Part shown: in pieces, positions 1 through 64,000 of the stretch
Layout of the letters: each line of letters opens with the position of its first letter
Numbering within the stretch: the first letter of the stretch is position 1
Assembly (NCBI GenBank): GCA_041649255.1
Contig: JBAZNK010000004.1
Span: 28,647 to 92,646 of the forward strand
From: a bacterium
GTDB taxonomy: Bacteria; Hydrothermota; UBA3073; JACQXS01; JAQTXJ01
DNA: 64,000 bases
Direction: 5' to 3'
Position numbers and translations under genes: made by a program
Notes under the pieces: model-generated
What the model saw: the letters and a program-made list of their open reading frames with translations, nothing else
Told to the model about the DNA's origin: nothing
Database searches by the model: none

Positions 1-545
1 CTTAAAGTCATATCCAAACTACCACCTACACCGCCGCCTAAAGGTAAGTTAGAGGAATTTAACGTTGAATGTTTTATTTCTATTTTTGAAGAATCTATAG
101 AGATGAATCCAAACTGGTATACATATTCCTGTGGCATTATTAACGTACCACTGTCTATAGAAAATAAAGAATTTTGTATCGAATATATACAACCTTTTAC
201 ACAAAGAGAGCAACTGCGGACTATAAGCTGTCCGTTCCCAATTAACACAATATTGTTATTAATTGTAGTATCATGCGTGATTAAAAAAGATGAACTAATC
301 ACCCAGTCTCCTTTATTAAATTTGAATTCGGCTAAGTTCTTATTTTTTAATTCCATATCTTTAATAAAGGCGAAAGGACTCGTATGAATTGGCATATTTA
401 ATTTTGTTCCCGGGGCACTTAATCCCATAGCTTGTGGACCATACTGCTTAATTCCCCGACGCAGTACATCCAGTTGATTTGCATTCGTAATTCCGCCCAA
501 TAAAACAAATAAAAAGATTATAAAAATTATGGTAATATGTTTTTT
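1..545 (-). CDS. Secreted hypothetical protein, C-terminus beyond the left edge of the window. The 5' end is disrupted: with the A7 run at 540-546 read as A6 the ORF begins MKKHITIIFIIFLFVLLGGITNA, a clean signal peptide. As written, the ATG at 547-549 is out of frame.
   Basis: My manual reverse-complement translation gives one open minus-strand frame from ~545 to 1 (...QYGPQAMGLSAPGTKLNMPIHTSPFAFIKDMELKNKNLAEFKFNKGDWVISSSF...LPLGGGVGGSLDMTL). Hydrophobic N-terminus but no in-frame ATG. The plus-strand track ORF 103..387 is its antisense shadow. Confidence 0.35.
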
Positions 546-591
546 CATATTTTTTATTTTTAGTATTCAAAAAATTTCATACTTTCGCGCT

Positions 592-1998
592 TCATTCTTT
601 TTTCTTACAGCGCATTCCTTCCGGGGTATCTTCGAGGATATAACCAGAACTTTCAATCTGTTTTCTTAACGCATCCGATTTTGCCCAGTCTTTGCTCTTT
701 CTTGCGTTTTCCCTTTCAGCAATCAATGTTTTAATTTCATCCGGCAACTCTTTTTTTGTAGATTCTCTTTTTTCTTTTATTCTTATGCCTAAAACTTTAT
801 CAAAATCTAATAATGTCTCATAAACCCTGAAATGCTTACGTTTATAGGCTTCCTGAATAATTTCCAGAACTACAGCCACCGCCTGCGGAGTATTTAAATC
901 ATCATTTATTGCTTCAAGAAATTTCTCTTTATAGCCCTTAACCCAATCTTCATCACCAGTTTGGATGACGTCATCCAAACTACCCATTTGAGTAACAAAA
1001 TTATAAATATATTCTAATACCGTTTTTGCAGCCGTTAAAGCTTCATCCGTAAAACTCAATTCTGCCCTGTATTTAGCCATTAAAACAAACATTTTAAAAA
1101 CCATCGGGTCAAACCCCATATTCTTTAAATCCTGTAGTGTATAAAAATTAGCCAGGCTTTTACTCATCTTCGTATCTTTAATCTGCAAGAAATTTGCGTG
1201 AACCCAGTAATTAACGAACTTTTTCCCGGTAGCGCCTTCAGATTGGGCTATTTCATTGGTATGATGTACCGGAATATGGTCTATCCCGCCGGAATGAATA
1301 TCAAATGTTTCGCCAAGATATTTCATAGACATCGCCGAACACTCAATATGCCATCCCGGGAACCCTCTCCCCCACGGACTATCCCACTGCATAATATGAT
1401 TCGGCTGGTTTATTTTCCACAAAGCAAAATCAAACGGATTTCTTTTCTCCGGCTCAACTTCCACTCTTGCACCTGAGTTTTGACCATCAAGGTTTAGCCG
1501 CGCAAGTTTCCCGTAATCTTTGAATTTTGAAGTATCATAGTAAACGGCATTTTTAGTAACATATGCGTAACCTTTATTTACAAGTTTTTCTATCAATGCA
1601 ATCATATCGGGTATATGTTCGGTAGCTTTGCACATCAATTTGGGTTTTTTAATATTCAATTCTTCCATATCTTTAAGAAACGCCTGTGTATAGAACTCTG
1701 CAATTTCGTAAGGAGATTTTTTAGTTTTTTGGGCTTCCCTATCTATTTTATCTTCTCCTTCATCCTGGTCAGAAGCCAGATGTCCGACATCCGTAATATT
1801 CATTATATGGTTAACTTCGTAACCGTTATATTCGAGGACTCTGCGTAAAGTATCCGTAAAAATATAAGTTCTTAAATTTCCGATATGCGCATAATTATAA
1901 ACGGTCAAGCCACAGGAATAATACCCAACTTTTTTTGCAACTATAGGGATAAACTCATCCTTTTGTCTGGTTAACGTATTAAAAAGTTTTAGGCTCAT
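592..1998 (-). CDS. cysS: Cysteine--tRNA ligase (class I aaRS)
   Basis: 468 aa; HIGH-type motif (YAHIGNLRTY), KMSKS motif, Zn-binding Cys near the N-terminus, anticodon-binding C-terminal helices typical of CysRS. Confidence 0.9.
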   Translation of the reverse strand: MSLKLFNTLTRQKDEFIPIVAKKVGYYSCGLTVYNYAHIGNLRTYIFTDTLRRVLEYNGYEVNHIMNITDVGHLASDQDEGEDKIDREAQKTKKSPYEIAEFYTQAFLKDMEELNIKKPKLMCKATEHIPDMIALIEKLVNKGYAYVTKNAVYYDTSKFKDYGKLARLNLDGQNSGARVEVEPEKRNPFDFALWKINQPNHIMQWDSPWGRGFPGWHIECSAMSMKYLGETFDIHSGGIDHIPVHHTNEIAQSEGATGKKFVNYWVHANFLQIKDTKMSKSLANFYTLQDLKNMGFDPMVFKMFVLMAKYRAELSFTDEALTAAKTVLEYIYNFVTQMGSLDDVIQTGDEDWVKGYKEKFLEAINDDLNTPQAVAVVLEIIQEAYKRKHFRVYETLLDFDKVLGIRIKEKRESTKKELPDEIKTLIAERENARKSKDWAKSDALRKQIESSGYILEDTPEGMRCKKKE

Positions 1999-2033
1999 TC
2001 TGGAATATATCGTCCTGCTATTGTTTCAAGTGT

Positions 2034-3245
2034 TTACTTATTTTCCGTCTGATATTTTTTAATACCTTCGCGTAGAATTCTCATTGCATCACGCAGTTCT
2101 TTTTCTTTCAAAACGTACGCAATTCGTGCCTCATTTCTACCCCTGCCAGGCGTAACGTAGAACCCTTCACCCGGGGCAATCATAGTAGTTTTTCCATCCA
2201 CGCTAAAATCCGTCAGCATCCACTGGGTAAACTTTTCCGCATCTTCTACCGGCAACCTGCAAGTCATATAAAATGCGCCTTCCGGCAAAGTAGCGAACGC
2301 GCCCGGAATTTTCTGTATTTCTTCATAAACGACATTTCGACGCAATTCATATTCTTTCATCATTTCCGGTATAATATCATCCATTCTTCCGTATAATTCA
2401 ACCATACCAACCTGTTCAATCGTCGGGGGACAAAGTCTCGACATACTGCATCTCATAATTCCTTTTAAGATATTTTCATTCGTAGAAACTACGCAACCAA
2501 TTCTTGCTCCGCAAGCGCTAAAACGCTTTGAAACGGAATCAATCACGATTTTATATTCATCCTCGCCCGGCAAATTAAATACGCTTGTATGTTTCCTGCC
2601 ATCGAATAAAAATTCCCGGTAAACTTCATCGGATATCAGGTAAATATTATGTTTTTCCGCTATTCTAGCAACACGCATCATTTCATCTTTTGAATATATC
2701 GTTCCTGTAGGATTATTCGGCGTACATATTATAATTCCTTTTGTTTTTGGAGTTATCAGTTTTTCAATTTCTTCTTCTTCCGGCAAATGGAAACCCTCTT
2801 CTACTTTCGTAAGTATAGGAACCAATTTCACTTCTGCTATTGCCGCAAGGGATATGTAATTTGCATAACAAGGGTCAGGGATGAGAAACTCATCTCCTTT
2901 ATCTGCAAGAATTATATAAACAAACAATATTGCTTCAGAGCCACCTGTAGTTATAGAAACATTAGCTGTCGTTATATTTTTTGCTCCGAATGAATTATAG
3001 TAAGTTGCAATTGCTTTTCTTAATGCCAATAACCCATTAGACGGTCCATAAGCAAGGACTTTTTCTCCATATCCCTGTATAGCTCTCCAGAAATACGAGG
3101 GAGTTTGAATATCGGGCTGTCCGATATTCAAATGATAAACTTCTATACCCCTTGATTTTGCCTCGTCTGCACAAGGAATGAGTTTCCTTATAGGAGAAGC
3201 AGGTATAACACTTCCTCTATTAGAGATTAATAAGTTTTTGTTCAT
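2034..3245 (-). CDS. PLP-dependent aminotransferase, class I/II (aspartate/aromatic aminotransferase-like)
   Basis: 403 aa; SVSKRFSACGARIG PLP-lysine motif, NPTG motif, typical fold-type I layout. Confidence 0.85.
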   Translation of the reverse strand: MNKNLLISNRGSVIPASPIRKLIPCADEAKSRGIEVYHLNIGQPDIQTPSYFWRAIQGYGEKVLAYGPSNGLLALRKAIATYYNSFGAKNITTANVSITTGGSEAILFVYIILADKGDEFLIPDPCYANYISLAAIAEVKLVPILTKVEEGFHLPEEEEIEKLITPKTKGIIICTPNNPTGTIYSKDEMMRVARIAEKHNIYLISDEVYREFLFDGRKHTSVFNLPGEDEYKIVIDSVSKRFSACGARIGCVVSTNENILKGIMRCSMSRLCPPTIEQVGMVELYGRMDDIIPEMMKEYELRRNVVYEEIQKIPGAFATLPEGAFYMTCRLPVEDAEKFTQWMLTDFSVDGKTTMIAPGEGFYVTPGRGRNEARIAYVLKEKELRDAMRILREGIKKYQTENK

Positions 3246-4257
3246 TTGCGCACCTTATTTCACATTGTTTATCGTTTATAACTTTAAATTCTATCGGTAA
3301 ATTAATATTGTCCTCTATTACGGTTTCACCTATTTTAGCAGGGGTAAATACCCAATTTTTAACTAAAGCCTTTACATGAGGTTGGTCATATGTTATATCC
3401 GAAGGTAAAAACTTTACATCTTCCACTTCTCCTTTTTTATTTATATGAAGTCTTAGATTTATTCTCCCTTCCGAGCCTTTTAAGCTTGATTCCGAAGCAG
3501 GATAATCGGGCAATGTTATACTTTTAATTGTCGGCGCAGTATATATAGCGCATACGGGGTCGCCCTTACATATAATCTGTAATTCGGCATAATTTTTAGG
3601 TTCAATTCTTATACTTCTGATTTTATCTCCAACCCGGATTCCTTTTACTTCATCCATTCCTCTGATTATCTGTCCAAAAACGGTATATCTATTCCCGGTA
3701 GCATCCAATGACGGTATCGCCTGCAAGCAAACATAAAATTGTGATGAGGCGGAATTCGGGTCTTCTGCCCTTGCCATAGCTACCGTTCCCAAAATATGCC
3801 GTCTTGAATTAAATTCGGCTTTAATATTATACCCTGCGCCACCCGTACCATTTCCTGCGGGATCTCCACCTTGCACTAAAAATCCCGGTTCAACACGATG
3901 AAACGTTAACCCATCATAAAAATTAAGGTTTGCAAGCATAATAAAATTCTTTACGGTATTCGGAGCATCTTCAGGAAAAAATTTCATATAAATCTTATCG
4001 CCGTTTCCCATAGTAATAGTGGCTATTTCCGAACCATCTACTTTTAGAGTATCAAGTATTGATTTTTTAAGTTTTTGTGTTATTTGCACTCTCTTAGCGG
4101 GAGCTTCCTCTGTTGTACCATCAATATTAATTGTTTTTTCGACTACTTTCTTTTCGATTGGAGAAGAAGGTTCAATAACTATTTTATCTTCACCGACTAA
4201 ACTTCCAACTAATCCTATTAGCAAAACGACACAGGATATTCCCACAAATCTTTTCAT
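3220..4257 (-). CDS. Cyclophilin-type peptidyl-prolyl cis-trans isomerase with N-terminal signal/anchor and a C-terminal TonB_C-like domain
   Basis: 345 aa; cyclophilin core (FHRVEPGFLVQGGDP...GNGTGG...FGQII); hydrophobic N-terminus; C-terminal ~80 aa resemble the TonB C-terminal fold (RINLRLHINKKGEVEDVKFL...). Overlaps the aminotransferase stop by 26 nt. Confidence 0.65.
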   Translation of the reverse strand: MKRFVGISCVVLLIGLVGSLVGEDKIVIEPSSPIEKKVVEKTINIDGTTEEAPAKRVQITQKLKKSILDTLKVDGSEIATITMGNGDKIYMKFFPEDAPNTVKNFIMLANLNFYDGLTFHRVEPGFLVQGGDPAGNGTGGAGYNIKAEFNSRRHILGTVAMARAEDPNSASSQFYVCLQAIPSLDATGNRYTVFGQIIRGMDEVKGIRVGDKIRSIRIEPKNYAELQIICKGDPVCAIYTAPTIKSITLPDYPASESSLKGSEGRINLRLHINKKGEVEDVKFLPSDITYDQPHVKALVKNWVFTPAKIGETVIEDNINLPIEFKVINDKQCEIRCANEQKLINL

Positions 4258-4267
4258 TTATTCCCCC

Positions 4268-4744
4268 TTATTTCACTTCGTATTCTTTCAATCTGTCATA
4301 AAGCGAGTAATAAAACTTGTCCGCAAGTTCAGTATCATCTTCCGTATCTTTCCATGCTTTATACTCAAGATGATAACTCGTTTTAGTAGTATCAGGAACT
4401 TTTTCCATTGTTTTCGACTCTTTCTGGCGTGGACACCGAATCGCTACACGATAAAGACTGTCCCCTAAAACTTCTACGATAACTCTAACTCTTTGTTGTA
4501 TATTTACAGGTTTATAATCGGCTTCTATATGTCCTTCCGTCTCTTTCGTAATGGAAAACTGTTCCGCAACTATCGAATAAACGGCATTCCTAACCTCTTT
4601 ATAAGCACATCTGTAACGAGCCGCTCTTACTTTGTAAACGCTATTATCGTAAGTTTTCTTATGAGTTCCTTCCTGTGATAATTTAGAAGAACATCCTAAA
4701 AAAGAAACTATTATACCTACAACTAACAAAACACTTCTTCCCAT
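4268..4744 (-). CDS. Hypothetical lipoprotein
   Basis: 158 aa; signal peptide with lipobox (VSFLGC|SS); no recognisable catalytic motif. Confidence 0.5.
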   Translation of the reverse strand: MGRSVLLVVGIIVSFLGCSSKLSQEGTHKKTYDNSVYKVRAARYRCAYKEVRNAVYSIVAEQFSITKETEGHIEADYKPVNIQQRVRVIVEVLGDSLYRVAIRCPRQKESKTMEKVPDTTKTSYHLEYKAWKDTEDDTELADKFYYSLYDRLKEYEVK

Positions 4745-4783
4745 ATTTCTCCTTAAAACATTATTTACTACGCGATATTTTAC

Positions 4784-5839
4784 TTACGGTATAAAATTCG
4801 TTTTCTCGTCTATCCGCATTATAAACCCGGTCAATAATTTAACTATGTTTTCGATATCATTAAGAGATACGAGTTCTACCGGGCTGTGCATATACCTATT
4901 TGGTATGGAAACAAGTCCCGCTGCCACACCTTCTTTTGTCAATTGAATTGCGTTGGCATCCGTTCCCGTACCTCTTGGTGCTGCATCTATCTGGTATGGT
5001 ATTTTTTCTTTCTTAGCAACATCAACGAGTATTTCAAAAACTTTATGATTTATGTTGGGACCTCTAGATATAACTGGCCCTTTACCGATTTTTATATCCC
5101 CATTTTTTTCTTCCGTTCCGGGATAATCAGAAGCAAATGTAACATCTATTGCTATGCCGACATCCGGTGATACACGGAAAGCAGAAGTCGTTGCTCCTCT
5201 TAAACCAATCTCTTCCTGAACAGTTGCAACTCCAAAAACGCTTGATTTTATTTTCTTTTTTGAAAGATTTCTTAAAACCTCTGATACGATAAATGCTCCA
5301 CCTTTATCGTCAAATCCTCTTGCGACAACTCTATCTTTATTCAACACTTCGAATTCCACCGCCGGAACCGCAGGGTCACCGATACTAACCAATTTTTCTG
5401 CTTCCGCTTTTGTTTTTACTCCTATATCTATAAATAAATCTCCGATATCGGCTATTTTCTTTCTTTGTTCTTCTTTTAATAAATGAATGGGTGGTCTTCC
5501 GATTACGCCAAGTATTTTACCTTTGCTTGTATTAATCCATACTCTTTCACCAGGTAACAAATGAAGGTCAAATCCACCTATTAAAGAGAAATATATGAAT
5601 CCATCTTTGTTTATATATTTTACCATATATCCGATTTCATCCATATGCCCGGCAAGCATTATTCTTGGTTTTCCAGTCTTATTTAATACTCCCATCGCAT
5701 TTCCGTGAACATCCGTAAATACTTCATCCGTAAATTTTTTAGTTCTGTCTTTCCATATTTTCCGAGCTTCCCCTTCAAAACCTGAAGGGCTGACCGAATT
5801 TATAAAACTCCTTAAAAAATCTAAACTCTCTTTTTCCAT
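4784..5839 (-). CDS. M42 family metallopeptidase (glutamyl aminopeptidase / FrvX-like)
   Basis: 351 aa; M42 hallmarks (HMDEIG metal-binding motif, GG...D.G...E layout) and typical length. Confidence 0.8.
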   Translation of the reverse strand: MEKESLDFLRSFINSVSPSGFEGEARKIWKDRTKKFTDEVFTDVHGNAMGVLNKTGKPRIMLAGHMDEIGYMVKYINKDGFIYFSLIGGFDLHLLPGERVWINTSKGKILGVIGRPPIHLLKEEQRKKIADIGDLFIDIGVKTKAEAEKLVSIGDPAVPAVEFEVLNKDRVVARGFDDKGGAFIVSEVLRNLSKKKIKSSVFGVATVQEEIGLRGATTSAFRVSPDVGIAIDVTFASDYPGTEEKNGDIKIGKGPVISRGPNINHKVFEILVDVAKKEKIPYQIDAAPRGTGTDANAIQLTKEGVAAGLVSIPNRYMHSPVELVSLNDIENIVKLLTGFIMRIDEKTNFIP

Positions 5840-5916
5840 TTTTCCCCCTTTAAATTATTTAAGTCTATTTTTTACACAAATAATCTTACTGTCAACTAAT
5901 TTATAAAAAAATTGTA

Positions 5917-6258
5917 TTATATTTCATCTTCTTCTACTGCTCCTACTACTGAATCAACTTTCAATGTAATTATTTTCCCTACTCCTTTTTTCTCAAAGTC
6001 CAATCCAACTGCTCTTAAAATTCCCGTTATTTCTTTTGCAACATCAGGAATATCCGTTAATGCATAAATCGTTTTTGAACCCGGTTTATCTTTTGCTCCC
6101 ATTTTAAACATTGCAAATATTGGAACTTCCTGAGCAAGAACATCCTTCATCTGCTTTATGTCCCCTACAAAAGCAGACTCAACTCCGACTTCTACAAGAC
6201 ACGAAAGCAAATCGTCAAGCCACTGTTCTTTGTGTAAAATTATAATCAATAACCACAT
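5917..6258 (-). CDS. Small hypothetical protein, possibly PII-like/alpha-beta fold
   Basis: 113 aa ORF, acidic C-terminus; no motif I can name with confidence. Confidence 0.35.
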   Translation of the reverse strand: MWLLIIILHKEQWLDDLLSCLVEVGVESAFVGDIKQMKDVLAQEVPIFAMFKMGAKDKPGSKTIYALTDIPDVAKEITGILRAVGLDFEKKGVGKIITLKVDSVVGAVEEDEI

Positions 6259-6260
6259 CT

Positions 6261-6776
6261 CTATTTGTTGTTATAAACTACTTTTCCCCCTTGAGTCTGC
6301 ACTTCCAGACTTTCCGGTAATATGTTATCAAATTCTTTTATCACATCCATAATCTTTTCCGGGCTGCTTGCTTTTATTAATGCCTGCCGAATAGTATTTG
6401 ATTTTAACAACCTTGATATTTTCGCTACAGCTTGTAAATATGTTTTACCGATATCTTCCGGTGCCGCAATCATAAAAATTATATGCACGGGATTGTTGTC
6501 CAACGAGTTGTAAGATATCCCTTCCGGAGATATCCCAATTGCAACTTTTAATACTTTCACACCAGTGGTTCTTGCATGAGGAATGGCTATACCATCGCCA
6601 ATACCGGTTGTTTCTAATTGTTCCCGGGTTTCAATGGCTTTAATAAAATCTTCTGGATTCGTTAAAAAACCAGTTTTTACAAACGTATCCGTGAGTTCTT
6701 TTATTGCTTTAGATTTGTCTTTTTGTTGTAATTTACAATTTATGAATTCAATGCCCGTTAATTCCTGTAATAACAT
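6261..6776 (-). CDS. ptsN: PTS EIIA type-2 domain protein (PtsN / EIIA-Ntr-like)
   Basis: 171 aa; EIIA-2 motif around the phospho-His (GIAIPHART), typical length. Consistent with an RpoN-containing organism. Confidence 0.7.
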   Translation of the reverse strand: MLLQELTGIEFINCKLQQKDKSKAIKELTDTFVKTGFLTNPEDFIKAIETREQLETTGIGDGIAIPHARTTGVKVLKVAIGISPEGISYNSLDNNPVHIIFMIAAPEDIGKTYLQAVAKISRLLKSNTIRQALIKASSPEKIMDVIKEFDNILPESLEVQTQGGKVVYNNK

Positions 6777-6837
6777 AACATCCTCCCCGTTTCTCTAATT
6801 AAAATTAAATAAAGAGGAACTTTTTATGTAGTAGACG

Positions 6838-7512
6838 CTATTTTCGTCGAGCAGAAGAAGATTGTGGAGCTTTTGCAACGTCCTGCTTTGGCGGAATTAT
6901 TTTATTCTTTCGAGGAATTACAAGGACATAAGAATTTTTAGCTCCGGGTATTGCCCCACGAATAAAAAGTAAATTTTTAGGCTCATCAATTTTCACAAGT
7001 TTCAGATTGGCAGTAGTCTGATTCTCATTACCCATTCTTCCCGGTAATGGATGCCCTTTTACTGTCTCCCCCGGTTCTGCTGTTCCTACTGACCCAGGTC
7101 TACGATGAAACTTAGAACCATGACCATCAGGTCCACCCTTCCATCCATATCGTTTCATCCCACCCGCAAAACCTTTTCCGATTGAACAGCCTTCAACGTT
7201 CACCCTTTGAGTGCCCGAAAAAACCGTTACGCCAAGCTGACTACCTATTACCCAATCTTCAGGTGCATTCCTAACTTCATAAAGAACTTGCGTCGGTTTA
7301 ATATTAAGAGCTTTAAACTCTCCTGCATAAGGTTTATTAGGATGTTTCTTTTCTCCATACCCTAATACACACGCATTATAGCCTTCTTTCTGAGCTGTCT
7401 TGCGATAAATCACCGTATTGGGCTTCATTTCAACAACGCTTACGGGAACAACAGTACCATCTTCTTCAAAAATTTGAGTCATTCCGACTTTCTTTCCCAT
7501 TATTCTGACCAT
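6838..7512 (-). CDS. rplC: 50S ribosomal protein L3 (isolated copy, not in an S10 operon context)
   Basis: 224 aa; MGKKVGMTQIF..., GKGFAGGMKRYGW, basic C-terminal extension. The true start is possibly the internal Met (MGKK) at 7500. Confidence 0.88.
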   Translation of the reverse strand: MVRIMGKKVGMTQIFEEDGTVVPVSVVEMKPNTVIYRKTAQKEGYNACVLGYGEKKHPNKPYAGEFKALNIKPTQVLYEVRNAPEDWVIGSQLGVTVFSGTQRVNVEGCSIGKGFAGGMKRYGWKGGPDGHGSKFHRRPGSVGTAEPGETVKGHPLPGRMGNENQTTANLKLVKIDEPKNLLFIRGAIPGAKNSYVLVIPRKNKIIPPKQDVAKAPQSSSARRK

Positions 7513-7680
7513 ATTGTCGTTTAATATCTTATACTTACTATTTTGTCAACAAGAATTTCAACTATTATTAAATATCCTTGAATAAAGTTCTATTATTGTC
7601 ATAATTTGTATAAGGGGATGCTACAAAATATATCAAAGATCTATATAGAATAGATTCGATTTTTCAATACCTTATTTATG

Positions 7681-7875
7681 TTATGCATCCAGAGGAAACA
7701 TCTTTTTCATACTATCAGCAAGTCTTTCTTTCCTTGCAATATCCTCTTCTGATGGGACTTGTTTAACCACTTCATGAGTCTTTGGATCCTTAATCTTATA
7801 AACCGGAATTTCTCTCCCATTTGAATGGATTCCTGGAACTACCACATAAAAAGTAGGAGAAGTGTTTATTTCCAT
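7681..7875 (-). CDS. Small conserved hypothetical protein (64 aa), tandem paralog 1 downstream of fliD
   Basis: Starts MEINTSPTFYVVVPG...; preceded by GGAGGGG RBS. ~70% identical to the 8035..8229 ORF. Confidence 0.5.
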   Translation of the reverse strand: MEINTSPTFYVVVPGIHSNGREIPVYKIKDPKTHEVVKQVPSEEDIARKERLADSMKKMFPLDA

Positions 7876-8034
7876 TTCTATCCCCTCCAAGTTATAAACT
7901 CTTTTGACCTAAATTCTACCCTGACAGAACTACTTCTCTTCATTATTTAATTATTCCTGCTTTATATATATAATAAACTAAAAAATTATCTACATATCTA
8001 TAATTCCAAATATTATAACACTTTATTATATATA

Positions 8035-8229
8035 TTAAGCATCCACGGGAAACATCTTTGTCATGCTATTCGCAAGTCTTTCTTTCCTTGCAATATCCTC
8101 TTCCGATGGAATTTGTTTAACTATTTCACCGGTTTTAGAGTCTTGAATCCTATAAACTGGAATTTCTCTCCCATTTGAATGCATACCCGGAGACACTATA
8201 TAAAAAGTGGGGGACGTATTTATTTCCAT
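8035..8229 (-). CDS. Small conserved hypothetical protein (64 aa), tandem paralog 2 downstream of fliD
   Basis: MEINTSPTFYIVSPGMHSNGREIPVYRIQD...; GGAGGAG RBS 8 nt upstream; paralog of 7681..7875. Confidence 0.5.
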   Translation of the reverse strand: MEINTSPTFYIVSPGMHSNGREIPVYRIQDSKTGEIVKQIPSEEDIARKERLANSMTKMFPVDA

Positions 8230-8278
8230 TTTCTCTCCTCCTTCATTACAAGAAGTTCCTTGGGCTTTAGCCCTTAGA

Positions 8279-10186
8279 TTAAACTGTTGCAGCGCTTAAA
8301 AACGACTGCATAGATAAATATTGGCTCTGGTATTGAGTCATCATAACTTGCATTTGTGCAAGTTGTTTTGTATATGCCTCTACTCTCTTATCTATTCTTG
8401 ATTGCATTGACGTAATTCTAATATCAAGGTAGTTACTTTTACTATCCTGACCACTTATACTTTTTCCTACATAACCACCACTCTTAACATAATTATCAAC
8501 ATAATCATACAATTTTGATGCTTTTCCATATCCGGTATCCCCGGTAATTAATTGAAATAATTCTGATACATTGGAAGCTTTATTTGCAAGAGCATTTTCA
8601 AATTTATTAGTATCCGAAATCGAGTAATTCCCATTTGAATCGGCGGTTATACCTATTTGAGGAAGTTGTTCATAACCGGTATTAGCCACGCCGACAACTT
8701 TTTCTGACATATATCTCCTCAAATTTGAATACAACATTCTATAAATAGAGTTGTCGGAAAGCGGACCTTTGTCATATTCTCCTTCAGTTAATTTACGAGT
8801 CTTTGTTACTTCATCCAGATAATTAACCACATTATTATATGCACTTAGAAATGCTTGAACTTCTGCTTTTACTGATTCGGTATCGGAACCAACCGTAATA
8901 GTTACCGTTGGTGAAGTCTGAACCTTTATTAAATTCAATGTTAGTCCCGTAACTGCATCCGTAACCGTATTTGATTGCCGTTCCATAGATTCCGTATTAA
9001 TAATAAATTTAGAATTAAGTTCATCTTCTGCGTACACATAACCGCCTTCTCCATCTATCGCATCTTTTTTGGTTATCCTATTAAGTCCGGTAGTATTCGG
9101 GGAACCATCCCCAACAAGATTTCCTGTCACATCCTGGAGAGTAACGGTATAATTATTACCTGTTTCTTTACTCATAATTGTAAGTCTTGCTGTATCAGAG
9201 GTCGGATGAACGACAGTCGCAGTAACTCCTGAATCTGCATATCCGGCGCCACCTGCTGTATCTGTCTTTTGTGTTGTCCTGCCAAGTCCGGTAGTATTAT
9301 GTGAACTACTCCCAACAAGGTTCCCTGTTACATCTTCAAGAGTAACGGTATAATCATTACCTGTTTCTTTACTCATAACTGTAATTCTTGATGTCCCGGA
9401 AGTAGGATGCGTCACAGTCGCAGTAACCCTTGTGTCTGCAGCATTTATAGCCGCTGCCATATTGTCCATAATTGTATCGTTTGTATCGCTTGCAGAAACG
9501 TTTACCGCAATATCACTACTTGCAACTCCTTCTACAAGCACTTTAAACTTATATTCCCCGACATCTCCAGGGTTTTCTCCATATGTTTCATTCGCATCTA
9601 AATCTAAAGCCTCCCATATATCCGTTTCTGTACTTGTAAACCTGTCTGATGCCTGAATTGAATTCTGAGCTGCATTTATAGCAGTTGCCATATTTGTCAG
9701 AATTGTTTCATTTGTATCGCTCGCTGCAACGGTTACTGCAATATTGCCACTTGCAACACCTTCTTTAAGCACGTTAAATTTATATGTCCCGGCACCTAAA
9801 CTTAAATTTCCCCATATATCTGTTGCCGTATTTGTGAATTTATCCGATACCTGAATTGAATTTTTGGCTAACTGGGATATTGAAGTGTTATAATTCCCGG
9901 CCACTGCGGTACTCCCGGCAGATGCAGTAACAACATCAGTATCCGAAGAATTTGCTGATTTGCTATTAAAAGAATTAGCTCCTTCAGTAGTATTTTTTAT
10001 AGCATATGCCTGACTTTTTAATACATTTAATTTAGAAAGCAAGCTTGATAAAACTGAATTTGTAGATTGAATTACTGATTTTTGCGCCTTCAGTAAAGTA
10101 AGAGGTTGCTCAAGCTGTGTTCTGTAAGTTTGAATCATACTATCCAGAGCACTTGAGACAGAACCAGTCGACGATGTGCTTGCCAT
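8279..10186 (-). CDS. fliD: Flagellar filament capping protein FliD (hook-associated protein 2)
   Basis: 635 aa; FliD N-terminal and C-terminal coiled-coil domains around an internally duplicated Thr/Ser/Asn-rich central region. Confidence 0.85.
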   Translation of the reverse strand: MASTSSTGSVSSALDSMIQTYRTQLEQPLTLLKAQKSVIQSTNSVLSSLLSKLNVLKSQAYAIKNTTEGANSFNSKSANSSDTDVVTASAGSTAVAGNYNTSISQLAKNSIQVSDKFTNTATDIWGNLSLGAGTYKFNVLKEGVASGNIAVTVAASDTNETILTNMATAINAAQNSIQASDRFTSTETDIWEALDLDANETYGENPGDVGEYKFKVLVEGVASSDIAVNVSASDTNDTIMDNMAAAINAADTRVTATVTHPTSGTSRITVMSKETGNDYTVTLEDVTGNLVGSSSHNTTGLGRTTQKTDTAGGAGYADSGVTATVVHPTSDTARLTIMSKETGNNYTVTLQDVTGNLVGDGSPNTTGLNRITKKDAIDGEGGYVYAEDELNSKFIINTESMERQSNTVTDAVTGLTLNLIKVQTSPTVTITVGSDTESVKAEVQAFLSAYNNVVNYLDEVTKTRKLTEGEYDKGPLSDNSIYRMLYSNLRRYMSEKVVGVANTGYEQLPQIGITADSNGNYSISDTNKFENALANKASNVSELFQLITGDTGYGKASKLYDYVDNYVKSGGYVGKSISGQDSKSNYLDIRITSMQSRIDKRVEAYTKQLAQMQVMMTQYQSQYLSMQSFLSAATV

Positions 10187-10266
10187 TTTTTCCTTATTAC
10201 CTCATTTTTTTTAATCTGTCAATTTTTTATTATGTAGGGACTTGATTTTCCAAGTCCATTATTTTT

Positions 10267-10599
10267 TTATAGTCCTTCGCTAAATTTTTGAAGATTAAAA
10301 GCCTTGATCCATGACTCTTTAAGTCCTTGTAATATATGCATTGGTTCACCGAAATGACCTTTTCTCGCTTCCGCCATAGCATATTGATAAAGTCTAAAAA
10401 GTCTTGCAGGTATTTCTCCGTGGTCAAAATTTAAAGAATCTATAAGTTCGGCAATTACTGCCAAAGTTTTTCCTTTATCTTTCGCTATACATGCTGATAC
10501 TCCTATATCATATAATTTTGCTATCAACTCTTCTTTTGATAACCCCATAATTTCTTCTTTCAGAAAAGTGTCTGACGCATAACCTGGCATTGTTCTCAT
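10267..10599 (-). CDS. fliS: Flagellar export chaperone FliS
   Basis: 110 aa helical protein immediately upstream of fliD in transcription order; FliS-like motifs (KLYDIGVSACIAKDKG, LYQYAMAEA). Confidence 0.75.
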   Translation of the reverse strand: MRTMPGYASDTFLKEEIMGLSKEELIAKLYDIGVSACIAKDKGKTLAVIAELIDSLNFDHGEIPARLFRLYQYAMAEARKGHFGEPMHILQGLKESWIKAFNLQKFSEGL

Positions 10600-10674
10600 T
10601 TTTTCTCCTTTATCCCGCCTTGGACGGGATTATCCCAAATTTGTGCTGGGGGACAAATCCTTTGTCCTCTAACC

Positions 10675-10723
10675 AAAAAACAATGCTACAGGGGAAGAAG
10701 AAATCCTCTCCACCTGTAGCAAT
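10675..10723 (-). terminator. Probable intrinsic terminator/attenuator downstream of flagellin
   Basis: Inverted repeat CTACAGG...CCTGTAG (10690-10723) followed on the minus strand by CAUUGUUUUUUGG. Two more hairpins lie before fliS (10645-10661 GGACAAAtccTTTGTCC; 10606-10626 ATCCCG..CGGGAT). Confidence 0.45.
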
Positions 10724-10747
10724 TGTTTTATTGTTTTTCATTGTCCT

Positions 10748-11620
10748 TTATTTACCAAGCAATCCGAGTACGAATGAAGGCGCTGTATTCGCCTGTGCAA
10801 GTCCGGCTATTGCAGATTGCTGCAATATTGTATACTTCGTTACAGCCAACTGTTCCTCAGCCATGTCAGCGTTCATTATTCTTGAATAAGTTGCCCAAAC
10901 ATCTGATTCATGCTGAGCAATTCTTCCTTCCTTCACTAATAGACGCTCTTCATAAGTTCCGATGATATTAACAGCGGACTTATCTACTTTTGCAACAGCG
11001 GTTATAAGTGACGCAAGTAATGAACTTGCTGCCGTAATAGTAGAAACGCTCATCGTAGTAATAGAGGCAACTCCCGTTAACTGTTTGAAAGTTAGTCCAC
11101 TTGCTAAATTGTGAACCGTGAATGAGAGTTTGCTTGTCGCTGAATCGCTCGTTGTACCAACCCATGTTGACCTGTTGGTAGAATAGCTACCTTTCAACAG
11201 ATGCAAGCCTCTATACTGAGTCTGTTCTACAGTCTGGTTTATTTCATTTGCAAGAGATTTGAGTTCAGCCAGGACATTTGCTCTGTCAGTTGTTGACAGC
11301 AAGTCAGATGCTGCCCCTTCTGCAAGGACTGACATCTGAGTAAGCATATCCTTAATCGCTACTGCACCTGTTTCTGCAGTAATAAAAAGATTTTGGGTGT
11401 CTTGCACGTTTGTAAGTGCTTTGTGCCACCTCAATGCTGTTCCCTCTAACTCTTTTGCAATAGAAAATTCTGCCGGACCTTCGCCTGCTGAGTTTAACCT
11501 TTTGCCTGTGGCAATTCTGAGTTGGTGAGTACCTAACTCACGGTTAACTGCATTCAAGGCGTTTGATGCATTCATCGCACCCATATTGGTGCGGATTCTC
11601 GCTAAGTCTCCGAATGGCAT
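10748..11620 (-). CDS. fliC: Flagellin (short, 290 aa; N- and C-terminal D0/D1 helices, small variable region)
   Basis: N-terminus (LRIATGKRLNSAGEGPAEFSIAKEL) and C-terminus (IMNADMAEEQLAVTKYTILQQSAIAGLAQAN) match conserved flagellin domains; GGAGG RBS at 11635-11640. Confidence 0.85.
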   Translation of the reverse strand: MPFGDLARIRTNMGAMNASNALNAVNRELGTHQLRIATGKRLNSAGEGPAEFSIAKELEGTALRWHKALTNVQDTQNLFITAETGAVAIKDMLTQMSVLAEGAASDLLSTTDRANVLAELKSLANEINQTVEQTQYRGLHLLKGSYSTNRSTWVGTTSDSATSKLSFTVHNLASGLTFKQLTGVASITTMSVSTITAASSLLASLITAVAKVDKSAVNIIGTYEERLLVKEGRIAQHESDVWATYSRIMNADMAEEQLAVTKYTILQQSAIAGLAQANTAPSFVLGLLGK

Positions 11621-11646
11621 TTAATTTTCCATCACCTCCTGAATTG

Positions 11647-11674
11647 ATTATCGCTTACTTTCCCCAAAACTTTA
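11647..11674 (-). promoter_or_regulatory. Sigma-28 (FliA)-like promoter for flagellin
   Basis: Minus strand reads cTAAAGTTT-N12-GCGATAAt, close to the TAAAGTTT-N11-GCCGATAA consensus; ~15 nt upstream of the RBS. Confidence 0.45.
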
Positions 11675-11782
11675 GAAAAAAATTAAAAAACCTTAAATTA
11701 TTTTTTCATACCCGAAAATAAATAACCGGAAACCTGTATATAAATGCGACTTAACGGGTATGTGCAGAACTATTATATAATT

Positions 11783-11813
11783 TGTAGGGAACGCATATAT
11801 GCGTTCCCTACAA
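11783..11813. promoter_or_regulatory. Perfect 13-bp-arm palindrome TAGGGAACGCATA|TATGCGTTCCCTA between the island and the flagellin promoter (operator or terminator)
   Basis: Directly visible in sequence; loop-less and without a flanking U-tract, which favours a dimeric protein-binding site over a terminator. Confidence 0.5.
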
Positions 11814-11905
11814 ATTGATATTCAATTCTTCATTGAACTTGTGTGCCGGATACTCACTTAGCTGGGCCAGATGAGGGATTTCTTACCAGCTCTTGGATGT
11901 AATCC

Positions 11906-13405
11906 TTAGAGTTTGTTATCCACCTCTGCTGGAGCATCCCCTTGTCTATTTACTTTCCCCTTCTCTATTCCCTTAACTTTTGTAAATATTTCTATCGCTT
12001 TATTCTCATTTCCGGATTTCTGGTAACATAGAGCAAGATTTTTTAATGCAGGAACAAATTCGGGATTCAATTTAAGCGCCTCTTCCAATTGAAAAATTGC
12101 TTTATCATACAATCCTTTTAACATATAACCGAATCCGAGTTTATTACATATTTCACAATCCTTTTGTCCGAGTAGAATCGCCTTTTCAAAACAATCACAT
12201 GCTTCGTCTACATTTAGAATCTTCAACAATAATTCTCCCAACAAAACATACAAAACAGGATTATCCGGTTGGATACTTATTGCGTTTTTATAAGATTCCA
12301 TTGCTTTTTCTAATTCATCTTGCTGTTCATAAATCCTGCTTAATTTAAGATACGGCACAACATAATTTTTATCCGTTTCTATTGCCTCATTATAATAAAA
12401 GATAGCTTTATCATTCAATCCTGCTGATTCATAAACTTCCCCAAGCATCTCATATATTACCTGCGGCGTCATTTTTATATAAAATAATCTATGTTGAATG
12501 AGTTGACATTTCTTTAACGCAATTTTTAACTCTTTTACCGCATCAATATATTCTTCCTTTATTGAATAAGAGTGAGCAGCATGAACATTAAACATGCACT
12601 CATCGGGATACAACTTAATTGACTTGCTACACCATTCCAATGCCTTATCCGGCTCCTTTTTTCCATTATACGCATCTATTATATATATATGTGTGAATAA
12701 TCGAAAATGTGGAGATGAAACATCAGAACTAATAACCTTATGGAAATGCTTTATTGCCGAATTTTCATCCCCCATCGCGTGGTATTTCGAACCAAGATAA
12801 AAATTAACAACAGGGGAATCAGGATCTTTTTTATACCATTCTTTTAATATTTTTAGACGTCCTTCCTTCTTTTTTAATTCTCCGGAAAGATAACCCACAT
12901 GATATATAAATATATCCATTATTTTTACTTTAATTTTAAGTTTTTGCATAGATTCTTCCAGATCATTGTGAATCACACCACTATAACAAATCCCGGGAAT
13001 ATTTTTAAAAAGCCTTATTAATATGTTAACATCAAAAGCAGGAGAATAGGGGATAAAAAAATTCCTCGTACTAATTGCATACGCATCATATTCAGGATTC
13101 TGCAGCAATGTTTCTATTTTTTTTCTATTCTCTTCATCTATATACTCATCCGCATCTATAATTAGTATCCATTCTTTTGTAACATATTTTAATGACTCAT
13201 TCCTCGCTGCCGAAAAATCATCGCACCACTTAAAATAATATACTTTTGCCCCGTATGATTTGGCTATTTCTACCGTTTTATCACTTGAACCGGTATCTAC
13301 TACTATTATCTCATCTACTAAGTCCTTAAAACTATCCAGACATCTTGGTAAATTCTTTTCCTCATCTTTTACAATCATACATAGGGATATGCTTTGTTTT
13401 TTCAT
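11906..13405 (-). CDS. GT2 family glycosyltransferase fused to C-terminal TPR repeats (GmaR-like architecture), paralog 1
   Basis: 499 aa; N-terminal GT-A fold (ISLCMIVKDEEKNL...IVVDTGSSD...DADE DxD-type motif); C-terminal half TPR-like. Confidence 0.75.
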   Translation of the reverse strand: MKKQSISLCMIVKDEEKNLPRCLDSFKDLVDEIIVVDTGSSDKTVEIAKSYGAKVYYFKWCDDFSAARNESLKYVTKEWILIIDADEYIDEENRKKIETLLQNPEYDAYAISTRNFFIPYSPAFDVNILIRLFKNIPGICYSGVIHNDLEESMQKLKIKVKIMDIFIYHVGYLSGELKKKEGRLKILKEWYKKDPDSPVVNFYLGSKYHAMGDENSAIKHFHKVISSDVSSPHFRLFTHIYIIDAYNGKKEPDKALEWCSKSIKLYPDECMFNVHAAHSYSIKEEYIDAVKELKIALKKCQLIQHRLFYIKMTPQVIYEMLGEVYESAGLNDKAIFYYNEAIETDKNYVVPYLKLSRIYEQQDELEKAMESYKNAISIQPDNPVLYVLLGELLLKILNVDEACDCFEKAILLGQKDCEICNKLGFGYMLKGLYDKAIFQLEEALKLNPEFVPALKNLALCYQKSGNENKAIEIFTKVKGIEKGKVNRQGDAPAEVDNKL

Positions 13406-13542
13406 ATAAAAGTTCCCCTTGCTTATTCTTCAATATCAACTTCTATTCTTCTTTTGTTCCCGAGCCTTTAGCTTGCTTAGAACTGGTTTCCCACCCTTAC
13501 TCGTCATTCCCGTGTAAGCGGGAATCCAGTATTTTTGCTGTT

Positions 13543-14520
13543 TTATTTTCTTATCAAATCCTCTACAAGTTTATTTACAGTTTTCAATTGCTTCTCTGAT
13601 GAATAATGTTCATCAATAAATTCTTTATATTCTATTGATTTATAATCTTTCGAAAACACCAATTTTCTAAATTTTTCAGGTGTTTCAAATAAATATTTCT
13701 CAGGATAAATCTCATTTGCCCCCGGGAAATAGTGAATAATAGGTTTTATCCCTCTTGCCATAGCTTCCATTATTCCCATTCCCTGGCTTTCTCGGATACT
13801 TGTAGAAATAATAAAGTTTTTGTCTTCTAACCAGTTATTTATATCTTTTATAAACCCATAAAAAGTTATGTTCTTTTCCAAATGCCACAACTTAATTATA
13901 TGGTCGAAATAATCTTTTATTTCAAGTGCAGGAGGATAATCATCATTGCATCGTCCGACAATATGTAATTTATATTTTGGGTTCAGGTTAACTATTTCCT
14001 TAAAACACTGTAATAACAAGGGAATGTTTTTCGCGGGACGGAAATCTCCGATAAATGCAATATTATATCCCGGTTTTCTATCTTTAAATGCAAAATTATC
14101 CACGTCCACTCCATTAGGAATGACAACAGTGTCGACTTTTTCTTCAAGAAAAGGCACTAATCTTTTCGTTTTTTCTTTTATATGATTGGCAACAAAGATC
14201 AACCTATCAACTCCTCCCCATCTCACCATTGAAGGCGTTCCCGTATACGTTTCATAACTGTGCAACCGGCAAACAACCTTACATATTTTAGGTCTCTGTG
14301 TCACATAAGCCAAAATAGGTTTACACCATTCAAACCAGGAAACATCACTCCATTGCATAATATCGTACAATTCTTCCGCCGTATTCCCGGAAAACACTTT
14401 TGTTTCATACCTTACAGATAAATTTTTAATAATTGGATCTAAAAAAGAAAATTCTCCGGGTTCAGCAATAAAAGCAATACGAGGTTTCCCGGAAGTATTT
14501 TTAATGCCTACACCCATCAT
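13543..14520 (-). CDS. Glycosyltransferase, GT1/GT4-like (GT-B fold)
   Basis: 325 aa; C-terminal EGFG-like nucleotide-sugar binding region (RESQGMGIMEAMARGIKPI). Confidence 0.6.
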   Translation of the reverse strand: MMGVGIKNTSGKPRIAFIAEPGEFSFLDPIIKNLSVRYETKVFSGNTAEELYDIMQWSDVSWFEWCKPILAYVTQRPKICKVVCRLHSYETYTGTPSMVRWGGVDRLIFVANHIKEKTKRLVPFLEEKVDTVVIPNGVDVDNFAFKDRKPGYNIAFIGDFRPAKNIPLLLQCFKEIVNLNPKYKLHIVGRCNDDYPPALEIKDYFDHIIKLWHLEKNITFYGFIKDINNWLEDKNFIISTSIRESQGMGIMEAMARGIKPIIHYFPGANEIYPEKYLFETPEKFRKLVFSKDYKSIEYKEFIDEHYSSEKQLKTVNKLVEDLIRK

Positions 14521-14726
14521 TTATCTCCTCTTTTCTGCACCTGTCTGCCATTTTTTGACAGATATTCCCCATGTTTTATTTCTAATATATATATTTGATA
14601 TTTAATTTTTTTACAGACTCTTTGGTAATAACCATTAGAGCTCGTTATCCCGTTCCAGCGGGGGATTTTTAATTTATCTCTCATTATGCATGCCCATTTC
14701 TCACCCACTACTCATATCTCTTTCTC

Positions 14727-16223
14727 TCACCGTTTCTCCAGCCTTCTCACTTTCGTAAATACCTCTACCGCTTTATTCTCGTCCCCGACTTTCTGATAAC
14801 ATAGAGCAAGGTTTTTTAATGCAGGAACAAATTCGGAATTCAATTTAAGCGCCTCTTCCAATTGAAAAATTGCTTTATCATACAAGCCTTTTAACATATA
14901 ACCGAATCCGAGTTTATTACATATTTCACAAGTCTTTTGTCCGAGTAGAATCGCTTTTTCAAAACAATTACATGCTTCATCTACATTTAGAGTTTTTAAT
15001 AATAGCCCTCCAAATAAAACATATAAAACAGGATTATCGGGCTGAATACTTATTGCGTTTTTATAAGATTCCATTGCTTTTTCCAATTCATTTTGCTGCT
15101 CATAAATCCTGCTTAATTTAAGATACGGCACAATATAATTCCTATCCGTTTCTATCGTCTTGTTATAATAAAATATAGCTTTATCTTTCAATCCTGCTGA
15201 CTCATAAACTTCTCCAAGCATCTCATATATTACCTGCGGTGTCATTTCCATATAAAATAATCGTCGCTGAACCAGCTGACATTTCTTTAGTGCAATTTTT
15301 AACTCTCTTACCGCATCAATATATTCATCCTTTAATGAATAGGAATGAGCCGCATGAACGTTAAACATACATTCATCGGGATATAACTTAATTGACTTGC
15401 TACACCATTCCAACGCATTATCTGGATCTTTTTTCCCATTATACGCATCTATTATATATATATATGAGAATAATCGAAAATGTGCATACGGCGTATCCGA
15501 ATCAATAACTTTACGGAAATGTTTTATTGCCGAACTTTCATACCCCATTGCGTGGTATTTTGAAGCAAGATAAAAATTAATAATGGGCGAATCAGGCTCT
15601 TTTTTATGCCATTCTCTTAATATTTTCAAACGACCTTTTTTCTTTTTCAATTCTCCGGGAAGATAACCTGTATGATATATAAATATATCTGTAATTTTTA
15701 CTCTTAATTTAAGTTTGCGTATAGATTCCTCTATGTCATTATGAATTACACCACTATAATATAAGCCATGGGTATTTTTATAAAGACGGATTAACACATT
15801 AATATCATAAGCAGGAGAATGTGCTATATAAAAGTTCTTGATATTAATCCCATATGCATCATAGTCTGCACTCTGGAGCAAAACTCTAATTTTAGCCTTA
15901 TTTTCTTCATCTATATATTCATCCGCATCTATACTAAATATCCATTCTTTCGTTGCATATTTCAATGTTTCATTCCGTGCTTTTGAAAAATCATCGCACC
16001 AGTTAAAATAATATATTTTTGCCCCGTATGATTTGGCTATTTCTACCGTTCTATCACTTGACCCGGTATCCACTATTATTATTTCATCTGCTAAGTCCTT
16101 TACGCTTTCCAGACATTTCGACAAGTTTTTTTCTTCGTTCTTTACCATCATACATAATGAAATAGTTGGAACTCTATGATCAACCGTCTGTAATTTTTTA
16201 ATTTCACTATTGTTTTTATTCAT
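14727..16223 (-). CDS. GT2 family glycosyltransferase fused to TPR repeats (GmaR-like), paralog 2
   Basis: 498 aa; same architecture as 11906..13405. The 3' two-thirds are near-identical at DNA level; the antisense shadow ORFs 12097..12348 and 14870..15121 are homologous. Confidence 0.75.
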   Translation of the reverse strand: MNKNNSEIKKLQTVDHRVPTISLCMMVKNEEKNLSKCLESVKDLADEIIIVDTGSSDRTVEIAKSYGAKIYYFNWCDDFSKARNETLKYATKEWIFSIDADEYIDEENKAKIRVLLQSADYDAYGINIKNFYIAHSPAYDINVLIRLYKNTHGLYYSGVIHNDIEESIRKLKLRVKITDIFIYHTGYLPGELKKKKGRLKILREWHKKEPDSPIINFYLASKYHAMGYESSAIKHFRKVIDSDTPYAHFRLFSYIYIIDAYNGKKDPDNALEWCSKSIKLYPDECMFNVHAAHSYSLKDEYIDAVRELKIALKKCQLVQRRLFYMEMTPQVIYEMLGEVYESAGLKDKAIFYYNKTIETDRNYIVPYLKLSRIYEQQNELEKAMESYKNAISIQPDNPVLYVLFGGLLLKTLNVDEACNCFEKAILLGQKTCEICNKLGFGYMLKGLYDKAIFQLEEALKLNSEFVPALKNLALCYQKVGDENKAVEVFTKVRRLEKR

Positions 16224-18423
16224 CTTTTTCTAAAAGCTCCTTTAAAACTGCTTGTCGAAAACTATCAACACTATTTGTAACTTGTCCCCGTTTGTCAAAC
16301 ATAATCCCAAGACTGGAGTCATATTCCTGGAGATTTAAAATTGGAACGCACCAATTCCCGGAGACTATACTTAATATTTTTTCACATCTATCCACATATC
16401 TATAATGTTGATGGACTAATTGGTACCCTGCTTTTGCTATATGCTCCCTTTCATCTTCATTTTCTAAATAATATTTAATTTTTTTCACCAGATCATCAAA
16501 ATCGTGCACTTTCCAATAAATCAGATGCTTTCCGTTTGCAAACATATCCGGCATTGAAATCTCTTCTGTAAGTGCAAAAGTCCCTGTTCCAAGAATTTCA
16601 TGCAGCCGTGTCTCTGTATTTAACAACTCTGTAAAGTGAAGGTTGAGAAAAATCTTACATTGATTGATAAAACAATTTAATTCTTCTCCATATACGCTTT
16701 TATAAACTATGTTAATTCCTTCTTTCTGGAGAGAATTCAATATTTCTTGCCTGCGAGGGGAAATAAGTCCTGAAAAGCCAATATCATATATTTTAGGGGT
16801 ATCTATCTTTTTATGTATTTTAGGATTTACTCCTGAGGTACTTACCCAAAATACATTCTTTCCACCGAGTTCTCTTATTTCATTAAGTGCGCTATAGTCG
16901 TGATGAAAGAACATATCAAAAGCTGATATATTTTGTTTAAGGTTTTCTGCGTTTATTTTTGACCTCCAGTCAGCAATTTCAGAACGCTGGTGAATTAATT
17001 CACCATACCATACAACAGTAGGTTTTGGGAAGAATTTGATCACCCCCGGGGGAATACCGTGTCCCTGTAATACTATTGTTATATCGGCAGATGAATAAAT
17101 AACATTTGAAAGACTTTCTTTACGGGAATCAAAAGTCTTTATTTCATACCCAAGCTGTTGAAATGCATCTAAAACATGATATTCGACTCCCCATTTGTTA
17201 CTAAAAACACCAACAAGATTTATCTTTTTTATCGGATATTCCAAATTTTCTTTTTTTGAATGCAATGCCACAATTTCTCTAATTTGACAAGTTGAATCCG
17301 TCTCGGACAGACTCGCCTCAACCTTTTCCCCTTTTCCGTACCTACCTGCCAATTCACTTTGCAGGTCTCCATCTCCCAAAACTTTCAAAACTTCCAACCA
17401 ACGTTTTTCCCATGTATGTTCTCTAAGCGCCCTTTTTCTCGCATTAATACCAATCCTTATAGTTTCTTCGGGATGGGCAATATAATACTTTACTCTCTTT
17501 AGAAGTTCTTTTTCATTTCGATAAAAAAGAATTTCTTTGTCCAGTTCAAAATAATTGGATAATTCTTCATTATAAGTGGTTAAATATGCAACTCCGGTCA
17601 TTGGAACCTCAAAGTCTCTGCCTTTCATTGCTTTTGCATCTTTCGTATATCCAAATCCTAAAGTAATAAATGAATTATGATAAATTCTAATCATTTCTTC
17701 TTGTGAAACCTCACCTTCAGGCCACTCCTTGCCTCTTGCATAAACAGGGATTCCATTCTTTTTTAGCATTTCAATAATCCCGGTACGGATACCGTAGTTT
17801 TGTCCTATAAAACTAACGGGTATATTTTTTTGAATTGTTCTTCTCTCTTTCCCAAAAACCTTCTCATTTGCCCCGGGAGGAACAAATAAAGGTGTCGCGC
17901 CAACTGACAAATATTTTTCCACATCCTTCCTACTCTGTGCAGTAATACAAACATCAAAAATAGAGGCTATTTCTCCATTTCCACTCCACCCTGTTGTTTC
18001 TTTCTTGCCCCAAAAACAACTCGTATCATCAAAACCAAAATTTATCGTTATTATACCCATTTCATTTATCTGTTGTATGGTTTCTCTAAAAACCCATCTA
18101 CCGGAAAGATACCCAAAAAAAATATGGATTGGCTTTTGCAAATGCGCTTCTTTCACTTTTTCTAACAATATATTATTAAACTCATTTTTTTTAATAGTAT
18201 GCCAATCTAAGGAATATTGATTATATTCTTCTCCCCAATCATAATGGACAACATCCGCAATCTTATTCCATGAATCCACTAAACCGGCTTTTTCCCAATT
18301 AATGTTTTTTACGGCAATAAAAATTCTTGGACGGGTATTATAAGGTATTTTTTTGTTCTGCTGTTTCAATTTATTTCTGATTGACCTTACCAAATCCTTG
18401 TCTTTTATAAAACTCTTATCCAT
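16216..18423 (-). CDS. Protein with two tandem CgeB-like (DUF3880 + Glyco_trans_1_2-type) glycosyltransferase-like domains
   Basis: 735 aa; two repeats each ending in the CgeB-family motif (...ARKRALREHTWEKR... and ...AKAGYQLVHQHYRYVDR...). Confidence 0.5.
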   Translation of the reverse strand: MDKSFIKDKDLVRSIRNKLKQQNKKIPYNTRPRIFIAVKNINWEKAGLVDSWNKIADVVHYDWGEEYNQYSLDWHTIKKNEFNNILLEKVKEAHLQKPIHIFFGYLSGRWVFRETIQQINEMGIITINFGFDDTSCFWGKKETTGWSGNGEIASIFDVCITAQSRKDVEKYLSVGATPLFVPPGANEKVFGKERRTIQKNIPVSFIGQNYGIRTGIIEMLKKNGIPVYARGKEWPEGEVSQEEMIRIYHNSFITLGFGYTKDAKAMKGRDFEVPMTGVAYLTTYNEELSNYFELDKEILFYRNEKELLKRVKYYIAHPEETIRIGINARKRALREHTWEKRWLEVLKVLGDGDLQSELAGRYGKGEKVEASLSETDSTCQIREIVALHSKKENLEYPIKKINLVGVFSNKWGVEYHVLDAFQQLGYEIKTFDSRKESLSNVIYSSADITIVLQGHGIPPGVIKFFPKPTVVWYGELIHQRSEIADWRSKINAENLKQNISAFDMFFHHDYSALNEIRELGGKNVFWVSTSGVNPKIHKKIDTPKIYDIGFSGLISPRRQEILNSLQKEGINIVYKSVYGEELNCFINQCKIFLNLHFTELLNTETRLHEILGTGTFALTEEISMPDMFANGKHLIYWKVHDFDDLVKKIKYYLENEDEREHIAKAGYQLVHQHYRYVDRCEKILSIVSGNWCVPILNLQEYDSSLGIMFDKRGQVTNSVDSFRQAVLKELLEKDE

Positions 18424-18484
18424 AATTATTTCTATAAACTATATTTTTTTAATATTATTTTTCTTACATTTACACTAATCACTT

Positions 18485-20368
18485 TTATTTCTCGGGCAAG
18501 GGTTTTACAGCAACTACCCTGAGGAAGTGGTCCAGACTTTTCCCCTCTTTCAGAGCCACATCAGTATGGTAATCTCGTGGTATTTCTTCAACAATATTCT
18601 CAAACCCACTTTCTTTAAGAAAACGGGATAACCTCTCAAAATTATACCCTGCTAAATGACAATCCGCTCTGCTACGTTGCCCGCCAAAAATCATCGTCAT
18701 ATTATGGTCTGTTGGGGCATTCATATAATCTTCAATACATTTATCCCCATTTGGACATTCAATAATCAGCTTCCCCCCGGGTTGAAGCACCCTGAACCAT
18801 TCTTTCAACATTTGTTTAGCTTCCGGTATTAAAACATGTTCTATCATATGATATGATTCTACCAGTTCCGCGCTATTACCCTGGAATCCTAAGCTACATG
18901 CATCCATTATTACATCTGCAAACGAATTCTTGTAAAGGTCAATATTAACGTATCCTTTTTTATATACTTTACCACAGCCAATATGTAACCTTAGCTTGTT
19001 ATCACAAACCTGTACTAACGGCGCATAATCATTTAATTCTTCTTTCATCACCCTTAATAAATTTCGTTTCAGGGTATTAAAATCAAACTTTTCACATACC
19101 AACTTTCTTGCATTTTTACTCATTTTTTCCACTAACCGTGGATTATTGGCCAAAAAATTCATTTTTATTGCCAGGTCATTTAGATTAACAATTTCCTCTG
19201 GGAAAGCAATATTATCTTCCCTCACTACTTTATTTGCAACCTCTACCAATAATCCATTATGTTTATTTTTAACAAACTCATTCATAGGAGGAGCATTTGT
19301 AGTGATTGCCGGCAAACCACAAGCTAAGGCTTCTATCAAACTCAAGCCCAATCCATCTAATTTGGACGGGTAAACATAAATTAATCCTTTATGGTAGAGT
19401 CCAGGTAGAGGAATTGTTCCCACACAATAAGTAATTCTTTCATTCTTTTGGACAATCCCAACAATTTCTAACGGTAGTTTTTCCAATCCAATCTGGGAAT
19501 GAATTAAAAGAGAGAAATGAGGATTATATTTTGATATCGCATCAAAAGCCAGTATAACCGCAGGAGTCATCTTACGATAATTTATTCCCACCCATCCCGC
19601 ATTATGGAAAAAAGTATATTGAGCTTTTTCTTTTTTAGGCATAAAAAGCTCGGTATCTGTTCCCCAACCAATATAATGAGCATTGCAAAAATCTTTAACA
19701 AGGTCAAAAGTTCTTTTCGTAGAACACAATACCATATCATACAGTTTCATATAAGGCTTCCAATCTTCCTTATAATAATCAAGATAAGTTATGATTTTTA
19801 CTCCTTTTTGTTTACAAAAAATAATTAGATTCCAATCATACTCTTCATTAAATATAATCATACCTATATTGTTATCGTCAATCCATTTTGCAATTATATT
19901 GTGTGGGATAAGATACTGATTAAAAGTTGTAAGGTTCGAAACTTCCCATTCTCCCTTTGTTTTTAAAGAAGGATTCTCAGGCGTTCCTCCATTCCTTGCA
20001 AAAACAAAAGTATTGTATTCTTCGGACAGCGCATCTCTTATTGTTTTTGTGACATACGCCTGACCTCTTTCAAACCACAAACTTATAAATCCAATATTAA
20101 GTTTATTAGAACATTTTTTTCCCTTTCTTGCTTGGAGTTTTGCTTCGCCAGAAACATTAGTGCAAGTTATCCTGCTCCGCCGTGCTTGCTTACAAAGTCT
20201 ATATATAGAAGAATAACGTTCTTTTACTTCAGGATGTGCTTCTGTTATTGCATCTAACCTAAGCATTGCTTCTTCTGTTTTCCCGCACTTAATTAATGCC
20301 CGGATACGAACTATTTTATCATCAAAATTCATATTCCTCAATTGCCACTCTAATCCCGAGTTTGCCAC
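18485..20368 (-). CDS. Bifunctional protein: N-terminal TPR-like helical module + GT-B glycosyltransferase + C-terminal class I SAM-dependent methyltransferase
   Basis: 627 aa; GT-B motif (GLGLSLIEALACGLPAITT); C-terminal MTase motifs (LHIGCGKVYKKGYVNIDL motif I; LQPGGKLIIECPN). Confidence 0.65.
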   Translation of the reverse strand: MANSGLEWQLRNMNFDDKIVRIRALIKCGKTEEAMLRLDAITEAHPEVKERYSSIYRLCKQARRSRITCTNVSGEAKLQARKGKKCSNKLNIGFISLWFERGQAYVTKTIRDALSEEYNTFVFARNGGTPENPSLKTKGEWEVSNLTTFNQYLIPHNIIAKWIDDNNIGMIIFNEEYDWNLIIFCKQKGVKIITYLDYYKEDWKPYMKLYDMVLCSTKRTFDLVKDFCNAHYIGWGTDTELFMPKKEKAQYTFFHNAGWVGINYRKMTPAVILAFDAISKYNPHFSLLIHSQIGLEKLPLEIVGIVQKNERITYCVGTIPLPGLYHKGLIYVYPSKLDGLGLSLIEALACGLPAITTNAPPMNEFVKNKHNGLLVEVANKVVREDNIAFPEEIVNLNDLAIKMNFLANNPRLVEKMSKNARKLVCEKFDFNTLKRNLLRVMKEELNDYAPLVQVCDNKLRLHIGCGKVYKKGYVNIDLYKNSFADVIMDACSLGFQGNSAELVESYHMIEHVLIPEAKQMLKEWFRVLQPGGKLIIECPNGDKCIEDYMNAPTDHNMTMIFGGQRSRADCHLAGYNFERLSRFLKESGFENIVEEIPRDYHTDVALKEGKSLDHFLRVVAVKPLPEK

Positions 20369-20514
20369 GGGATATGTATATTTATTTTATATAACAAAAA
20401 ACTAAGCTTTGTCAATGCTAATTTTTCAACAAATTCTTAGCTGCTTAGAGTTTGTTATCCTTAATAGAGTGAAGAATTACAAGTTTTTATCTGTCTGCAT
20501 TAGTCTAAGTGGTT

Positions 20515-21708
20515 TTAATCGAATTCTTTTTTAATCAAAAATAATTTTTCAAGATGCCCCGACAACCCATACCCTGGTTCAATTTTTATAGCTCTTTGTA
20601 AATATTCTATCGCGTTGTCAATTTCGTTTTCTTCTTCGTATAATTTTACTAATTTAAGATATGGAGTAAGGTAATCTGGAGTAATTTCAATCGCTTTTTT
20701 ATAATAAAAAATAGCTTTTTCAATAATCCCAAGACACTCATAATTTGCACCTATCATTCCATATATTACGGACGGGGATACTTCCATATTAAATAATGAC
20801 TCGGTATTCCGTTTATTTAATTTTTTCATCCCATTTTTCAATTCTTTGATACTTTCTAAATATTCTTTTTTCAAATTATACGATTGTGACGCCATAATAT
20901 GTAACATAAAGTCATCCGGATATACCCTTAATGTCTTTCTAAACCATTTTAATGCCTCGTCCGGTAATTCTTTTTTATTATAAATATCAATTATATGAAG
21001 CATCCCCGGTAAAAAAATGGCTGATATTTGTGAAACAACTGCTTTCTTAAAATGCTCAATAGCTGTATCATAGTTACTCATAGATTCATATTTTTCACCA
21101 AGATAGAAATTAACAAGAGGGTCCGTTGGTGTTTCTTTATAACATTCTTTTAGCATATTAATTCTTTCTCCGTCATTTTTGTCCTTAGCTAAATATCCTG
21201 TATGGTATATGAAGATGTCTGTAATTCCTATTTTCACCCCTAACTTTTTAATGGAAGACTCTATCTGATTATGTATTTTTCCATTATAACAAATGCCGGG
21301 AATTTTTTTATAAAGTCTTATTAAAGTATTCACTGCAAATATAGGACTGTAAGGGGCAAGAAAATTTTTAGTGTTAATACTGTACGCACTGCACACCGGA
21401 TTTTGAAGAACTTGTTTGATTTTTTCTTTATTCCCAGAATCTATATATTCATCCGCATCTATAATCAGTATCCATTCTTTTGTTGCATATTTTAATGACT
21501 CATTCCTCGCTGCCGAAAAATCATCGCACCACTTAAAATAATATACTTTTGCTCCATATGACTTGGCTATTTCTACCGTTCTATCGGTTGAACCGGTATC
21601 TACTACTATTATCTCATCTACTAAGTCCTTAAAACTATCCAGACATCTTGGTAAATTCTTTTCCTCATCTTTTACAATCATACATAGGGATATGCTTTGT
21701 TTTTTCAT
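20515..21708 (-). CDS. GT2 family glycosyltransferase fused to TPR repeats (GmaR-like), paralog 3 (shorter, 397 aa)
   Basis: The first ~95 codons are near-identical in DNA to paralog 1 (21451-21708 vs 13141-13405); the remainder has diverged. Confidence 0.75.
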   Translation of the reverse strand: MKKQSISLCMIVKDEEKNLPRCLDSFKDLVDEIIVVDTGSTDRTVEIAKSYGAKVYYFKWCDDFSAARNESLKYATKEWILIIDADEYIDSGNKEKIKQVLQNPVCSAYSINTKNFLAPYSPIFAVNTLIRLYKKIPGICYNGKIHNQIESSIKKLGVKIGITDIFIYHTGYLAKDKNDGERINMLKECYKETPTDPLVNFYLGEKYESMSNYDTAIEHFKKAVVSQISAIFLPGMLHIIDIYNKKELPDEALKWFRKTLRVYPDDFMLHIMASQSYNLKKEYLESIKELKNGMKKLNKRNTESLFNMEVSPSVIYGMIGANYECLGIIEKAIFYYKKAIEITPDYLTPYLKLVKLYEEENEIDNAIEYLQRAIKIEPGYGLSGHLEKLFLIKKEFD

Positions 21709-21923
21709 AATTATTAATTTCCCTAATGTGAATTATTTCCCATAAACTCTGCCAAAAGTTGCTTTTGAAATAACCATTGGATTTTTTTATACGATAGGTA
21801 TCGGGACTTGATTTTACACTTCGGGACCCCGCTATGACAGCCGCATCAAGTCCATTTTCATCGACATCGGACATCATCAACGATGTTCCTACATCTCATT
21901 TATAACTATTCTTAATTACTTAT

Positions 21924-22538
21924 TTACTTTTCCAATTCTTTATTAACTATTTTAAGATTTTCTTTAGCTGTTTTATTATCCGGTTCAACTTTTAAAACTT
22001 TCTCATACCCTATTTTAGCTGATTCGTATTTACCCATCTTAAAATAACAATTAGCAAGCGCTATTAATGACCCAACTTCGGGTTGTTTTAATAATCCCGC
22101 CTCATAAAGAGGAATTGCCTGTTCATATTTACCGAGTTCAAAATACACATCTGCAAGGTTTTTCTTTGCACATATATTATTATCATCCATAGCAATTGCA
22201 GAGTGGAAAAAATTCTCAGCTTTTTTCTTATCTCCTCGGATAAAATATAAAGCTCCGATATTGCTATACACCTCTGTTGAAGGCTCAATATCAAGTGCCT
22301 TTTGATAAAATTCAATTGCTTTTTTAGAATCCTTTTTTATTGAATATATATTACCAAGGCCTATATACGGTTGGACAATGTCAGGATATTCCTTACTTAT
22401 CTCCTTGAATTTTTTTTCTGCCTCGTCAACTTTTCCGGTTTTTAAGAGTTTTATAGCTTGTTCAATTATTTTGTCCGGTTTTTCAAAATTTGTGTTAGGC
22501 ATTTGTTTCTTTGAAGATTTACTTTTTTTTGTATCCAT
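21924..22538 (-). CDS. TPR repeat protein with Lys-rich N-terminus
   Basis: 204 aa; 4-5 TPR units (AIEFYQKALDIEP, YEQAIPLYEAGL...). Confidence 0.65.
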   Translation of the reverse strand: MDTKKSKSSKKQMPNTNFEKPDKIIEQAIKLLKTGKVDEAEKKFKEISKEYPDIVQPYIGLGNIYSIKKDSKKAIEFYQKALDIEPSTEVYSNIGALYFIRGDKKKAENFFHSAIAMDDNNICAKKNLADVYFELGKYEQAIPLYEAGLLKQPEVGSLIALANCYFKMGKYESAKIGYEKVLKVEPDNKTAKENLKIVNKELEK

Positions 22539-22922
22539 TCTACCTCCTTCACTTCATTCGGGATATTTACCAGCCATTACCCAAAAGCTTCTAATCCCTT
22601 ACTCCATTTATTTTAAGAATTCCCTTCTTAAAACCATTGCTATGTTTCTTGCTATTTCATCTATTTCAGATGTATTATATAAATCAGTTACTGATTTATT
22701 CTGAATCGTTTTACACCTCTTTGCTACTTTTTTACCGTATTTCTTTTCTCTTTTTTTGTTTCCGTTCATAAATCCTCCATAGCTAAATATCTATATGTAT
22801 TATAGTATAGCAAATTCCGTGTCAAATGTAAAACTCTATAATTCATAGGGATTTCGACAATATATGCAATATGAGATATGAACATTCCCTCCTATTACAG
22901 CTAATTTTCTGCCCATTGTTTA

Positions 22923-25900
22923 TTAGTTATCATTTTTTAAAGTTTTATTTTCTTTAATAATCTTTACTTCTCTATTCAATCTTTCCGATTCCTGTGCAAA
23001 TCTAATAGATTTATCTTTTTCCCCTATTACTCTATAGCAAGTGCTTAAAATTTTATATGCAATCACCTTTTTAAATGCCTCTGTAAGCCTTCCTTCCGAT
23101 ATTAACTTTTCAAGTATCTTAATCGGCTTATTAAAGTTCTTTTGCTGCATAAAAACCATAGCAAGTTGGAAATAATAATACGCCTCTTCTTCTTGAGGTA
23201 GAATAATTACTTCCGGATAAAGTGTGCCTATTCTTTCAATCCCATTTTTAAAAGAGTTTTCTGCCTCTTGATACTTTTCAAGTTTTAAATAATATTCTCC
23301 AAGAAAATAGTACGGCAATGGAGAATTTGGAATAAGCTTGCTCGCAAAAATTACATTTTCAATAGCCTTTTTGAACCCTACTTCTCCTGCACTAACAGCG
23401 CTTTCTATAAGATATTTCAATGCATCATTTTCTTTGTTTATTTTTTCCACTTTCATTTCTTTTTCTTCAATAAACTTTTTTATCCAATCTTTTCCTTCAT
23501 ACCAGCTAATAACCCCATCAATCCCTTTTGCATAATAATAATTTAAAATAAGGGCGTAGCAAGTCTCTAAAAGCGGATCCCTGCTGAACTTGTAACTTTC
23601 TAATTCTTTTTCTGATAACTGCTCCAGTTTGGATACAAGATTTTCGGTATATTTTACTAATTCTTCCCTGTTATAAAAATCACATAAACATCTTCTTTTC
23701 GCTTCTTCCAGACTCCACATATCGGTATGCGGACATTTATAAGACAAAATGCCAAAACTCTCCCCTACTTTTACCTGTCTTTGAATATAACTTTTCAACT
23801 CCTGTTTATGATAATGATAAACGATAGCATCGGCATTATAAACTATTCTGTATTTATTTAGGGTTAATCTTAAACCTAATTCCGAATCCTGCCATCCATA
23901 TTTTAGGCTCTCATCAAACAGACCCGCTTCTTCAAAAGCGCTTCTTCTTAATGATATATTCGGGGCATAAAAATATCTAAATTCAACGTTGTCAGGAGAT
24001 TCAATACTCTCATAAGCAAACTGGATATCCCTGTTTTCTATATAGTTTATAAAATGCGATTTTTCTATTTCAGAAGGCCTTTGAATATACCCTAATACCA
24101 CTGTATTCTCATCCCCTTGTTGATGAGTATTTAAATGCTGCTTTATTAAATCTTTTTTTGCAATTACATCCTGACACGAAAGCAAAATGAATTTTCCCTT
24201 AGCTTCCTGTATCCCCTTATTTGTAGCAGCAGATTGACCTTTATGGGATTGTACATACTGCTTAAATTCACATGGGGCTTTTAATCCTTTAATGGCATCA
24301 ATAGTCCCATCCGTAGAACCATCGTCAACTACGATAATTTCCAAATCATCGGCATTAATACCATCCTGGTTGGCAAACGAATCAATACATTTAAGTAAAA
24401 TTTCTTTGTTATTATAAGAAGGAATAACTACCGATAATAGTTTTTCCTCGGGATACGTAAACTTAACTTTAATTTTATCCATTAAATCGGGTTTTATATG
24501 CCATACGGCAGTATCTTTAGCTTCTATAATCTTATATCCTTTGTTTATTATGCCCAATATAATTTCTTGCAAATTCTTACATTCCTTTGGTATAATTTCC
24601 TTTTTAATAATCATACAAGGAACATTTATGTTCTGAACTACAGTTTTTTCATTTCTGTATTTCTTATAATTTTCCCATACATCATTTTCAAATTCATATA
24701 TAAAATTATACTTAAAGGGCAAACTACTAGGAATAACTATTCCAGCGTCTTTCTTCCTATTTAGGTGACTCATTAAATGTTTATCCCATCGCAATGAGAC
24801 AACAACCCCACTATCCAGTATAGCAATATACTTACCCGAAGAATTTTGAATTATGTAATTTGTAATGTTTTCAAGTTCTTGCTCGTTTTCATATTTAATA
24901 TAAAACTTAAAATTTCGCTCCAATTCTCTGGCAATTTTATCACTTTTTGTCGCAATTAGTATGTCTGATAATTTCTCATCCGTATTAATTACCAAATTTT
25001 CTATAGAAGTTTTCGATATTTCCGTATCCTCCGTTACAATAAAAATTATAGTAAGTTCATTTAACAAATGAGACAACAAAGAAGAATCATAAGAAACTTT
25101 AAACCTTTCCGGGTATTTTTCTTTCGGCTCGGGTAATGTATTCCCAAGGTGAATTAACCTTTTTTCTACCATTTCGACGCTATAATTATCTTTAATAAGA
25201 GCTTTCCCATTTCGAGATAGTCTTTCCCACAATTCTTTATCATTATATACTTTAATTACCTCATTAGCAAAACTCTCAGGCGTATCTGCAATTAATCCGT
25301 GTTTGCCATTTTCTATTCCAATTCCTTCCGCTCCAATTGATGTGGTAACCACCGGAATGCCATTTGCAAGCGCTTCGGTCACTTTTCCTTTCATCCCCGC
25401 CCCATAAGTCAAAGGCGCAACCGAAATGCAACAGGAGTCAAGATATACATTAGTGTCGGGTACATACCCCGTTACGATAATGTCTTCAGACTCAAAAGCT
25501 CTAACTTCCGGAGGAGGAGCATTGCCAACTATAAAAAACTTTATATCCGGTAATTTTTTCTTAATTAAAGGAAATATCTCTTTACAAAAATATAACACCG
25601 CGTCTACATTAGGAGTATGTAAAAAACCTCCTACAAACAAAATATCTCCCCTGTTTTCCCTGCCAATAAAGTCTTCCGTGATTTTATGCGTATTGGGCAA
25701 AATTCTTATATCCAAATTGGGAGATTCCTTTAAAAGCGCTTCTCTATCCGTTTCGCAAACGGTTGTGACTACATCCATTTTTTCATAAGTTGCCAACTCT
25801 TTAATTTTATTATATGTAACTTTTCTAAAAAGAGATGGAATTCCTAAAATTTCTGCTTCTCGGAGTTCTCTCATAAAATGCACATCGTGACTATCCAGCA

Positions 25901-27050
25901 CCGTAACACTTTGTGGAGAAAATTTCCTTATAAAATCTATCCACCTGTCTGCAATATTATAAAATTCCAGAGAAACCAACTTAAATTTATTAAAGGTAAG
26001 CAATGCTTCAATTCCTTCGGGAAAAAGAGGATCATAAATTCCACTAATATGCCGCTTTAAATCACAATGAAAAACTGCTACATCCAATTCTTCCAATTTA
26101 TCTACATATTTTTCATACCCGAGTAAATCTTCCACTATAAACACAACATCATAATATTTCTTTAATATATTTATTTTTTGATACAGTCTCAATCCACCAG
26201 ATGAAGCGTCATACCAGGGAGGATATTCGGCAATTATTAATATTTGTTCTTTTTCTGACGGAACTTTATAAAAAGCGCTCTTATAATTACTTAAAACTTT
26301 TTCCCATTTATTAATAAACTTTTCCCTGTTAACTTCCTGGTGTTTTTTCATCCCGGATTTCACGTCCGTTCCTGCTGTTCCCCCTTCTATATGAGTAACC
26401 AGGCTTTTAGGTTGATACATTACCCTAAGTCCCGCTTCTCTACTTCTAAAACACAAATCAACATCTTCAAAATAGCAGGGACAAAACAATTCATCAAACT
26501 CACCGGTTCTATCTAAAGTACTTCGTTTAATATACATACAAGCGCCTGAAGAATAATCAATCTCTCTCTGATGATTATATTTTGGCTTATCGGGATTATC
26601 TCCCCTGCCGATATTTCGTGTTGCCCCATATCTAAAAATATTTCCTCCCCCTGCTTCATTTATAACACCGGTAGGATAAATAAACTTTGGGGCGACGATA
26701 CCAATATCTTCGGAACTATAAGCGCATTCAATTAATCCTTCAAGCCATCCGTTATGAACTAATGTATCATTATTTAATAACAATATGTCATTCTTTGCAT
26801 AAGTCCTCATAACCTGATTCATAGATAATACAAAACCTACATTCTCAGGGCTATTGATAACATCAACTTTATTTTCTAAACTTTCCAAATATTCTTTAGT
26901 CCCATCCGTACTCGCCTGGTCAAATACGCATATTCTATAATAAGGAGTTTTGGTATTCTTAAAAATACTTTCAATGCAATTCTTTAATAAATCAGCCCTA
27001 TTCCAGGTTGGAATAGTGATTATAACCGGTCTGTTTTTATCTGGTTTCAT
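22923..27050 (-). CDS. Giant multidomain glycosyltransferase: GT2 (GT-A) + GT1/GT4 (GT-B) + second GT2 + C-terminal TPR repeats
   Basis: 1375 aa. N-terminal GT-A (PVIITIPTWNRADLL...DQASTDGT...EDVDLCFR). Central GT-B (LFVGGFLHTPNVDAV...GMKGKVTEALANGIPVVTT). Third domain GT-A (LSVVIPSYNNKEIL...VVDDGSTDGT). C-terminal TPR. Confidence 0.7.
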   Translation of the reverse strand: MKPDKNRPVIITIPTWNRADLLKNCIESIFKNTKTPYYRICVFDQASTDGTKEYLESLENKVDVINSPENVGFVLSMNQVMRTYAKNDILLLNNDTLVHNGWLEGLIECAYSSEDIGIVAPKFIYPTGVINEAGGGNIFRYGATRNIGRGDNPDKPKYNHQREIDYSSGACMYIKRSTLDRTGEFDELFCPCYFEDVDLCFRSREAGLRVMYQPKSLVTHIEGGTAGTDVKSGMKKHQEVNREKFINKWEKVLSNYKSAFYKVPSEKEQILIIAEYPPWYDASSGGLRLYQKINILKKYYDVVFIVEDLLGYEKYVDKLEELDVAVFHCDLKRHISGIYDPLFPEGIEALLTFNKFKLVSLEFYNIADRWIDFIRKFSPQSVTVLDSHDVHFMRELREAEILGIPSLFRKVTYNKIKELATYEKMDVVTTVCETDREALLKESPNLDIRILPNTHKITEDFIGRENRGDILFVGGFLHTPNVDAVLYFCKEIFPLIKKKLPDIKFFIVGNAPPPEVRAFESEDIIVTGYVPDTNVYLDSCCISVAPLTYGAGMKGKVTEALANGIPVVTTSIGAEGIGIENGKHGLIADTPESFANEVIKVYNDKELWERLSRNGKALIKDNYSVEMVEKRLIHLGNTLPEPKEKYPERFKVSYDSSLLSHLLNELTIIFIVTEDTEISKTSIENLVINTDEKLSDILIATKSDKIARELERNFKFYIKYENEQELENITNYIIQNSSGKYIAILDSGVVVSLRWDKHLMSHLNRKKDAGIVIPSSLPFKYNFIYEFENDVWENYKKYRNEKTVVQNINVPCMIIKKEIIPKECKNLQEIILGIINKGYKIIEAKDTAVWHIKPDLMDKIKVKFTYPEEKLLSVVIPSYNNKEILLKCIDSFANQDGINADDLEIIVVDDGSTDGTIDAIKGLKAPCEFKQYVQSHKGQSAATNKGIQEAKGKFILLSCQDVIAKKDLIKQHLNTHQQGDENTVVLGYIQRPSEIEKSHFINYIENRDIQFAYESIESPDNVEFRYFYAPNISLRRSAFEEAGLFDESLKYGWQDSELGLRLTLNKYRIVYNADAIVYHYHKQELKSYIQRQVKVGESFGILSYKCPHTDMWSLEEAKRRCLCDFYNREELVKYTENLVSKLEQLSEKELESYKFSRDPLLETCYALILNYYYAKGIDGVISWYEGKDWIKKFIEEKEMKVEKINKENDALKYLIESAVSAGEVGFKKAIENVIFASKLIPNSPLPYYFLGEYYLKLEKYQEAENSFKNGIERIGTLYPEVIILPQEEEAYYYFQLAMVFMQQKNFNKPIKILEKLISEGRLTEAFKKVIAYKILSTCYRVIGEKDKSIRFAQESERLNREVKIIKENKTLKNDN

Positions 27051-27061
27051 ATAATTCTGCC

Positions 27062-27092
27062 CTTTTTATTAAGCCACAGAATTCACAGAAGG
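27062..27092. repeat. Left arm of an imperfect inverted repeat (CACAGAA units) flanking the GxxExxY gene
   Basis: AGCCACAGAATTCACAGAAGGACACAGAAAA here; its reverse complement TTCTGTGATTTCTGTGTCATTCTGTGGCT lies at 27611-27640. Confidence 0.55.
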
Positions 27093-27143
27093 ACACAGAA
27101 AATTCCCTCGTTTATTTCTGTGAATTTCTATCTTCCGCATCTC

Positions 27144-27527
27144 TCAATACACCATCCTTTTTACTTCACACTTTTTCTCTCCAAAATTTAAAAGAAGTCC
27201 TACTTTTACGTTTGTAGTCTTAAGGTAATTTGATAGTTGAGATTCATTTTTGGAATTGTACTCTTTGTCTACTTTGAGTTCTACCAATACTTTTTCCTCG
27301 ACATAAATGTCACAAGCAAAATCTCCAACAGGTTCTCCTTTATAATGAACACTTATAGAGAATTCACTTTTGGCTTCTATGCCTCTTAATCTAAGTTCCA
27401 CAAGTAATGCATTTTTATATACCTTTTCTAAAAAGCCATATCCCAAGTTTTTGTAAACCTCAAAAGCAGCCCCAATTATCTTCTCTGTTAACTCTTTGTA
27501 TAAAAATTCCTCTGATTTCTGCGTCAT
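27144..27527 (-). CDS. GxxExxY family protein (PD-(D/E)XK-like; family typically found in rRNA intervening sequences)
   Basis: 127 aa; family signature LTEKIIGAAFEVYKNLGYGFLEKVYKNAL...; flanked by inverted repeats. Confidence 0.8.
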   Translation of the reverse strand: MTQKSEEFLYKELTEKIIGAAFEVYKNLGYGFLEKVYKNALLVELRLRGIEAKSEFSISVHYKGEPVGDFACDIYVEEKVLVELKVDKEYNSKNESQLSNYLKTTNVKVGLLLNFGEKKCEVKRMVY

Positions 27528-27610
27528 TCTTTAACTATAAGTTTTATTGGTTTTTTATTTGTTTAACTTTATTCATTATTATATTCTCTATTAACTTTTT
27601 GTATAAGACA

Positions 27611-27640
27611 TTTCTGTGATTTCTGTGTCATTCTGTGGCT
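27611..27640. repeat. Right arm of the inverted repeat flanking the GxxExxY gene; additional CTGTG units follow up to 27720
   Basis: See left arm; extra TCTGTGACTA, ATCTGTGTGCTA and TTTCTGTTTTTG units plus the hairpin CCTGCCTGACGGCAGGCAGG at 27681-27700. Confidence 0.55.
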
Positions 27641-27758
27641 ATAATTTTTATCTGTGACTATCCTTCTACTCCCTGCCTGACGGCAGGCAGGTGTGCAAAT
27701 CTGTGTGCTAATTTTTCTGTTTTTGTTTTTCTTTTCCATTTTCTCTTTGGTCCACTCC

Positions 27759-28805
27759 CTATAATTTTATACACTTCTCAAGAACTTTTTCCGGCAAAAT
27801 AATTGACATACAATCCTTTTCGCATTTACTTTTATAGCACCCCAAACAATCCAATTCAGGTTCAATAATCTCTCCAAGCCCATATAATTCAAACTCATTT
27901 CTGTTGAAAATATTATTCAGAAGTATTATTTTCTTTTCAAATCCTATCGCTATATGTAAAGCCATAGTGACCTGTGTAACCACAACTTCGCACACATTTA
28001 CGACCCAAAGAAAATCCTTTAAACTGAAAGTCCCCCAGTATTCTGCTCCGCTTTTTGTTTTTATCCTTTTGTTTTTTTCGTCTTCCTGCGGTCCTCCCAA
28101 AAGAAGCGGAATAAAACCGGCGCTTTTTAATTTTTTAGCTAATGTTACCCAGTTTTCTTCGCTCCAGTTACGAGTTTCCCATCTCCCCCCGCATCCCGTA
28201 TTTAATCCTACTATGCGACCTTTTAATTTTGGGAGTTCCGGGGACTTACCTTTAAGTTCAAGAATATATTTTTCGCCTGAGAAATTAAATCCGCAAACTT
28301 CAAATATTTCCTCAACATAATGTTTTTTATTAGCTTTTTCTATATCATCCCATAATCCCGTTAAAAACTTATGTTCGGCATCTTTATCAATAGAACTGCA
28401 TTTGCCGTCTTTAAGAATAAAACCCTTTTTTATATCCGCAGAAATAAGCCTTGCAAGGGAACAAGTTTCCTTGTCTTTATCAAGATTGTAAAGTATGTCA
28501 AACTTATCTCCTAAAAGAGATACGACGTTTGAAAGCTCAAACTTCATAGGATAATCTACGATAGAAGGCAAAAGTTCCGGGAATATGCTTAACCATGTAA
28601 TCTCGCTATCGGGATATATCTCTTTGAGTCTTCTTAAAATTGGAGTTGTTCTTATAACGTCTCCTGCTGCGCCAAATTTTATTATTAGAATTCTTTTTGA
28701 CACCTCTTTATAATATTCACAATTGTCACAATGAACTCCCTTTTCTTTATGGAATTTACAAGGAATATCCCCTTTGTAAAACCTGCAATTAGTTTTAATT
28801 TTCAT
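27759..28805 (-). CDS. GT9 family glycosyltransferase (heptosyltransferase-like) with N-terminal Cys4 zinc-ribbon-like motif
   Basis: 348 aa; GT9 motif (ILIIKFGAAGDVIRTTPILRRL); N-terminal C-x7-C-x9-C-x2-C; overlaps the start of the upstream radical-SAM gene by 11 nt (translational coupling). Confidence 0.6.
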   Translation of the reverse strand: MKIKTNCRFYKGDIPCKFHKEKGVHCDNCEYYKEVSKRILIIKFGAAGDVIRTTPILRRLKEIYPDSEITWLSIFPELLPSIVDYPMKFELSNVVSLLGDKFDILYNLDKDKETCSLARLISADIKKGFILKDGKCSSIDKDAEHKFLTGLWDDIEKANKKHYVEEIFEVCGFNFSGEKYILELKGKSPELPKLKGRIVGLNTGCGGRWETRNWSEENWVTLAKKLKSAGFIPLLLGGPQEDEKNKRIKTKSGAEYWGTFSLKDFLWVVNVCEVVVTQVTMALHIAIGFEKKIILLNNIFNRNEFELYGLGEIIEPELDCLGCYKSKCEKDCMSIILPEKVLEKCIKL

Positions 28806-31800
28806 TGCCCCTTCCTTTTAGAAATGCTTCTCCTATTTGTGGCATAATGGTGCATAAAAGCCAGCAATGGCATTTCCCGCTGTTCATAAAATCCCGAATC
28901 TTAGTTGCTTTGGACGATTCCCATAATTTATCAAAAGGAGTATCTTTAACATTCCCAACTAACATCTGTTTATTCATCGGACAGAAAAAAAGGTCTCCTT
29001 GAGGATTAAACATAGCAAAATGCACTCCTGCCATACACTTCTTAAAAACTCTGGTAGGATGTAATTGATATTCAACTAAATTCGACCAGAAATATAATTG
29101 CGCAAGTAACCCTATATCGCTTGTAATTGATGTCGTTCTTTTTGCATCAATCATTTTTTTAAGTATTATTTCGATAATGCCTTGAACTTCCAATAACTTT
29201 TCCTTGCTCCATTTCGGGTCCGGCGGTAATACAAATTGAGCCGAAAATATACAATTAAGCCTATTTACAAATTCATAAACAGGCAATAGTTCCGTATAAT
29301 TGTCAGGAGTAACTGTAAAATTAATATTGTAATGAATGTCTTCAAACTCTTTCTGCACTTGAGTTATTGTTCGGACTAAATTATTAAATGCATCCTTTCT
29401 GCCCCTGATTTCATTATGCTTTTCAAATAAGCCGTCAAGAGAAGACCCCAGCCAGATAGATTTTGGCTCATACTTCCTTTTTACCTCCATAAGTTTTTTT
29501 ATCGTTAAATTCGCATCCATACTATTTGTCAAAATTCCAATACTCGCTTCCGGCAACTGTTCTGTTAAGCAACCGCATATTTCTACAAAATCTTTTCTCA
29601 AAAAAGGTTCTCCACCGGAAAGGACTATAGATTTAACATTTTTAAGATATTTGGAATCTCCGATAAACTTCTGAATTTCTTCAAGTGTTAATTGTTTTTT
29701 CTCTAACTCCGGGAATTTGCTGTATTTATCCCACAAATCACAAAAAGTGCATTTACAATTACACCTGTAAGTTAATTCCATATGTAGTTCTTCAGGCCCC
29801 TTCCCTAAATTTATTGCATTATCTATTTTTGGAATTCCTTTTTGAATAGTGTGGTTAATGCTCTCTAAAAGATACTTAAATGGATATCCCTTAATATTAT
29901 GCTCTCTGTACAAGTCCTCTATTTCATAATACAGATTTATTAGAGAAGGGTCTATCTCTTGCGCTTTACGCAGATATGCAATTGCTTCATCTATCTTGCC
30001 TTGCATTTTGCATAAGTATCCCATATTAACGTATGCATCAATATAATCCGGTTTAATTGAAATGGATTTTTTGAAACAACTTTCCCCGTCCTGAAGCTTG
30101 CCAACAGAAACCATTGACACCCCTGTAATATCCCAGATTTCATAATCATCCGGCACGCAAGATAACAATTTTACAAATAGTAAACAGGCTTCTTGTAATT
30201 GTTGGTTAGAAGCCCATTTTTTCCCGAGTTCCAAAACCCATTTTTTTAAATCCGGGTCAATGCTTAATGCTTTTTGAAGCAACTCTTTAGGAAAATCTAA
30301 CTTCCCGGTATTAAAATATAATTTACATAGAATAGAATAAACTTTTGTTGACTCAGGATGCGCTGATAAAACACTTTCCAATTTTAAAATCGCATTCTTG
30401 TAATCTCCTGAATTTATAAAGTTTTCTGCTTCATTTATTTCTTTATCAACTCCCCTTACAGACGGAACTTTTTCGTTAGCTTTTGTATCTTTCCCCGTTC
30501 CCCATTCTTTAATTTCCTTTAAACATTCTTCGTATAAATCCTGTAATCCGATTTTTTGATAGCAGAACGCAAGGTTTTGAATAATAGAGATATTGCGGGA
30601 TTCTTTTTCTATGGAGTTAATAAAATATGGAATTGCTTTTTCAGGTTCTCCTGTATTAAAATAATAATTACCTATGAGATTATTTCTGTTCAGTAATCTT
30701 GGAGCAGGGTAAACACTTGGAACTTTCAAATCCCACGCAAGTTGGCAGAACTCTTCAAATCTTCTTAAACGCACTAAATAAGTATTAGAGCCATCTTTTG
30801 ATTCCCAATACTCTCCTCCTTTACTAAAATCAATGTCAAATTCTTCCTGATGGTCATAAGCATAAGTCCCGGGAGCAAAGCTGCAAAATGCAGGGCAGGG
30901 ATTGACAGTCCCAATATAATCTTTATTTCTTCTTAAAAACTTAAGCGTCTCTCTGAAATCTTCTTCTGTTTCCCCAGGCAAACCAAACATAAAATTAACG
31001 GCACAACTAAGGCCGGCTTTACAACCATCTCTTACTATTTTCTCAGGGTTAATATCTTTTGCCAACAATTTTCCTGCCTTTAACATTAAAGGAACTGAAG
31101 CAGTTTCCATTCCGTATCCTAATGCTACACACCCTGATTGTTTTAATTTAAGTAAAAGTTCATAAGTCATATCCTTTCTCATAATTGCCTGACCGCTCCA
31201 CTGGATTTTCAGCCCATCTTTTACTATGAAATCAGCAAGTTTTTCTAACTCCTTAACACTTCCATTGACCAAACTATCCTGAAAATCAAAGAAACTTCCT
31301 TTTGGATGTTTTTTCAATTGATACAACATTTCCTTATACATATTTTCTGCCGTTCTGAATCGAAATCTTTTCCAGAAAGGACGTTCATTGCAATACACAC
31401 ATTTATTACAGCATCCCCTGCTTGAGATAATTGGAATTTTAAATGGTTCTTTATAATCATTGAAATCGTAATCCGAAAAATCCGGCATTGGCAAAGAATT
31501 AACGTCTTTAATTAACTCTCTATCCCCGCAATCAACCACTTCGCCATTTTTACATATAAGCGTCCCTGCACAAAAATCTACTTTCGGATTTTTAACAATT
31601 TCTTCTAAAGTAACTTCTCCTTCCCCCTGGACAATAAAGTCTACGTTTTCATCTTTAATAATTGCTTTTCCTGCTAAGTCCCTGCTTACATGGGGACCAC
31701 CAAATACAATAATTATTTTGCTGTTTTTTTTCTTAATTTGTTTTGCCAGGTAAAGACTAATATATAAAGAAGAAAAATATATTGAAAATCCAACAACTTT

Positions 31801-33768
31801 TGCTCCACTGCCTAATATTATATCTACATAGTCATTTAAATAATTCTTATGATATTCTATAAACTCATCTACCACGGATGGATTATTCCAGAATGCAAGT
31901 GATTTTTCTAACTCCCAGACATCAGTGTATTTACCTCTTCTCAATTTATAGAGTTCTATATTCAAATCTAAGGAAAGAACTTCATACCCCTGATGTCTCA
32001 CATAAGCAGTCAAACTGGCTAATGCCAGAGGCGGAGTGCTTATTCCCCATGCCGGAGCTTGAACAAGCACAACATCTGCATTCGTAATTTTATTTTTAAT
32101 GTTTGCGTCCGATAAAGACGGAAAATGTTTTTTCATAATATTTTTTACCTCTATTTTCTGGTTATTATCTTTAATTTTACCGCTTTTTTCAAGTTTAAGG
32201 TATTTATCTATAATTTTATTTTTTTTGTTAAGTTCCGCATACAAGGCAGAAAGTTTATCAAATATTTCAGTATTAAACGTTTCTTTAACTAAAGACCTTT
32301 CATAATATTTAGTCGCTTCTTGATATTTCTTTTCATAAAGATAATAATCGCCTATGAGTTTATTCTCGTTAGGTAATTGTTTGAAACCCAATACTATACC
32401 TAATGACTCTAAATGATTAGTAAATTTTTGAAATCTATTTAAACGAATTACATAATTATTTTTTCCGTCTTTACTTTTCCAGTAAACAGCATTATCGTTT
32501 ACTTCTATATTAAATTCTTCCGGGTGAGAATATGCATAACAGCCGGTTGTAAACCCACAAAATCCGGCGCTTGGATTAACTGAGCAATGAGGTCGTAGAT
32601 AGTCAGCATTTCTTGTGAAGAAATCCAAATCGGCTTGAAAATCTTCTTCCGTATCTCCCGGGAAACCGAACATCCAATTCAATCCTATACCTAATTGCGC
32701 TTTATAGCAATCTTTGATAAACTTATCAAAATCGGCATTTTTACACAATAGTTTCCCCATTTTAAGTAATTGTCCTTTTGAAGAATGTTCCATTCCAAAA
32801 CAAAGATGAAAACAGCCAGAATTATGAATTTTCTGCAATAATTCAAATGTCATTTCCGGACGAACGGTCGCTTGCCCCATCCATTCAATACCAAGATTGC
32901 TTTCTATCGCAAGGTCACAAAATTTTTCAAGGGCTTTAACATTACCATTTACCAAAGAATCAGTAAATTCAATTTTTTTTATGTTATATTTAGAAACCTG
33001 GTATTTTACTTCTTCAAAAATTTTCTCCCCTGTTCTGCTTCTAAATTTATACCAAAACACTTTTTCATCGCAATAAATACAATTATTAGGACACCCTCTT
33101 GAAGTTGTAGCCGGTAACATTACAGGCTCTTTATATAATTCAAAAGGAAAATCAGAAAAATCGGCATAAGGCAAAGAATTAAGGTCTGCGATTAATGGTC
33201 TGTCTCCACCGTAATAAATTTTTCCATTTCTGGAAAATAACACGCCTTTTATTGGGTCAAATTCTTCTCCTTTTTCAATAGCTTTGACCAATTCATATAA
33301 AGTTTCTTCCCCTTCCCCGTGAACTACGAAATCTACTTCATTTCTTAAAACAAATTCTTCTCCTTTTATGCCTCTTGCCGCATGGGGACCACCAAAAACG
33401 ATAATCCTGCTCGGGTCTTTCTTTTTAATTTCGGACGCCAATACCAAACTCATTTGTTCCGTAGACCATAGTATTGTAAAACCGATTATTTTAGAGCCGG
33501 AATTTAAAATCTCATCTACGTATCTATCTATTAATTTCTTATGTGCCTTTACAAAATTGCTTACCGCTTGAATATCGCCCCAGAATCCTTCGTTTAATGT
33601 CCACGCATTTGCATATTTAGTATCCTTGAATTCATTATACAATTCAATATTAATGTCCCTCTTGTAAACTTCATAACCGTAAGATTTTAAATAAGCAGAT
33701 AAACAAGCTATAGCAAAAGGAGGGCTTTGTCTTCCCCATGCAGGTGTCTGGATTAATGCTATTTTCAT
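28795..33768 (-). CDS. Giant tri-radical-SAM protein: two tandem B12-binding (class B) radical-SAM domains, TPR linkers, and a C-terminal SPASM/twitch-type radical-SAM domain
   Basis: 1657 aa. Domain 1 (KIALIQTPAWG...TSRGCPNNCIYCDE: CxxxCxxC). Domain 2 (VVLVQAPAWGISTPP...SSRGCCNKCVYCNE). TPR region ~aa 1000-1290. Domain 3 (MELTYRCNCKCTFCD plus C-terminal Cys-rich CMAGVHFAMFNPQGDLFFCP...GKCHCWLLC). Confidence 0.8.
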   Translation of the reverse strand: MKIALIQTPAWGRQSPPFAIACLSAYLKSYGYEVYKRDINIELYNEFKDTKYANAWTLNEGFWGDIQAVSNFVKAHKKLIDRYVDEILNSGSKIIGFTILWSTEQMSLVLASEIKKKDPSRIIVFGGPHAARGIKGEEFVLRNEVDFVVHGEGEETLYELVKAIEKGEEFDPIKGVLFSRNGKIYYGGDRPLIADLNSLPYADFSDFPFELYKEPVMLPATTSRGCPNNCIYCDEKVFWYKFRSRTGEKIFEEVKYQVSKYNIKKIEFTDSLVNGNVKALEKFCDLAIESNLGIEWMGQATVRPEMTFELLQKIHNSGCFHLCFGMEHSSKGQLLKMGKLLCKNADFDKFIKDCYKAQLGIGLNWMFGFPGDTEEDFQADLDFFTRNADYLRPHCSVNPSAGFCGFTTGCYAYSHPEEFNIEVNDNAVYWKSKDGKNNYVIRLNRFQKFTNHLESLGIVLGFKQLPNENKLIGDYYLYEKKYQEATKYYERSLVKETFNTEIFDKLSALYAELNKKNKIIDKYLKLEKSGKIKDNNQKIEVKNIMKKHFPSLSDANIKNKITNADVVLVQAPAWGISTPPLALASLTAYVRHQGYEVLSLDLNIELYKLRRGKYTDVWELEKSLAFWNNPSVVDEFIEYHKNYLNDYVDIILGSGAKVVGFSIYFSSLYISLYLAKQIKKKNSKIIIVFGGPHVSRDLAGKAIIKDENVDFIVQGEGEVTLEEIVKNPKVDFCAGTLICKNGEVVDCGDRELIKDVNSLPMPDFSDYDFNDYKEPFKIPIISSRGCCNKCVYCNERPFWKRFRFRTAENMYKEMLYQLKKHPKGSFFDFQDSLVNGSVKELEKLADFIVKDGLKIQWSGQAIMRKDMTYELLLKLKQSGCVALGYGMETASVPLMLKAGKLLAKDINPEKIVRDGCKAGLSCAVNFMFGLPGETEEDFRETLKFLRRNKDYIGTVNPCPAFCSFAPGTYAYDHQEEFDIDFSKGGEYWESKDGSNTYLVRLRRFEEFCQLAWDLKVPSVYPAPRLLNRNNLIGNYYFNTGEPEKAIPYFINSIEKESRNISIIQNLAFCYQKIGLQDLYEECLKEIKEWGTGKDTKANEKVPSVRGVDKEINEAENFINSGDYKNAILKLESVLSAHPESTKVYSILCKLYFNTGKLDFPKELLQKALSIDPDLKKWVLELGKKWASNQQLQEACLLFVKLLSCVPDDYEIWDITGVSMVSVGKLQDGESCFKKSISIKPDYIDAYVNMGYLCKMQGKIDEAIAYLRKAQEIDPSLINLYYEIEDLYREHNIKGYPFKYLLESINHTIQKGIPKIDNAINLGKGPEELHMELTYRCNCKCTFCDLWDKYSKFPELEKKQLTLEEIQKFIGDSKYLKNVKSIVLSGGEPFLRKDFVEICGCLTEQLPEASIGILTNSMDANLTIKKLMEVKRKYEPKSIWLGSSLDGLFEKHNEIRGRKDAFNNLVRTITQVQKEFEDIHYNINFTVTPDNYTELLPVYEFVNRLNCIFSAQFVLPPDPKWSKEKLLEVQGIIEIILKKMIDAKRTTSITSDIGLLAQLYFWSNLVEYQLHPTRVFKKCMAGVHFAMFNPQGDLFFCPMNKQMLVGNVKDTPFDKLWESSKATKIRDFMNSGKCHCWLLCTIMPQIGEAFLKGRGNEN

Positions 33769-34916
33769 ATTTTTTTTGCAACAACAACCATTTCAGGTCC
33801 TATGTTAATGTCAAGGTTATCTAAATATTCTATAACTTGCAAAGCAATTTTTTTGTCCTCTAGGAATAATCGTTCTTGAATAAGATTAATACAAGTCTTA
33901 AGGGGACCTCCAGTGCTTCTGGTATACAATTTCAGGATTTCAAAACCTGCTTTCTCCAGATATTTACGCATAGTATCCGGAGTAAAGTAATATAAATGAT
34001 TAGGCCATGCCTTCCATTCCCATATTTTCCCCTGCGCCTTTGCCATAAAAGAATCAAAGTTAAGCGTGGTAAGCCACAACAGCCCATCGGATTTAATCGT
34101 TCTTTGCATTTCTTTTAATATCAATAATGGGTCTTTAAGATGTTCAATCACACATTGTATAGCAATTACGTCAAATTCATTAGCAGGAAACCTTGCGTCA
34201 ACAAAGTTATCTCCAATAGTTATATCTAATCCAAGTTTTTCAATGGCATAATTTGCAGTTTCAGGACAGGTTTCAAAACCTTTTACTTTCCAACCTTCTT
34301 CCTGGGCGGCTTTTAAAAACTCACCATTTGCACAACCTATATCTAAAATTTTTCCTTTATGAGTTATATATTTTTCAATTTCTCTTAATTCTCCCTTTCT
34401 GGCCAAAATTCTTGTTAAAATATTATTAGATATATTTTCCATAGTCTCATCATTGAAAACACTGTAATAGCTATTCAATTCATCGTCAGATGGTAGAGGG
34501 TTATAAGCCACAAGCCCGCAAGTTTTACATCTCACTAGATTAGAAGGATTTTCTTGATATACTATTTCATAATTATTTCCCCCACAAAGATTGCAATCAC
34601 TATATTCAATTTTTGCTAAATGAGACTCTTCCGTACACTCAATGTCCGGAGTTTGGCTCATTTTATTAAGCCAGTTTTCAAAATCTTTGTCAACTTTTGT
34701 TGCTCTCATTATCCATTCCGGTGGAACATCTGCCTTACCTACTTTAATACAAAGCTTACATAACATAGGGTACAACTCGTCCGTTTCAGGATATATTTCT
34801 ATTAAACTTTCTAATCTAAGTATCGCTTCTGTAGAGTTCCCATTTTTCTCTAATTGGCGGATATGGTCTATTTTATCAGAGAGTGCCATAGCAAGCCTCC
34901 TTATAGTTTGTAACAC
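33765..34916 (-). CDS. TPR-like N-terminal module + Cys4 zinc ribbon + class I SAM-dependent methyltransferase
   Basis: 383 aa; CNLCGG...CKTCG zinc ribbon; MTase motif I (ILDIGCANGEF); post-II/III motifs (VIAIQCVIEHLKDP...IKSDGLLWLTT). Confidence 0.7.
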   Translation of the reverse strand: MLQTIRRLAMALSDKIDHIRQLEKNGNSTEAILRLESLIEIYPETDELYPMLCKLCIKVGKADVPPEWIMRATKVDKDFENWLNKMSQTPDIECTEESHLAKIEYSDCNLCGGNNYEIVYQENPSNLVRCKTCGLVAYNPLPSDDELNSYYSVFNDETMENISNNILTRILARKGELREIEKYITHKGKILDIGCANGEFLKAAQEEGWKVKGFETCPETANYAIEKLGLDITIGDNFVDARFPANEFDVIAIQCVIEHLKDPLLILKEMQRTIKSDGLLWLTTLNFDSFMAKAQGKIWEWKAWPNHLYYFTPDTMRKYLEKAGFEILKLYTRSTGGPLKTCINLIQERLFLEDKKIALQVIEYLDNLDINIGPEMVVVAKKI

Positions 34917-34928
34917 ATTTCTTTTTCA

Positions 34929-35969
34929 TTATTTATTTCTAATTTCTTGCTCCAACAATGTTATTTGTTTTTCATATAATTCTTTTAATTTTTTGATATA
35001 TGTTTGAAATTTTGCCGAAGTATCCAACTCGTTCTGTATTATCTTTCTTCCGCTTTCTCGCCATTTTTCAATTTCGCAAGCAACTTCAGAATTTACAAGG
35101 ACTGGAGAACCATTAGCAATATGATTTCGCAACATTTTTACTTCATCAATTAAAAGTTGATTTAGGTCAAACGGGACTTTTTCTTTCTTATCCGCTTTTT
35201 CTTTCTTATCCGCTTTGACTTTATTTTCTACCTCAACTTGATTTTTATACAGAATCAAAATATATTTTTCTTCTTCCCTTGCAAACTTACACATAAACCC
35301 CAAAATTTCAGCCATTACATCAAAAGTCTTTTTTGAATAGAATGAAACATGTCCGGATTTTACCACAATATAATCCCAATCTTTGCCAACTTTTTTAAAA
35401 TCCCCATACTCTTGAGTTGCAGTATTTATTAAAAGTGTCCCCCGTGGTTTCACTATCCGTAATAATTCTCTAAATTCTTTCATAGGATTGGTCAAATGCT
35501 CAGCTACTTCAACACTCAATACCGCATCAAAATAATTATCAGGGAAATGCTTCTCTACCAAAGAACTCTTGAACAGGTAATTATTTTCTTGTAGACAGGA
35601 TGAGATATCAACCCCAACCATATCCAAACCGGCTTTTCTTCCAATTTTTACTGTCTCTCCTAATCCACATCCAAAATCTAAAACTTTGTGCACAGGAGCG
35701 ATAGATTCTAACAATAGGTCTTTCAATCTAAGAACACAGTCCCTCGTGGTTCTCTCAAACCACGGTTCCCCATTCCAATATGCCTGACTGTAGAACTTAC
35801 TTAAAGCTTCAACATCAAGATTATCTATGTAATCAGTAAACAGAAACTCACAATTTGGACACTGATAAAATCTTGCTCCTTCTTTCTCAAAGACAAAGGA
35901 TGCTGTTTTTTTGCATATTTTACAGGTTTTCTCCATAGATTCAGTTCTCTTTGACATAACTTTTTTCAA
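34929..35969 (-). CDS. Zinc-ribbon + class I SAM-dependent methyltransferase with C-terminal coiled-coil tail module
   Basis: 346 aa; CKICKK...CPNCEF; VLDFGCGLGE motif I; KADKKEKADKKEK repeat; last ~45 aa homologous to the tail of 37237..39333. Confidence 0.7.
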   Translation of the reverse strand: MKKVMSKRTESMEKTCKICKKTASFVFEKEGARFYQCPNCEFLFTDYIDNLDVEALSKFYSQAYWNGEPWFERTTRDCVLRLKDLLLESIAPVHKVLDFGCGLGETVKIGRKAGLDMVGVDISSCLQENNYLFKSSLVEKHFPDNYFDAVLSVEVAEHLTNPMKEFRELLRIVKPRGTLLINTATQEYGDFKKVGKDWDYIVVKSGHVSFYSKKTFDVMAEILGFMCKFAREEEKYILILYKNQVEVENKVKADKKEKADKKEKVPFDLNQLLIDEVKMLRNHIANGSPVLVNSEVACEIEKWRESGRKIIQNELDTSAKFQTYIKKLKELYEKQITLLEQEIRNK

Positions 35970-36013
35970 GCCAATAATTCTAGTAAAATTTTATCTATTG
36001 ATAATTATTACCA

Positions 36014-37240
36014 TTACTTACTGCATATAATAAAATGTTGTTTGGAAATCTTATGTTCTTTGATTTCGCTTTTTTTATAATCTACAGAAAAACCAAATTT
36101 TTTAAGTTTTTCCAATAAATCCATTCCATAATCTCTATAAACTAATGTGTGCCCGCCATGATATACAGGCGGTAAAAGATAAACGTCTTTTTCTCCTTCC
36201 GGTTTGACTCTTATAGTTGTGATTTTTGCGGGACTTTCTATCGGTATCGGTAGCGAAAGGAAAAATTTACCAGACCGTTTAAGCACTCTAAATATCTCTC
36301 TATATCCCTTATTGTCCAATCTAACATGTTCAAAAACATCTGCCGCGATAACAATATCAAAAGAATTTGAAGCAAACGGTAGATTCTGAACATTCACATA
36401 TTTACAGGAATCTATATTCTCATCAACTTTTTCAGGTATATACTCCGTATCTAAATAATCAAACTTTTGCTCTAAAATTTTACAACGGGGTCTTCCACCG
36501 CTTATTTCAAGGATTTTAAGTTTTTTATTTGACTCCCAGAATATCATCGGTTTATTTCCTTTGTCCAAACATTGAGCAAGTTGATATACAAGCATCCTAT
36601 CCCTACTATGAGAACTACAATTTAAACAATTTAATCCCTGTCGCCGATATTCCAGCAGCTTAGCTTTATTGTTATACTCACAACATACAGTATTGATAAG
36701 CTCTTTTAGTACAAGGTCAGAATCTAAGAACCCTTTTGGACTACCGCAAACATTACAATAAGGCGTTTTATTCGTTTTATAATTTGTTTTAAGACAATCT
36801 ATGGCTTTTTCTATCTTATTGGTATGAACATAAAGTCCGTATAAAATAATATACAATTCTTTTTGTTCAGGATAGTTAACGCAAAGGGATTTTAATCTTG
36901 TTATAGCTTCTTCTATATTGTTTTTTTCTATCAGTTGTTGAACTATAATTATTCTTTTTGAAAGTCCCATATTTCCACATTCATTATAGCCAAAATTTTT
37001 CAATACATCTTCTAATCCCGTCTCGACTTCAATCGCTTTTTTTACCCATTCTGTTGGAATATCAAACTTTTTAACGTTAATGTAAAGTTTACATATCATT
37101 GGATAGAGTTCTTTAATATCCGGGTACAATTTTAGAAGGGTTTCTAAGTTAAATACTGCCTCTTCTGATTTTCCGGTTGTAATTAATTGACGGATTTTAG
37201 TTATTTCCTCAGAAAATGTCATTGAAATATTCCTTTTCAT
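36014..37240 (-). CDS. TPR-like N-terminal module + zinc ribbon + class I SAM-dependent methyltransferase
   Basis: 408 aa; N-terminal module homologous to those of 33765..34916 and 18485..20368; MTase motifs (IVIAADVFEHV...LKRSGKFFLSLP). Confidence 0.7.
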   Translation of the reverse strand: MKRNISMTFSEEITKIRQLITTGKSEEAVFNLETLLKLYPDIKELYPMICKLYINVKKFDIPTEWVKKAIEVETGLEDVLKNFGYNECGNMGLSKRIIIVQQLIEKNNIEEAITRLKSLCVNYPEQKELYIILYGLYVHTNKIEKAIDCLKTNYKTNKTPYCNVCGSPKGFLDSDLVLKELINTVCCEYNNKAKLLEYRRQGLNCLNCSSHSRDRMLVYQLAQCLDKGNKPMIFWESNKKLKILEISGGRPRCKILEQKFDYLDTEYIPEKVDENIDSCKYVNVQNLPFASNSFDIVIAADVFEHVRLDNKGYREIFRVLKRSGKFFLSLPIPIESPAKITTIRVKPEGEKDVYLLPPVYHGGHTLVYRDYGMDLLEKLKKFGFSVDYKKSEIKEHKISKQHFIICSK

Positions 37241-39333
37241 TTCTTATTCTTAATTTCTTCCTCTAACAATCTTATTTGTTTTTCGTATAATTCCTTCAAT
37301 CTTTTGATATATGATTGAAATTTCGCCGTAGTATCAAATTCGTTCTGTATAGTTTCCCTTCCCTTTATTTTTAGTTCTTCAATAAGCTTGTCTTTTTCCT
37401 TAATAATACTTTCTTTCGCTTGAATAATGTTTTCTTTTTCCTGAATAATTCTATCTTTCCCTTGGAAAGATTCATTTCTAAGTTTTTTTTCATTATTATT
37501 TTTTTCTTCTAAATACTTTATTGGAAAACCATATATTAAATGATTCATTGGAACATTTTGTTTTTCAACTTTCCCGCATACAGCGATAATATAAATAAAT
37601 TTTTCAAATACTTGAAAATTCTCAGATGAATCCTTCCAGGTAGGTTGTGTATGGATCGGAAGAACCTTAAAATCTGTTGTTTGTTCTCTCTTGTTTTTTT
37701 CTAAAAACTGTTTTTCTATAATCATACCTTCAAAGTAGTCCTGCCCCCAAAAAGTTATTTCGGAAAAATATTTTTTTAGAAAAACATCAAATTCGTCAAT
37801 ATAATACTCATGAATATGAAAAGGATTTTTCCAGTCTTCAACGGCATCCGTATAAATTTTCTTATTAGGAGTAGAAATTATTAATATCCCATCCGTTTTT
37901 AATACTCTTTTTATTTCTGATAAATACATTTCAGGGTTTTGTAGATGCTCTACTACTTCAAAAGACACCACAACATCAAATACTTTGTCCGGGAAAGATA
38001 ATTTTTCAGCATTCATTACCTTAAATTCCAGGTTTTTATTTTCATAATTAGATTTGCAATACTCTATTGTTTCTTTGGAAATATCAATTCCTGTAACTTT
38101 TTTCGCACCACTTTTCAAGAGATGATAAGAACCATATCCACACCCACAACCTGCATCAAAAACTATTTTATCTTTTACATATTGACTGGCAAACATATAC
38201 CGCGTAATATGTTCAAGAAATAAACTTTCTCTCTCTGGGTTATCCGGAACCAATCTTTCTCCTGTAGATTCCATTTTTAACTTATTTTGCACTCCTTTTT
38301 GTTTAATTTTATAAGTTGCCTGACCTGCATCATTACCCTTTTCACAATTTTGTAGTGCTTGCTCGTTTTTGGTTTTTTGTAAGTTATTTACCAATTCATC
38401 ATATTCTTCCATCAACCCGGGTATCTGGCAGCTATAAGAACTCACACCGTAAGATATGCAGGATGAACATATAGGATTAGATATCCGCTTTTTTGCTATC
38501 TCGTCTGTATTCATATCAAGATAATTTCCAACTATGCCTTCCGGCTCAAAAGTTCCACAACACTGAAGAACCTCGCCTTTGTAAGTAAACGCAATTTGAT
38601 TGTAAAGTAAAGGACAAGGCATCCTGTATTTTTTCGCAATCTCCATAGCGGGCAACACAGGTAATAAATATTCAGAGGTTATGAATTCATCTTTATTTTT
38701 CCCCATAAAGTTATCAGCAAGAGCTATAAGCTCCTCAAATACCATATGTTTTGCATAATAGGTCGCAAAGCCAAAGCCCAAATCTTTCGCATATTTCTCC
38801 ATCAATTTCATCTCCATGAGATTAGTTTTATATTTATGATAATAGATATATACATTAGTAGTTGCCCCTGTTTGTTCTTTTGCTAAGGATAAAAGGTGCA
38901 TATTCATTTTCACTTTTTCAATATTTCCTCCCGCGTGAAAACGATTGTAAGTATTTTGGTACCACCCCGAAAGACTTATACAGAAGTTTTTGGGATTATA
39001 TTGCATAATTTCGTAAAAATCAACCGTCTTATTTAAGTTGCTGCTAATATTAACCTCAAATTGTAAAGATTTTGCAAAACTAATCAACTCAACAAGATTT
39101 GGATGCAAGAGTGGCTCACCCCAATTATATATGTCAATATCCTTAACTTGCGGGTAGTCATTTCTAAGTTTGGAAACTATCTTTCTGAATAAATTTAGAC
39201 TCATAAATGGTAACGTTTTATCATTTATTATTTTCCCTTTTCCTCTTGGGCAGGAAGGACAACGTAAGTTACAGTTTCCAACTATATCCATATGAACGGT
39301 TTTGATGTTCATAGGAGTAAAAGGTTCTTGCAT
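37237..39333 (-). CDS. Radical-SAM (CxxxCxxC, possible SPASM-like Cys cluster) fused to class I SAM-dependent methyltransferase and C-terminal coiled-coil tail
   Basis: 698 aa; VGNCNLRCPSCPRG radical-SAM motif; later Cys cluster PCPLLYNQ...QCCGTF; MTase motif I VFDAGCGCGYGS, VVSFEVVEHLQNP, DGILIISTPN; tail ...FQSYIKRLKELYEKQIRLLEEEIKNKK. Confidence 0.75.
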   Translation of the reverse strand: MQEPFTPMNIKTVHMDIVGNCNLRCPSCPRGKGKIINDKTLPFMSLNLFRKIVSKLRNDYPQVKDIDIYNWGEPLLHPNLVELISFAKSLQFEVNISSNLNKTVDFYEIMQYNPKNFCISLSGWYQNTYNRFHAGGNIEKVKMNMHLLSLAKEQTGATTNVYIYYHKYKTNLMEMKLMEKYAKDLGFGFATYYAKHMVFEELIALADNFMGKNKDEFITSEYLLPVLPAMEIAKKYRMPCPLLYNQIAFTYKGEVLQCCGTFEPEGIVGNYLDMNTDEIAKKRISNPICSSCISYGVSSYSCQIPGLMEEYDELVNNLQKTKNEQALQNCEKGNDAGQATYKIKQKGVQNKLKMESTGERLVPDNPERESLFLEHITRYMFASQYVKDKIVFDAGCGCGYGSYHLLKSGAKKVTGIDISKETIEYCKSNYENKNLEFKVMNAEKLSFPDKVFDVVVSFEVVEHLQNPEMYLSEIKRVLKTDGILIISTPNKKIYTDAVEDWKNPFHIHEYYIDEFDVFLKKYFSEITFWGQDYFEGMIIEKQFLEKNKREQTTDFKVLPIHTQPTWKDSSENFQVFEKFIYIIAVCGKVEKQNVPMNHLIYGFPIKYLEEKNNNEKKLRNESFQGKDRIIQEKENIIQAKESIIKEKDKLIEELKIKGRETIQNEFDTTAKFQSYIKRLKELYEKQIRLLEEEIKNKK

Positions 39334-39474
39334 TTTAAGTTGCCTCCCGCAACAGTCTCAACTACTAAAAAAGCAGGAAAATTAGGAATTTCCACTCTTT
39401 TTTATTTTCTAATTTTGACATAAAATTTTATTTATCTATATCTTTTTTATTATCGTCAAATTTTCCTTAAAACT

Positions 39475-40683
39475 TTAACTTACATATGCTTCTTTATTCC
39501 ACTCCCGCATAGTTTCTATTATACTGCTTGCGCGATGGACATAAGTATGTTCCTGTAAAACTCTTTGTCTTGCTTTTTTTGCAATCTTTTTTCTTTCGGT
39601 TGAATGCTGAAGATAAAAGTTAACCAGTTCTTTTAATTCTTCCTTATCCTTGAAAGTTATTACCTCTTCTTTTGGAATAAACAAATCAATCAAAGTCTTA
39701 CGTTCATCCGTAATAAGAAACCCGCCCGCAGCAGGAACATCAAATACCCTTTGATTACATCCCTCCGGCATTTGAAAACTTGTAATATTTAAATTTATTT
39801 CACTCCCGTTATAAACCAAAGGCAATTGAGTGTAATAGTTTACGGCAGGCAACAATGTTACGTTCTTGAAAAGTTTATGCCAACCCGTATCTCCATATAT
39901 TCTTAATCCACAAGATAAAATATTCTCCAAGACTTCTTGTCTTTTGTTAAACGTAGCTTTTAATGCAATATAAGACTCAAGTTCAGTTAATTTTCCATTA
40001 TCAATCGGCAATTTTAATTCCAGAGTTTCAGATATTTTTTTCAATGCTTTGCCTGAGAAAATTCCACTTTTATTATGTAATAATTTTAAGGTTTCATCAG
40101 ATAGTTTTTCCCATTCATTAATATTAGAGACTTTCTTTTTCCACTTATCAACTGATTCTATCATAGAATCTCCAACAAAGCTTATATCCGTTACATATTT
40201 ACCGGGTATATTTTCCATTAGTTTAAATATTTCCGGGTCAGTTCCAAGAGGTAAATACTTAACTTTTTTAAATCCTGATTCTTGAAGTTCAGAAACATAC
40301 AAAGGGTCCCACACAAATACGTTGGCATAAGGAGAAACGTTTTCTTTGTCATAACCTTCAAGAATATATCTAGGGGAATCTACATACCATATTGCATACG
40401 GAATCTTTAACTCGGTTAACAATCCCGTAATTTTCCCTTCACAGTCAAACCCCTCGTGGTTTACGGTGAATATGAAATCCGGTTGAAATTCACATAACGT
40501 AACCAGAAGTTCTTTTAGGAAGGTATCTTTCTTGTTAACAGTTATTTTACGAACTTCGCAGCCAAGTCTTTCAAATGCAGTAGCGCATTCTTTGACAATA
40601 TAATAATCCCATTCAAATATAACTATCCTTGTCTTATTTCTTTTGAATTTTGCATAAGATGTTGCGGATTTAATCTTTTGCAT
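39475..40683 (-). CDS. CgeB-like (DUF3880/Glyco_trans_1_2) glycosyltransferase-like protein
   Basis: 402 aa; C-terminal motif KIAKKARQRVLQEHTYVHR typical of CgeB-family proteins. Confidence 0.5.
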   Translation of the reverse strand: MQKIKSATSYAKFKRNKTRIVIFEWDYYIVKECATAFERLGCEVRKITVNKKDTFLKELLVTLCEFQPDFIFTVNHEGFDCEGKITGLLTELKIPYAIWYVDSPRYILEGYDKENVSPYANVFVWDPLYVSELQESGFKKVKYLPLGTDPEIFKLMENIPGKYVTDISFVGDSMIESVDKWKKKVSNINEWEKLSDETLKLLHNKSGIFSGKALKKISETLELKLPIDNGKLTELESYIALKATFNKRQEVLENILSCGLRIYGDTGWHKLFKNVTLLPAVNYYTQLPLVYNGSEINLNITSFQMPEGCNQRVFDVPAAGGFLITDERKTLIDLFIPKEEVITFKDKEELKELVNFYLQHSTERKKIAKKARQRVLQEHTYVHRASSIIETMREWNKEAYVS

Positions 40684-40693
40684 CGCTCATATT

Positions 40694-41752
40694 TCAGACT
40701 TTGCAGGAAATTCCGACTTTACTTATTACTGCTCTCAGTTTTTGAAATTCCTTTTTAGGATTGAAATGTGTTTTTATATAAATCTTACCATCTTCTACTA
40801 ATTCTCTCCTTAGGTTCTCATCATTCAAAACTCTTTTTATCTCTTTTACCCATTTATCCGGATTTAAGAAATCATCTATTAATATGGCGCCCGGTCCAGC
40901 AGCTTCAGGGATTCCACCTATTCTTCCTGCAACTACAGGTATTCCATTAAGCAAAGCTTCTACAATTATCATACCAAAAGTTTCTCCTATTACTGAAGGG
41001 ACAACTAATAATTTAGTAGTAGAATAAAAATATTTCGGAGGAGTATATCCCATATATCTTACATTTGGAAGTTTAAGTTTTATTCCATGTCCTACAGTTA
41101 AAAACTGTTCTTCCGGCATTAATCTGGCAATTTCACAAAAAGTTAAAATACCTTTACGGACTTCAGGCTGATACATAGTAATATACTTCTGAGGTACAAA
41201 TATCTCCTCGCATATGATTTCATCATAGTTGATAAACGGATAAATCACTTCCGAATCCATATTTGTAAACTCTTTTAACACCTGTCTTGTATATTCGGAA
41301 TTTGATATAATAGCATCTGCCTGTTGAAGCATCTCACGATTTCTTACAAGCGTAGTTTCATACAAATTGTAATAATTACAGTTTTTACAATTTCTGTCAC
41401 ATATTTCTGCATATAAGGGCACATGACAGAAATAATCCATACCATGAACAAAAAGAACTACCGGAATGTTTAACCTTTTGGCGATACTGACTGCAAAGGG
41501 AGCAAGATCAAACTGCGTAAATATGACATCCGGCAATAAAGTTTCTATACTTTTTGTAAGACTTAGCAATTCGCTAAAAGTATTTACTGTTACACCATTT
41601 TTTTCCACTTTTCTGCTTCTATTCTTTTCAATACAAAAAGCATAGGTATCAAATCCTTCCTCGCTTAAATGCTCAAGCAATGTTAAACTACTTTTTTCTG
41701 CACCTCTTAAAGGAGGATACAAATCGTGTGCTATGAATAATATTTTTTTCAT
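40694..41752 (-). CDS. GT4 family glycosyltransferase (GT-B)
   Basis: 352 aa; GETFGMIIVEALLNGIPVVAGRIGGIPE nucleotide-sugar binding motif. Confidence 0.75.
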   Translation of the reverse strand: MKKILFIAHDLYPPLRGAEKSSLTLLEHLSEEGFDTYAFCIEKNRSRKVEKNGVTVNTFSELLSLTKSIETLLPDVIFTQFDLAPFAVSIAKRLNIPVVLFVHGMDYFCHVPLYAEICDRNCKNCNYYNLYETTLVRNREMLQQADAIISNSEYTRQVLKEFTNMDSEVIYPFINYDEIICEEIFVPQKYITMYQPEVRKGILTFCEIARLMPEEQFLTVGHGIKLKLPNVRYMGYTPPKYFYSTTKLLVVPSVIGETFGMIIVEALLNGIPVVAGRIGGIPEAAGPGAILIDDFLNPDKWVKEIKRVLNDENLRRELVEDGKIYIKTHFNPKKEFQKLRAVISKVGISCKV

Positions 41753-41938
41753 TTATTCCTAATGCCTTTTTTAAATCAGCAAGTTCCGTGTCATTTATTA
41801 AAATATTCTGAACTCTCTTATATCATAAACATTTAAAGCTTTATTTAAAATACAAAAATATTTTCAATGTGGAAAATATTTCCTATCTAATAGGCAAAGA
41901 ACTAACTATTTTTTAATCACAAGAATGGATTATTAAAA

Positions 41939-42208
41939 ATGCTTGACTTTTTAAATATTAAGATTAATTGTTTTAACAGAATGGCGATTATCAAGAGAGA
42001 TAAGATTATAATTGAAGGTGAAGAAAATATAGGACTATCTCCTTCTCAACAGTCTATTCCTGTAGATACCCCGAATAATACAGAGTTAAAGGAGCCCGGG
42101 ATAAGTATAAACAAAGCAAATGGCATAGTTAACAGTATAGACATATTATGTACTTGTGGGCGTAAGATTCATATAGATTGTGAATACGAGGAAAAACCAA
42201 AAGCATAA
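41939..42208 (+). CDS. Small hypothetical protein with C-terminal Cys/His cluster, divergent from the modification island
   Basis: 89 aa ORF; ...ILCTCGRKIHIDCEYEE; no family assignment possible by eye. Confidence 0.3.
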   Translation: MLDFLNIKINCFNRMAIIKRDKIIIEGEENIGLSPSQQSIPVDTPNNTELKEPGISINKANGIVNSIDILCTCGRKIHIDCEYEEKPKA

Positions 42209-42263
42209 TTAGAAAATAGAAAAATAGGACATCCCGCTTTGACGGGTATCTGATAAATCCTTT

Positions 42264-43520
42264 ATGAATAATAATTATAAAGTTCTTGTTTATGATTCCT
42301 CTTACGAAGTATGCAACACGCTAAAGAATATTCTAAAAGATTTTAATTTCGAAATAGTAGAGTGTACAAATGTAAAAGATTTTTTTAAGTTTCTTGAAAG
42401 TATATTTTTTAATATCGCCTTTTTTGACACAGAAAACAAAGATAAAATCGAGATAGATATTTTTCAGAAATTTAAGATGGCTATGAATCCTGATATAAAT
42501 ATTATTTTAACATCTACAGTTCCCAAAGTTGAAATTGCAATTCGCGGCATTAAGTTCGGAATTTTAGATTATTTAACAAAACCTCTTAATAAGAAAGAAG
42601 TGTTGGAAAGCGTAAATAAAGTAGTGAACAAAGAACAGCCTTTTGAGAGAACCGGGTTGGGTTTATTAATAGGAGTTTCTCCAAAAATGCAACAACTTTA
42701 TTCTGAAATCTTAAATGTCGCTCCAACAAACTCCACAGTATGCATTCAAGGAGAAAACGGGACCGGCAAAGAATTGATAGCCCAAACCATTCATAATCTT
42801 TCCCTTCGTAAAGACGCGAACTTTATACCTGTAAATTGCAGTGCCATTCCTGAAAGCCTGCTCGAGACAGAATTATTTGGTCACGTAAAAGGCGCATATT
42901 CCGGAGCATCTCGCGATAATCCTGGCATTTTCAGGGCAGCCGAAAAAGGAACCATATTTCTTGATGAAATAGCAGAAATACCACACAGCATTCAGATAAA
43001 ACTCCTAAGGGTTCTTGAAGAAAAAGAAGTCAGATCTATTGGAAGCGCCCAGAATTATAAAATTGATTGTCGCATTATTACAGCTACAAACAAAGATCTT
43101 GAAAGAGCCGTTTTACAAGGAAAAATAAGAGAAGATTTTTTCCATAGACTGTTTGTCGTTTCTATAATAGTCCCTCCGCTTAGAGAAAGAAGAGAAGACA
43201 TTCCCCTTCTAATTGAACACTTCTTAATTTTAACCAAGGGACAAAATAAAAAACAGATTTCGGACGAAGTTCTTGAAGCTTTATGCTCTTATGATTGGCC
43301 CGGAAACGTCAGAGAATTAGAAAACGTGATAGAAAGCGCTTGCGTTACAAGCAGCAGTAATAGTTTAATCAAACTAACCGATATTCCCTTAAAAATAAGA
43401 GGAAGCAAAGGATTCATGCCAAATCGAAAATCTGTTTTATGGGATGACACACAAAAAAGCCTCATTCAAAGGACACTTGCCCAAACAGGCACAACAAACT
43501 CAAAACTGCAAAACTACTAG
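42264..43520 (+). CDS. Sigma-54-dependent response regulator (REC + AAA+ sigma-54 activator; NtrC/FlgR/FlrC-like); the C-terminal Fis-type HTH is in another frame (43490-43606)
   Basis: REC residues (D10, D55, T/S ~82, K ~104); Walker A GENGTGKEL; GAFTGA-type motif (GHVKGAYSGA); ESELFGH-like; the ORF stops just before the HTH NKLKTAKLLGIDRKTLYRKLKRYKI, which is readable in the frame offset by 2. Confidence 0.8.
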   Translation: MNNNYKVLVYDSSYEVCNTLKNILKDFNFEIVECTNVKDFFKFLESIFFNIAFFDTENKDKIEIDIFQKFKMAMNPDINIILTSTVPKVEIAIRGIKFGILDYLTKPLNKKEVLESVNKVVNKEQPFERTGLGLLIGVSPKMQQLYSEILNVAPTNSTVCIQGENGTGKELIAQTIHNLSLRKDANFIPVNCSAIPESLLETELFGHVKGAYSGASRDNPGIFRAAEKGTIFLDEIAEIPHSIQIKLLRVLEEKEVRSIGSAQNYKIDCRIITATNKDLERAVLQGKIREDFFHRLFVVSIIVPPLRERREDIPLLIEHFLILTKGQNKKQISDEVLEALCSYDWPGNVRELENVIESACVTSSSNSLIKLTDIPLKIRGSKGFMPNRKSVLWDDTQKSLIQRTLAQTGTTNSKLQNY

Positions 43521-43792
43521 GCATAGATCGCAAAACATTATACAGAAAACTCAAAAGATATAAAATAGTATCTCCATCACCCCAGACACAAGACACAACA
43601 CAATAAACCAGCACAAAAACAAAACAACCCAATCAAAATAAACTACACATTAAACACACTCAAAATACCCCAACACAAACAAAATCAACCACAATAGTGT
43701 AGCATAAAACTACACCCCAAAACCCCTAACCAACAACACAAAACAACACAGCGTCAATTCGCTACACCACACTGTCGCTCAATGCCTCAGTG

Positions 43793-44005
43793 TGGCAAAT
43801 TGACATATAGGAACAAAATGCCACATTGTAACATAAGGCAAAAAGCCACACCTCGGGATTATTTATCATCACAGTAAAATAACTCAGGGGTATATTGCTA
43901 CACTAGACTGTGGCTAAATAGAACATTGGGGCAAATTGACATATGAGAACAAAAGCCACACCGCAAAGTAAGGCAAAAAGCCACACCTCGAGACTGTTTA
44001 TTATC
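43793..44005. repeat. Two ~75-bp direct repeats (period ~138 bp) with recurring GCCACA/TGTGGC motifs inside a CA-only intergenic region; candidate enhancer (UAS) elements
   Basis: GGCAAATTGACATAT[A/G]GGAACAAAA..GCCACA...TAAGGCAAAAAGCCACACCTCG[G/A]GA.T.TTTAT at 43795-43870 and 43933-44008; long-range inverted repeat GGGGCAAATTGACA (43935) / TGTCAATTTGCCCC (44052). Confidence 0.6.
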
Positions 44006-44150
44006 CTATTAATACAACTTAGGGGTAAATCGCCACATATAGTTGTGTCAATTTGCCCCTGTGGTTATTTAGGACATACTGATTTGTATGATGATGTAAC
44101 TATTTGTTGGGTGTGGGTTTTAGGGTATTAGTGTGAATAATTTTGTATAT

Positions 44151-44165
44151 TGGCACATTTGTTGC
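44151..44165 (+). promoter_or_regulatory. Sigma-54 promoter (TGGCAC-N5-TTGC) upstream of the second activator gene
   Basis: TGGCACatttgTTGCTATTATAATAT; exact -24/-12 consensus; lies inside the track ORF start (44143), so the real start is ATG 44182. Confidence 0.55.
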
Positions 44166-44181
44166 TATTATAATATCTACT

Positions 44182-45231
44182 ATGGCAAAATTAACGGAAT
44201 TATTTTCTGAATTTAACGTTGCTGCAGAACGATTAGAAGGGGCTTACAAGGTTTTACAGGAGAAGGTTGAGCGTGCAAACCTATCCTACGGTTTTGGACC
44301 TCTTGTTGGAAGAACTGAAGGGATGAAGGAAATATACGAGATAATTCGTGCAGTTGCAAAGAGTAGAGCTTCGGTTTTGGTATATGGGGAGTCCGGGACC
44401 GGAAAAGAACTTGTATCAAGAGCAATACACTACGAGAGTAATTGCAAAGATAAACCTTTTATTTCCATAAATTGTGCGGCTATTTCCGAGGGGTTGTTAG
44501 AAAGCGAGCTTTTTGGTCATGAGAAAGGAGCTTTTACCGGAGCATTAGAAAAAAGAAAAGGGAAATTTGAACTTGCCAATGGAGGGACATTACTTCTTGA
44601 TGAAATTTCAGAGATGGGACTTATGCTCCAGGCGAAATTACTTCGTGTATTACAGGAATTTAGGTTTTTTAGAGTAGGCGGTTCCGAAGAAATAAAAGTA
44701 GATGTGAGGATAATTGCCACAACAAACCTTAATCCAAAAGAAGCTATTGAAAAACAAAAACTCAGAGAAGACCTTTTTTACAGGTTAAACGTAGTGAGCG
44801 TTAATATTCCACCATTGAGAGAAAGAAAAGAGGATATTCCTGTTCTTGCGGCTTATTTTTTAAGGAAATATTCCACTTTTTACAATAAACAGGTAAATTC
44901 CATCTCAACAGATGCATTAAAAATTCTTTTAAATTATAACTGGCCTGGAAATGTAAGAGAACTTGAAAATGTAATAGAGAGGGCAGTGATTCTTAATTCT
45001 TCTCCCTCGGTTCTCACTTCACATCTCAATCTTTCCAATAACTCAAATGATGTGCAATTAAACGGACTTATTGGATTATCTTTAGATGAAATAGAAAAGA
45101 AAGTTATTATTGAAACATTAAAAAAGAATAATGGGAACCGGACAAATACTGCTAAAATGTTAAAAGTAAGTATCCGGACAATAAGAGAAAAAATCAGGCA
45201 ATATAAAAAAGATGGGGAAATAATTGACTAA
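44182..45231 (+). CDS. Sigma-54-dependent transcriptional activator lacking any receiver/sensor domain (PspF-like: ~40-aa N-terminal helix + AAA+ + Fis HTH)
   Basis: GESGTGKELVSRAIH Walker A; GAFTGA (EKGAFTGAL); ESELFGH; intact C-terminal HTH (NRTNTAKMLKVSIRTIREKIRQY). Confidence 0.8.
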   Translation: MAKLTELFSEFNVAAERLEGAYKVLQEKVERANLSYGFGPLVGRTEGMKEIYEIIRAVAKSRASVLVYGESGTGKELVSRAIHYESNCKDKPFISINCAAISEGLLESELFGHEKGAFTGALEKRKGKFELANGGTLLLDEISEMGLMLQAKLLRVLQEFRFFRVGGSEEIKVDVRIIATTNLNPKEAIEKQKLREDLFYRLNVVSVNIPPLRERKEDIPVLAAYFLRKYSTFYNKQVNSISTDALKILLNYNWPGNVRELENVIERAVILNSSPSVLTSHLNLSNNSNDVQLNGLIGLSLDEIEKKVIIETLKKNNGNRTNTAKMLKVSIRTIREKIRQYKKDGEIID

Positions 45232-45315
45232 TAGGTGGAGTTTTTTGCCTATTGTAAAAAAAAGTAGTTTTATGAATTTATTATTTTATATACCTATTAT
45301 AGGTAGTGTTAATTT

Positions 45316-45330
45316 TGGCACGAAATTTGC
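45316..45330 (+). promoter_or_regulatory. Sigma-54 promoter (TGGCAC-N5-TTGC) of the flgB operon
   Basis: TGGCACgaaatTTGCTATTATAAATAT, 19 nt upstream of the flgB ATG; same downstream TATTATAA(A)TAT box as the 44151 promoter. Confidence 0.6.
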
Positions 45331-45348
45331 TATTATAAATATATTACA

Positions 45349-45759
45349 ATGAATAGTATTTTTAACGATATGGGTTTTGGCGCTACAAAAAAAGGGTTGG
45401 ATGTTAGCGCTTTGAGAAACAAGGTAATTGCCCAGAATATTTCAAATGTCTCAACGCCGGGATATTCTTCGTCAAAAGTAAAGTTTGAAGAGCTTCTTGA
45501 CGAAAAACTCGGGTTCAAATTATCCGGGACACGCACAAATCAAAGTCATCTACCCGTTGGCAGGGCAAATAACGAAATTAACAACGTAAATCCCTTAGTT
45601 GAAACATCAACTGATCCGATTCCGGCTGGGAAAGTCAACAACATAGAGATAGACAAAGAAATAGTTTCGCTTGCAAAAAATTCTTTAGATTGGGATACGT
45701 ATGTTAATTTGATTTCTTTCAAATATAGGCTTTTAACGCTAAGTATAAGAAGACAATAA
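45349..45759 (+). CDS. flgB: Flagellar basal-body rod protein FlgB
   Basis: 136 aa; N-terminal rod motif (LDVSALRNKVIAQNISNVSTPGY). Confidence 0.85.
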   Translation: MNSIFNDMGFGATKKGLDVSALRNKVIAQNISNVSTPGYSSSKVKFEELLDEKLGFKLSGTRTNQSHLPVGRANNEINNVNPLVETSTDPIPAGKVNNIEIDKEIVSLAKNSLDWDTYVNLISFKYRLLTLSIRRQ

Positions 45760-45783
45760 CAAAAATAAAACGGAGGTTATTAT

Positions 45784-46287
45784 ATGGGATGGTTTCCGGG
45801 AATTGACATAAGCGCGTCCGGGCTTTATGCGCAGCGTGTCAAACTAAATCAAGTAGCAAACAATATTGCAAATATAAATACGACCCGTAGTTTTTCGGGT
45901 GGACCTTATCGCAGACACGAGGTTTTATTGAAATCGGAAGATAATTTTTCGCAGCATCTTAGTGGACTGGAAGCTACACAAACGCCTCTTTCTTTGACAC
46001 ATCCTCGTCATATGCCATCGCTTGACGCTATGGGATCAGAATCCACACGGCAAAGACAAGGCGTAGCAGTAGATGAAGTAACTGAAGATACCGTAACTCC
46101 CTTTAAGACGGTATATAATCCTTCTCATCCGGATGCAGATAAGGATGGTTACGTAAAATTACCGAATGTAGACATTACTAAAGAACTTACGGATATGGTA
46201 ATAGCCAAAAGGGCTTACGAAGCAAATGTTGCATCAATTAATGCGAGTAAATCAATGGCAAGAACAGCACTTGACATAGGGAGATAA
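45784..46287 (+). CDS. flgC: Flagellar basal-body rod protein FlgC
   Basis: 167 aa; SASGLYAQRVKLNQVANNIANINTTRS N-terminus and conserved C-terminus (IAKRAYEANVASINASKSMARTALDI). Confidence 0.85.
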   Translation: MGWFPGIDISASGLYAQRVKLNQVANNIANINTTRSFSGGPYRRHEVLLKSEDNFSQHLSGLEATQTPLSLTHPRHMPSLDAMGSESTRQRQGVAVDEVTEDTVTPFKTVYNPSHPDADKDGYVKLPNVDITKELTDMVIAKRAYEANVASINASKSMARTALDIGR

Positions 46288-46394
46288 AAAGAAATGCAAA
46301 TTTTAGATTCTAGACTTTGCCTGCCTGCCGGTAGGCAGGGATTTGGGATAAGTACGATCTCGGCATCCACCTTAGGTGGAGATAGGAGGGTTAA

Positions 46395-46681
46395 TGGATA
46401 AAATTAGTAGAATTCAATTCGAAGCTCTTGCAAAATTAGAAGCGGCAAAATCAGACAAATCCGTTGATTTTAAATCCGTTTTAGAGAATTTTGTTAAAGA
46501 GGTTAATGACTTACAAAAGGAAGCAGACAATTCCATAGAGAAATTTACTTCAGGAAAAGAGGTAGACATTCATAAGGTAATGATAGCGACTCAAGAGGCA
46601 CAAATAAGCTTCCAACTTATGCTTGAACTTCGTAATAGATTGCAGACGGCTTACGAAGAAGTAATGCGCACGCAGATATAA
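46395..46681 (+). CDS. fliE: Flagellar hook-basal body protein FliE
   Basis: 95 aa from the ATG preceded by AGGAGGG (the track ORF starts upstream at 46376); C-terminus NRLQTAYEEVMRTQI typical of FliE. Confidence 0.75.
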
Positions 46682-46747
46682 TATTTAAAGTATACTAATA
46701 TGAACAATATAATATAATGAGGGAGATATTTTATTTAAAATAATCCT

Positions 46748-48226
46748 ATGAAATTCTGGAGCAAGCTTGGAATATTACAGAAAATTCTTTTTATTGGGAT
46801 AATCATAACAGCGATAGCGTCTTTTATGATTGTTCCAACTATGAAGAGCAAAAATGAAAAATTTGTCACTCTTTATTCTGAACTCAGTTTAAAAGAAGCA
46901 GGCGAGATAACAAAAAACCTTAAAGAGCTTAGCATTCCTTACAAAATAACGGATGGTGGCACAAAAATTCTTGTTCCTGAACTTCAAGTTTATGAGTCCA
47001 GACTAAATTTAGCATCTAAAGGAATTCCCAAGGGTGGAACGGTCGGCTATGAAATATTTGACAAAAACAATCTTGGGACAACGGCATTTGTAGAAGAAAT
47101 AAATTATAAACGTGCACTTGAGGGAGAACTTGTGCGAACTATTCAGAGCATAGAAGAAGTCAGCAGTGTAAGGGTTCACCTTGTTACACCAAAGGAACGA
47201 TTATTTAAAGAAGACCAAAAATCACCGAGTGCATCAGTAGTATTAAGATTAAAAAGTCCTCTTGCCGAGTCACAAATAAAGGGCATTGCTCATCTTATTG
47301 CCTCATCCGTAGAAGGTTTAGAGGCACAAAATGTAACTATACTTGATTATTCCGGAGAACTTTTACACGGTGGGGTTGGCGGGGAAGCGGACAACATTGC
47401 CATTTTATCAGGCAATCAATTAGAAACAAAACGCGATGTAGAGCGTTATCTTGCGCAAAAAGCTCAAGCCTTACTTGAAAAAGCAGTAGGTTATAGCAAT
47501 GTAATCGTAAAAGTAAATGCAGACATTAATTTTACCAATATAGTCGAGACTAACGAAAAATATGACCCGGAAGGACAGGTAGTAAGAAGTGAGGAAAAAC
47601 GTTCCGGCGGACAAAGTGGTGAAAAAAGTTCTGTAACTAATTATGAGATAACAAAAAGTGTTCAGCAGGTAATCAATCGTGCCGGCACCATAAACAGGCT
47701 TTCTGTTTCGGCTTTAATAAATGGGACATACGATCTTATAGAAGAAAACGGGAAGAAATCTTATAAATATACTCCTCGTAGTGAAACCGATTTAATGAAG
47801 TTTCAATCGCTTGTAAAAAATGCAGTAGGATATACATTAACAAGGGGAGATTCTATAGAAGTCACTTCCGTTCCTTTCGGAGCGCCTGTTATTGACACAC
47901 AGAAACCGGAAAAAGAAGGGATACCTATTTTAGTTATAATACAACCACTTATAACACCTATAGTGACCGGAATAGTAATTATTATAGTTCTTATGTTTTT
48001 AATACGGTTATTAGGTTCTATGCCTTCCGCTGCCGGTCGCCCTGTCAATCGTTCTGCCGCTCCCGGACAAACTGCTGCAAACGCTCAGACATCTCCAGAT
48101 AGAGCAACAGAAAGTACAAAGGGAGAAGAAAAAACAGATTTCAATAAACTAAAAGAAGACTTTTCAAAGACCGTAGCTGAGAACCCAAATATGCTTGCGG
48201 GAGTAATAAAAAGATTACTGAAATAA
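46748..48226 (+). CDS. fliF: Flagellar M-ring protein FliF
   Basis: 492 aa; N-terminal TM, conserved periplasmic region (ELQVYESRLNLASKGIP), second TM and cytoplasmic tail. Confidence 0.85.
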   Translation: MKFWSKLGILQKILFIGIIITAIASFMIVPTMKSKNEKFVTLYSELSLKEAGEITKNLKELSIPYKITDGGTKILVPELQVYESRLNLASKGIPKGGTVGYEIFDKNNLGTTAFVEEINYKRALEGELVRTIQSIEEVSSVRVHLVTPKERLFKEDQKSPSASVVLRLKSPLAESQIKGIAHLIASSVEGLEAQNVTILDYSGELLHGGVGGEADNIAILSGNQLETKRDVERYLAQKAQALLEKAVGYSNVIVKVNADINFTNIVETNEKYDPEGQVVRSEEKRSGGQSGEKSSVTNYEITKSVQQVINRAGTINRLSVSALINGTYDLIEENGKKSYKYTPRSETDLMKFQSLVKNAVGYTLTRGDSIEVTSVPFGAPVIDTQKPEKEGIPILVIIQPLITPIVTGIVIIIVLMFLIRLLGSMPSAAGRPVNRSAAPGQTAANAQTSPDRATESTKGEEKTDFNKLKEDFSKTVAENPNMLAGVIKRLLK

Positions 48227-48281
48227 AAACAAGATAACGAGTTCTAATGGCTATCGCCAAAGAACTTGTAATAAATAATAC

Positions 48282-49265
48282 ATGGCAGAAGAACTATCAG
48301 GACCACAAAAAGCAGCAGTTATTATCGCATGGCTTGATGATACTCTTGCAGTTGAAGTTTTAAAACAATTATCTCCTGAAGAAATAAAATCAGTAGCAAA
48401 AGAAATAGCCCAACTTGGAAATATTCCACCAAGGGCAGTAAAAAATGTATTATCTGAATTTAATGAATTAATGACAGAACAACCTATTGTAGGCAACCAG
48501 ACAAGGGCAACTGCACTTCTAAATCAGGTAATGGGAAATTTGGAATATTCAGAAATAGTAGGGGATTATGGCGGAGAAAGCGACAAAAAGGCATTGGAAA
48601 TTCTCCAGAATGCAGATCCTTTTGCTCTTCTTGATGCAATAAAAAATGACCAGCCACAAACTATAGCAATAACGTTAAGGACCATTCCCCCGGCAAAAGC
48701 ATCAATGATTTTAAGAGACTTGCCTCCCGAAACAATGGAGGAAGTCATAAAAAAAATGACCAAACTTGATAACGTTTCTTCGGAAACAGTTAATATAATA
48801 GCACAAAGTTTAAGGATGAAACTACGATTAGCGACATCCAAAGAAGAGATTCGTCGTTCAAGCGGAATTGGTATTGCATCTACAATTGTATCTTATATTG
48901 GTGGAGCAGATGCTCAAAATATATTAAAGTCTATAGGGGAAAAAGATTCGGATACGGCAAACAGGATGAAAGATTTAATATTCACATTTGATGATATAGC
49001 AGATATGGAAGACAAAGCGCTCCAGCAGATTATTCGTGAGATAGACAGGCATACTCTTGTTGTAGCATTAAAAGGTGCCAATGAGAAGATAAAAAATAAG
49101 ATTTTATCCAACGTATCAGAAAGGGCAAAAGAAGAGTTGATGGAAGAATTTGAAACGCTTGGTGCTTTGAGATTAGCGGAAATAGAAGAATCTCAAAGAA
49201 AAGTTGTAGAAATAATACGAAGGCTTGATGAAGAAGGCAAGGTTACGTTACAAAAGAAACAATAA
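48282..49265 (+). CDS. fliG: Flagellar motor switch protein FliG
   Basis: 327 aa; FliG N-terminal, middle and C-terminal domains (LSGPQKAAVII...; MEDKALQQIIREID). Confidence 0.85.
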   Translation: MAEELSGPQKAAVIIAWLDDTLAVEVLKQLSPEEIKSVAKEIAQLGNIPPRAVKNVLSEFNELMTEQPIVGNQTRATALLNQVMGNLEYSEIVGDYGGESDKKALEILQNADPFALLDAIKNDQPQTIAITLRTIPPAKASMILRDLPPETMEEVIKKMTKLDNVSSETVNIIAQSLRMKLRLATSKEEIRRSSGIGIASTIVSYIGGADAQNILKSIGEKDSDTANRMKDLIFTFDDIADMEDKALQQIIREIDRHTLVVALKGANEKIKNKILSNVSERAKEELMEEFETLGALRLAEIEESQRKVVEIIRRLDEEGKVTLQKKQ

Positions 49266-49271
49266 TAATTT

Positions 49272-49847
49272 ATGGAATATACAATAAAGACGAGCATGCC
49301 ATTAAAAGATATATCTTTTCGGCAGGCTACGCAAAATACATGCGAACATCTAGATTTCTGGAATAAAGTTTACGGGGAAGGGTTTAAAGATGGTAGCCTA
49401 AAAGGCACAGAAAAAGGGCTAACAATGGCAAAGAACGAGTTGCAAAATACTAAAGAGAAGTTAGAATTTTTAGTTCATTCTTTTTTAGAGGAAAAAGAGA
49501 AACTTTTAAAATCATCGGAAACAACCATATTTCAATTAGTAAAAGAGATAGCCAAAAAAGTTATAGAGATTGAGATAAACGAAAACCCTAAAGTAATTGT
49601 TGATACTGTAGGCGAAGCAATAAAGCGGATAAGAGAAGAAGAAAGGGTTATAATTAAAGTTAATCCCGTAGATTTTGACATTATAAAATCAAAAGAAAGC
49701 GAATGGGTAGCTTCTCTTCCTTATGTTTCAAAGTTTCAAATAACAGCCGACGAAAATATATCCCGGGGAGGTTGTTTAATAGAAACCAGTGTTGGGAAAA
49801 TAGATGCCACTATTGAGTCCAAGTTTAAGAAATTAGAAGAGCTCTAA
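49272..49847 (+). CDS. fliH: Flagellar assembly protein FliH
   Basis: 191 aa; position between fliG and fliI; FliH/YscL-like C-terminal region. Confidence 0.7.
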   Translation: MEYTIKTSMPLKDISFRQATQNTCEHLDFWNKVYGEGFKDGSLKGTEKGLTMAKNELQNTKEKLEFLVHSFLEEKEKLLKSSETTIFQLVKEIAKKVIEIEINENPKVIVDTVGEAIKRIREEERVIIKVNPVDFDIIKSKESEWVASLPYVSKFQITADENISRGGCLIETSVGKIDATIESKFKKLEEL

Positions 49848-49857
49848 TAAACAAACT

Positions 49858-51177
49858 ATGACAGAACTTATATTGGATAAATATTTAACAAAAATAGAGA
49901 ATACGGACTTTATATCTCATAGCGGTAAAGTTACGGGTGTAACAGGACTTATAATTGAAGCACGTGGACTTCATGCAGCAATTGGGGAAGTTTGCAATCT
50001 AATAAATAATAACAATCCCCACGAAAGCATAAAAACTGAAGTAGTTGGTTTCAAGGGCGACAATACACTTCTTATGCCACTTGGTTCAATGGATGGTATT
50101 TCTCCCGACACTGAAGTTATTACAACAGGCAAGCCATTGGAAATACCTGTCAGCAATGCTCTTCTTGGAAGGGTATTAGACGGGCTTGGGAATCCAATAG
50201 ACGACAAGGGACCTCTTTTAAGTTCCGAAAACAGGTGTGTATATAATGTAGCGCCTCATCCTTTAAAACGTTCAAGAGTAAAAGAGGTTTTACCTACCGG
50301 GATAAAGGCAATAGATGGTTTTTTAACTTGCGGAAAAGGCCAAAGGATAGGAATATTTTCCGGAAGCGGCATAGGGAAGAGTACATTAATGGGTATGATT
50401 GCGAGGTATTGCAAAGCCGATATAAACGTAATTGGACTGACAGGGGAAAGGGGAAGGGAAGTTAAAGACTTCATCGAAAAAGATTTAAAAGAAGGTATTA
50501 GCAAATCGGTCGTAGTGGTTTCCACTTCCGAACAACCTGCTCTTATAAGGTTAAAAGGAGCATTTACGGCTACTACGATAGCAGAATATTTCAGAGATAA
50601 GGGTTATAACGTATTATTATTATTGGATTCCATAACTCGTATAGCAATAGCACAAAGAGAGGTAGGGTTATCCATTGGGGAACCGCCAACAACAAAAGGA
50701 TTTACTCCTTCGGTTTTTGCGCTTTTACCAAAACTTCTTGAGCGTTCGGGAATGTCTGATACCGGTAGTATTACAGGTTTTTACACCGTTCTTGTCGAAC
50801 AGGGAGATATGGATGAGCCAATATCGGATGCCGTAAGAGCAATTCTTGATGGACACATCGTTCTTTCAAGAAAACTTGCCCATGCAAATCATTATCCTGC
50901 GATAGACATTCTTTCGAGTATTTCAAGACTAATGATAGACATTGTCCCCAAAGAACACAATAATGCAGCAAGGTTAACGAGAGACATTCTTGCATTACAT
51001 AGAGAAACAGAAGACCTTATAAATATTGGGGCATATGTCAGACATTCCAACCCCAAAATAGACCACGCAATAGATATGATTGATAAAATTAACGATTTTG
51101 CAGAACAAGAAATCGATTTAAAAGCAGAGTATAAGCAAACCATTCAACAATTAATTGAGCTTAGCAAGTCCGCCTGA
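49858..51177 (+). CDS. fliI: Flagellum-specific ATPase FliI
   Basis: 439 aa; Walker A GSGIGKST, Walker B LLLLDSITR, T3SS ATPase signature. Confidence 0.9.
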   Translation: MTELILDKYLTKIENTDFISHSGKVTGVTGLIIEARGLHAAIGEVCNLINNNNPHESIKTEVVGFKGDNTLLMPLGSMDGISPDTEVITTGKPLEIPVSNALLGRVLDGLGNPIDDKGPLLSSENRCVYNVAPHPLKRSRVKEVLPTGIKAIDGFLTCGKGQRIGIFSGSGIGKSTLMGMIARYCKADINVIGLTGERGREVKDFIEKDLKEGISKSVVVVSTSEQPALIRLKGAFTATTIAEYFRDKGYNVLLLLDSITRIAIAQREVGLSIGEPPTTKGFTPSVFALLPKLLERSGMSDTGSITGFYTVLVEQGDMDEPISDAVRAILDGHIVLSRKLAHANHYPAIDILSSISRLMIDIVPKEHNNAARLTRDILALHRETEDLINIGAYVRHSNPKIDHAIDMIDKINDFAEQEIDLKAEYKQTIQQLIELSKSA

Positions 51178-51194
51178 GGCGGAGTTGATAAAAA

Positions 51195-51641
51195 ATGAAA
51201 AGATTTGAATTTAGGCTTGATAAAGTTATGAATTATAAAAAAAATATAGAAGAGATGAAGAAACAAGAACTTGCACAAGCTATGAGATTGCTTCTTGAAG
51301 CTCAAATAAAAGCTTCCCAGTTGAAAAAATATAAATCCTGCCAGCTTAAAGAGATGACTGAGATCCAGGAAGATGATATATATACAAGATTATTGTATGA
51401 TAAGTATATATTAGCTTTAAATTTTCACATAAAAATGGCTGAAAAATTAATAGCAGAAAGAATCCTTTTAAGCGAACAAAAAAGACTTGAAGTTGTTGAG
51501 GCATCTAAAGCCCGACGTATCTTTGAAAAATTAAAGGAGAAAAAAATAGAAGAATTTAATTACGAGCGAAATAAATGGGAACAAGGCGTTGAAGATGAAT
51601 GTGCTAAATACGTTCATAATAATCAGAGTACGATAAGATAA
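51195..51641 (+). CDS. fliJ: Flagellar export protein FliJ
   Basis: 148 aa coiled-coil protein directly after fliI. Confidence 0.65.
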   Translation: MKRFEFRLDKVMNYKKNIEEMKKQELAQAMRLLLEAQIKASQLKKYKSCQLKEMTEIQEDDIYTRLLYDKYILALNFHIKMAEKLIAERILLSEQKRLEVVEASKARRIFEKLKEKKIEEFNYERNKWEQGVEDECAKYVHNNQSTIR

Positions 51642-51673
51642 TCCGCCAAGGCGGGACTAAAAAAAATATAATT

Positions 51674-52465
51674 ATGGCTGACGAAGAACAAAAACAAGAG
51701 TTAACTAACTCTGAATCCACTGCTCCGGATAACAAGGCAGGGAAAAAAACAAAGCCTAAAAAAGGTGGGTTTTCGATTAAATTCCCTAAAAAAGCTTCGG
51801 GCGGTAAAAAAAATAAATCCAGAGACGAAAGAGATGATAGAGACAAGGAAAAGAAAACAGATGGGAAAGATGCTCCAAAAGAAGGGACCGGGAAAAAGCC
51901 CCCCAAAAAAATGTTATTATTAATAATTATAGGTGCCGCTGTTATTATTATTGCAGCAGCAGGATTTTTTGTCTTAAAACCGAAGCTCGCATCAAAAAAA
52001 AACATAGCAGAACAAGCAGATTCTTCAAAAGTTGCTTTGGCAGATACATTCAAAACCGATTCTTTACTTACAGATACATCTTCTTACAGTCTTTCTAATG
52101 CCGACACCAACAAATTAAATGCCGACTCTATTCTTGCTCAAGATGAAACAACTCAAAATTCTAATTCTTCACAACTTGATGTCGCTATAAAACAAGCGGA
52201 AGACAAGACAATACTCGAAAAACAATTATTAGAAACAAAACGTGTAAATGACAGCATCGTCAAAGAATCCGAACGTAAACTTACCAAGACTCTGGAATCT
52301 ATGGAACCTGAGGGCATGAGCGCCATTATGGATAGTCTTGATGATAATACCGTTATTGATTTATTATCAAAAATGAAACCTAAGAATGTTTCCGAGATAT
52401 TAAGCGTTATGAATCCGGGCAGGGCGGCTAAACTTATAAGAGACATTAACTCTAGAAACAAATGA
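51674..52465 (+). CDS. YlxF/MotE-family flagellar protein (Lys-rich N-terminus, one TM, C-terminal MgtE_N-like domain)
   Basis: 263 aa; C-terminus SAIMDSLDDNTVIDLLSKMKPKNVSEILSVMNPGRAAKLI resembles the MgtE N domain; same position as ylxF in the B. subtilis fla/che operon. Confidence 0.55.
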   Translation: MADEEQKQELTNSESTAPDNKAGKKTKPKKGGFSIKFPKKASGGKKNKSRDERDDRDKEKKTDGKDAPKEGTGKKPPKKMLLLIIIGAAVIIIAAAGFFVLKPKLASKKNIAEQADSSKVALADTFKTDSLLTDTSSYSLSNADTNKLNADSILAQDETTQNSNSSQLDVAIKQAEDKTILEKQLLETKRVNDSIVKESERKLTKTLESMEPEGMSAIMDSLDDNTVIDLLSKMKPKNVSEILSVMNPGRAAKLIRDINSRNK

Positions 52466-54957
52466 ATAATAATACTAATATAATTTCTAAAAACTGTCTA
52501 CCTGTTTCAAAAGGGAAGACAAAAACTGCTTTACTTAAAAATACCCAATTTAACTCTCTTAATAATCTAAAAGGGGAAAAATATCAGGACAATAGAGCAA
52601 GTTTTAATGATGAACTATTTAAGGTCTTAACTGTTCCGGGTATGTCTTCCCTTAAAGAATCTTCGATGAAAATATCTACACCCAACAATACTACTTCTAA
52701 CCGGTTGAATTCAAATTCTTCTTCCACCTCATTAAACAATACGGCAACCCGTCTTACATCCTCAACTGCCAAGGAGACAGAAACTACGAGCACCGCCAAG
52801 AATATTTCTACCAAGTTAAATACAAATTCAAATTCTTCTTCCACCTCATTAAACAATACAACAACCCGTCTTACATCCTCAACTGCCAAGGAGACAGGAA
52901 CTACGAGCACCGCCAAGAATATTTCTACCAAGTTAAATACAAATTCAAATTCTTTTTCCACCTCATTAAACAATACAGCAACCCGTCTTACGTCCTCAAC
53001 TGTCAAGGAGACAGGAACTACGAGCACCGCCAAGAAAGAGACTACGACATTGGGGATTGATAAATCGCCAAGCATATCTATTCCGGAAGCCTTGAAGACA
53101 AATAAACCGGATTCCAGTTCTCTCCCTACCTACGTCAGGCAGGCAGGGAATAATAACCCTATCGCTACACCTATTAATCTTTCCGAAACAAACAAACAAA
53201 CAACTTCAGTATTTTTTAATAAAAATATAAAATTGACTGTCACAGCTGAACATCCTATATCATATGATAAAAACACCGCGAATCAAATTCAGTCACAGTC
53301 TAATTCTGACTTAGCAAGCAAAGTATCTGATAAGACAAACAAACAAACTGAACCAACAAGTAATAACACAATCCCGGGGCATCAAATTTCCGCTTCAAAA
53401 ATAATTACAACAAGTACTTCTATACCTACCGGATTAAAAGCAGGTTCAAATTCTTCCCCATCTTCATATTTAAATGACGCCTCTACCGCAAAAGCACCGG
53501 TTACTTCTAAAACACTTTTTCTTAAGGAATCTACGACAGTACATCAGAAAACAGACAAAAACATAACAACTAAACTTTTATCCTTAAATGACAAAGAAAC
53601 AGGGACTACGCCCACTACAAAGGTAGGGGCTACGACATTAGGAATTGATAAATCGCCGAGCATATCCATTTCGGAAGTCCTGAAGACAAATAAATCTGAT
53701 GCTATCAATACCCGCCAAGACAGGATAAGGAATTTATCATCTACGATAAATTCTTCCCGCGTTAAGTTTGATAATTTATCAAGTTCCACGCCTATTAATA
53801 TTTCCGACTTAAACAAGCAAATATCTACAGTATTTTCCAATAAAAATACTGCAAGTCAAATTCAGCCAGAATCTCGTTCTGACTTAGCAAATAAGGTATC
53901 TGACAAACCAAAAGAGAAAACAAAACCAATAAACAGTAAAGCAATTTCGGGTTCTGTTACAAGCGAACTTTCCGTTCAACCGCGTTCAGAGGAAATACCT
54001 GTCATTCGCCTCAAGCAAACCAACAGTACGGTATCTTCTTCGTCCATTTTTCCACCAAAGGCGGATGAGTCCATTCTTCCAACAATACTCCAAACAAAAG
54101 TCGAACAAGTAGCTCAAGGGAGGCTCAATATAAGACACTCTGCTCCGATAGAGAGAACTGATACCGGAACGGATAAAAAAATTAATACTGACAATAACTT
54201 ATCTAAAAATATATTTATTAAAGAGCAGGTTATTCCATTATCTACGCCAAGACAAGATGTTTCATATTCAAAAACCTATTCAAATATGTTCAATACGAAT
54301 GACAGGAATACGGATAACCTTAGCGTTCAAAAGCAATCACAGAAAACCGTTTCCAATGTATCTTTTAATACTGCCGGGTCAGAACCATTATCACCTAACA
54401 ACGACGTAATTAATATTCTCCAGTCAAAGGAAAACGCATCTAAGACTGACATTACGCCTAAAAACACTTCTTTTACAGGGTCTTCTACCACTCAAACAAT
54501 CTTTCAATCTAGTTTTCCCTTCATTTCAAATCATATTAAAACCTCTTTAACGACAACTAAAACAGGAGATTTGATAACAACTACTTTCAATCTCAAACCG
54601 GAGCATTTAGGCAAATTAAAAATAAGTTTAATTTCGCATAATAATTTTACTCAAGACAAAACTTCTATATCAGAGCTCAAACTTGTCGTTGATAACATTG
54701 CGACCAAACAATTATTAGAATCTAATATTTCACAACTTAAATCTGCTCTTCTTTCAGAAGGGGTTATGATTCAAGAATTTAATATTTCTCTTAATCAAGA
54801 TGCGTCTGATAATGCACATCAATCTTTGCCAGGGTACAATCATTCAAAATTATCTACACTATCTTCCATCAAAGACGAGTCTAATTTTGATAGGAATGTA
54901 ATTCCATCGGGTATTAACTTAGCTTATGAAAAAGGAAAAATTGATTTATTTATTTAA
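52462..54957 (+). CDS. fliK: Flagellar hook-length control protein FliK (unusually long, 831 aa, repeat-rich N-terminal ruler region)
   Basis: C-terminal Flg_hook domain (TTFNLKPEHLGKLKISLI...LKLVVDNIATKQLLESNISQLKSALLSEGVMIQEFNIS); Ser/Thr/Asn-rich N-terminal region with tandem repeats. Confidence 0.7.
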   Translation: MNNNTNIISKNCLPVSKGKTKTALLKNTQFNSLNNLKGEKYQDNRASFNDELFKVLTVPGMSSLKESSMKISTPNNTTSNRLNSNSSSTSLNNTATRLTSSTAKETETTSTAKNISTKLNTNSNSSSTSLNNTTTRLTSSTAKETGTTSTAKNISTKLNTNSNSFSTSLNNTATRLTSSTVKETGTTSTAKKETTTLGIDKSPSISIPEALKTNKPDSSSLPTYVRQAGNNNPIATPINLSETNKQTTSVFFNKNIKLTVTAEHPISYDKNTANQIQSQSNSDLASKVSDKTNKQTEPTSNNTIPGHQISASKIITTSTSIPTGLKAGSNSSPSSYLNDASTAKAPVTSKTLFLKESTTVHQKTDKNITTKLLSLNDKETGTTPTTKVGATTLGIDKSPSISISEVLKTNKSDAINTRQDRIRNLSSTINSSRVKFDNLSSSTPINISDLNKQISTVFSNKNTASQIQPESRSDLANKVSDKPKEKTKPINSKAISGSVTSELSVQPRSEEIPVIRLKQTNSTVSSSSIFPPKADESILPTILQTKVEQVAQGRLNIRHSAPIERTDTGTDKKINTDNNLSKNIFIKEQVIPLSTPRQDVSYSKTYSNMFNTNDRNTDNLSVQKQSQKTVSNVSFNTAGSEPLSPNNDVINILQSKENASKTDITPKNTSFTGSSTTQTIFQSSFPFISNHIKTSLTTTKTGDLITTTFNLKPEHLGKLKISLISHNNFTQDKTSISELKLVVDNIATKQLLESNISQLKSALLSEGVMIQEFNISLNQDASDNAHQSLPGYNHSKLSTLSSIKDESNFDRNVIPSGINLAYEKGKIDLFI
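52711..53040 (+). repeat. 2.8 tandem copies of a 117-bp (39-codon) in-frame repeat inside fliK
   Basis: The marker TCAAATTCTT recurs at 52711, 52828 and 52945; unit encodes NSNSSSTSLNNTATRLTSSTAKETETTSTAKNISTKLNT; a diverged larger-scale copy lies at ~53590-53900. Confidence 0.8.
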
Positions 54958-55009
54958 GTCCGGGTTCCGGGCTCCCGAACATTTTCGGGGAAATGAAGGA
55001 GGTGATTAA

Positions 55010-55669
55010 ATGATAACGAATATACAGAGCCTTAATTACACAACTACTAGCGCTACAGCATCTACTGCTTCTACTGACATTACAGGTAAAGATGAATTTT
55101 TAAAACTTCTTACAACTCAACTCAAATACCAGGATCCTACTGCTCCTATGGATAACAAAGATTTTCTTGCACAGCTTGCACAGTTTTCGAGTTTAGAGCA
55201 ACTTCTTAACGTCAACGGAAATCTTCAGGCAAATTTTCTTGCTCTCCAATCTCTAAACAATTCTTCCGCGACTGATTTTATCGGAAAAACCGTTAAGGCC
55301 ACAGGTAATTCTGTTTCTCTTGTTGAAAACGCATCGGTTCCTATTAGTTATTCTCTTGCCGGGGCTGCTGAAGCAACAGTAAGTATTTACGATTCCAACG
55401 GAAATTTAGTCCGCACTTTAGATTCTGAATGGCAAAGTTCGGGTGACAATCAAATGTTATGGGATGGAAAAGATTCTTCGGGCAATGCTTTGGCGCCGGG
55501 GAAATATACTTTTTCGGTTTCAGCAAAGGATACTGATGATAATTCCGTAACAGCTACAGGATACCTCAGCGGTAAAATAACGGGAGTAAAGTTCGTCAAC
55601 GGTAATCCTGTACTTATGATGGGTGACACAGAAATATCTTTTAGTGATATTTACGAGATAAATGGTTAA
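55010..55669 (+). CDS. flgD: Flagellar hook capping (scaffolding) protein FlgD
   Basis: 219 aa; DEFLKLLTTQLKYQDPTAPMDNKDFLAQLAQFSSLEQL signature; AGGAGG RBS. Confidence 0.85.
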   Translation: MITNIQSLNYTTTSATASTASTDITGKDEFLKLLTTQLKYQDPTAPMDNKDFLAQLAQFSSLEQLLNVNGNLQANFLALQSLNNSSATDFIGKTVKATGNSVSLVENASVPISYSLAGAAEATVSIYDSNGNLVRTLDSEWQSSGDNQMLWDGKDSSGNALAPGKYTFSVSAKDTDDNSVTATGYLSGKITGVKFVNGNPVLMMGDTEISFSDIYEING

Positions 55670-55684
55670 TAAGGAGGTGATGAA

Positions 55685-56098
55685 ATGGTAGATAAATTAA
55701 CGGTAACTAATTCTGTTAATACAAAGAGACCAATCACACCCGTATCAGGTGGAATATCTGATAGTAAATCAGGGCAGATACAAGGGGCAGGTTCAACCAG
55801 TTTTGCCGAACTGTTAAGAGAAAAAGGGATTCAACTTTCAAATCATGCCAACACGAGAATACAGTCCAGAAATATTCCAACCAGCACAGAGAATGTTTCG
55901 AGACTGCAGTCTGCAATAGACAAAGCCAGTGCCAAGGGTGCAAAAGAATGCCTTGTTCTTATGGACAACACTGCATATTTGGTCGCTCTAAAACATTTGC
56001 CTGACGGGAAAGCAAGTCAGACAGTAGTTACTGTTATAAGTAAAGATGAGCTTCAACAGCGCATTTTTACTTCTATAGATTCGGTTGTAATTGCTTGA
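55685..56098 (+). CDS. Flagellar operon protein (TIGR02530-like ORF conserved between flgD and flgE)
   Basis: 137 aa; the call is positional and by size, in the known flgD-X-flgE arrangement of Firmicutes and spirochaetes. Confidence 0.45.
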   Translation: MVDKLTVTNSVNTKRPITPVSGGISDSKSGQIQGAGSTSFAELLREKGIQLSNHANTRIQSRNIPTSTENVSRLQSAIDKASAKGAKECLVLMDNTAYLVALKHLPDGKASQTVVTVISKDELQQRIFTSIDSVVIA

Positions 56099-56217
56099 GG
56101 CCGGACCTTGCCATAGTGGCAAGGAAGCCTCTTTATGTCGCTGAATGACTGATGCGGCATACTTTCCGCCCGAAAGGCGGAAAGTCTCGCCAAGGCGGGA
56201 CAAGGAGGAGGGGGAAA

Positions 56218-58263
56218 ATGATAGGATCATTATATACAGGAGCGAGTGGGCTTAGAGCTCATCTCCTGAGACTTGACGTAGTTAGTAACAATCTTGCAAA
56301 TGTTAACACAATTGGTTTTAAGGCAGGCAGAACGACTTTTGAAGAAGCTTTATCACGTTTCATATCTTCCGCTCGCAGGGCTGATGACGATATGGGAGGT
56401 ATAAACCCGGCTCAAATCGGGACAGGTGTTAATGTTTCTTCTATTGATAATATCTTTACACAGGGGGGATTATCCTCTACGGGTGTAACTACTGACCTTG
56501 CTATACAGGGAAATGGATTTTTTACGGTAAAGGATAATTCCGGCGCAAATTATTATACAAGAGCCGGTATGTTCAGACTTGATTCTTTAGGACATTTAGT
56601 AACCCCGGATGGTCTCAGACTTCAGGGTAAAATGGCAGACAGCGAAGGGACTATCGCATCCGGAACAAGCATAGAAGACCTGATACTTCCACTCGGTGTA
56701 AAAGTTCCTGCAAAAGCAACGACAGAAGCGAAATTTACTTGCAACCTTAATATGGCAGAGAATCCATTAGAGACAATTCTAAATTCACAAAGAATGTTGG
56801 GAGATGCTATATCCACAGACGCATTAAGTGGACTCACTGACGGTTCAGGTTCAAGAATGACTTTAGACGCCAATGATAACGTAACATTCACAGTCGGGGC
56901 ATCATCGACCATTTTATCTTATGACATAAGCAGTGACGGAGCAGCTTCAGACAACAAGTTTCATACATTAGCCGGGCTTGCGGCAGAACTACAAAGCTTT
57001 GTGACAGGGTTAGCGGGACACGCTGCAGATACCGTAACAGTGGTTGCTGGGACAGGAGCCGGGGCACAAACCCAGATAAGATGGGCCAATAGCGCCGGAG
57101 CAACAGCTACGTTTGATTCTAATAATGCAGTATTAAAGGATATGTTTTCTTCATATAGCGGAACAGTATTAGCCGGGAATATAGATTCGGATAATTTCTT
57201 ACATAACGCAACCGGTGCGGACAGACTTGAGGACTTATATTCGTCATCAGGGACAAATTTAGGGTTAACAGCCGGTGACACTTTGATATTTTCAGGAACA
57301 AATGGAACTAGCGCAGTAAATACGACACATGCGATGATTGCAGCAGATACCTTAGATACTTTATGCGGTTGGTTAGAGACAGATTTTTCAATAGCAACCG
57401 GGGAAGCAAAAATGGATTCTGACGGCAAACTTGTAATTGAAGGAGATAAAGGGACAGCCAATGCATTAACAGCATCCATCACAGAAGCAGGTAATACGAT
57501 ATTTAACGGTTCAATGGGACTCGCGGAATCGCAAGCAGCGACAGACATAACACATTCAACATCATTCTCGGTTTATGATTCACTTGGCGTAACTCACACG
57601 GTAACAGTAAAGTTCCAGAAAGATGAAATAACATCAAATTTATGGCATTGGACTACAACTCTTGATAGAGGAACAATATTAAACGGAGGAAGCGGGGATG
57701 TAAGTTTCAATAGCGATGGCAGTTTAGCATCTTTTGGATATACAGGAGGCGTAAGTGCGTTTTCGTTCGATCCTGAAGATGGTGCTACAAATCCGGTAAA
57801 TATTGATTTTAATGCAGGTACAATAAATGCATTCGACGGGATAACTCAGTTATCAGGGGCAACTACAACAATTATGTCTCACCAGAACGGTTATGCAATG
57901 GGAAGATTGTCAACCATAGCAGTAAATGGTAACGGAGAAATTACAGGTAGTTTCACAAATGGTATAACGAGAACATTAGCTGAGGTATCGCTTGCAACAT
58001 TCACTAATCCTGCCGGATTAAAGAAAGCGGGTAATTCGTTATGGCAGGAGGATGTAAACTCAGGGACAGCAGTTCTTGGAAAAGCAGGAACAACTTTACC
58101 TGATACAAGCATATCCGCAGGATATCTTGAGCAATCCAATGTAGACATGGCAAATGAATTTATAGAAATGATTATCGCACAGAGGGGATTCCAAGCAAAT
58201 TCAAAAACCATAGCATTGGGAGACCAAATGCTGGCAGAATTAGCGGCATTAAAACGAATATAG
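56218..58263 (+). CDS. flgE: Flagellar hook protein FlgE (large, 682 aa)
   Basis: Start MIGSLYTGASGLRAH... after AGGAGGAGGGGG RBS (the track ORF start 56152 reads through an upstream hairpin region); conserved C-terminus (GYLEQSNVDMANEFIEMIIAQRGFQANSKTI). Confidence 0.85.
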   Translation: MIGSLYTGASGLRAHLLRLDVVSNNLANVNTIGFKAGRTTFEEALSRFISSARRADDDMGGINPAQIGTGVNVSSIDNIFTQGGLSSTGVTTDLAIQGNGFFTVKDNSGANYYTRAGMFRLDSLGHLVTPDGLRLQGKMADSEGTIASGTSIEDLILPLGVKVPAKATTEAKFTCNLNMAENPLETILNSQRMLGDAISTDALSGLTDGSGSRMTLDANDNVTFTVGASSTILSYDISSDGAASDNKFHTLAGLAAELQSFVTGLAGHAADTVTVVAGTGAGAQTQIRWANSAGATATFDSNNAVLKDMFSSYSGTVLAGNIDSDNFLHNATGADRLEDLYSSSGTNLGLTAGDTLIFSGTNGTSAVNTTHAMIAADTLDTLCGWLETDFSIATGEAKMDSDGKLVIEGDKGTANALTASITEAGNTIFNGSMGLAESQAATDITHSTSFSVYDSLGVTHTVTVKFQKDEITSNLWHWTTTLDRGTILNGGSGDVSFNSDGSLASFGYTGGVSAFSFDPEDGATNPVNIDFNAGTINAFDGITQLSGATTTIMSHQNGYAMGRLSTIAVNGNGEITGSFTNGITRTLAEVSLATFTNPAGLKKAGNSLWQEDVNSGTAVLGKAGTTLPDTSISAGYLEQSNVDMANEFIEMIIAQRGFQANSKTIALGDQMLAELAALKRI

Positions 58264-58353
58264 GAATAAGTAGAGAGCAGTAAGTTAAGGTAGAGAGTTA
58301 ATTATTCCGCTTCAGGCGGATAAGAGTTAAGTCCGTCTGAAGCGGATAAGAAT

Positions 58354-59139
58354 ATGGATATAACAACGATTGCAGGCGTAGCGATAGGGTTTTACCTATT
58401 ATTCACTGCTATATTGCAGGGAGGATCGGCCAAAATTTTTATTGATATTCCTGCAATAATGATTACCGGAGGCGGTACACTTGCAGCCGTGCTTATTAAT
58501 TACCAATTTACGGATGTTATCAGGATACTCAAAGTTACTGCAAAAGCTTTTATACATAAACCTATTGCACCCGTAAAAACAATTAATCTTTTATTAGAGA
58601 TGAGTAAAAAAGCTCGTAGAGACGGGTTTATTGCACTTGAAGAAGATTTAAAAAAAGTTGAAGATAAATTTTTAAGGGTTGCCCTCAGGTGTGTAGTTGA
58701 CGGCAGCCCGCTTGACAGGACTCAGAAACTATTAGAAACAGAAGTAGAGAATTTAGAGTTAAGACATAGCAAAGGGATAGGAATATTTAAAGCCGGGGGG
58801 AAATTTGCGCCGGCTTTTGGGTTACTTGGAACGTTAATCGGGCTGGTTCAAATTGGACGAGTCGTAAACGAGCCATCTGCAATTGTTTCAAGCATAGCAG
58901 TAGCATTTGTGTCGACTTTTTACGGAGTAATACTTTCGAATTTAATTTTTCTCCCCATAGCAGGTAAATTAGATGGATTAACGCAAGAGGAGACATTAGA
59001 GAAGAGGCTTATAATAGAAGGAATTCTATCAATACAGTCCGGAGAACCGACACTTGTAATAGAAGACCAATTAATAGCATTTTTGCCTCCGGAAGAAAGA
59101 GAAAAAAGAATAAAAATAAAAATGGAAGAGGAAGAGTAA
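58354..59139 (+). CDS. motA: Flagellar motor stator protein MotA (no motB follows)
   Basis: 261 aa; MotA/TolQ/ExbB channel motifs (AFGLLGTLIGLVQIG; ILSNLIFLPIAGKL). Confidence 0.8.
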   Translation: MDITTIAGVAIGFYLLFTAILQGGSAKIFIDIPAIMITGGGTLAAVLINYQFTDVIRILKVTAKAFIHKPIAPVKTINLLLEMSKKARRDGFIALEEDLKKVEDKFLRVALRCVVDGSPLDRTQKLLETEVENLELRHSKGIGIFKAGGKFAPAFGLLGTLIGLVQIGRVVNEPSAIVSSIAVAFVSTFYGVILSNLIFLPIAGKLDGLTQEETLEKRLIIEGILSIQSGEPTLVIEDQLIAFLPPEEREKRIKIKMEEEE

Positions 59140-59159
59140 AGAAGGCAGGCACGTAAAAA

Positions 59160-60122
59160 ATGGAAGAAAGAATATTGTCTCAGGAAGAAATTTCCACTTT
59201 GTTAAAAACCGTTCCTAAAAGTAATGAAGATACTCCTTCTAAAGAAAAAAAGATAGAAGAATACGACATCAAGAGATATGTAGGAATTACAAGGGAACAT
59301 TTCCCGATATTTAAAGAAATTAATGAATATTTCGACTTTCTTTTTGAACAATCGGTTGCCACGAGAACGGGAAACTTCATCAATATGATAACTTCTGAGC
59401 CGGAAATCAGCACTCTTGGTGAATTCATTTCTTCGGCATCCAATCCCACTTATATCATTATGTTCAAACTTGACCCTGCGGTTGGCGATGTGTATATGGA
59501 TATTTCGCCTTCGTTTGTACACTCGCTTGTAGATATGGAATTTGGAGGAACCGGCAGAATCAATAAAAATCCACCTGACATCACCATAATTGAACGTGCA
59601 GCTATGCCTAAAATTGCCAGAGCATTACTTGGTGAACTTGAAAAAGCATGGGGAAAATATGTTGCAGTATCTTCAAAAATAGTATCCCAGCAAACCAATC
59701 CATTAACTATAGCTCCACCGGAATCTGTAGTTCCAATTCTCAGTATTTCTTTTACCTTAACAATTGACGATATTCCTATGTCTCTACGAATTGCTTATTC
59801 TTCGGAAATCGCAAGGGCTCTTGCTGCCGAGGTTATAACTCACGAGCGTGTAACGAGAAAAACAGCCAATGCTGAGCTCCAGGAAAAAATCAAGCAGATA
59901 TTAATGCATGCAAGAGTAAATGTTTATGCTGAGCTTGGACGTTCAGGCATTTTTGTTTCTGATTTATTAGAATTGAAAGCAGGTGATATAATCCCTTTAA
60001 ACCTTCATACAGACAGTGAAATAATTGTTTACGTGGAAGATAAAAAGAAGTGGTTTGCCAAAGCAGGCGTTTATAAAATGAGAATGGCATCTAAAATTAC
60101 GCGTCCATACAAAAGGAGGTAA
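59160..60122 (+). CDS. fliM: Flagellar motor switch protein FliM
   Basis: 320 aa; N-terminal LSQEEISTLL CheY-P-binding-like motif, FliM middle domain, C-terminal FliN-like domain. Confidence 0.8.
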   Translation: MEERILSQEEISTLLKTVPKSNEDTPSKEKKIEEYDIKRYVGITREHFPIFKEINEYFDFLFEQSVATRTGNFINMITSEPEISTLGEFISSASNPTYIIMFKLDPAVGDVYMDISPSFVHSLVDMEFGGTGRINKNPPDITIIERAAMPKIARALLGELEKAWGKYVAVSSKIVSQQTNPLTIAPPESVVPILSISFTLTIDDIPMSLRIAYSSEIARALAAEVITHERVTRKTANAELQEKIKQILMHARVNVYAELGRSGIFVSDLLELKAGDIIPLNLHTDSEIIVYVEDKKKWFAKAGVYKMRMASKITRPYKRR

Positions 60123-60126
60123 AAAA

Positions 60127-60516
60127 ATGTGTCCAAAAGAAGATAATGTTCAGGAAGATAAACTTGCCGTATCGCCGGAAAAGAAAGTAACTGCGAAAAA
60201 GGCAAAGTTTGAAGAAGTTACCCCTGAAGAGAATATGCCCCCCAAAGTATCTAACATTGAGGGCATTTTAGACGTTCCGATGGAAGTTTCCGTAAGACTT
60301 GGGAAAACAACTCTTTCCATACAGGAACTTTTGAATACCGGGCCCGGTTCAATTGTAGAACTGGATAGTATTGCTGGTGGAACAGTAGATATTCTTATTA
60401 ACAACAGAATATTCGCCAGGGGTGAAATTATAGTTATTGAAGAAAGATTTGGAGTTCGTATAACAGCTCTTATAAACCCGGAAGAAAGAATTCAACAATT
60501 GGGAAAACAAGCATGA
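60127..60516 (+). CDS. fliN: Flagellar motor switch protein FliN
   Basis: 129 aa; SpoA/FliN domain (VPMEVSVRLGKTTLSIQELLNTGPGSIVELDSIAGGTVDILINNRIFARGEIIVI). Confidence 0.8.
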   Translation: MCPKEDNVQEDKLAVSPEKKVTAKKAKFEEVTPEENMPPKVSNIEGILDVPMEVSVRLGKTTLSIQELLNTGPGSIVELDSIAGGTVDILINNRIFARGEIIVIEERFGVRITALINPEERIQQLGKQA

Positions 60517-60541
60517 TAAAAACGAGAAGTGAGAGAAAAAG

Positions 60542-61108
60542 ATGAATAACTTAATATTTTTTTTATTAAACCAGTCCGCCTCAGGCGGAACTGACAGGCA
60601 AATGATAAGCGATTCTTCTGCTGCACCCGTATATAAAACTTTACTTGTCCCGACAAATGCAGCAGGTTCATTTTCCAGCATGATTTTTAGAGCCATTGGG
60701 AGTCTTATTGTTGTAATTGCCATAATGTTTGTAATTATATGGCTTCTGCGTAAATTTTCCAGCAAAAATGGATTATTGGGAAAAAGTGGGGGCGAAAAAA
60801 TTATTAATGTAATTGCTAAATCCGCACTTAACTCAAAGCAGGCTATTTATGTAGTTGAGGTTCCGGAACGGATACTTATATTAGGAGTAAGCGGCGACAA
60901 TATAAATATATTATCAGAAATAAAAGAGCCCTCTACAATAAAATCTCTTAAAGAAGGCTCAAAAGAAGGTATATTTGCCCAATACTTAAAGGGATTTACT
61001 TTAAGAGGCAGATCCGCTCCCAATGTGAAAAACAATGCATCGCAGTTGACCGATAAAGAGGCAACATCAGACAGAAGGGATAAACGTGGGTCCGGGTTAT
61101 TGGGATAA
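60542..61108 (+). CDS. fliO: Flagellar biosynthesis protein FliO/FliZ
   Basis: 188 aa; single TM (LIVVIAIMFVIIWLL) followed by a FliO-like region; immediately upstream of fliP. Confidence 0.6.
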   Translation: MNNLIFFLLNQSASGGTDRQMISDSSAAPVYKTLLVPTNAAGSFSSMIFRAIGSLIVVIAIMFVIIWLLRKFSSKNGLLGKSGGEKIINVIAKSALNSKQAIYVVEVPERILILGVSGDNINILSEIKEPSTIKSLKEGSKEGIFAQYLKGFTLRGRSAPNVKNNASQLTDKEATSDRRDKRGSGLLG

Positions 61109-61110
61109 AA

Positions 61111-61875
61111 ATGAAGAAACTACTATTAAAAATACAGAACAAGATTCTTTCCTATCCTCATTATCCGTATATATTAACACCTGTTTTATTTATTTTTTTA
61201 CTGTTCATAGCACAACCGCTTTTAGCGGCGAAAACGGTTAGTTTTGATACGCTAACTCCACCAATACAAATTGCGATAGCATTAACGCTTATCCCGTTGA
61301 TTCCTTTTTTACTTTTAACACTCACTTCTTTCACTCGCATAATCATTGTTTTTTCAATGCTTAGAAACGCATTAACGACTCGTTCAGTTCCTCCGAACCA
61401 GGTATTAATAGCGCTTGCATTATTTATGACTTTTTACATAATGAGACCTACTTTTGAAACAATATATAACGATGCGATTAGTCCTTATATTAACAAAGAC
61501 ATCTCTTCGAAAGAAGCAATAGAGAAAGGTATCGCACCTCTCCGCACTTTTATGTTAAAGCAGGTGAGGGAAGAGGATTTAGCTTTATTCGTTCATTTTT
61601 CGGAAGGGAAGAAGCCAACAACCGTAGCCGAAATTCCATTTACTACAATTATGCCGGCTTTTATTACTTCCGAATTAAGAATTTCATTTGAAATGGGATT
61701 TTTAATATACTTACCTTTTTTAATCATAGATTTAGTTTTAGCATCAATATTATTATCTATGGGGATGTTTATGGTTCCGCCTATGATGATTTCAGCACCT
61801 TTAAAATTATTATTATTCATTCTTGTTAACGGTTGGGATTTAATCGTAAAATCTTTAATTACGAGTTTTAGATAA
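61111..61875 (+). CDS. fliP: Flagellar export apparatus protein FliP
   Basis: 254 aa; signal/TM plus conserved FliP motifs (RIIIVFSMLRNALTT; PFLIIDLVLASILLSMGMFMVPP). Confidence 0.9.
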   Translation: MKKLLLKIQNKILSYPHYPYILTPVLFIFLLFIAQPLLAAKTVSFDTLTPPIQIAIALTLIPLIPFLLLTLTSFTRIIIVFSMLRNALTTRSVPPNQVLIALALFMTFYIMRPTFETIYNDAISPYINKDISSKEAIEKGIAPLRTFMLKQVREEDLALFVHFSEGKKPTTVAEIPFTTIMPAFITSELRISFEMGFLIYLPFLIIDLVLASILLSMGMFMVPPMMISAPLKLLLFILVNGWDLIVKSLITSFR

Positions 61876-61877
61876 CT

Positions 61878-62147
61878 ATGGATCAAGGAATGGCAATTTC
61901 TATTTTTAAGGATACTTTAATAACAACGCTTGTTTTATCTTTACCAATGTTGCTTGCAGGATTGGTAATAGGCGTTCTTATATCTATTTTTCAGGCTGTT
62001 ACTGCAATAAAAGAAATGACATTATCTTTTGTACCTAAGATTCTGGCAGTGGGCGCCGTAATGTATTTTACTTTACCGTGGATGCTAACAAAGATGGTAG
62101 AATTTACAGCAAGAATGTTTGCCCAGATGGAACATCTAGTTAAATAA
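61878..62147 (+). CDS. fliQ: Flagellar export apparatus protein FliQ
   Basis: 89 aa, two TM helices; typical FliQ sequence. Confidence 0.85.
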   Translation: MDQGMAISIFKDTLITTLVLSLPMLLAGLVIGVLISIFQAVTAIKEMTLSFVPKILAVGAVMYFTLPWMLTKMVEFTARMFAQMEHLVK

Positions 62148-62149
62148 CT

Positions 62150-62908
62150 ATGATACTAGAGCTAACTCTTATGAAAGGCATTTTTATATTTTTCAGGACT
62201 CTTGGAGTTATTATTACTTCTCCTATTCTTGGCGATAGGGGTTTTCCTGCCACTGCAAAAATAGCGCTTGCCCTATCAATTGCTTTTTTACTTACGCCGG
62301 TTCTCAATATAGAAGTGCCGAATCCTGATTCTATTATTACATTAATTCTTATTATCTCAAGAGAAATATTAATAGGCGTAGCTATTGGTTCGGTAGTACT
62401 TTTCATTTTTATGGGCGTGCAATTAGCAGGTTCCATTATGGGTTTCCAGATGGGAATGTGGTTAGCCGAAATGGTTGATCCTACTTTTGGGATAGAGATA
62501 CCTGTTATTGCTCAATTTAATTATTTATTTGCCATTATGATTTTTATTTGTGTAAACGGGCATCTTATCGTTTTAAACGCGGTAAGGCAAACTTTCAAAT
62601 TGCTACCTCTCGGGACTTTTTCGTTAAGCAATTCTTTTATGGAACAATTTGTTGCGACGGGAAGCAGCATTTTTAGAGTAGGTTTTGAAATAGGGGCACC
62701 GATTATTGGTGTTTTGTTATTAATCTCTATTGCCCTTGGTCTTATTTCCCGTGCTATTCCTGAATTTGACGTTCTTATGGCTTCAATTCCACTTACCATT
62801 GGCGTCGGGTTATGGCTTATGGCAGCATCTCTACCTTACATAGCCGTAACCGTTATAAAGATGATTAATAAATTAGAACCAACCATATATAATCTATTCA
62901 GACCTTAA
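62150..62908 (+). CDS. fliR: Flagellar export apparatus protein FliR
   Basis: 252 aa polytopic membrane protein following fliQ; FliR-like. Confidence 0.85.
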   Translation: MILELTLMKGIFIFFRTLGVIITSPILGDRGFPATAKIALALSIAFLLTPVLNIEVPNPDSIITLILIISREILIGVAIGSVVLFIFMGVQLAGSIMGFQMGMWLAEMVDPTFGIEIPVIAQFNYLFAIMIFICVNGHLIVLNAVRQTFKLLPLGTFSLSNSFMEQFVATGSSIFRVGFEIGAPIIGVLLLISIALGLISRAIPEFDVLMASIPLTIGVGLWLMAASLPYIAVTVIKMINKLEPTIYNLFRP

Positions 62909-62999
62909 AATATGAAAAGCATAACGATTAATAAAGAGTCCGGAGTTAAATATTGGACAAACAATTATCCCGTCAGGACGGGAATGAAGGAAACAAATT

Positions 63000-64000
63000 A
63001 TGGACGAAGATAGGACACTGCCGGCGACCGGGATGCGTCGCGGGAAAGAAAGACAAAAAGGAAATGTCCCCAGAAGCTCAGAAGCGAGTACTGTTTTGCT
63101 TTTAATAGTTAGCTTATTTTTATTTCCTGTTATTGGAGGAAAACTTGCAGGTGGTATTACTAACATAACGAAATATTTTTTCGGTAGTGGGATGCTTATG
63201 TCTATCAATGAAAAAACTACTTTATCTATAATTGCTTTTTCCATTAAGAATTTATTACCTTTCCTTATTCCTTTTTTTGCCATTCTTATTGTCGTTGATA
63301 TCCTTGGTTCTATTATTCTTGGTGGATGGGTATATGCACCTGAAGCGCTTGCTGTTAAGTGGGGAGCCATAAATCCAGCACAGGGAGCCAAAAACTTATT
63401 TAGCCCAAGTGCTTACTTTACTTTACTTAAGTCTCTGTTAAAATTAACTCTCATTGGAACCGTTATTTTTGTTGGGATAAAAGGAATCATAGCTCCAATG
63501 TTAGCGCTTACTAATTCTTCTGCTGAAGCCCAGTCAAGTTTTTTAGTTGCAACTATATTCAAGTTACTTCTTAATACTATTCTTGTATTTTTAGTTATCG
63601 CAGTATCAGATTATATTTTCCAGAAATGGACTTATGAAAAAAGTATACGGATGACTTCCCAGGAAGTAAAAGAGGAGACAAGACAAACAGAAGGGCCTCC
63701 TGAGATCAGAAGCAGGATTAGAGCAAAGCAACGAGAGTTATCAAGACGAAGAATGATGCGAGAGGTTCCAAAGGCAACCGTTATTATAACAAACCCAACA
63801 GAACTTGCCATTGCCATAAGATATGAACAGCCTAAAGATTCGGCACCGGTTATAGTTGCAAAAGGAGGCGGAGATGTAGCCAAGAAAATCAGAGAAATTG
63901 CAAACAAACATAACATTCCTATTGTTGAAAACAAGCCTCTTGCGAGGTTATTATTTACTACCTGTGATATAGACGATCAAATTCCGGTTAAATTATACCA
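63000..64000 (+). CDS. flhB: Flagellar export apparatus protein FlhB (partial, C-terminus beyond the window)
   Basis: Start MDEDRTLPATGMRRGKERQKGNVPRSSE...; four TM region; conserved EVKEETRQTEGPPEIRSRIRAKQRE and ...PTELAIAIRYEQ (NPTH-like autocleavage region reads NPTE). Not in the ORF track because no stop falls within the window. Confidence 0.8.
   Translation, partial: MDEDRTLPATGMRRGKERQKGNVPRSSEASTVLLLIVSLFLFPVIGGKLAGGITNITKYFFGSGMLMSINEKTTLSIIAFSIKNLLPFLIPFFAILIVVDILGSIILGGWVYAPEALAVKWGAINPAQGAKNLFSPSAYFTLLKSLLKLTLIGTVIFVGIKGIIAPMLALTNSSAEAQSSFLVATIFKLLLNTILVFLVIAVSDYIFQKWTYEKSIRMTSQEVKEETRQTEGPPEIRSRIRAKQRELSRRRMMREVPKATVIITNPTELAIAIRYEQPKDSAPVIVAKGGGDVAKKIREIANKHNIPIVENKPLARLLFTTCDIDDQIPVKLY

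Follow-up and report, generated by a model that had tools for sequence, protein, structure and literature searches.

In the window, by which we mean the whole 64,000-nt stretch of DNA that was analysed, fliK belongs to a flagellar gene cluster of the order fliF-fliG-fliH-fliI-fliJ-MgtE_N-fliK-flgD-flg_new-flgE-motA-fliM-fliN-fliOPQR-flhB-flhA. The fliK gene and its neighbours are as follows.

51674..52465, plus strand: upstream neighbour of fliK, whose 263-aa product carries an MgtE_N domain and matches FlbB-like proteins very weakly
52462..54957, plus strand: fliK coding sequence, 831 aa, from the ORF listing and Pfam PF02120 Flg_hook
52462..52686, plus strand: N-terminal region of FliK (aa 1-75), 72% identical to the relative P0002 with no gaps and conserved in the relative L004
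54577..54804, plus strand: C-terminal Flg_hook (T3S4-type) domain of FliK (aa 706-781), from Pfam and the 2RRL profile match
55010-55669, plus strand: flgD, downstream neighbour of fliK, from Pfam/NCBIfam
55685-56098, plus strand: TIGR02530 flg_new, downstream neighbour of fliK
56152-58263, plus strand: flgE, 703 aa, downstream neighbour of fliK

fliK starts at an ATG that overlaps the stop of the MgtE_N-domain gene before it, the arrangement fliI-fliJ-MgtE_N-fliK-flgD-flg_new-flgE is identical in relatives, and flhB was also found downstream in contig L001, an ENA MEGAHIT contig described below. A Pfam search with the 831-aa FliK matched Flg_hook (PF02120) at 44.1 bits, above the gathering score of 29.8 (E = 1.8e-11), and a profile built from the C-terminal region of the family matched PDB 2RRL, the C-terminal domain of Salmonella FliK, at E = 2.7e-6. 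This structure was reached only by way of the family profile; a full-length phmmer comparison of the 831-aa FliK with PDB sequences gave no significant match (best 2k19, E = 0.2, chance level). In NCBIfam, no curated FliK model and indeed no family at all matched the 831-aa protein at E <= 0.01, which we attribute to the divergence of the lineage and which does not contradict the Pfam result. The exact-protein look-up gave no exact product on record for the 831-aa FliK and was likewise empty for two further ORFs of the window, probably because the collection's gene callers picked other start codons. Taken together, the Flg_hook match, the 2RRL profile match and the flagellar operon gene order uphold the identity proposed in an earlier note on this DNA and, as judged from sequence, the ORF at 52462-54957 is a genuine fliK, the flagellar hook-length control gene. 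A scan of this AT-rich DNA for promoters and terminators gave nothing informative. The source organism is an uncultured metagenome-assembled genome (MAG), for which we infer the functional flagellum itself.

At the N-terminus, the residues MNNNTNII are kept in two relatives of the 831-aa FliK, and by analogy with Salmonella FliK-N the first 75 residues presumably carry the export signal together with a contact to the hook or hook cap. At the other end, aa 671-831 share 83% identity with P0002, and the Flg_hook domain is presumed to be the switch domain acting on FlhB. The spacer of ~500 residues is probably disordered and is poorly conserved; Ser, Thr and Asn make up 45% of aa 76-560, and an AlphaFold model, to which little weight can be given at a mean pLDDT of 31.6 from a three-sequence alignment, places secondary structure only at aa 675-777. 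Two sets of repeats were found in this spacer, of which the first is a tandem array.

52708..53058, plus strand: tandem array of three 117-bp (39-aa) units
52708-52824, plus strand: array copy c1, from the repeat search
52825-52941, plus strand: array copy c2, 97% identical to copy 1
52942-53058, plus strand: array copy c3, 84% identical over its full length
52584..53075, minus strand: 163-aa antisense ORF within the array, not considered a gene

Tandem Repeats Finder, the program that the earlier note had proposed as a check, returned a single array with a period of 117 nt, 2.8 copies, 96% matches, no indels and a score of 616, bearing out the in-frame array of 2.8 copies claimed there. The coordinates 52711-53040 had located the array with its ends 3-4 nt away from the extent given by the program, 52708-53036, and the description of the repeats as perfect has to be given up, since the copies are near-identical (96-97%) and each carries 1-3 private substitutions. 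Between copies 1 and 2 there are 3 mismatches in 117 positions; copy 3 reaches only 84% over its full length because its last 22 nt have diverged. The unit is in frame and encodes the 39 residues NISTKLNTNSNSSSTSLNNTxTRLTSSTxKETxTTSTAK, and its 35-nt core occurs three times in the window, each time within the array, with 0 occurrences expected by chance. A chimeric origin of copy 2 from copies 1 and 3 was rejected, given a substitution found in this copy alone and a variant pattern that one crossover would not produce. The antisense ORF was likewise rejected as a gene: it gave no Pfam match, its length tracks the repeat, being one unit shorter in the two-copy allele described below, and it has no counterpart in the ~87% relative P0002, so that its dismissal in the earlier note as an artefact of the repeats was reasonable.

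The second set of repeats is older and more diverged. A BLASTP self-comparison of FliK returned the diagonal alone, and internal protein repeats were scored by a fixed-offset identity scan and by local alignment of the two halves of the protein.

53005..53466, plus strand: module copy 1, aa 182-335, from protein local alignment and DNA repeat families D2, D4 and D5
53593..54039, plus strand: module copy 2, aa 378-526, from protein local alignment and DNA repeat families

The two module copies align with a BLOSUM62 local score of 270, and the DNA repeat families D2, D4 and D5 are spaced by 573-621 nt at identities of 74-82%, so the larger internal duplications that had been claimed are present as a diverged pair of ~150-aa modules. 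In L004, whose flanks are 94.5% identical to the window at the nucleotide level, there is one unit, and the start of module copy 1 is present; the L004 contig, JAQTXJ010000020.1, breaks off within fliK. The FliK of P0002, at ~87% nucleotide identity, has 568 aa and contains one module and half a unit, on which two independent assemblies agree; its single module aligns to copy 2, and it is without a counterpart of module copy 1. On these sequence comparisons, both FliK expansions, the array and the module duplication, are specific to this lineage, and the differences in unit number between species are solid.

A difference in unit number was also found against a nearly identical genome. Over 21.4 kb, contig L001 equals the window save for one SNP and the exact loss of repeat copy 2, such that the window with 52782-52898 removed is L001 exactly, the SNP at 53791 aside.

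52782..52837, plus strand: first copy of a 56-nt perfect direct repeat, bounding the one-unit deletion of L001
52899..52954, plus strand: second copy of the 56-nt perfect direct repeat, identical to 52782-52837
53791, plus strand: sole SNP over the 21.4 kb, C (Pro) in the window and T (Ser) in L001 and L007

The three-copy array is real: a substitution private to copy 2 sets it apart, and the Logan k=31 contigs (SRR8542065) break off at 52737 and resume at 53007, positions that a simulation of the de Bruijn graph yields only with copy 2 present. The ENA and Logan assemblies both have T at 53791, and the Logan one includes copy 2. Should one run underlie both, the two-copy contig would have to be an error or a variant present alongside the three-copy form. 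Two scans of metagenome contigs, one by protein patterns taken from alignment A2 and one by a degenerate pattern representing FNLKPEHLGKLK, gave no further copies of this fliK. The two-copy form, as seen in one MEGAHIT contig, probably represents real variation. The change in copy number that had been predicted from the repeats has one direct observation in its favour, the one-unit loss in that contig. Variation between cells in the sense of phase variation finds no support, and the array is not hypermutable on very short time scales, since private substitutions have accumulated to ~2% divergence between copies.

Given these observations, we favour, at somewhat better than even confidence, the explanation that this is a fliK whose spacer was lengthened by a two-step duplication and which may gain or lose units by way of the 56-nt repeat, the two-copy allele occurring in a nearly identical genome. 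In the first step, the ~150-aa module would have been duplicated, giving the copies that are now 74-82% identical in DNA, and in a later step a tandem amplification would have raised the 39-aa unit to three copies, which are still 96-97% identical. Slippage during replication, or recombination, at the 56-nt perfect repeat of adjacent units would then add or remove one unit and leave the frame intact.

The explanation that competes best with this one, possible in our view and clearly the less probable, is that the copy-number difference is an assembly artefact, the unit number being fixed at three or at another value and MEGAHIT having skipped a unit at the 56-nt repeat. The ends of the deletion do coincide with the longest perfect repeat, the very place at which a graph of small k becomes ambiguous, and in our graph simulation the k=39 graph of the clonal three-copy sequence has a loop whose simplification in MEGAHIT at small k could give a two-copy contig. 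The same simulation finds no repeated k-mers at k >= 59, where the clonal three-copy sequence is unambiguous; a k141 contig with the c1-to-c3 junction would need k-mers that are missing from that sequence and absent from its reads, and unitig assemblers stop at such loops and do not skip them. The read set with the T allele (Logan, SRR8542065) demonstrably has copy 2, the collections hold just three assemblies of the organism, and the arithmetic 198475 - 117 + 28 = 198386, which we infer, would fit one genome at k=127 and k=141, all of which is on the side of an artefact. Against it, the SNP at 53791 implies at least two haplotypes of the region.

If real unit gain and loss is accepted, as we prefer, its consequence depends on the function of FliK, which would act as a secreted protein that stops hook growth and switches type III export from hook-type to filament-type substrates. 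In Salmonella, hook length increases by 0.2 nm per inserted residue over FliK lengths of 363-785 aa, and motility depends on hook length (PMC6126814). A later preprint makes the case that FliK sets an upper limit to hook length and does not measure it, and doubts a strict ruler for shortened FliK (10.1101/2020.03.25.007062). The ruler premise of the earlier note is published for Salmonella FliK, and its strict form is questioned by that preprint. On the Salmonella calibration, one unit would correspond to ~ 8 nm of maximal hook length (39 aa x 0.2 nm) and the 263-aa gap to the P0002 FliK to ~ 50 nm, with the caution that 0.2 nm per residue derives from helical inserts and that a Ser/Thr/Asn-rich coil may scale otherwise.

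It is also conceivable, and in our judgement rather doubtful, that the unit variation is real and neutral, the spacer being a tolerant, disordered linker and hook length being set mainly by FlgE supply, the frequency of FliK secretion and similar factors. This would suit the very fast evolution of the spacer, the L004 unit being 79% identical in nucleotides against 94.5% in its flanks and the P0002 protein 54% identical for FliK against 97% for FliI, as well as a ratio of non-synonymous to synonymous private substitutions of ~4:2 by our count, as expected in the absence of constraint. It would also suit shortened FliK proteins that do not give proportionally shorter hooks (10.1101/2020.03.25.007062), but Salmonella hooks lengthen linearly with FliK up to 785 aa, with motility altered (PMC6126814). 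Every indel seen at this locus, moreover, preserves the reading frame and both terminal domains. That the array is a contingency locus, with frequent, reversible gain and loss of units giving hook-length heterogeneity as bet-hedging, is very improbable: an indirect hint that copy 2 and a junction lacking it may co-exist in T-allele samples is outweighed by copies ~2% diverged with private substitutions, a longest perfect tract of 56 nt and an array of only three units, and repeat units of about this size vary in number at a much lower rate than the short repeats typical of classical contingency loci.

Returning to the favoured explanation of a duplicated spacer with gain or loss of units, a one-unit difference, if real, would be a natural flagellar counterpart of the engineered Salmonella FliK length series and of YscP repeat variation, and would show that simple recombination between repeats can tune hook length in nature by a few nm at a time. 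A bolder extension, which we regard as unlikely, is that the 39-aa array is a ruler-length polymorphism segregating in a wild, near-clonal population and that repeat expansion of the spacer is a general route of FliK and hook-length evolution; if the polymorphism is indeed segregating, cells with two and three units would build different maximal hooks, a heritable diversity in swimming mechanics. As the organism is an uncultured MAG, the locus itself is of limited practical value; the survey of relatives could be extended systematically across taxa to relate the length and repeat content of FliK to hook length.

Our literature search returned no dedicated paper on natural tandem-repeat variation in FliK and no mention of the accession numbers of this locus; a poly-A tract 5' of the H. 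bizzozeronii fliK has been listed (PMC3234257). Compared with FliK of Salmonella enterica, the 831-aa FliK shares the C-terminal Flg_hook/T3S4 domain, the layout of a conserved N-terminus set apart from that domain by a probably flexible region, and a place in a flagellar operon adjoining flgD and flgE. It is twice the length of the Salmonella protein, which has 405 aa (10.1101/2020.03.25.007062), the sequence similarity is confined to the C-terminal domain, and, whereas Salmonella FliK-N has helical propensity, Ser/Thr/Asn-rich low-complexity repeats lie between the termini here. The Yersinia protein YscP is also of the ruler type and has a T3S4 domain. As summarised in PMC3469391, which cites Wagner et al. 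2009, its length differs among strains, 452-538 aa, by in-frame repeats of 14, 25 and 46 aa, and a linear relation of YscP length to needle length was reported. YscP belongs to the injectisome, not the flagellum, and its repeat region is without detectable sequence relation to the FliK array; its strain variation and the effect thereof are experimentally documented, whereas the FliK variation here is one contig-level difference seen in the genes alone.

Among FliK relatives of at least 300 aa (n = 116), the median length is 518 aa and the 95th percentile 813 aa, and four have at least 831 aa, which places this protein in the top ~4% without making it unique; the earlier description of it as unusually long is relative. 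A fixed-offset identity scan detected internal repeats in 18 of 117 other FliK relatives, with a marked difference between those of at least 700 aa (6 of 12) and those below 550 aa (7 of 84; Fisher p = 0.001), which suggests that long FliK proteins often arise by duplication within the spacer. Examples that resemble the 831-aa FliK in having a single C-terminal Flg_hook after a repeat-bearing spacer are the following.

P0014: 830 aa, 134-aa repeat period
P0009: 778 aa, 260-aa repeat period
P0120: 645 aa, four 69-aa units
P0076: 593 aa, 37-aa repeat period

In P0107, P0012 and P0138, the duplicated segment takes in Flg_hook, unlike that of the 831-aa FliK. The repeat-bearing long homologues differ from it in having unrelated repeat sequences and periods and C-terminal domain identities of 40% or less. 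Repeats of this type are common in long FliK proteins, and YscP is a published precedent for them.

The ORF at 52462-54957 (+) encodes 831 aa and is fliK, as the earlier note had proposed, an identification borne out by Pfam, a profile match to a PDB sequence and flagellar gene order. Flg_hook (PF02120) was matched at aa 706-781 with 44.1 bits (gathering score 29.8), and when the C-terminal regions of this FliK and 29 relatives were made into a profile, it gave a single PDB match, 2RRL (E = 2.7e-6), the C-terminal domain of the Salmonella 'flagellar hook-length control protein'. The surrounding genes are fliI, fliJ, an MgtE_N-domain gene, fliK, flgD, TIGR02530 'flg_new' and flgE, and the order from fliI to flgE recurs in related contigs, where it runs on to flhA. 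NCBIfam gave no match for this FliK, and a full-length phmmer search against PDB sequences found nothing. This is consistent with a very isolated lineage, since the C-terminal 200 aa retrieved only two proteins below 1e-30 from a library of 1.8 billion representatives, and outside the three sister MAGs no relative of FliI exceeds 67% identity.

In this protein, conserved ends flank a variable spacer, as expected of a FliK and as seen by comparison with P0002, the 568-aa FliK of a relative with flanks ~87% identical to the window:

aa 1-75: 72% identical, gap-free
aa 76-341: nearly all missing from P0002
aa 342-560: 52% identical
aa 671-831: 83% identical

Ser, Thr and Asn together account for 45% of aa 76-560, and every repeat is located in the spacer. 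An AlphaFold2 model (mean pLDDT 31.6, three-sequence alignment) placed secondary structure at aa 675-777 only; at this confidence the model can at most be called consistent with disorder in the spacer.

Tandem Repeats Finder reported one strong array at 52708-53036, scoring 616, with a 117-nt period, 2.8 copies, 96% matches and 0 indels. The unit begins in frame and codes for 39 aa, and a repeat search placed its copies as follows:

c1: 52708-52824, +, reference copy
c2: 52825-52941, +, 97% identical to c1
c3: 52942-53058, +, 84% over its full length

Alignment of the units showed that c3 matches the other copies for 95 nt and is diverged afterwards. The in-frame 117-bp array of the earlier note was thus recovered at the same copy number, but its repeats, called perfect in the title there, are near-identical (96-97%). 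The 64-kb window contains three occurrences of a 35-nt core of the unit, every one inside fliK, against 0 expected by chance, indicating that the repeats are real and non-random. The larger internal duplications also claimed were found as three older DNA families (spacings 573-621 nt, 74-82% identity) and, at the protein level, as an alignment of aa 182-335 with aa 378-526 containing two indels. Repeats have lengthened the spacer, and this expansion is specific to the lineage.

A protein search returned P0001, a 792-aa FliK that is 39 aa shorter and falls in the same 90% cluster, from the 198,386-bp contig k141_38217 of ENA ERZ27247363 (L001). Over 21.4 kb, L001 differs from the window only by C to T at 53791 and by 117 missing nt, and removal of 52782-52898 from the window reproduces it exactly. 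Across 21.4 kb this substitution, Pro to Ser in the fliK spacer, is the sole one that sets the window apart from the ENA and Logan contigs, so that both differences between these near-identical genomes lie within ~1 kb of one gene. The deletion is flanked by a 56-nt perfect direct repeat (52782-52837 and 52899-52954), and loss of 117 nt between such repeats is the product expected of slippage or unequal recombination.

Of three Logan contigs from SRR8542065, L006 matches the window at 100% identity over 14.1 kb and L008 over 4.8 kb, and L007 is identical over 10.0 kb apart from T at 53791. The end of L008 falls at 52737 and the start of L007 at 53007. When k=31 de Bruijn graphs were simulated, the three-copy sequence was split, its upstream unitig stopping at 52737 and its downstream unitig beginning at 53007, while the two-copy sequence gave no breaks. 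This match shows that the SRR8542065 reads include copy 2, which is independent confirmation of the three copies in the window. The two-copy contig may be a pruning artefact at small k, where the same 56-nt repeat is a site of ambiguity for the assembly graph. The clonal three-copy sequence had no repeated k-mers at k >= 59 in the simulation, however, so a k141 contig with a c1-to-c3 junction would need k-mers foreign to a clonal three-copy genome. A two-copy allele therefore probably exists, possibly beside the three-copy allele within the T-allele population. The contig sizes (198475 - 117 + 2x14 = 198386) are, we infer, what a single genome would yield in assemblies at k=127 and k=141, and do not tell the scenarios apart. 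The interpretation in the earlier note is thus supported in part: the copy-number change anticipated there has gained a concrete yet unproven instance, a difference of one unit between near-identical genomes.

The antisense ORF at 52584-53075 (-) had been regarded as an artefact of the same repeats, and this held: it has no Pfam match, its translation is repetitive in step with the array, in L001 it is shorter by one unit, and its counterpart is absent from L002, a related contig from the ~87% relative. It is best explained by the codon composition of the repeats, which leaves the antisense frame open.

In L004, a contig of the closest sister MAG (JAQTXJ010000020.1), the flanking genes share 94.5% DNA identity with the window, and fliK carries one unit, 79% identical to the window units, and then the start of module 1, the first copy of the older ~150-aa duplication. 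This contig stops inside fliK (6001-6468), ~156 codons in and just past the start of module 1, owing either to low coverage (cov 4.47 in the contig name) or to the internal duplication. P0002 carries approximately half a unit and only one module, the counterpart of module copy 2, and two independent assemblies agree on its length; one is a k=31 Logan contig with no break in the gene. The single unit in L004 and the half unit in P0002 place the tandem amplification later than the split from L004. Private substitutions in each unit (two in c1, one in c2 and three in c3 ahead of its diverged tail) indicate that the three-copy state is old enough for ~2% divergence. FliK evolves at a much higher rate than the genes around it: FliI keeps 97-98% identity across the three MAGs, and FliK, aligned with P0002, shows 54% identity over 64% of its length.

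Among 116 relatives of >= 300 aa matched by the C-terminal 200 aa, the median length was 518 aa and the 95th percentile 813 aa, with four at >= 831 aa. Internal repeats, scored as >= 18/30 identical residues at a fixed offset, were present in 18 of 117 other relatives, comprising 6/12 at >= 700 aa versus 7/84 below 550 aa (Fisher p = 0.001), which indicates that lengthening by repeats is recurrent in FliK and not special to this gene. By our reading of repeat and domain positions, ~11 repeat-positive relatives have repeats in the spacer only, like the window FliK, and in ~6 the Flg_hook domain itself is duplicated. Two or three Flg_hook copies, beyond spacer repeats, are apparent in P0107, P0012, P0138, P0006, P0081 and P0019. 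One repeat-positive match, P0129 (2154 aa), is unlikely to be a FliK.

Several features of the neighbourhood were also observed. The long FliK neighbours a long hook protein, FlgE (56152-58263; 703 aa if started at the first ATG, 681-682 aa as called in L001 and L002), with a long insertion between Pfam D1 (aa 117-190) and D2 (aa 460-581). Between fliJ and fliK, a 263-aa protein (51674-52465) has a Lys/Asp/Glu-rich N-terminal part, a hydrophobic segment, an MgtE_N match marginally over threshold (26.4 vs 25.9 bits) and, far below threshold, a match to FlbB, a spirochaete collar protein (19 vs 110 bits). motB and fliL usually lie between motA and fliM in such operons; here motA (58354-59139) is directly followed by fliM (59160-60122), as in L001 and L002. 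A 136-aa ORF without a Pfam match at E <= 0.001 (45349-45759) directly precedes flgC at the usual flgB position, and just upstream two tandem sigma-54 activator genes (42264-45231), the first with a response-regulator receiver domain and the second without, suggest RpoN-dependent operon control. Between fliD (8279-10186) and the flagellar operon lies a ~30-kb island (11906-41752, -) encoding several GT2+TPR fusion proteins, methyltransferases, a 1375-aa protein with three glycosyltransferase domains (22923-27050) and a 1657-aa protein with three radical-SAM/B12-binding modules, SPASM and TPR (28795-33768); this unusually large island probably serves flagellin or flagellar glycan modification.

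Salmonella FliK variants ranging over 363-785 aa produce hooks of tightly controlled length (42-135 nm), each inserted residue adding 0.2 nm, and motility is impaired when hooks are either shorter or longer (PMC6126814). On this calibration, one 39-aa unit would equal ~8 nm of hook and the 263-aa excess over P0002 ~53 nm, and the value per residue could be different for a non-helical Ser/Thr/Asn-rich chain. A preprint instead views FliK as limiting maximal length and not as a strict ruler, since shortened variants did not give proportionally shorter hooks (10.1101/2020.03.25.007062). Literature searches turned up no paper on natural tandem-repeat variation in FliK. In YscP, the injectisome ruler, the numbers of 14-, 25- and 46-aa repeats differ by strain (452-538 aa) and are linked to needle length (PMC3469391). 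With spacer repeats common in FliK and the YscP precedent well known, the window gene is of modest interest. Whereas the window FliK offers one unproven one-unit difference at contig level, both repeat-number variation and its link to needle length are documented for YscP.
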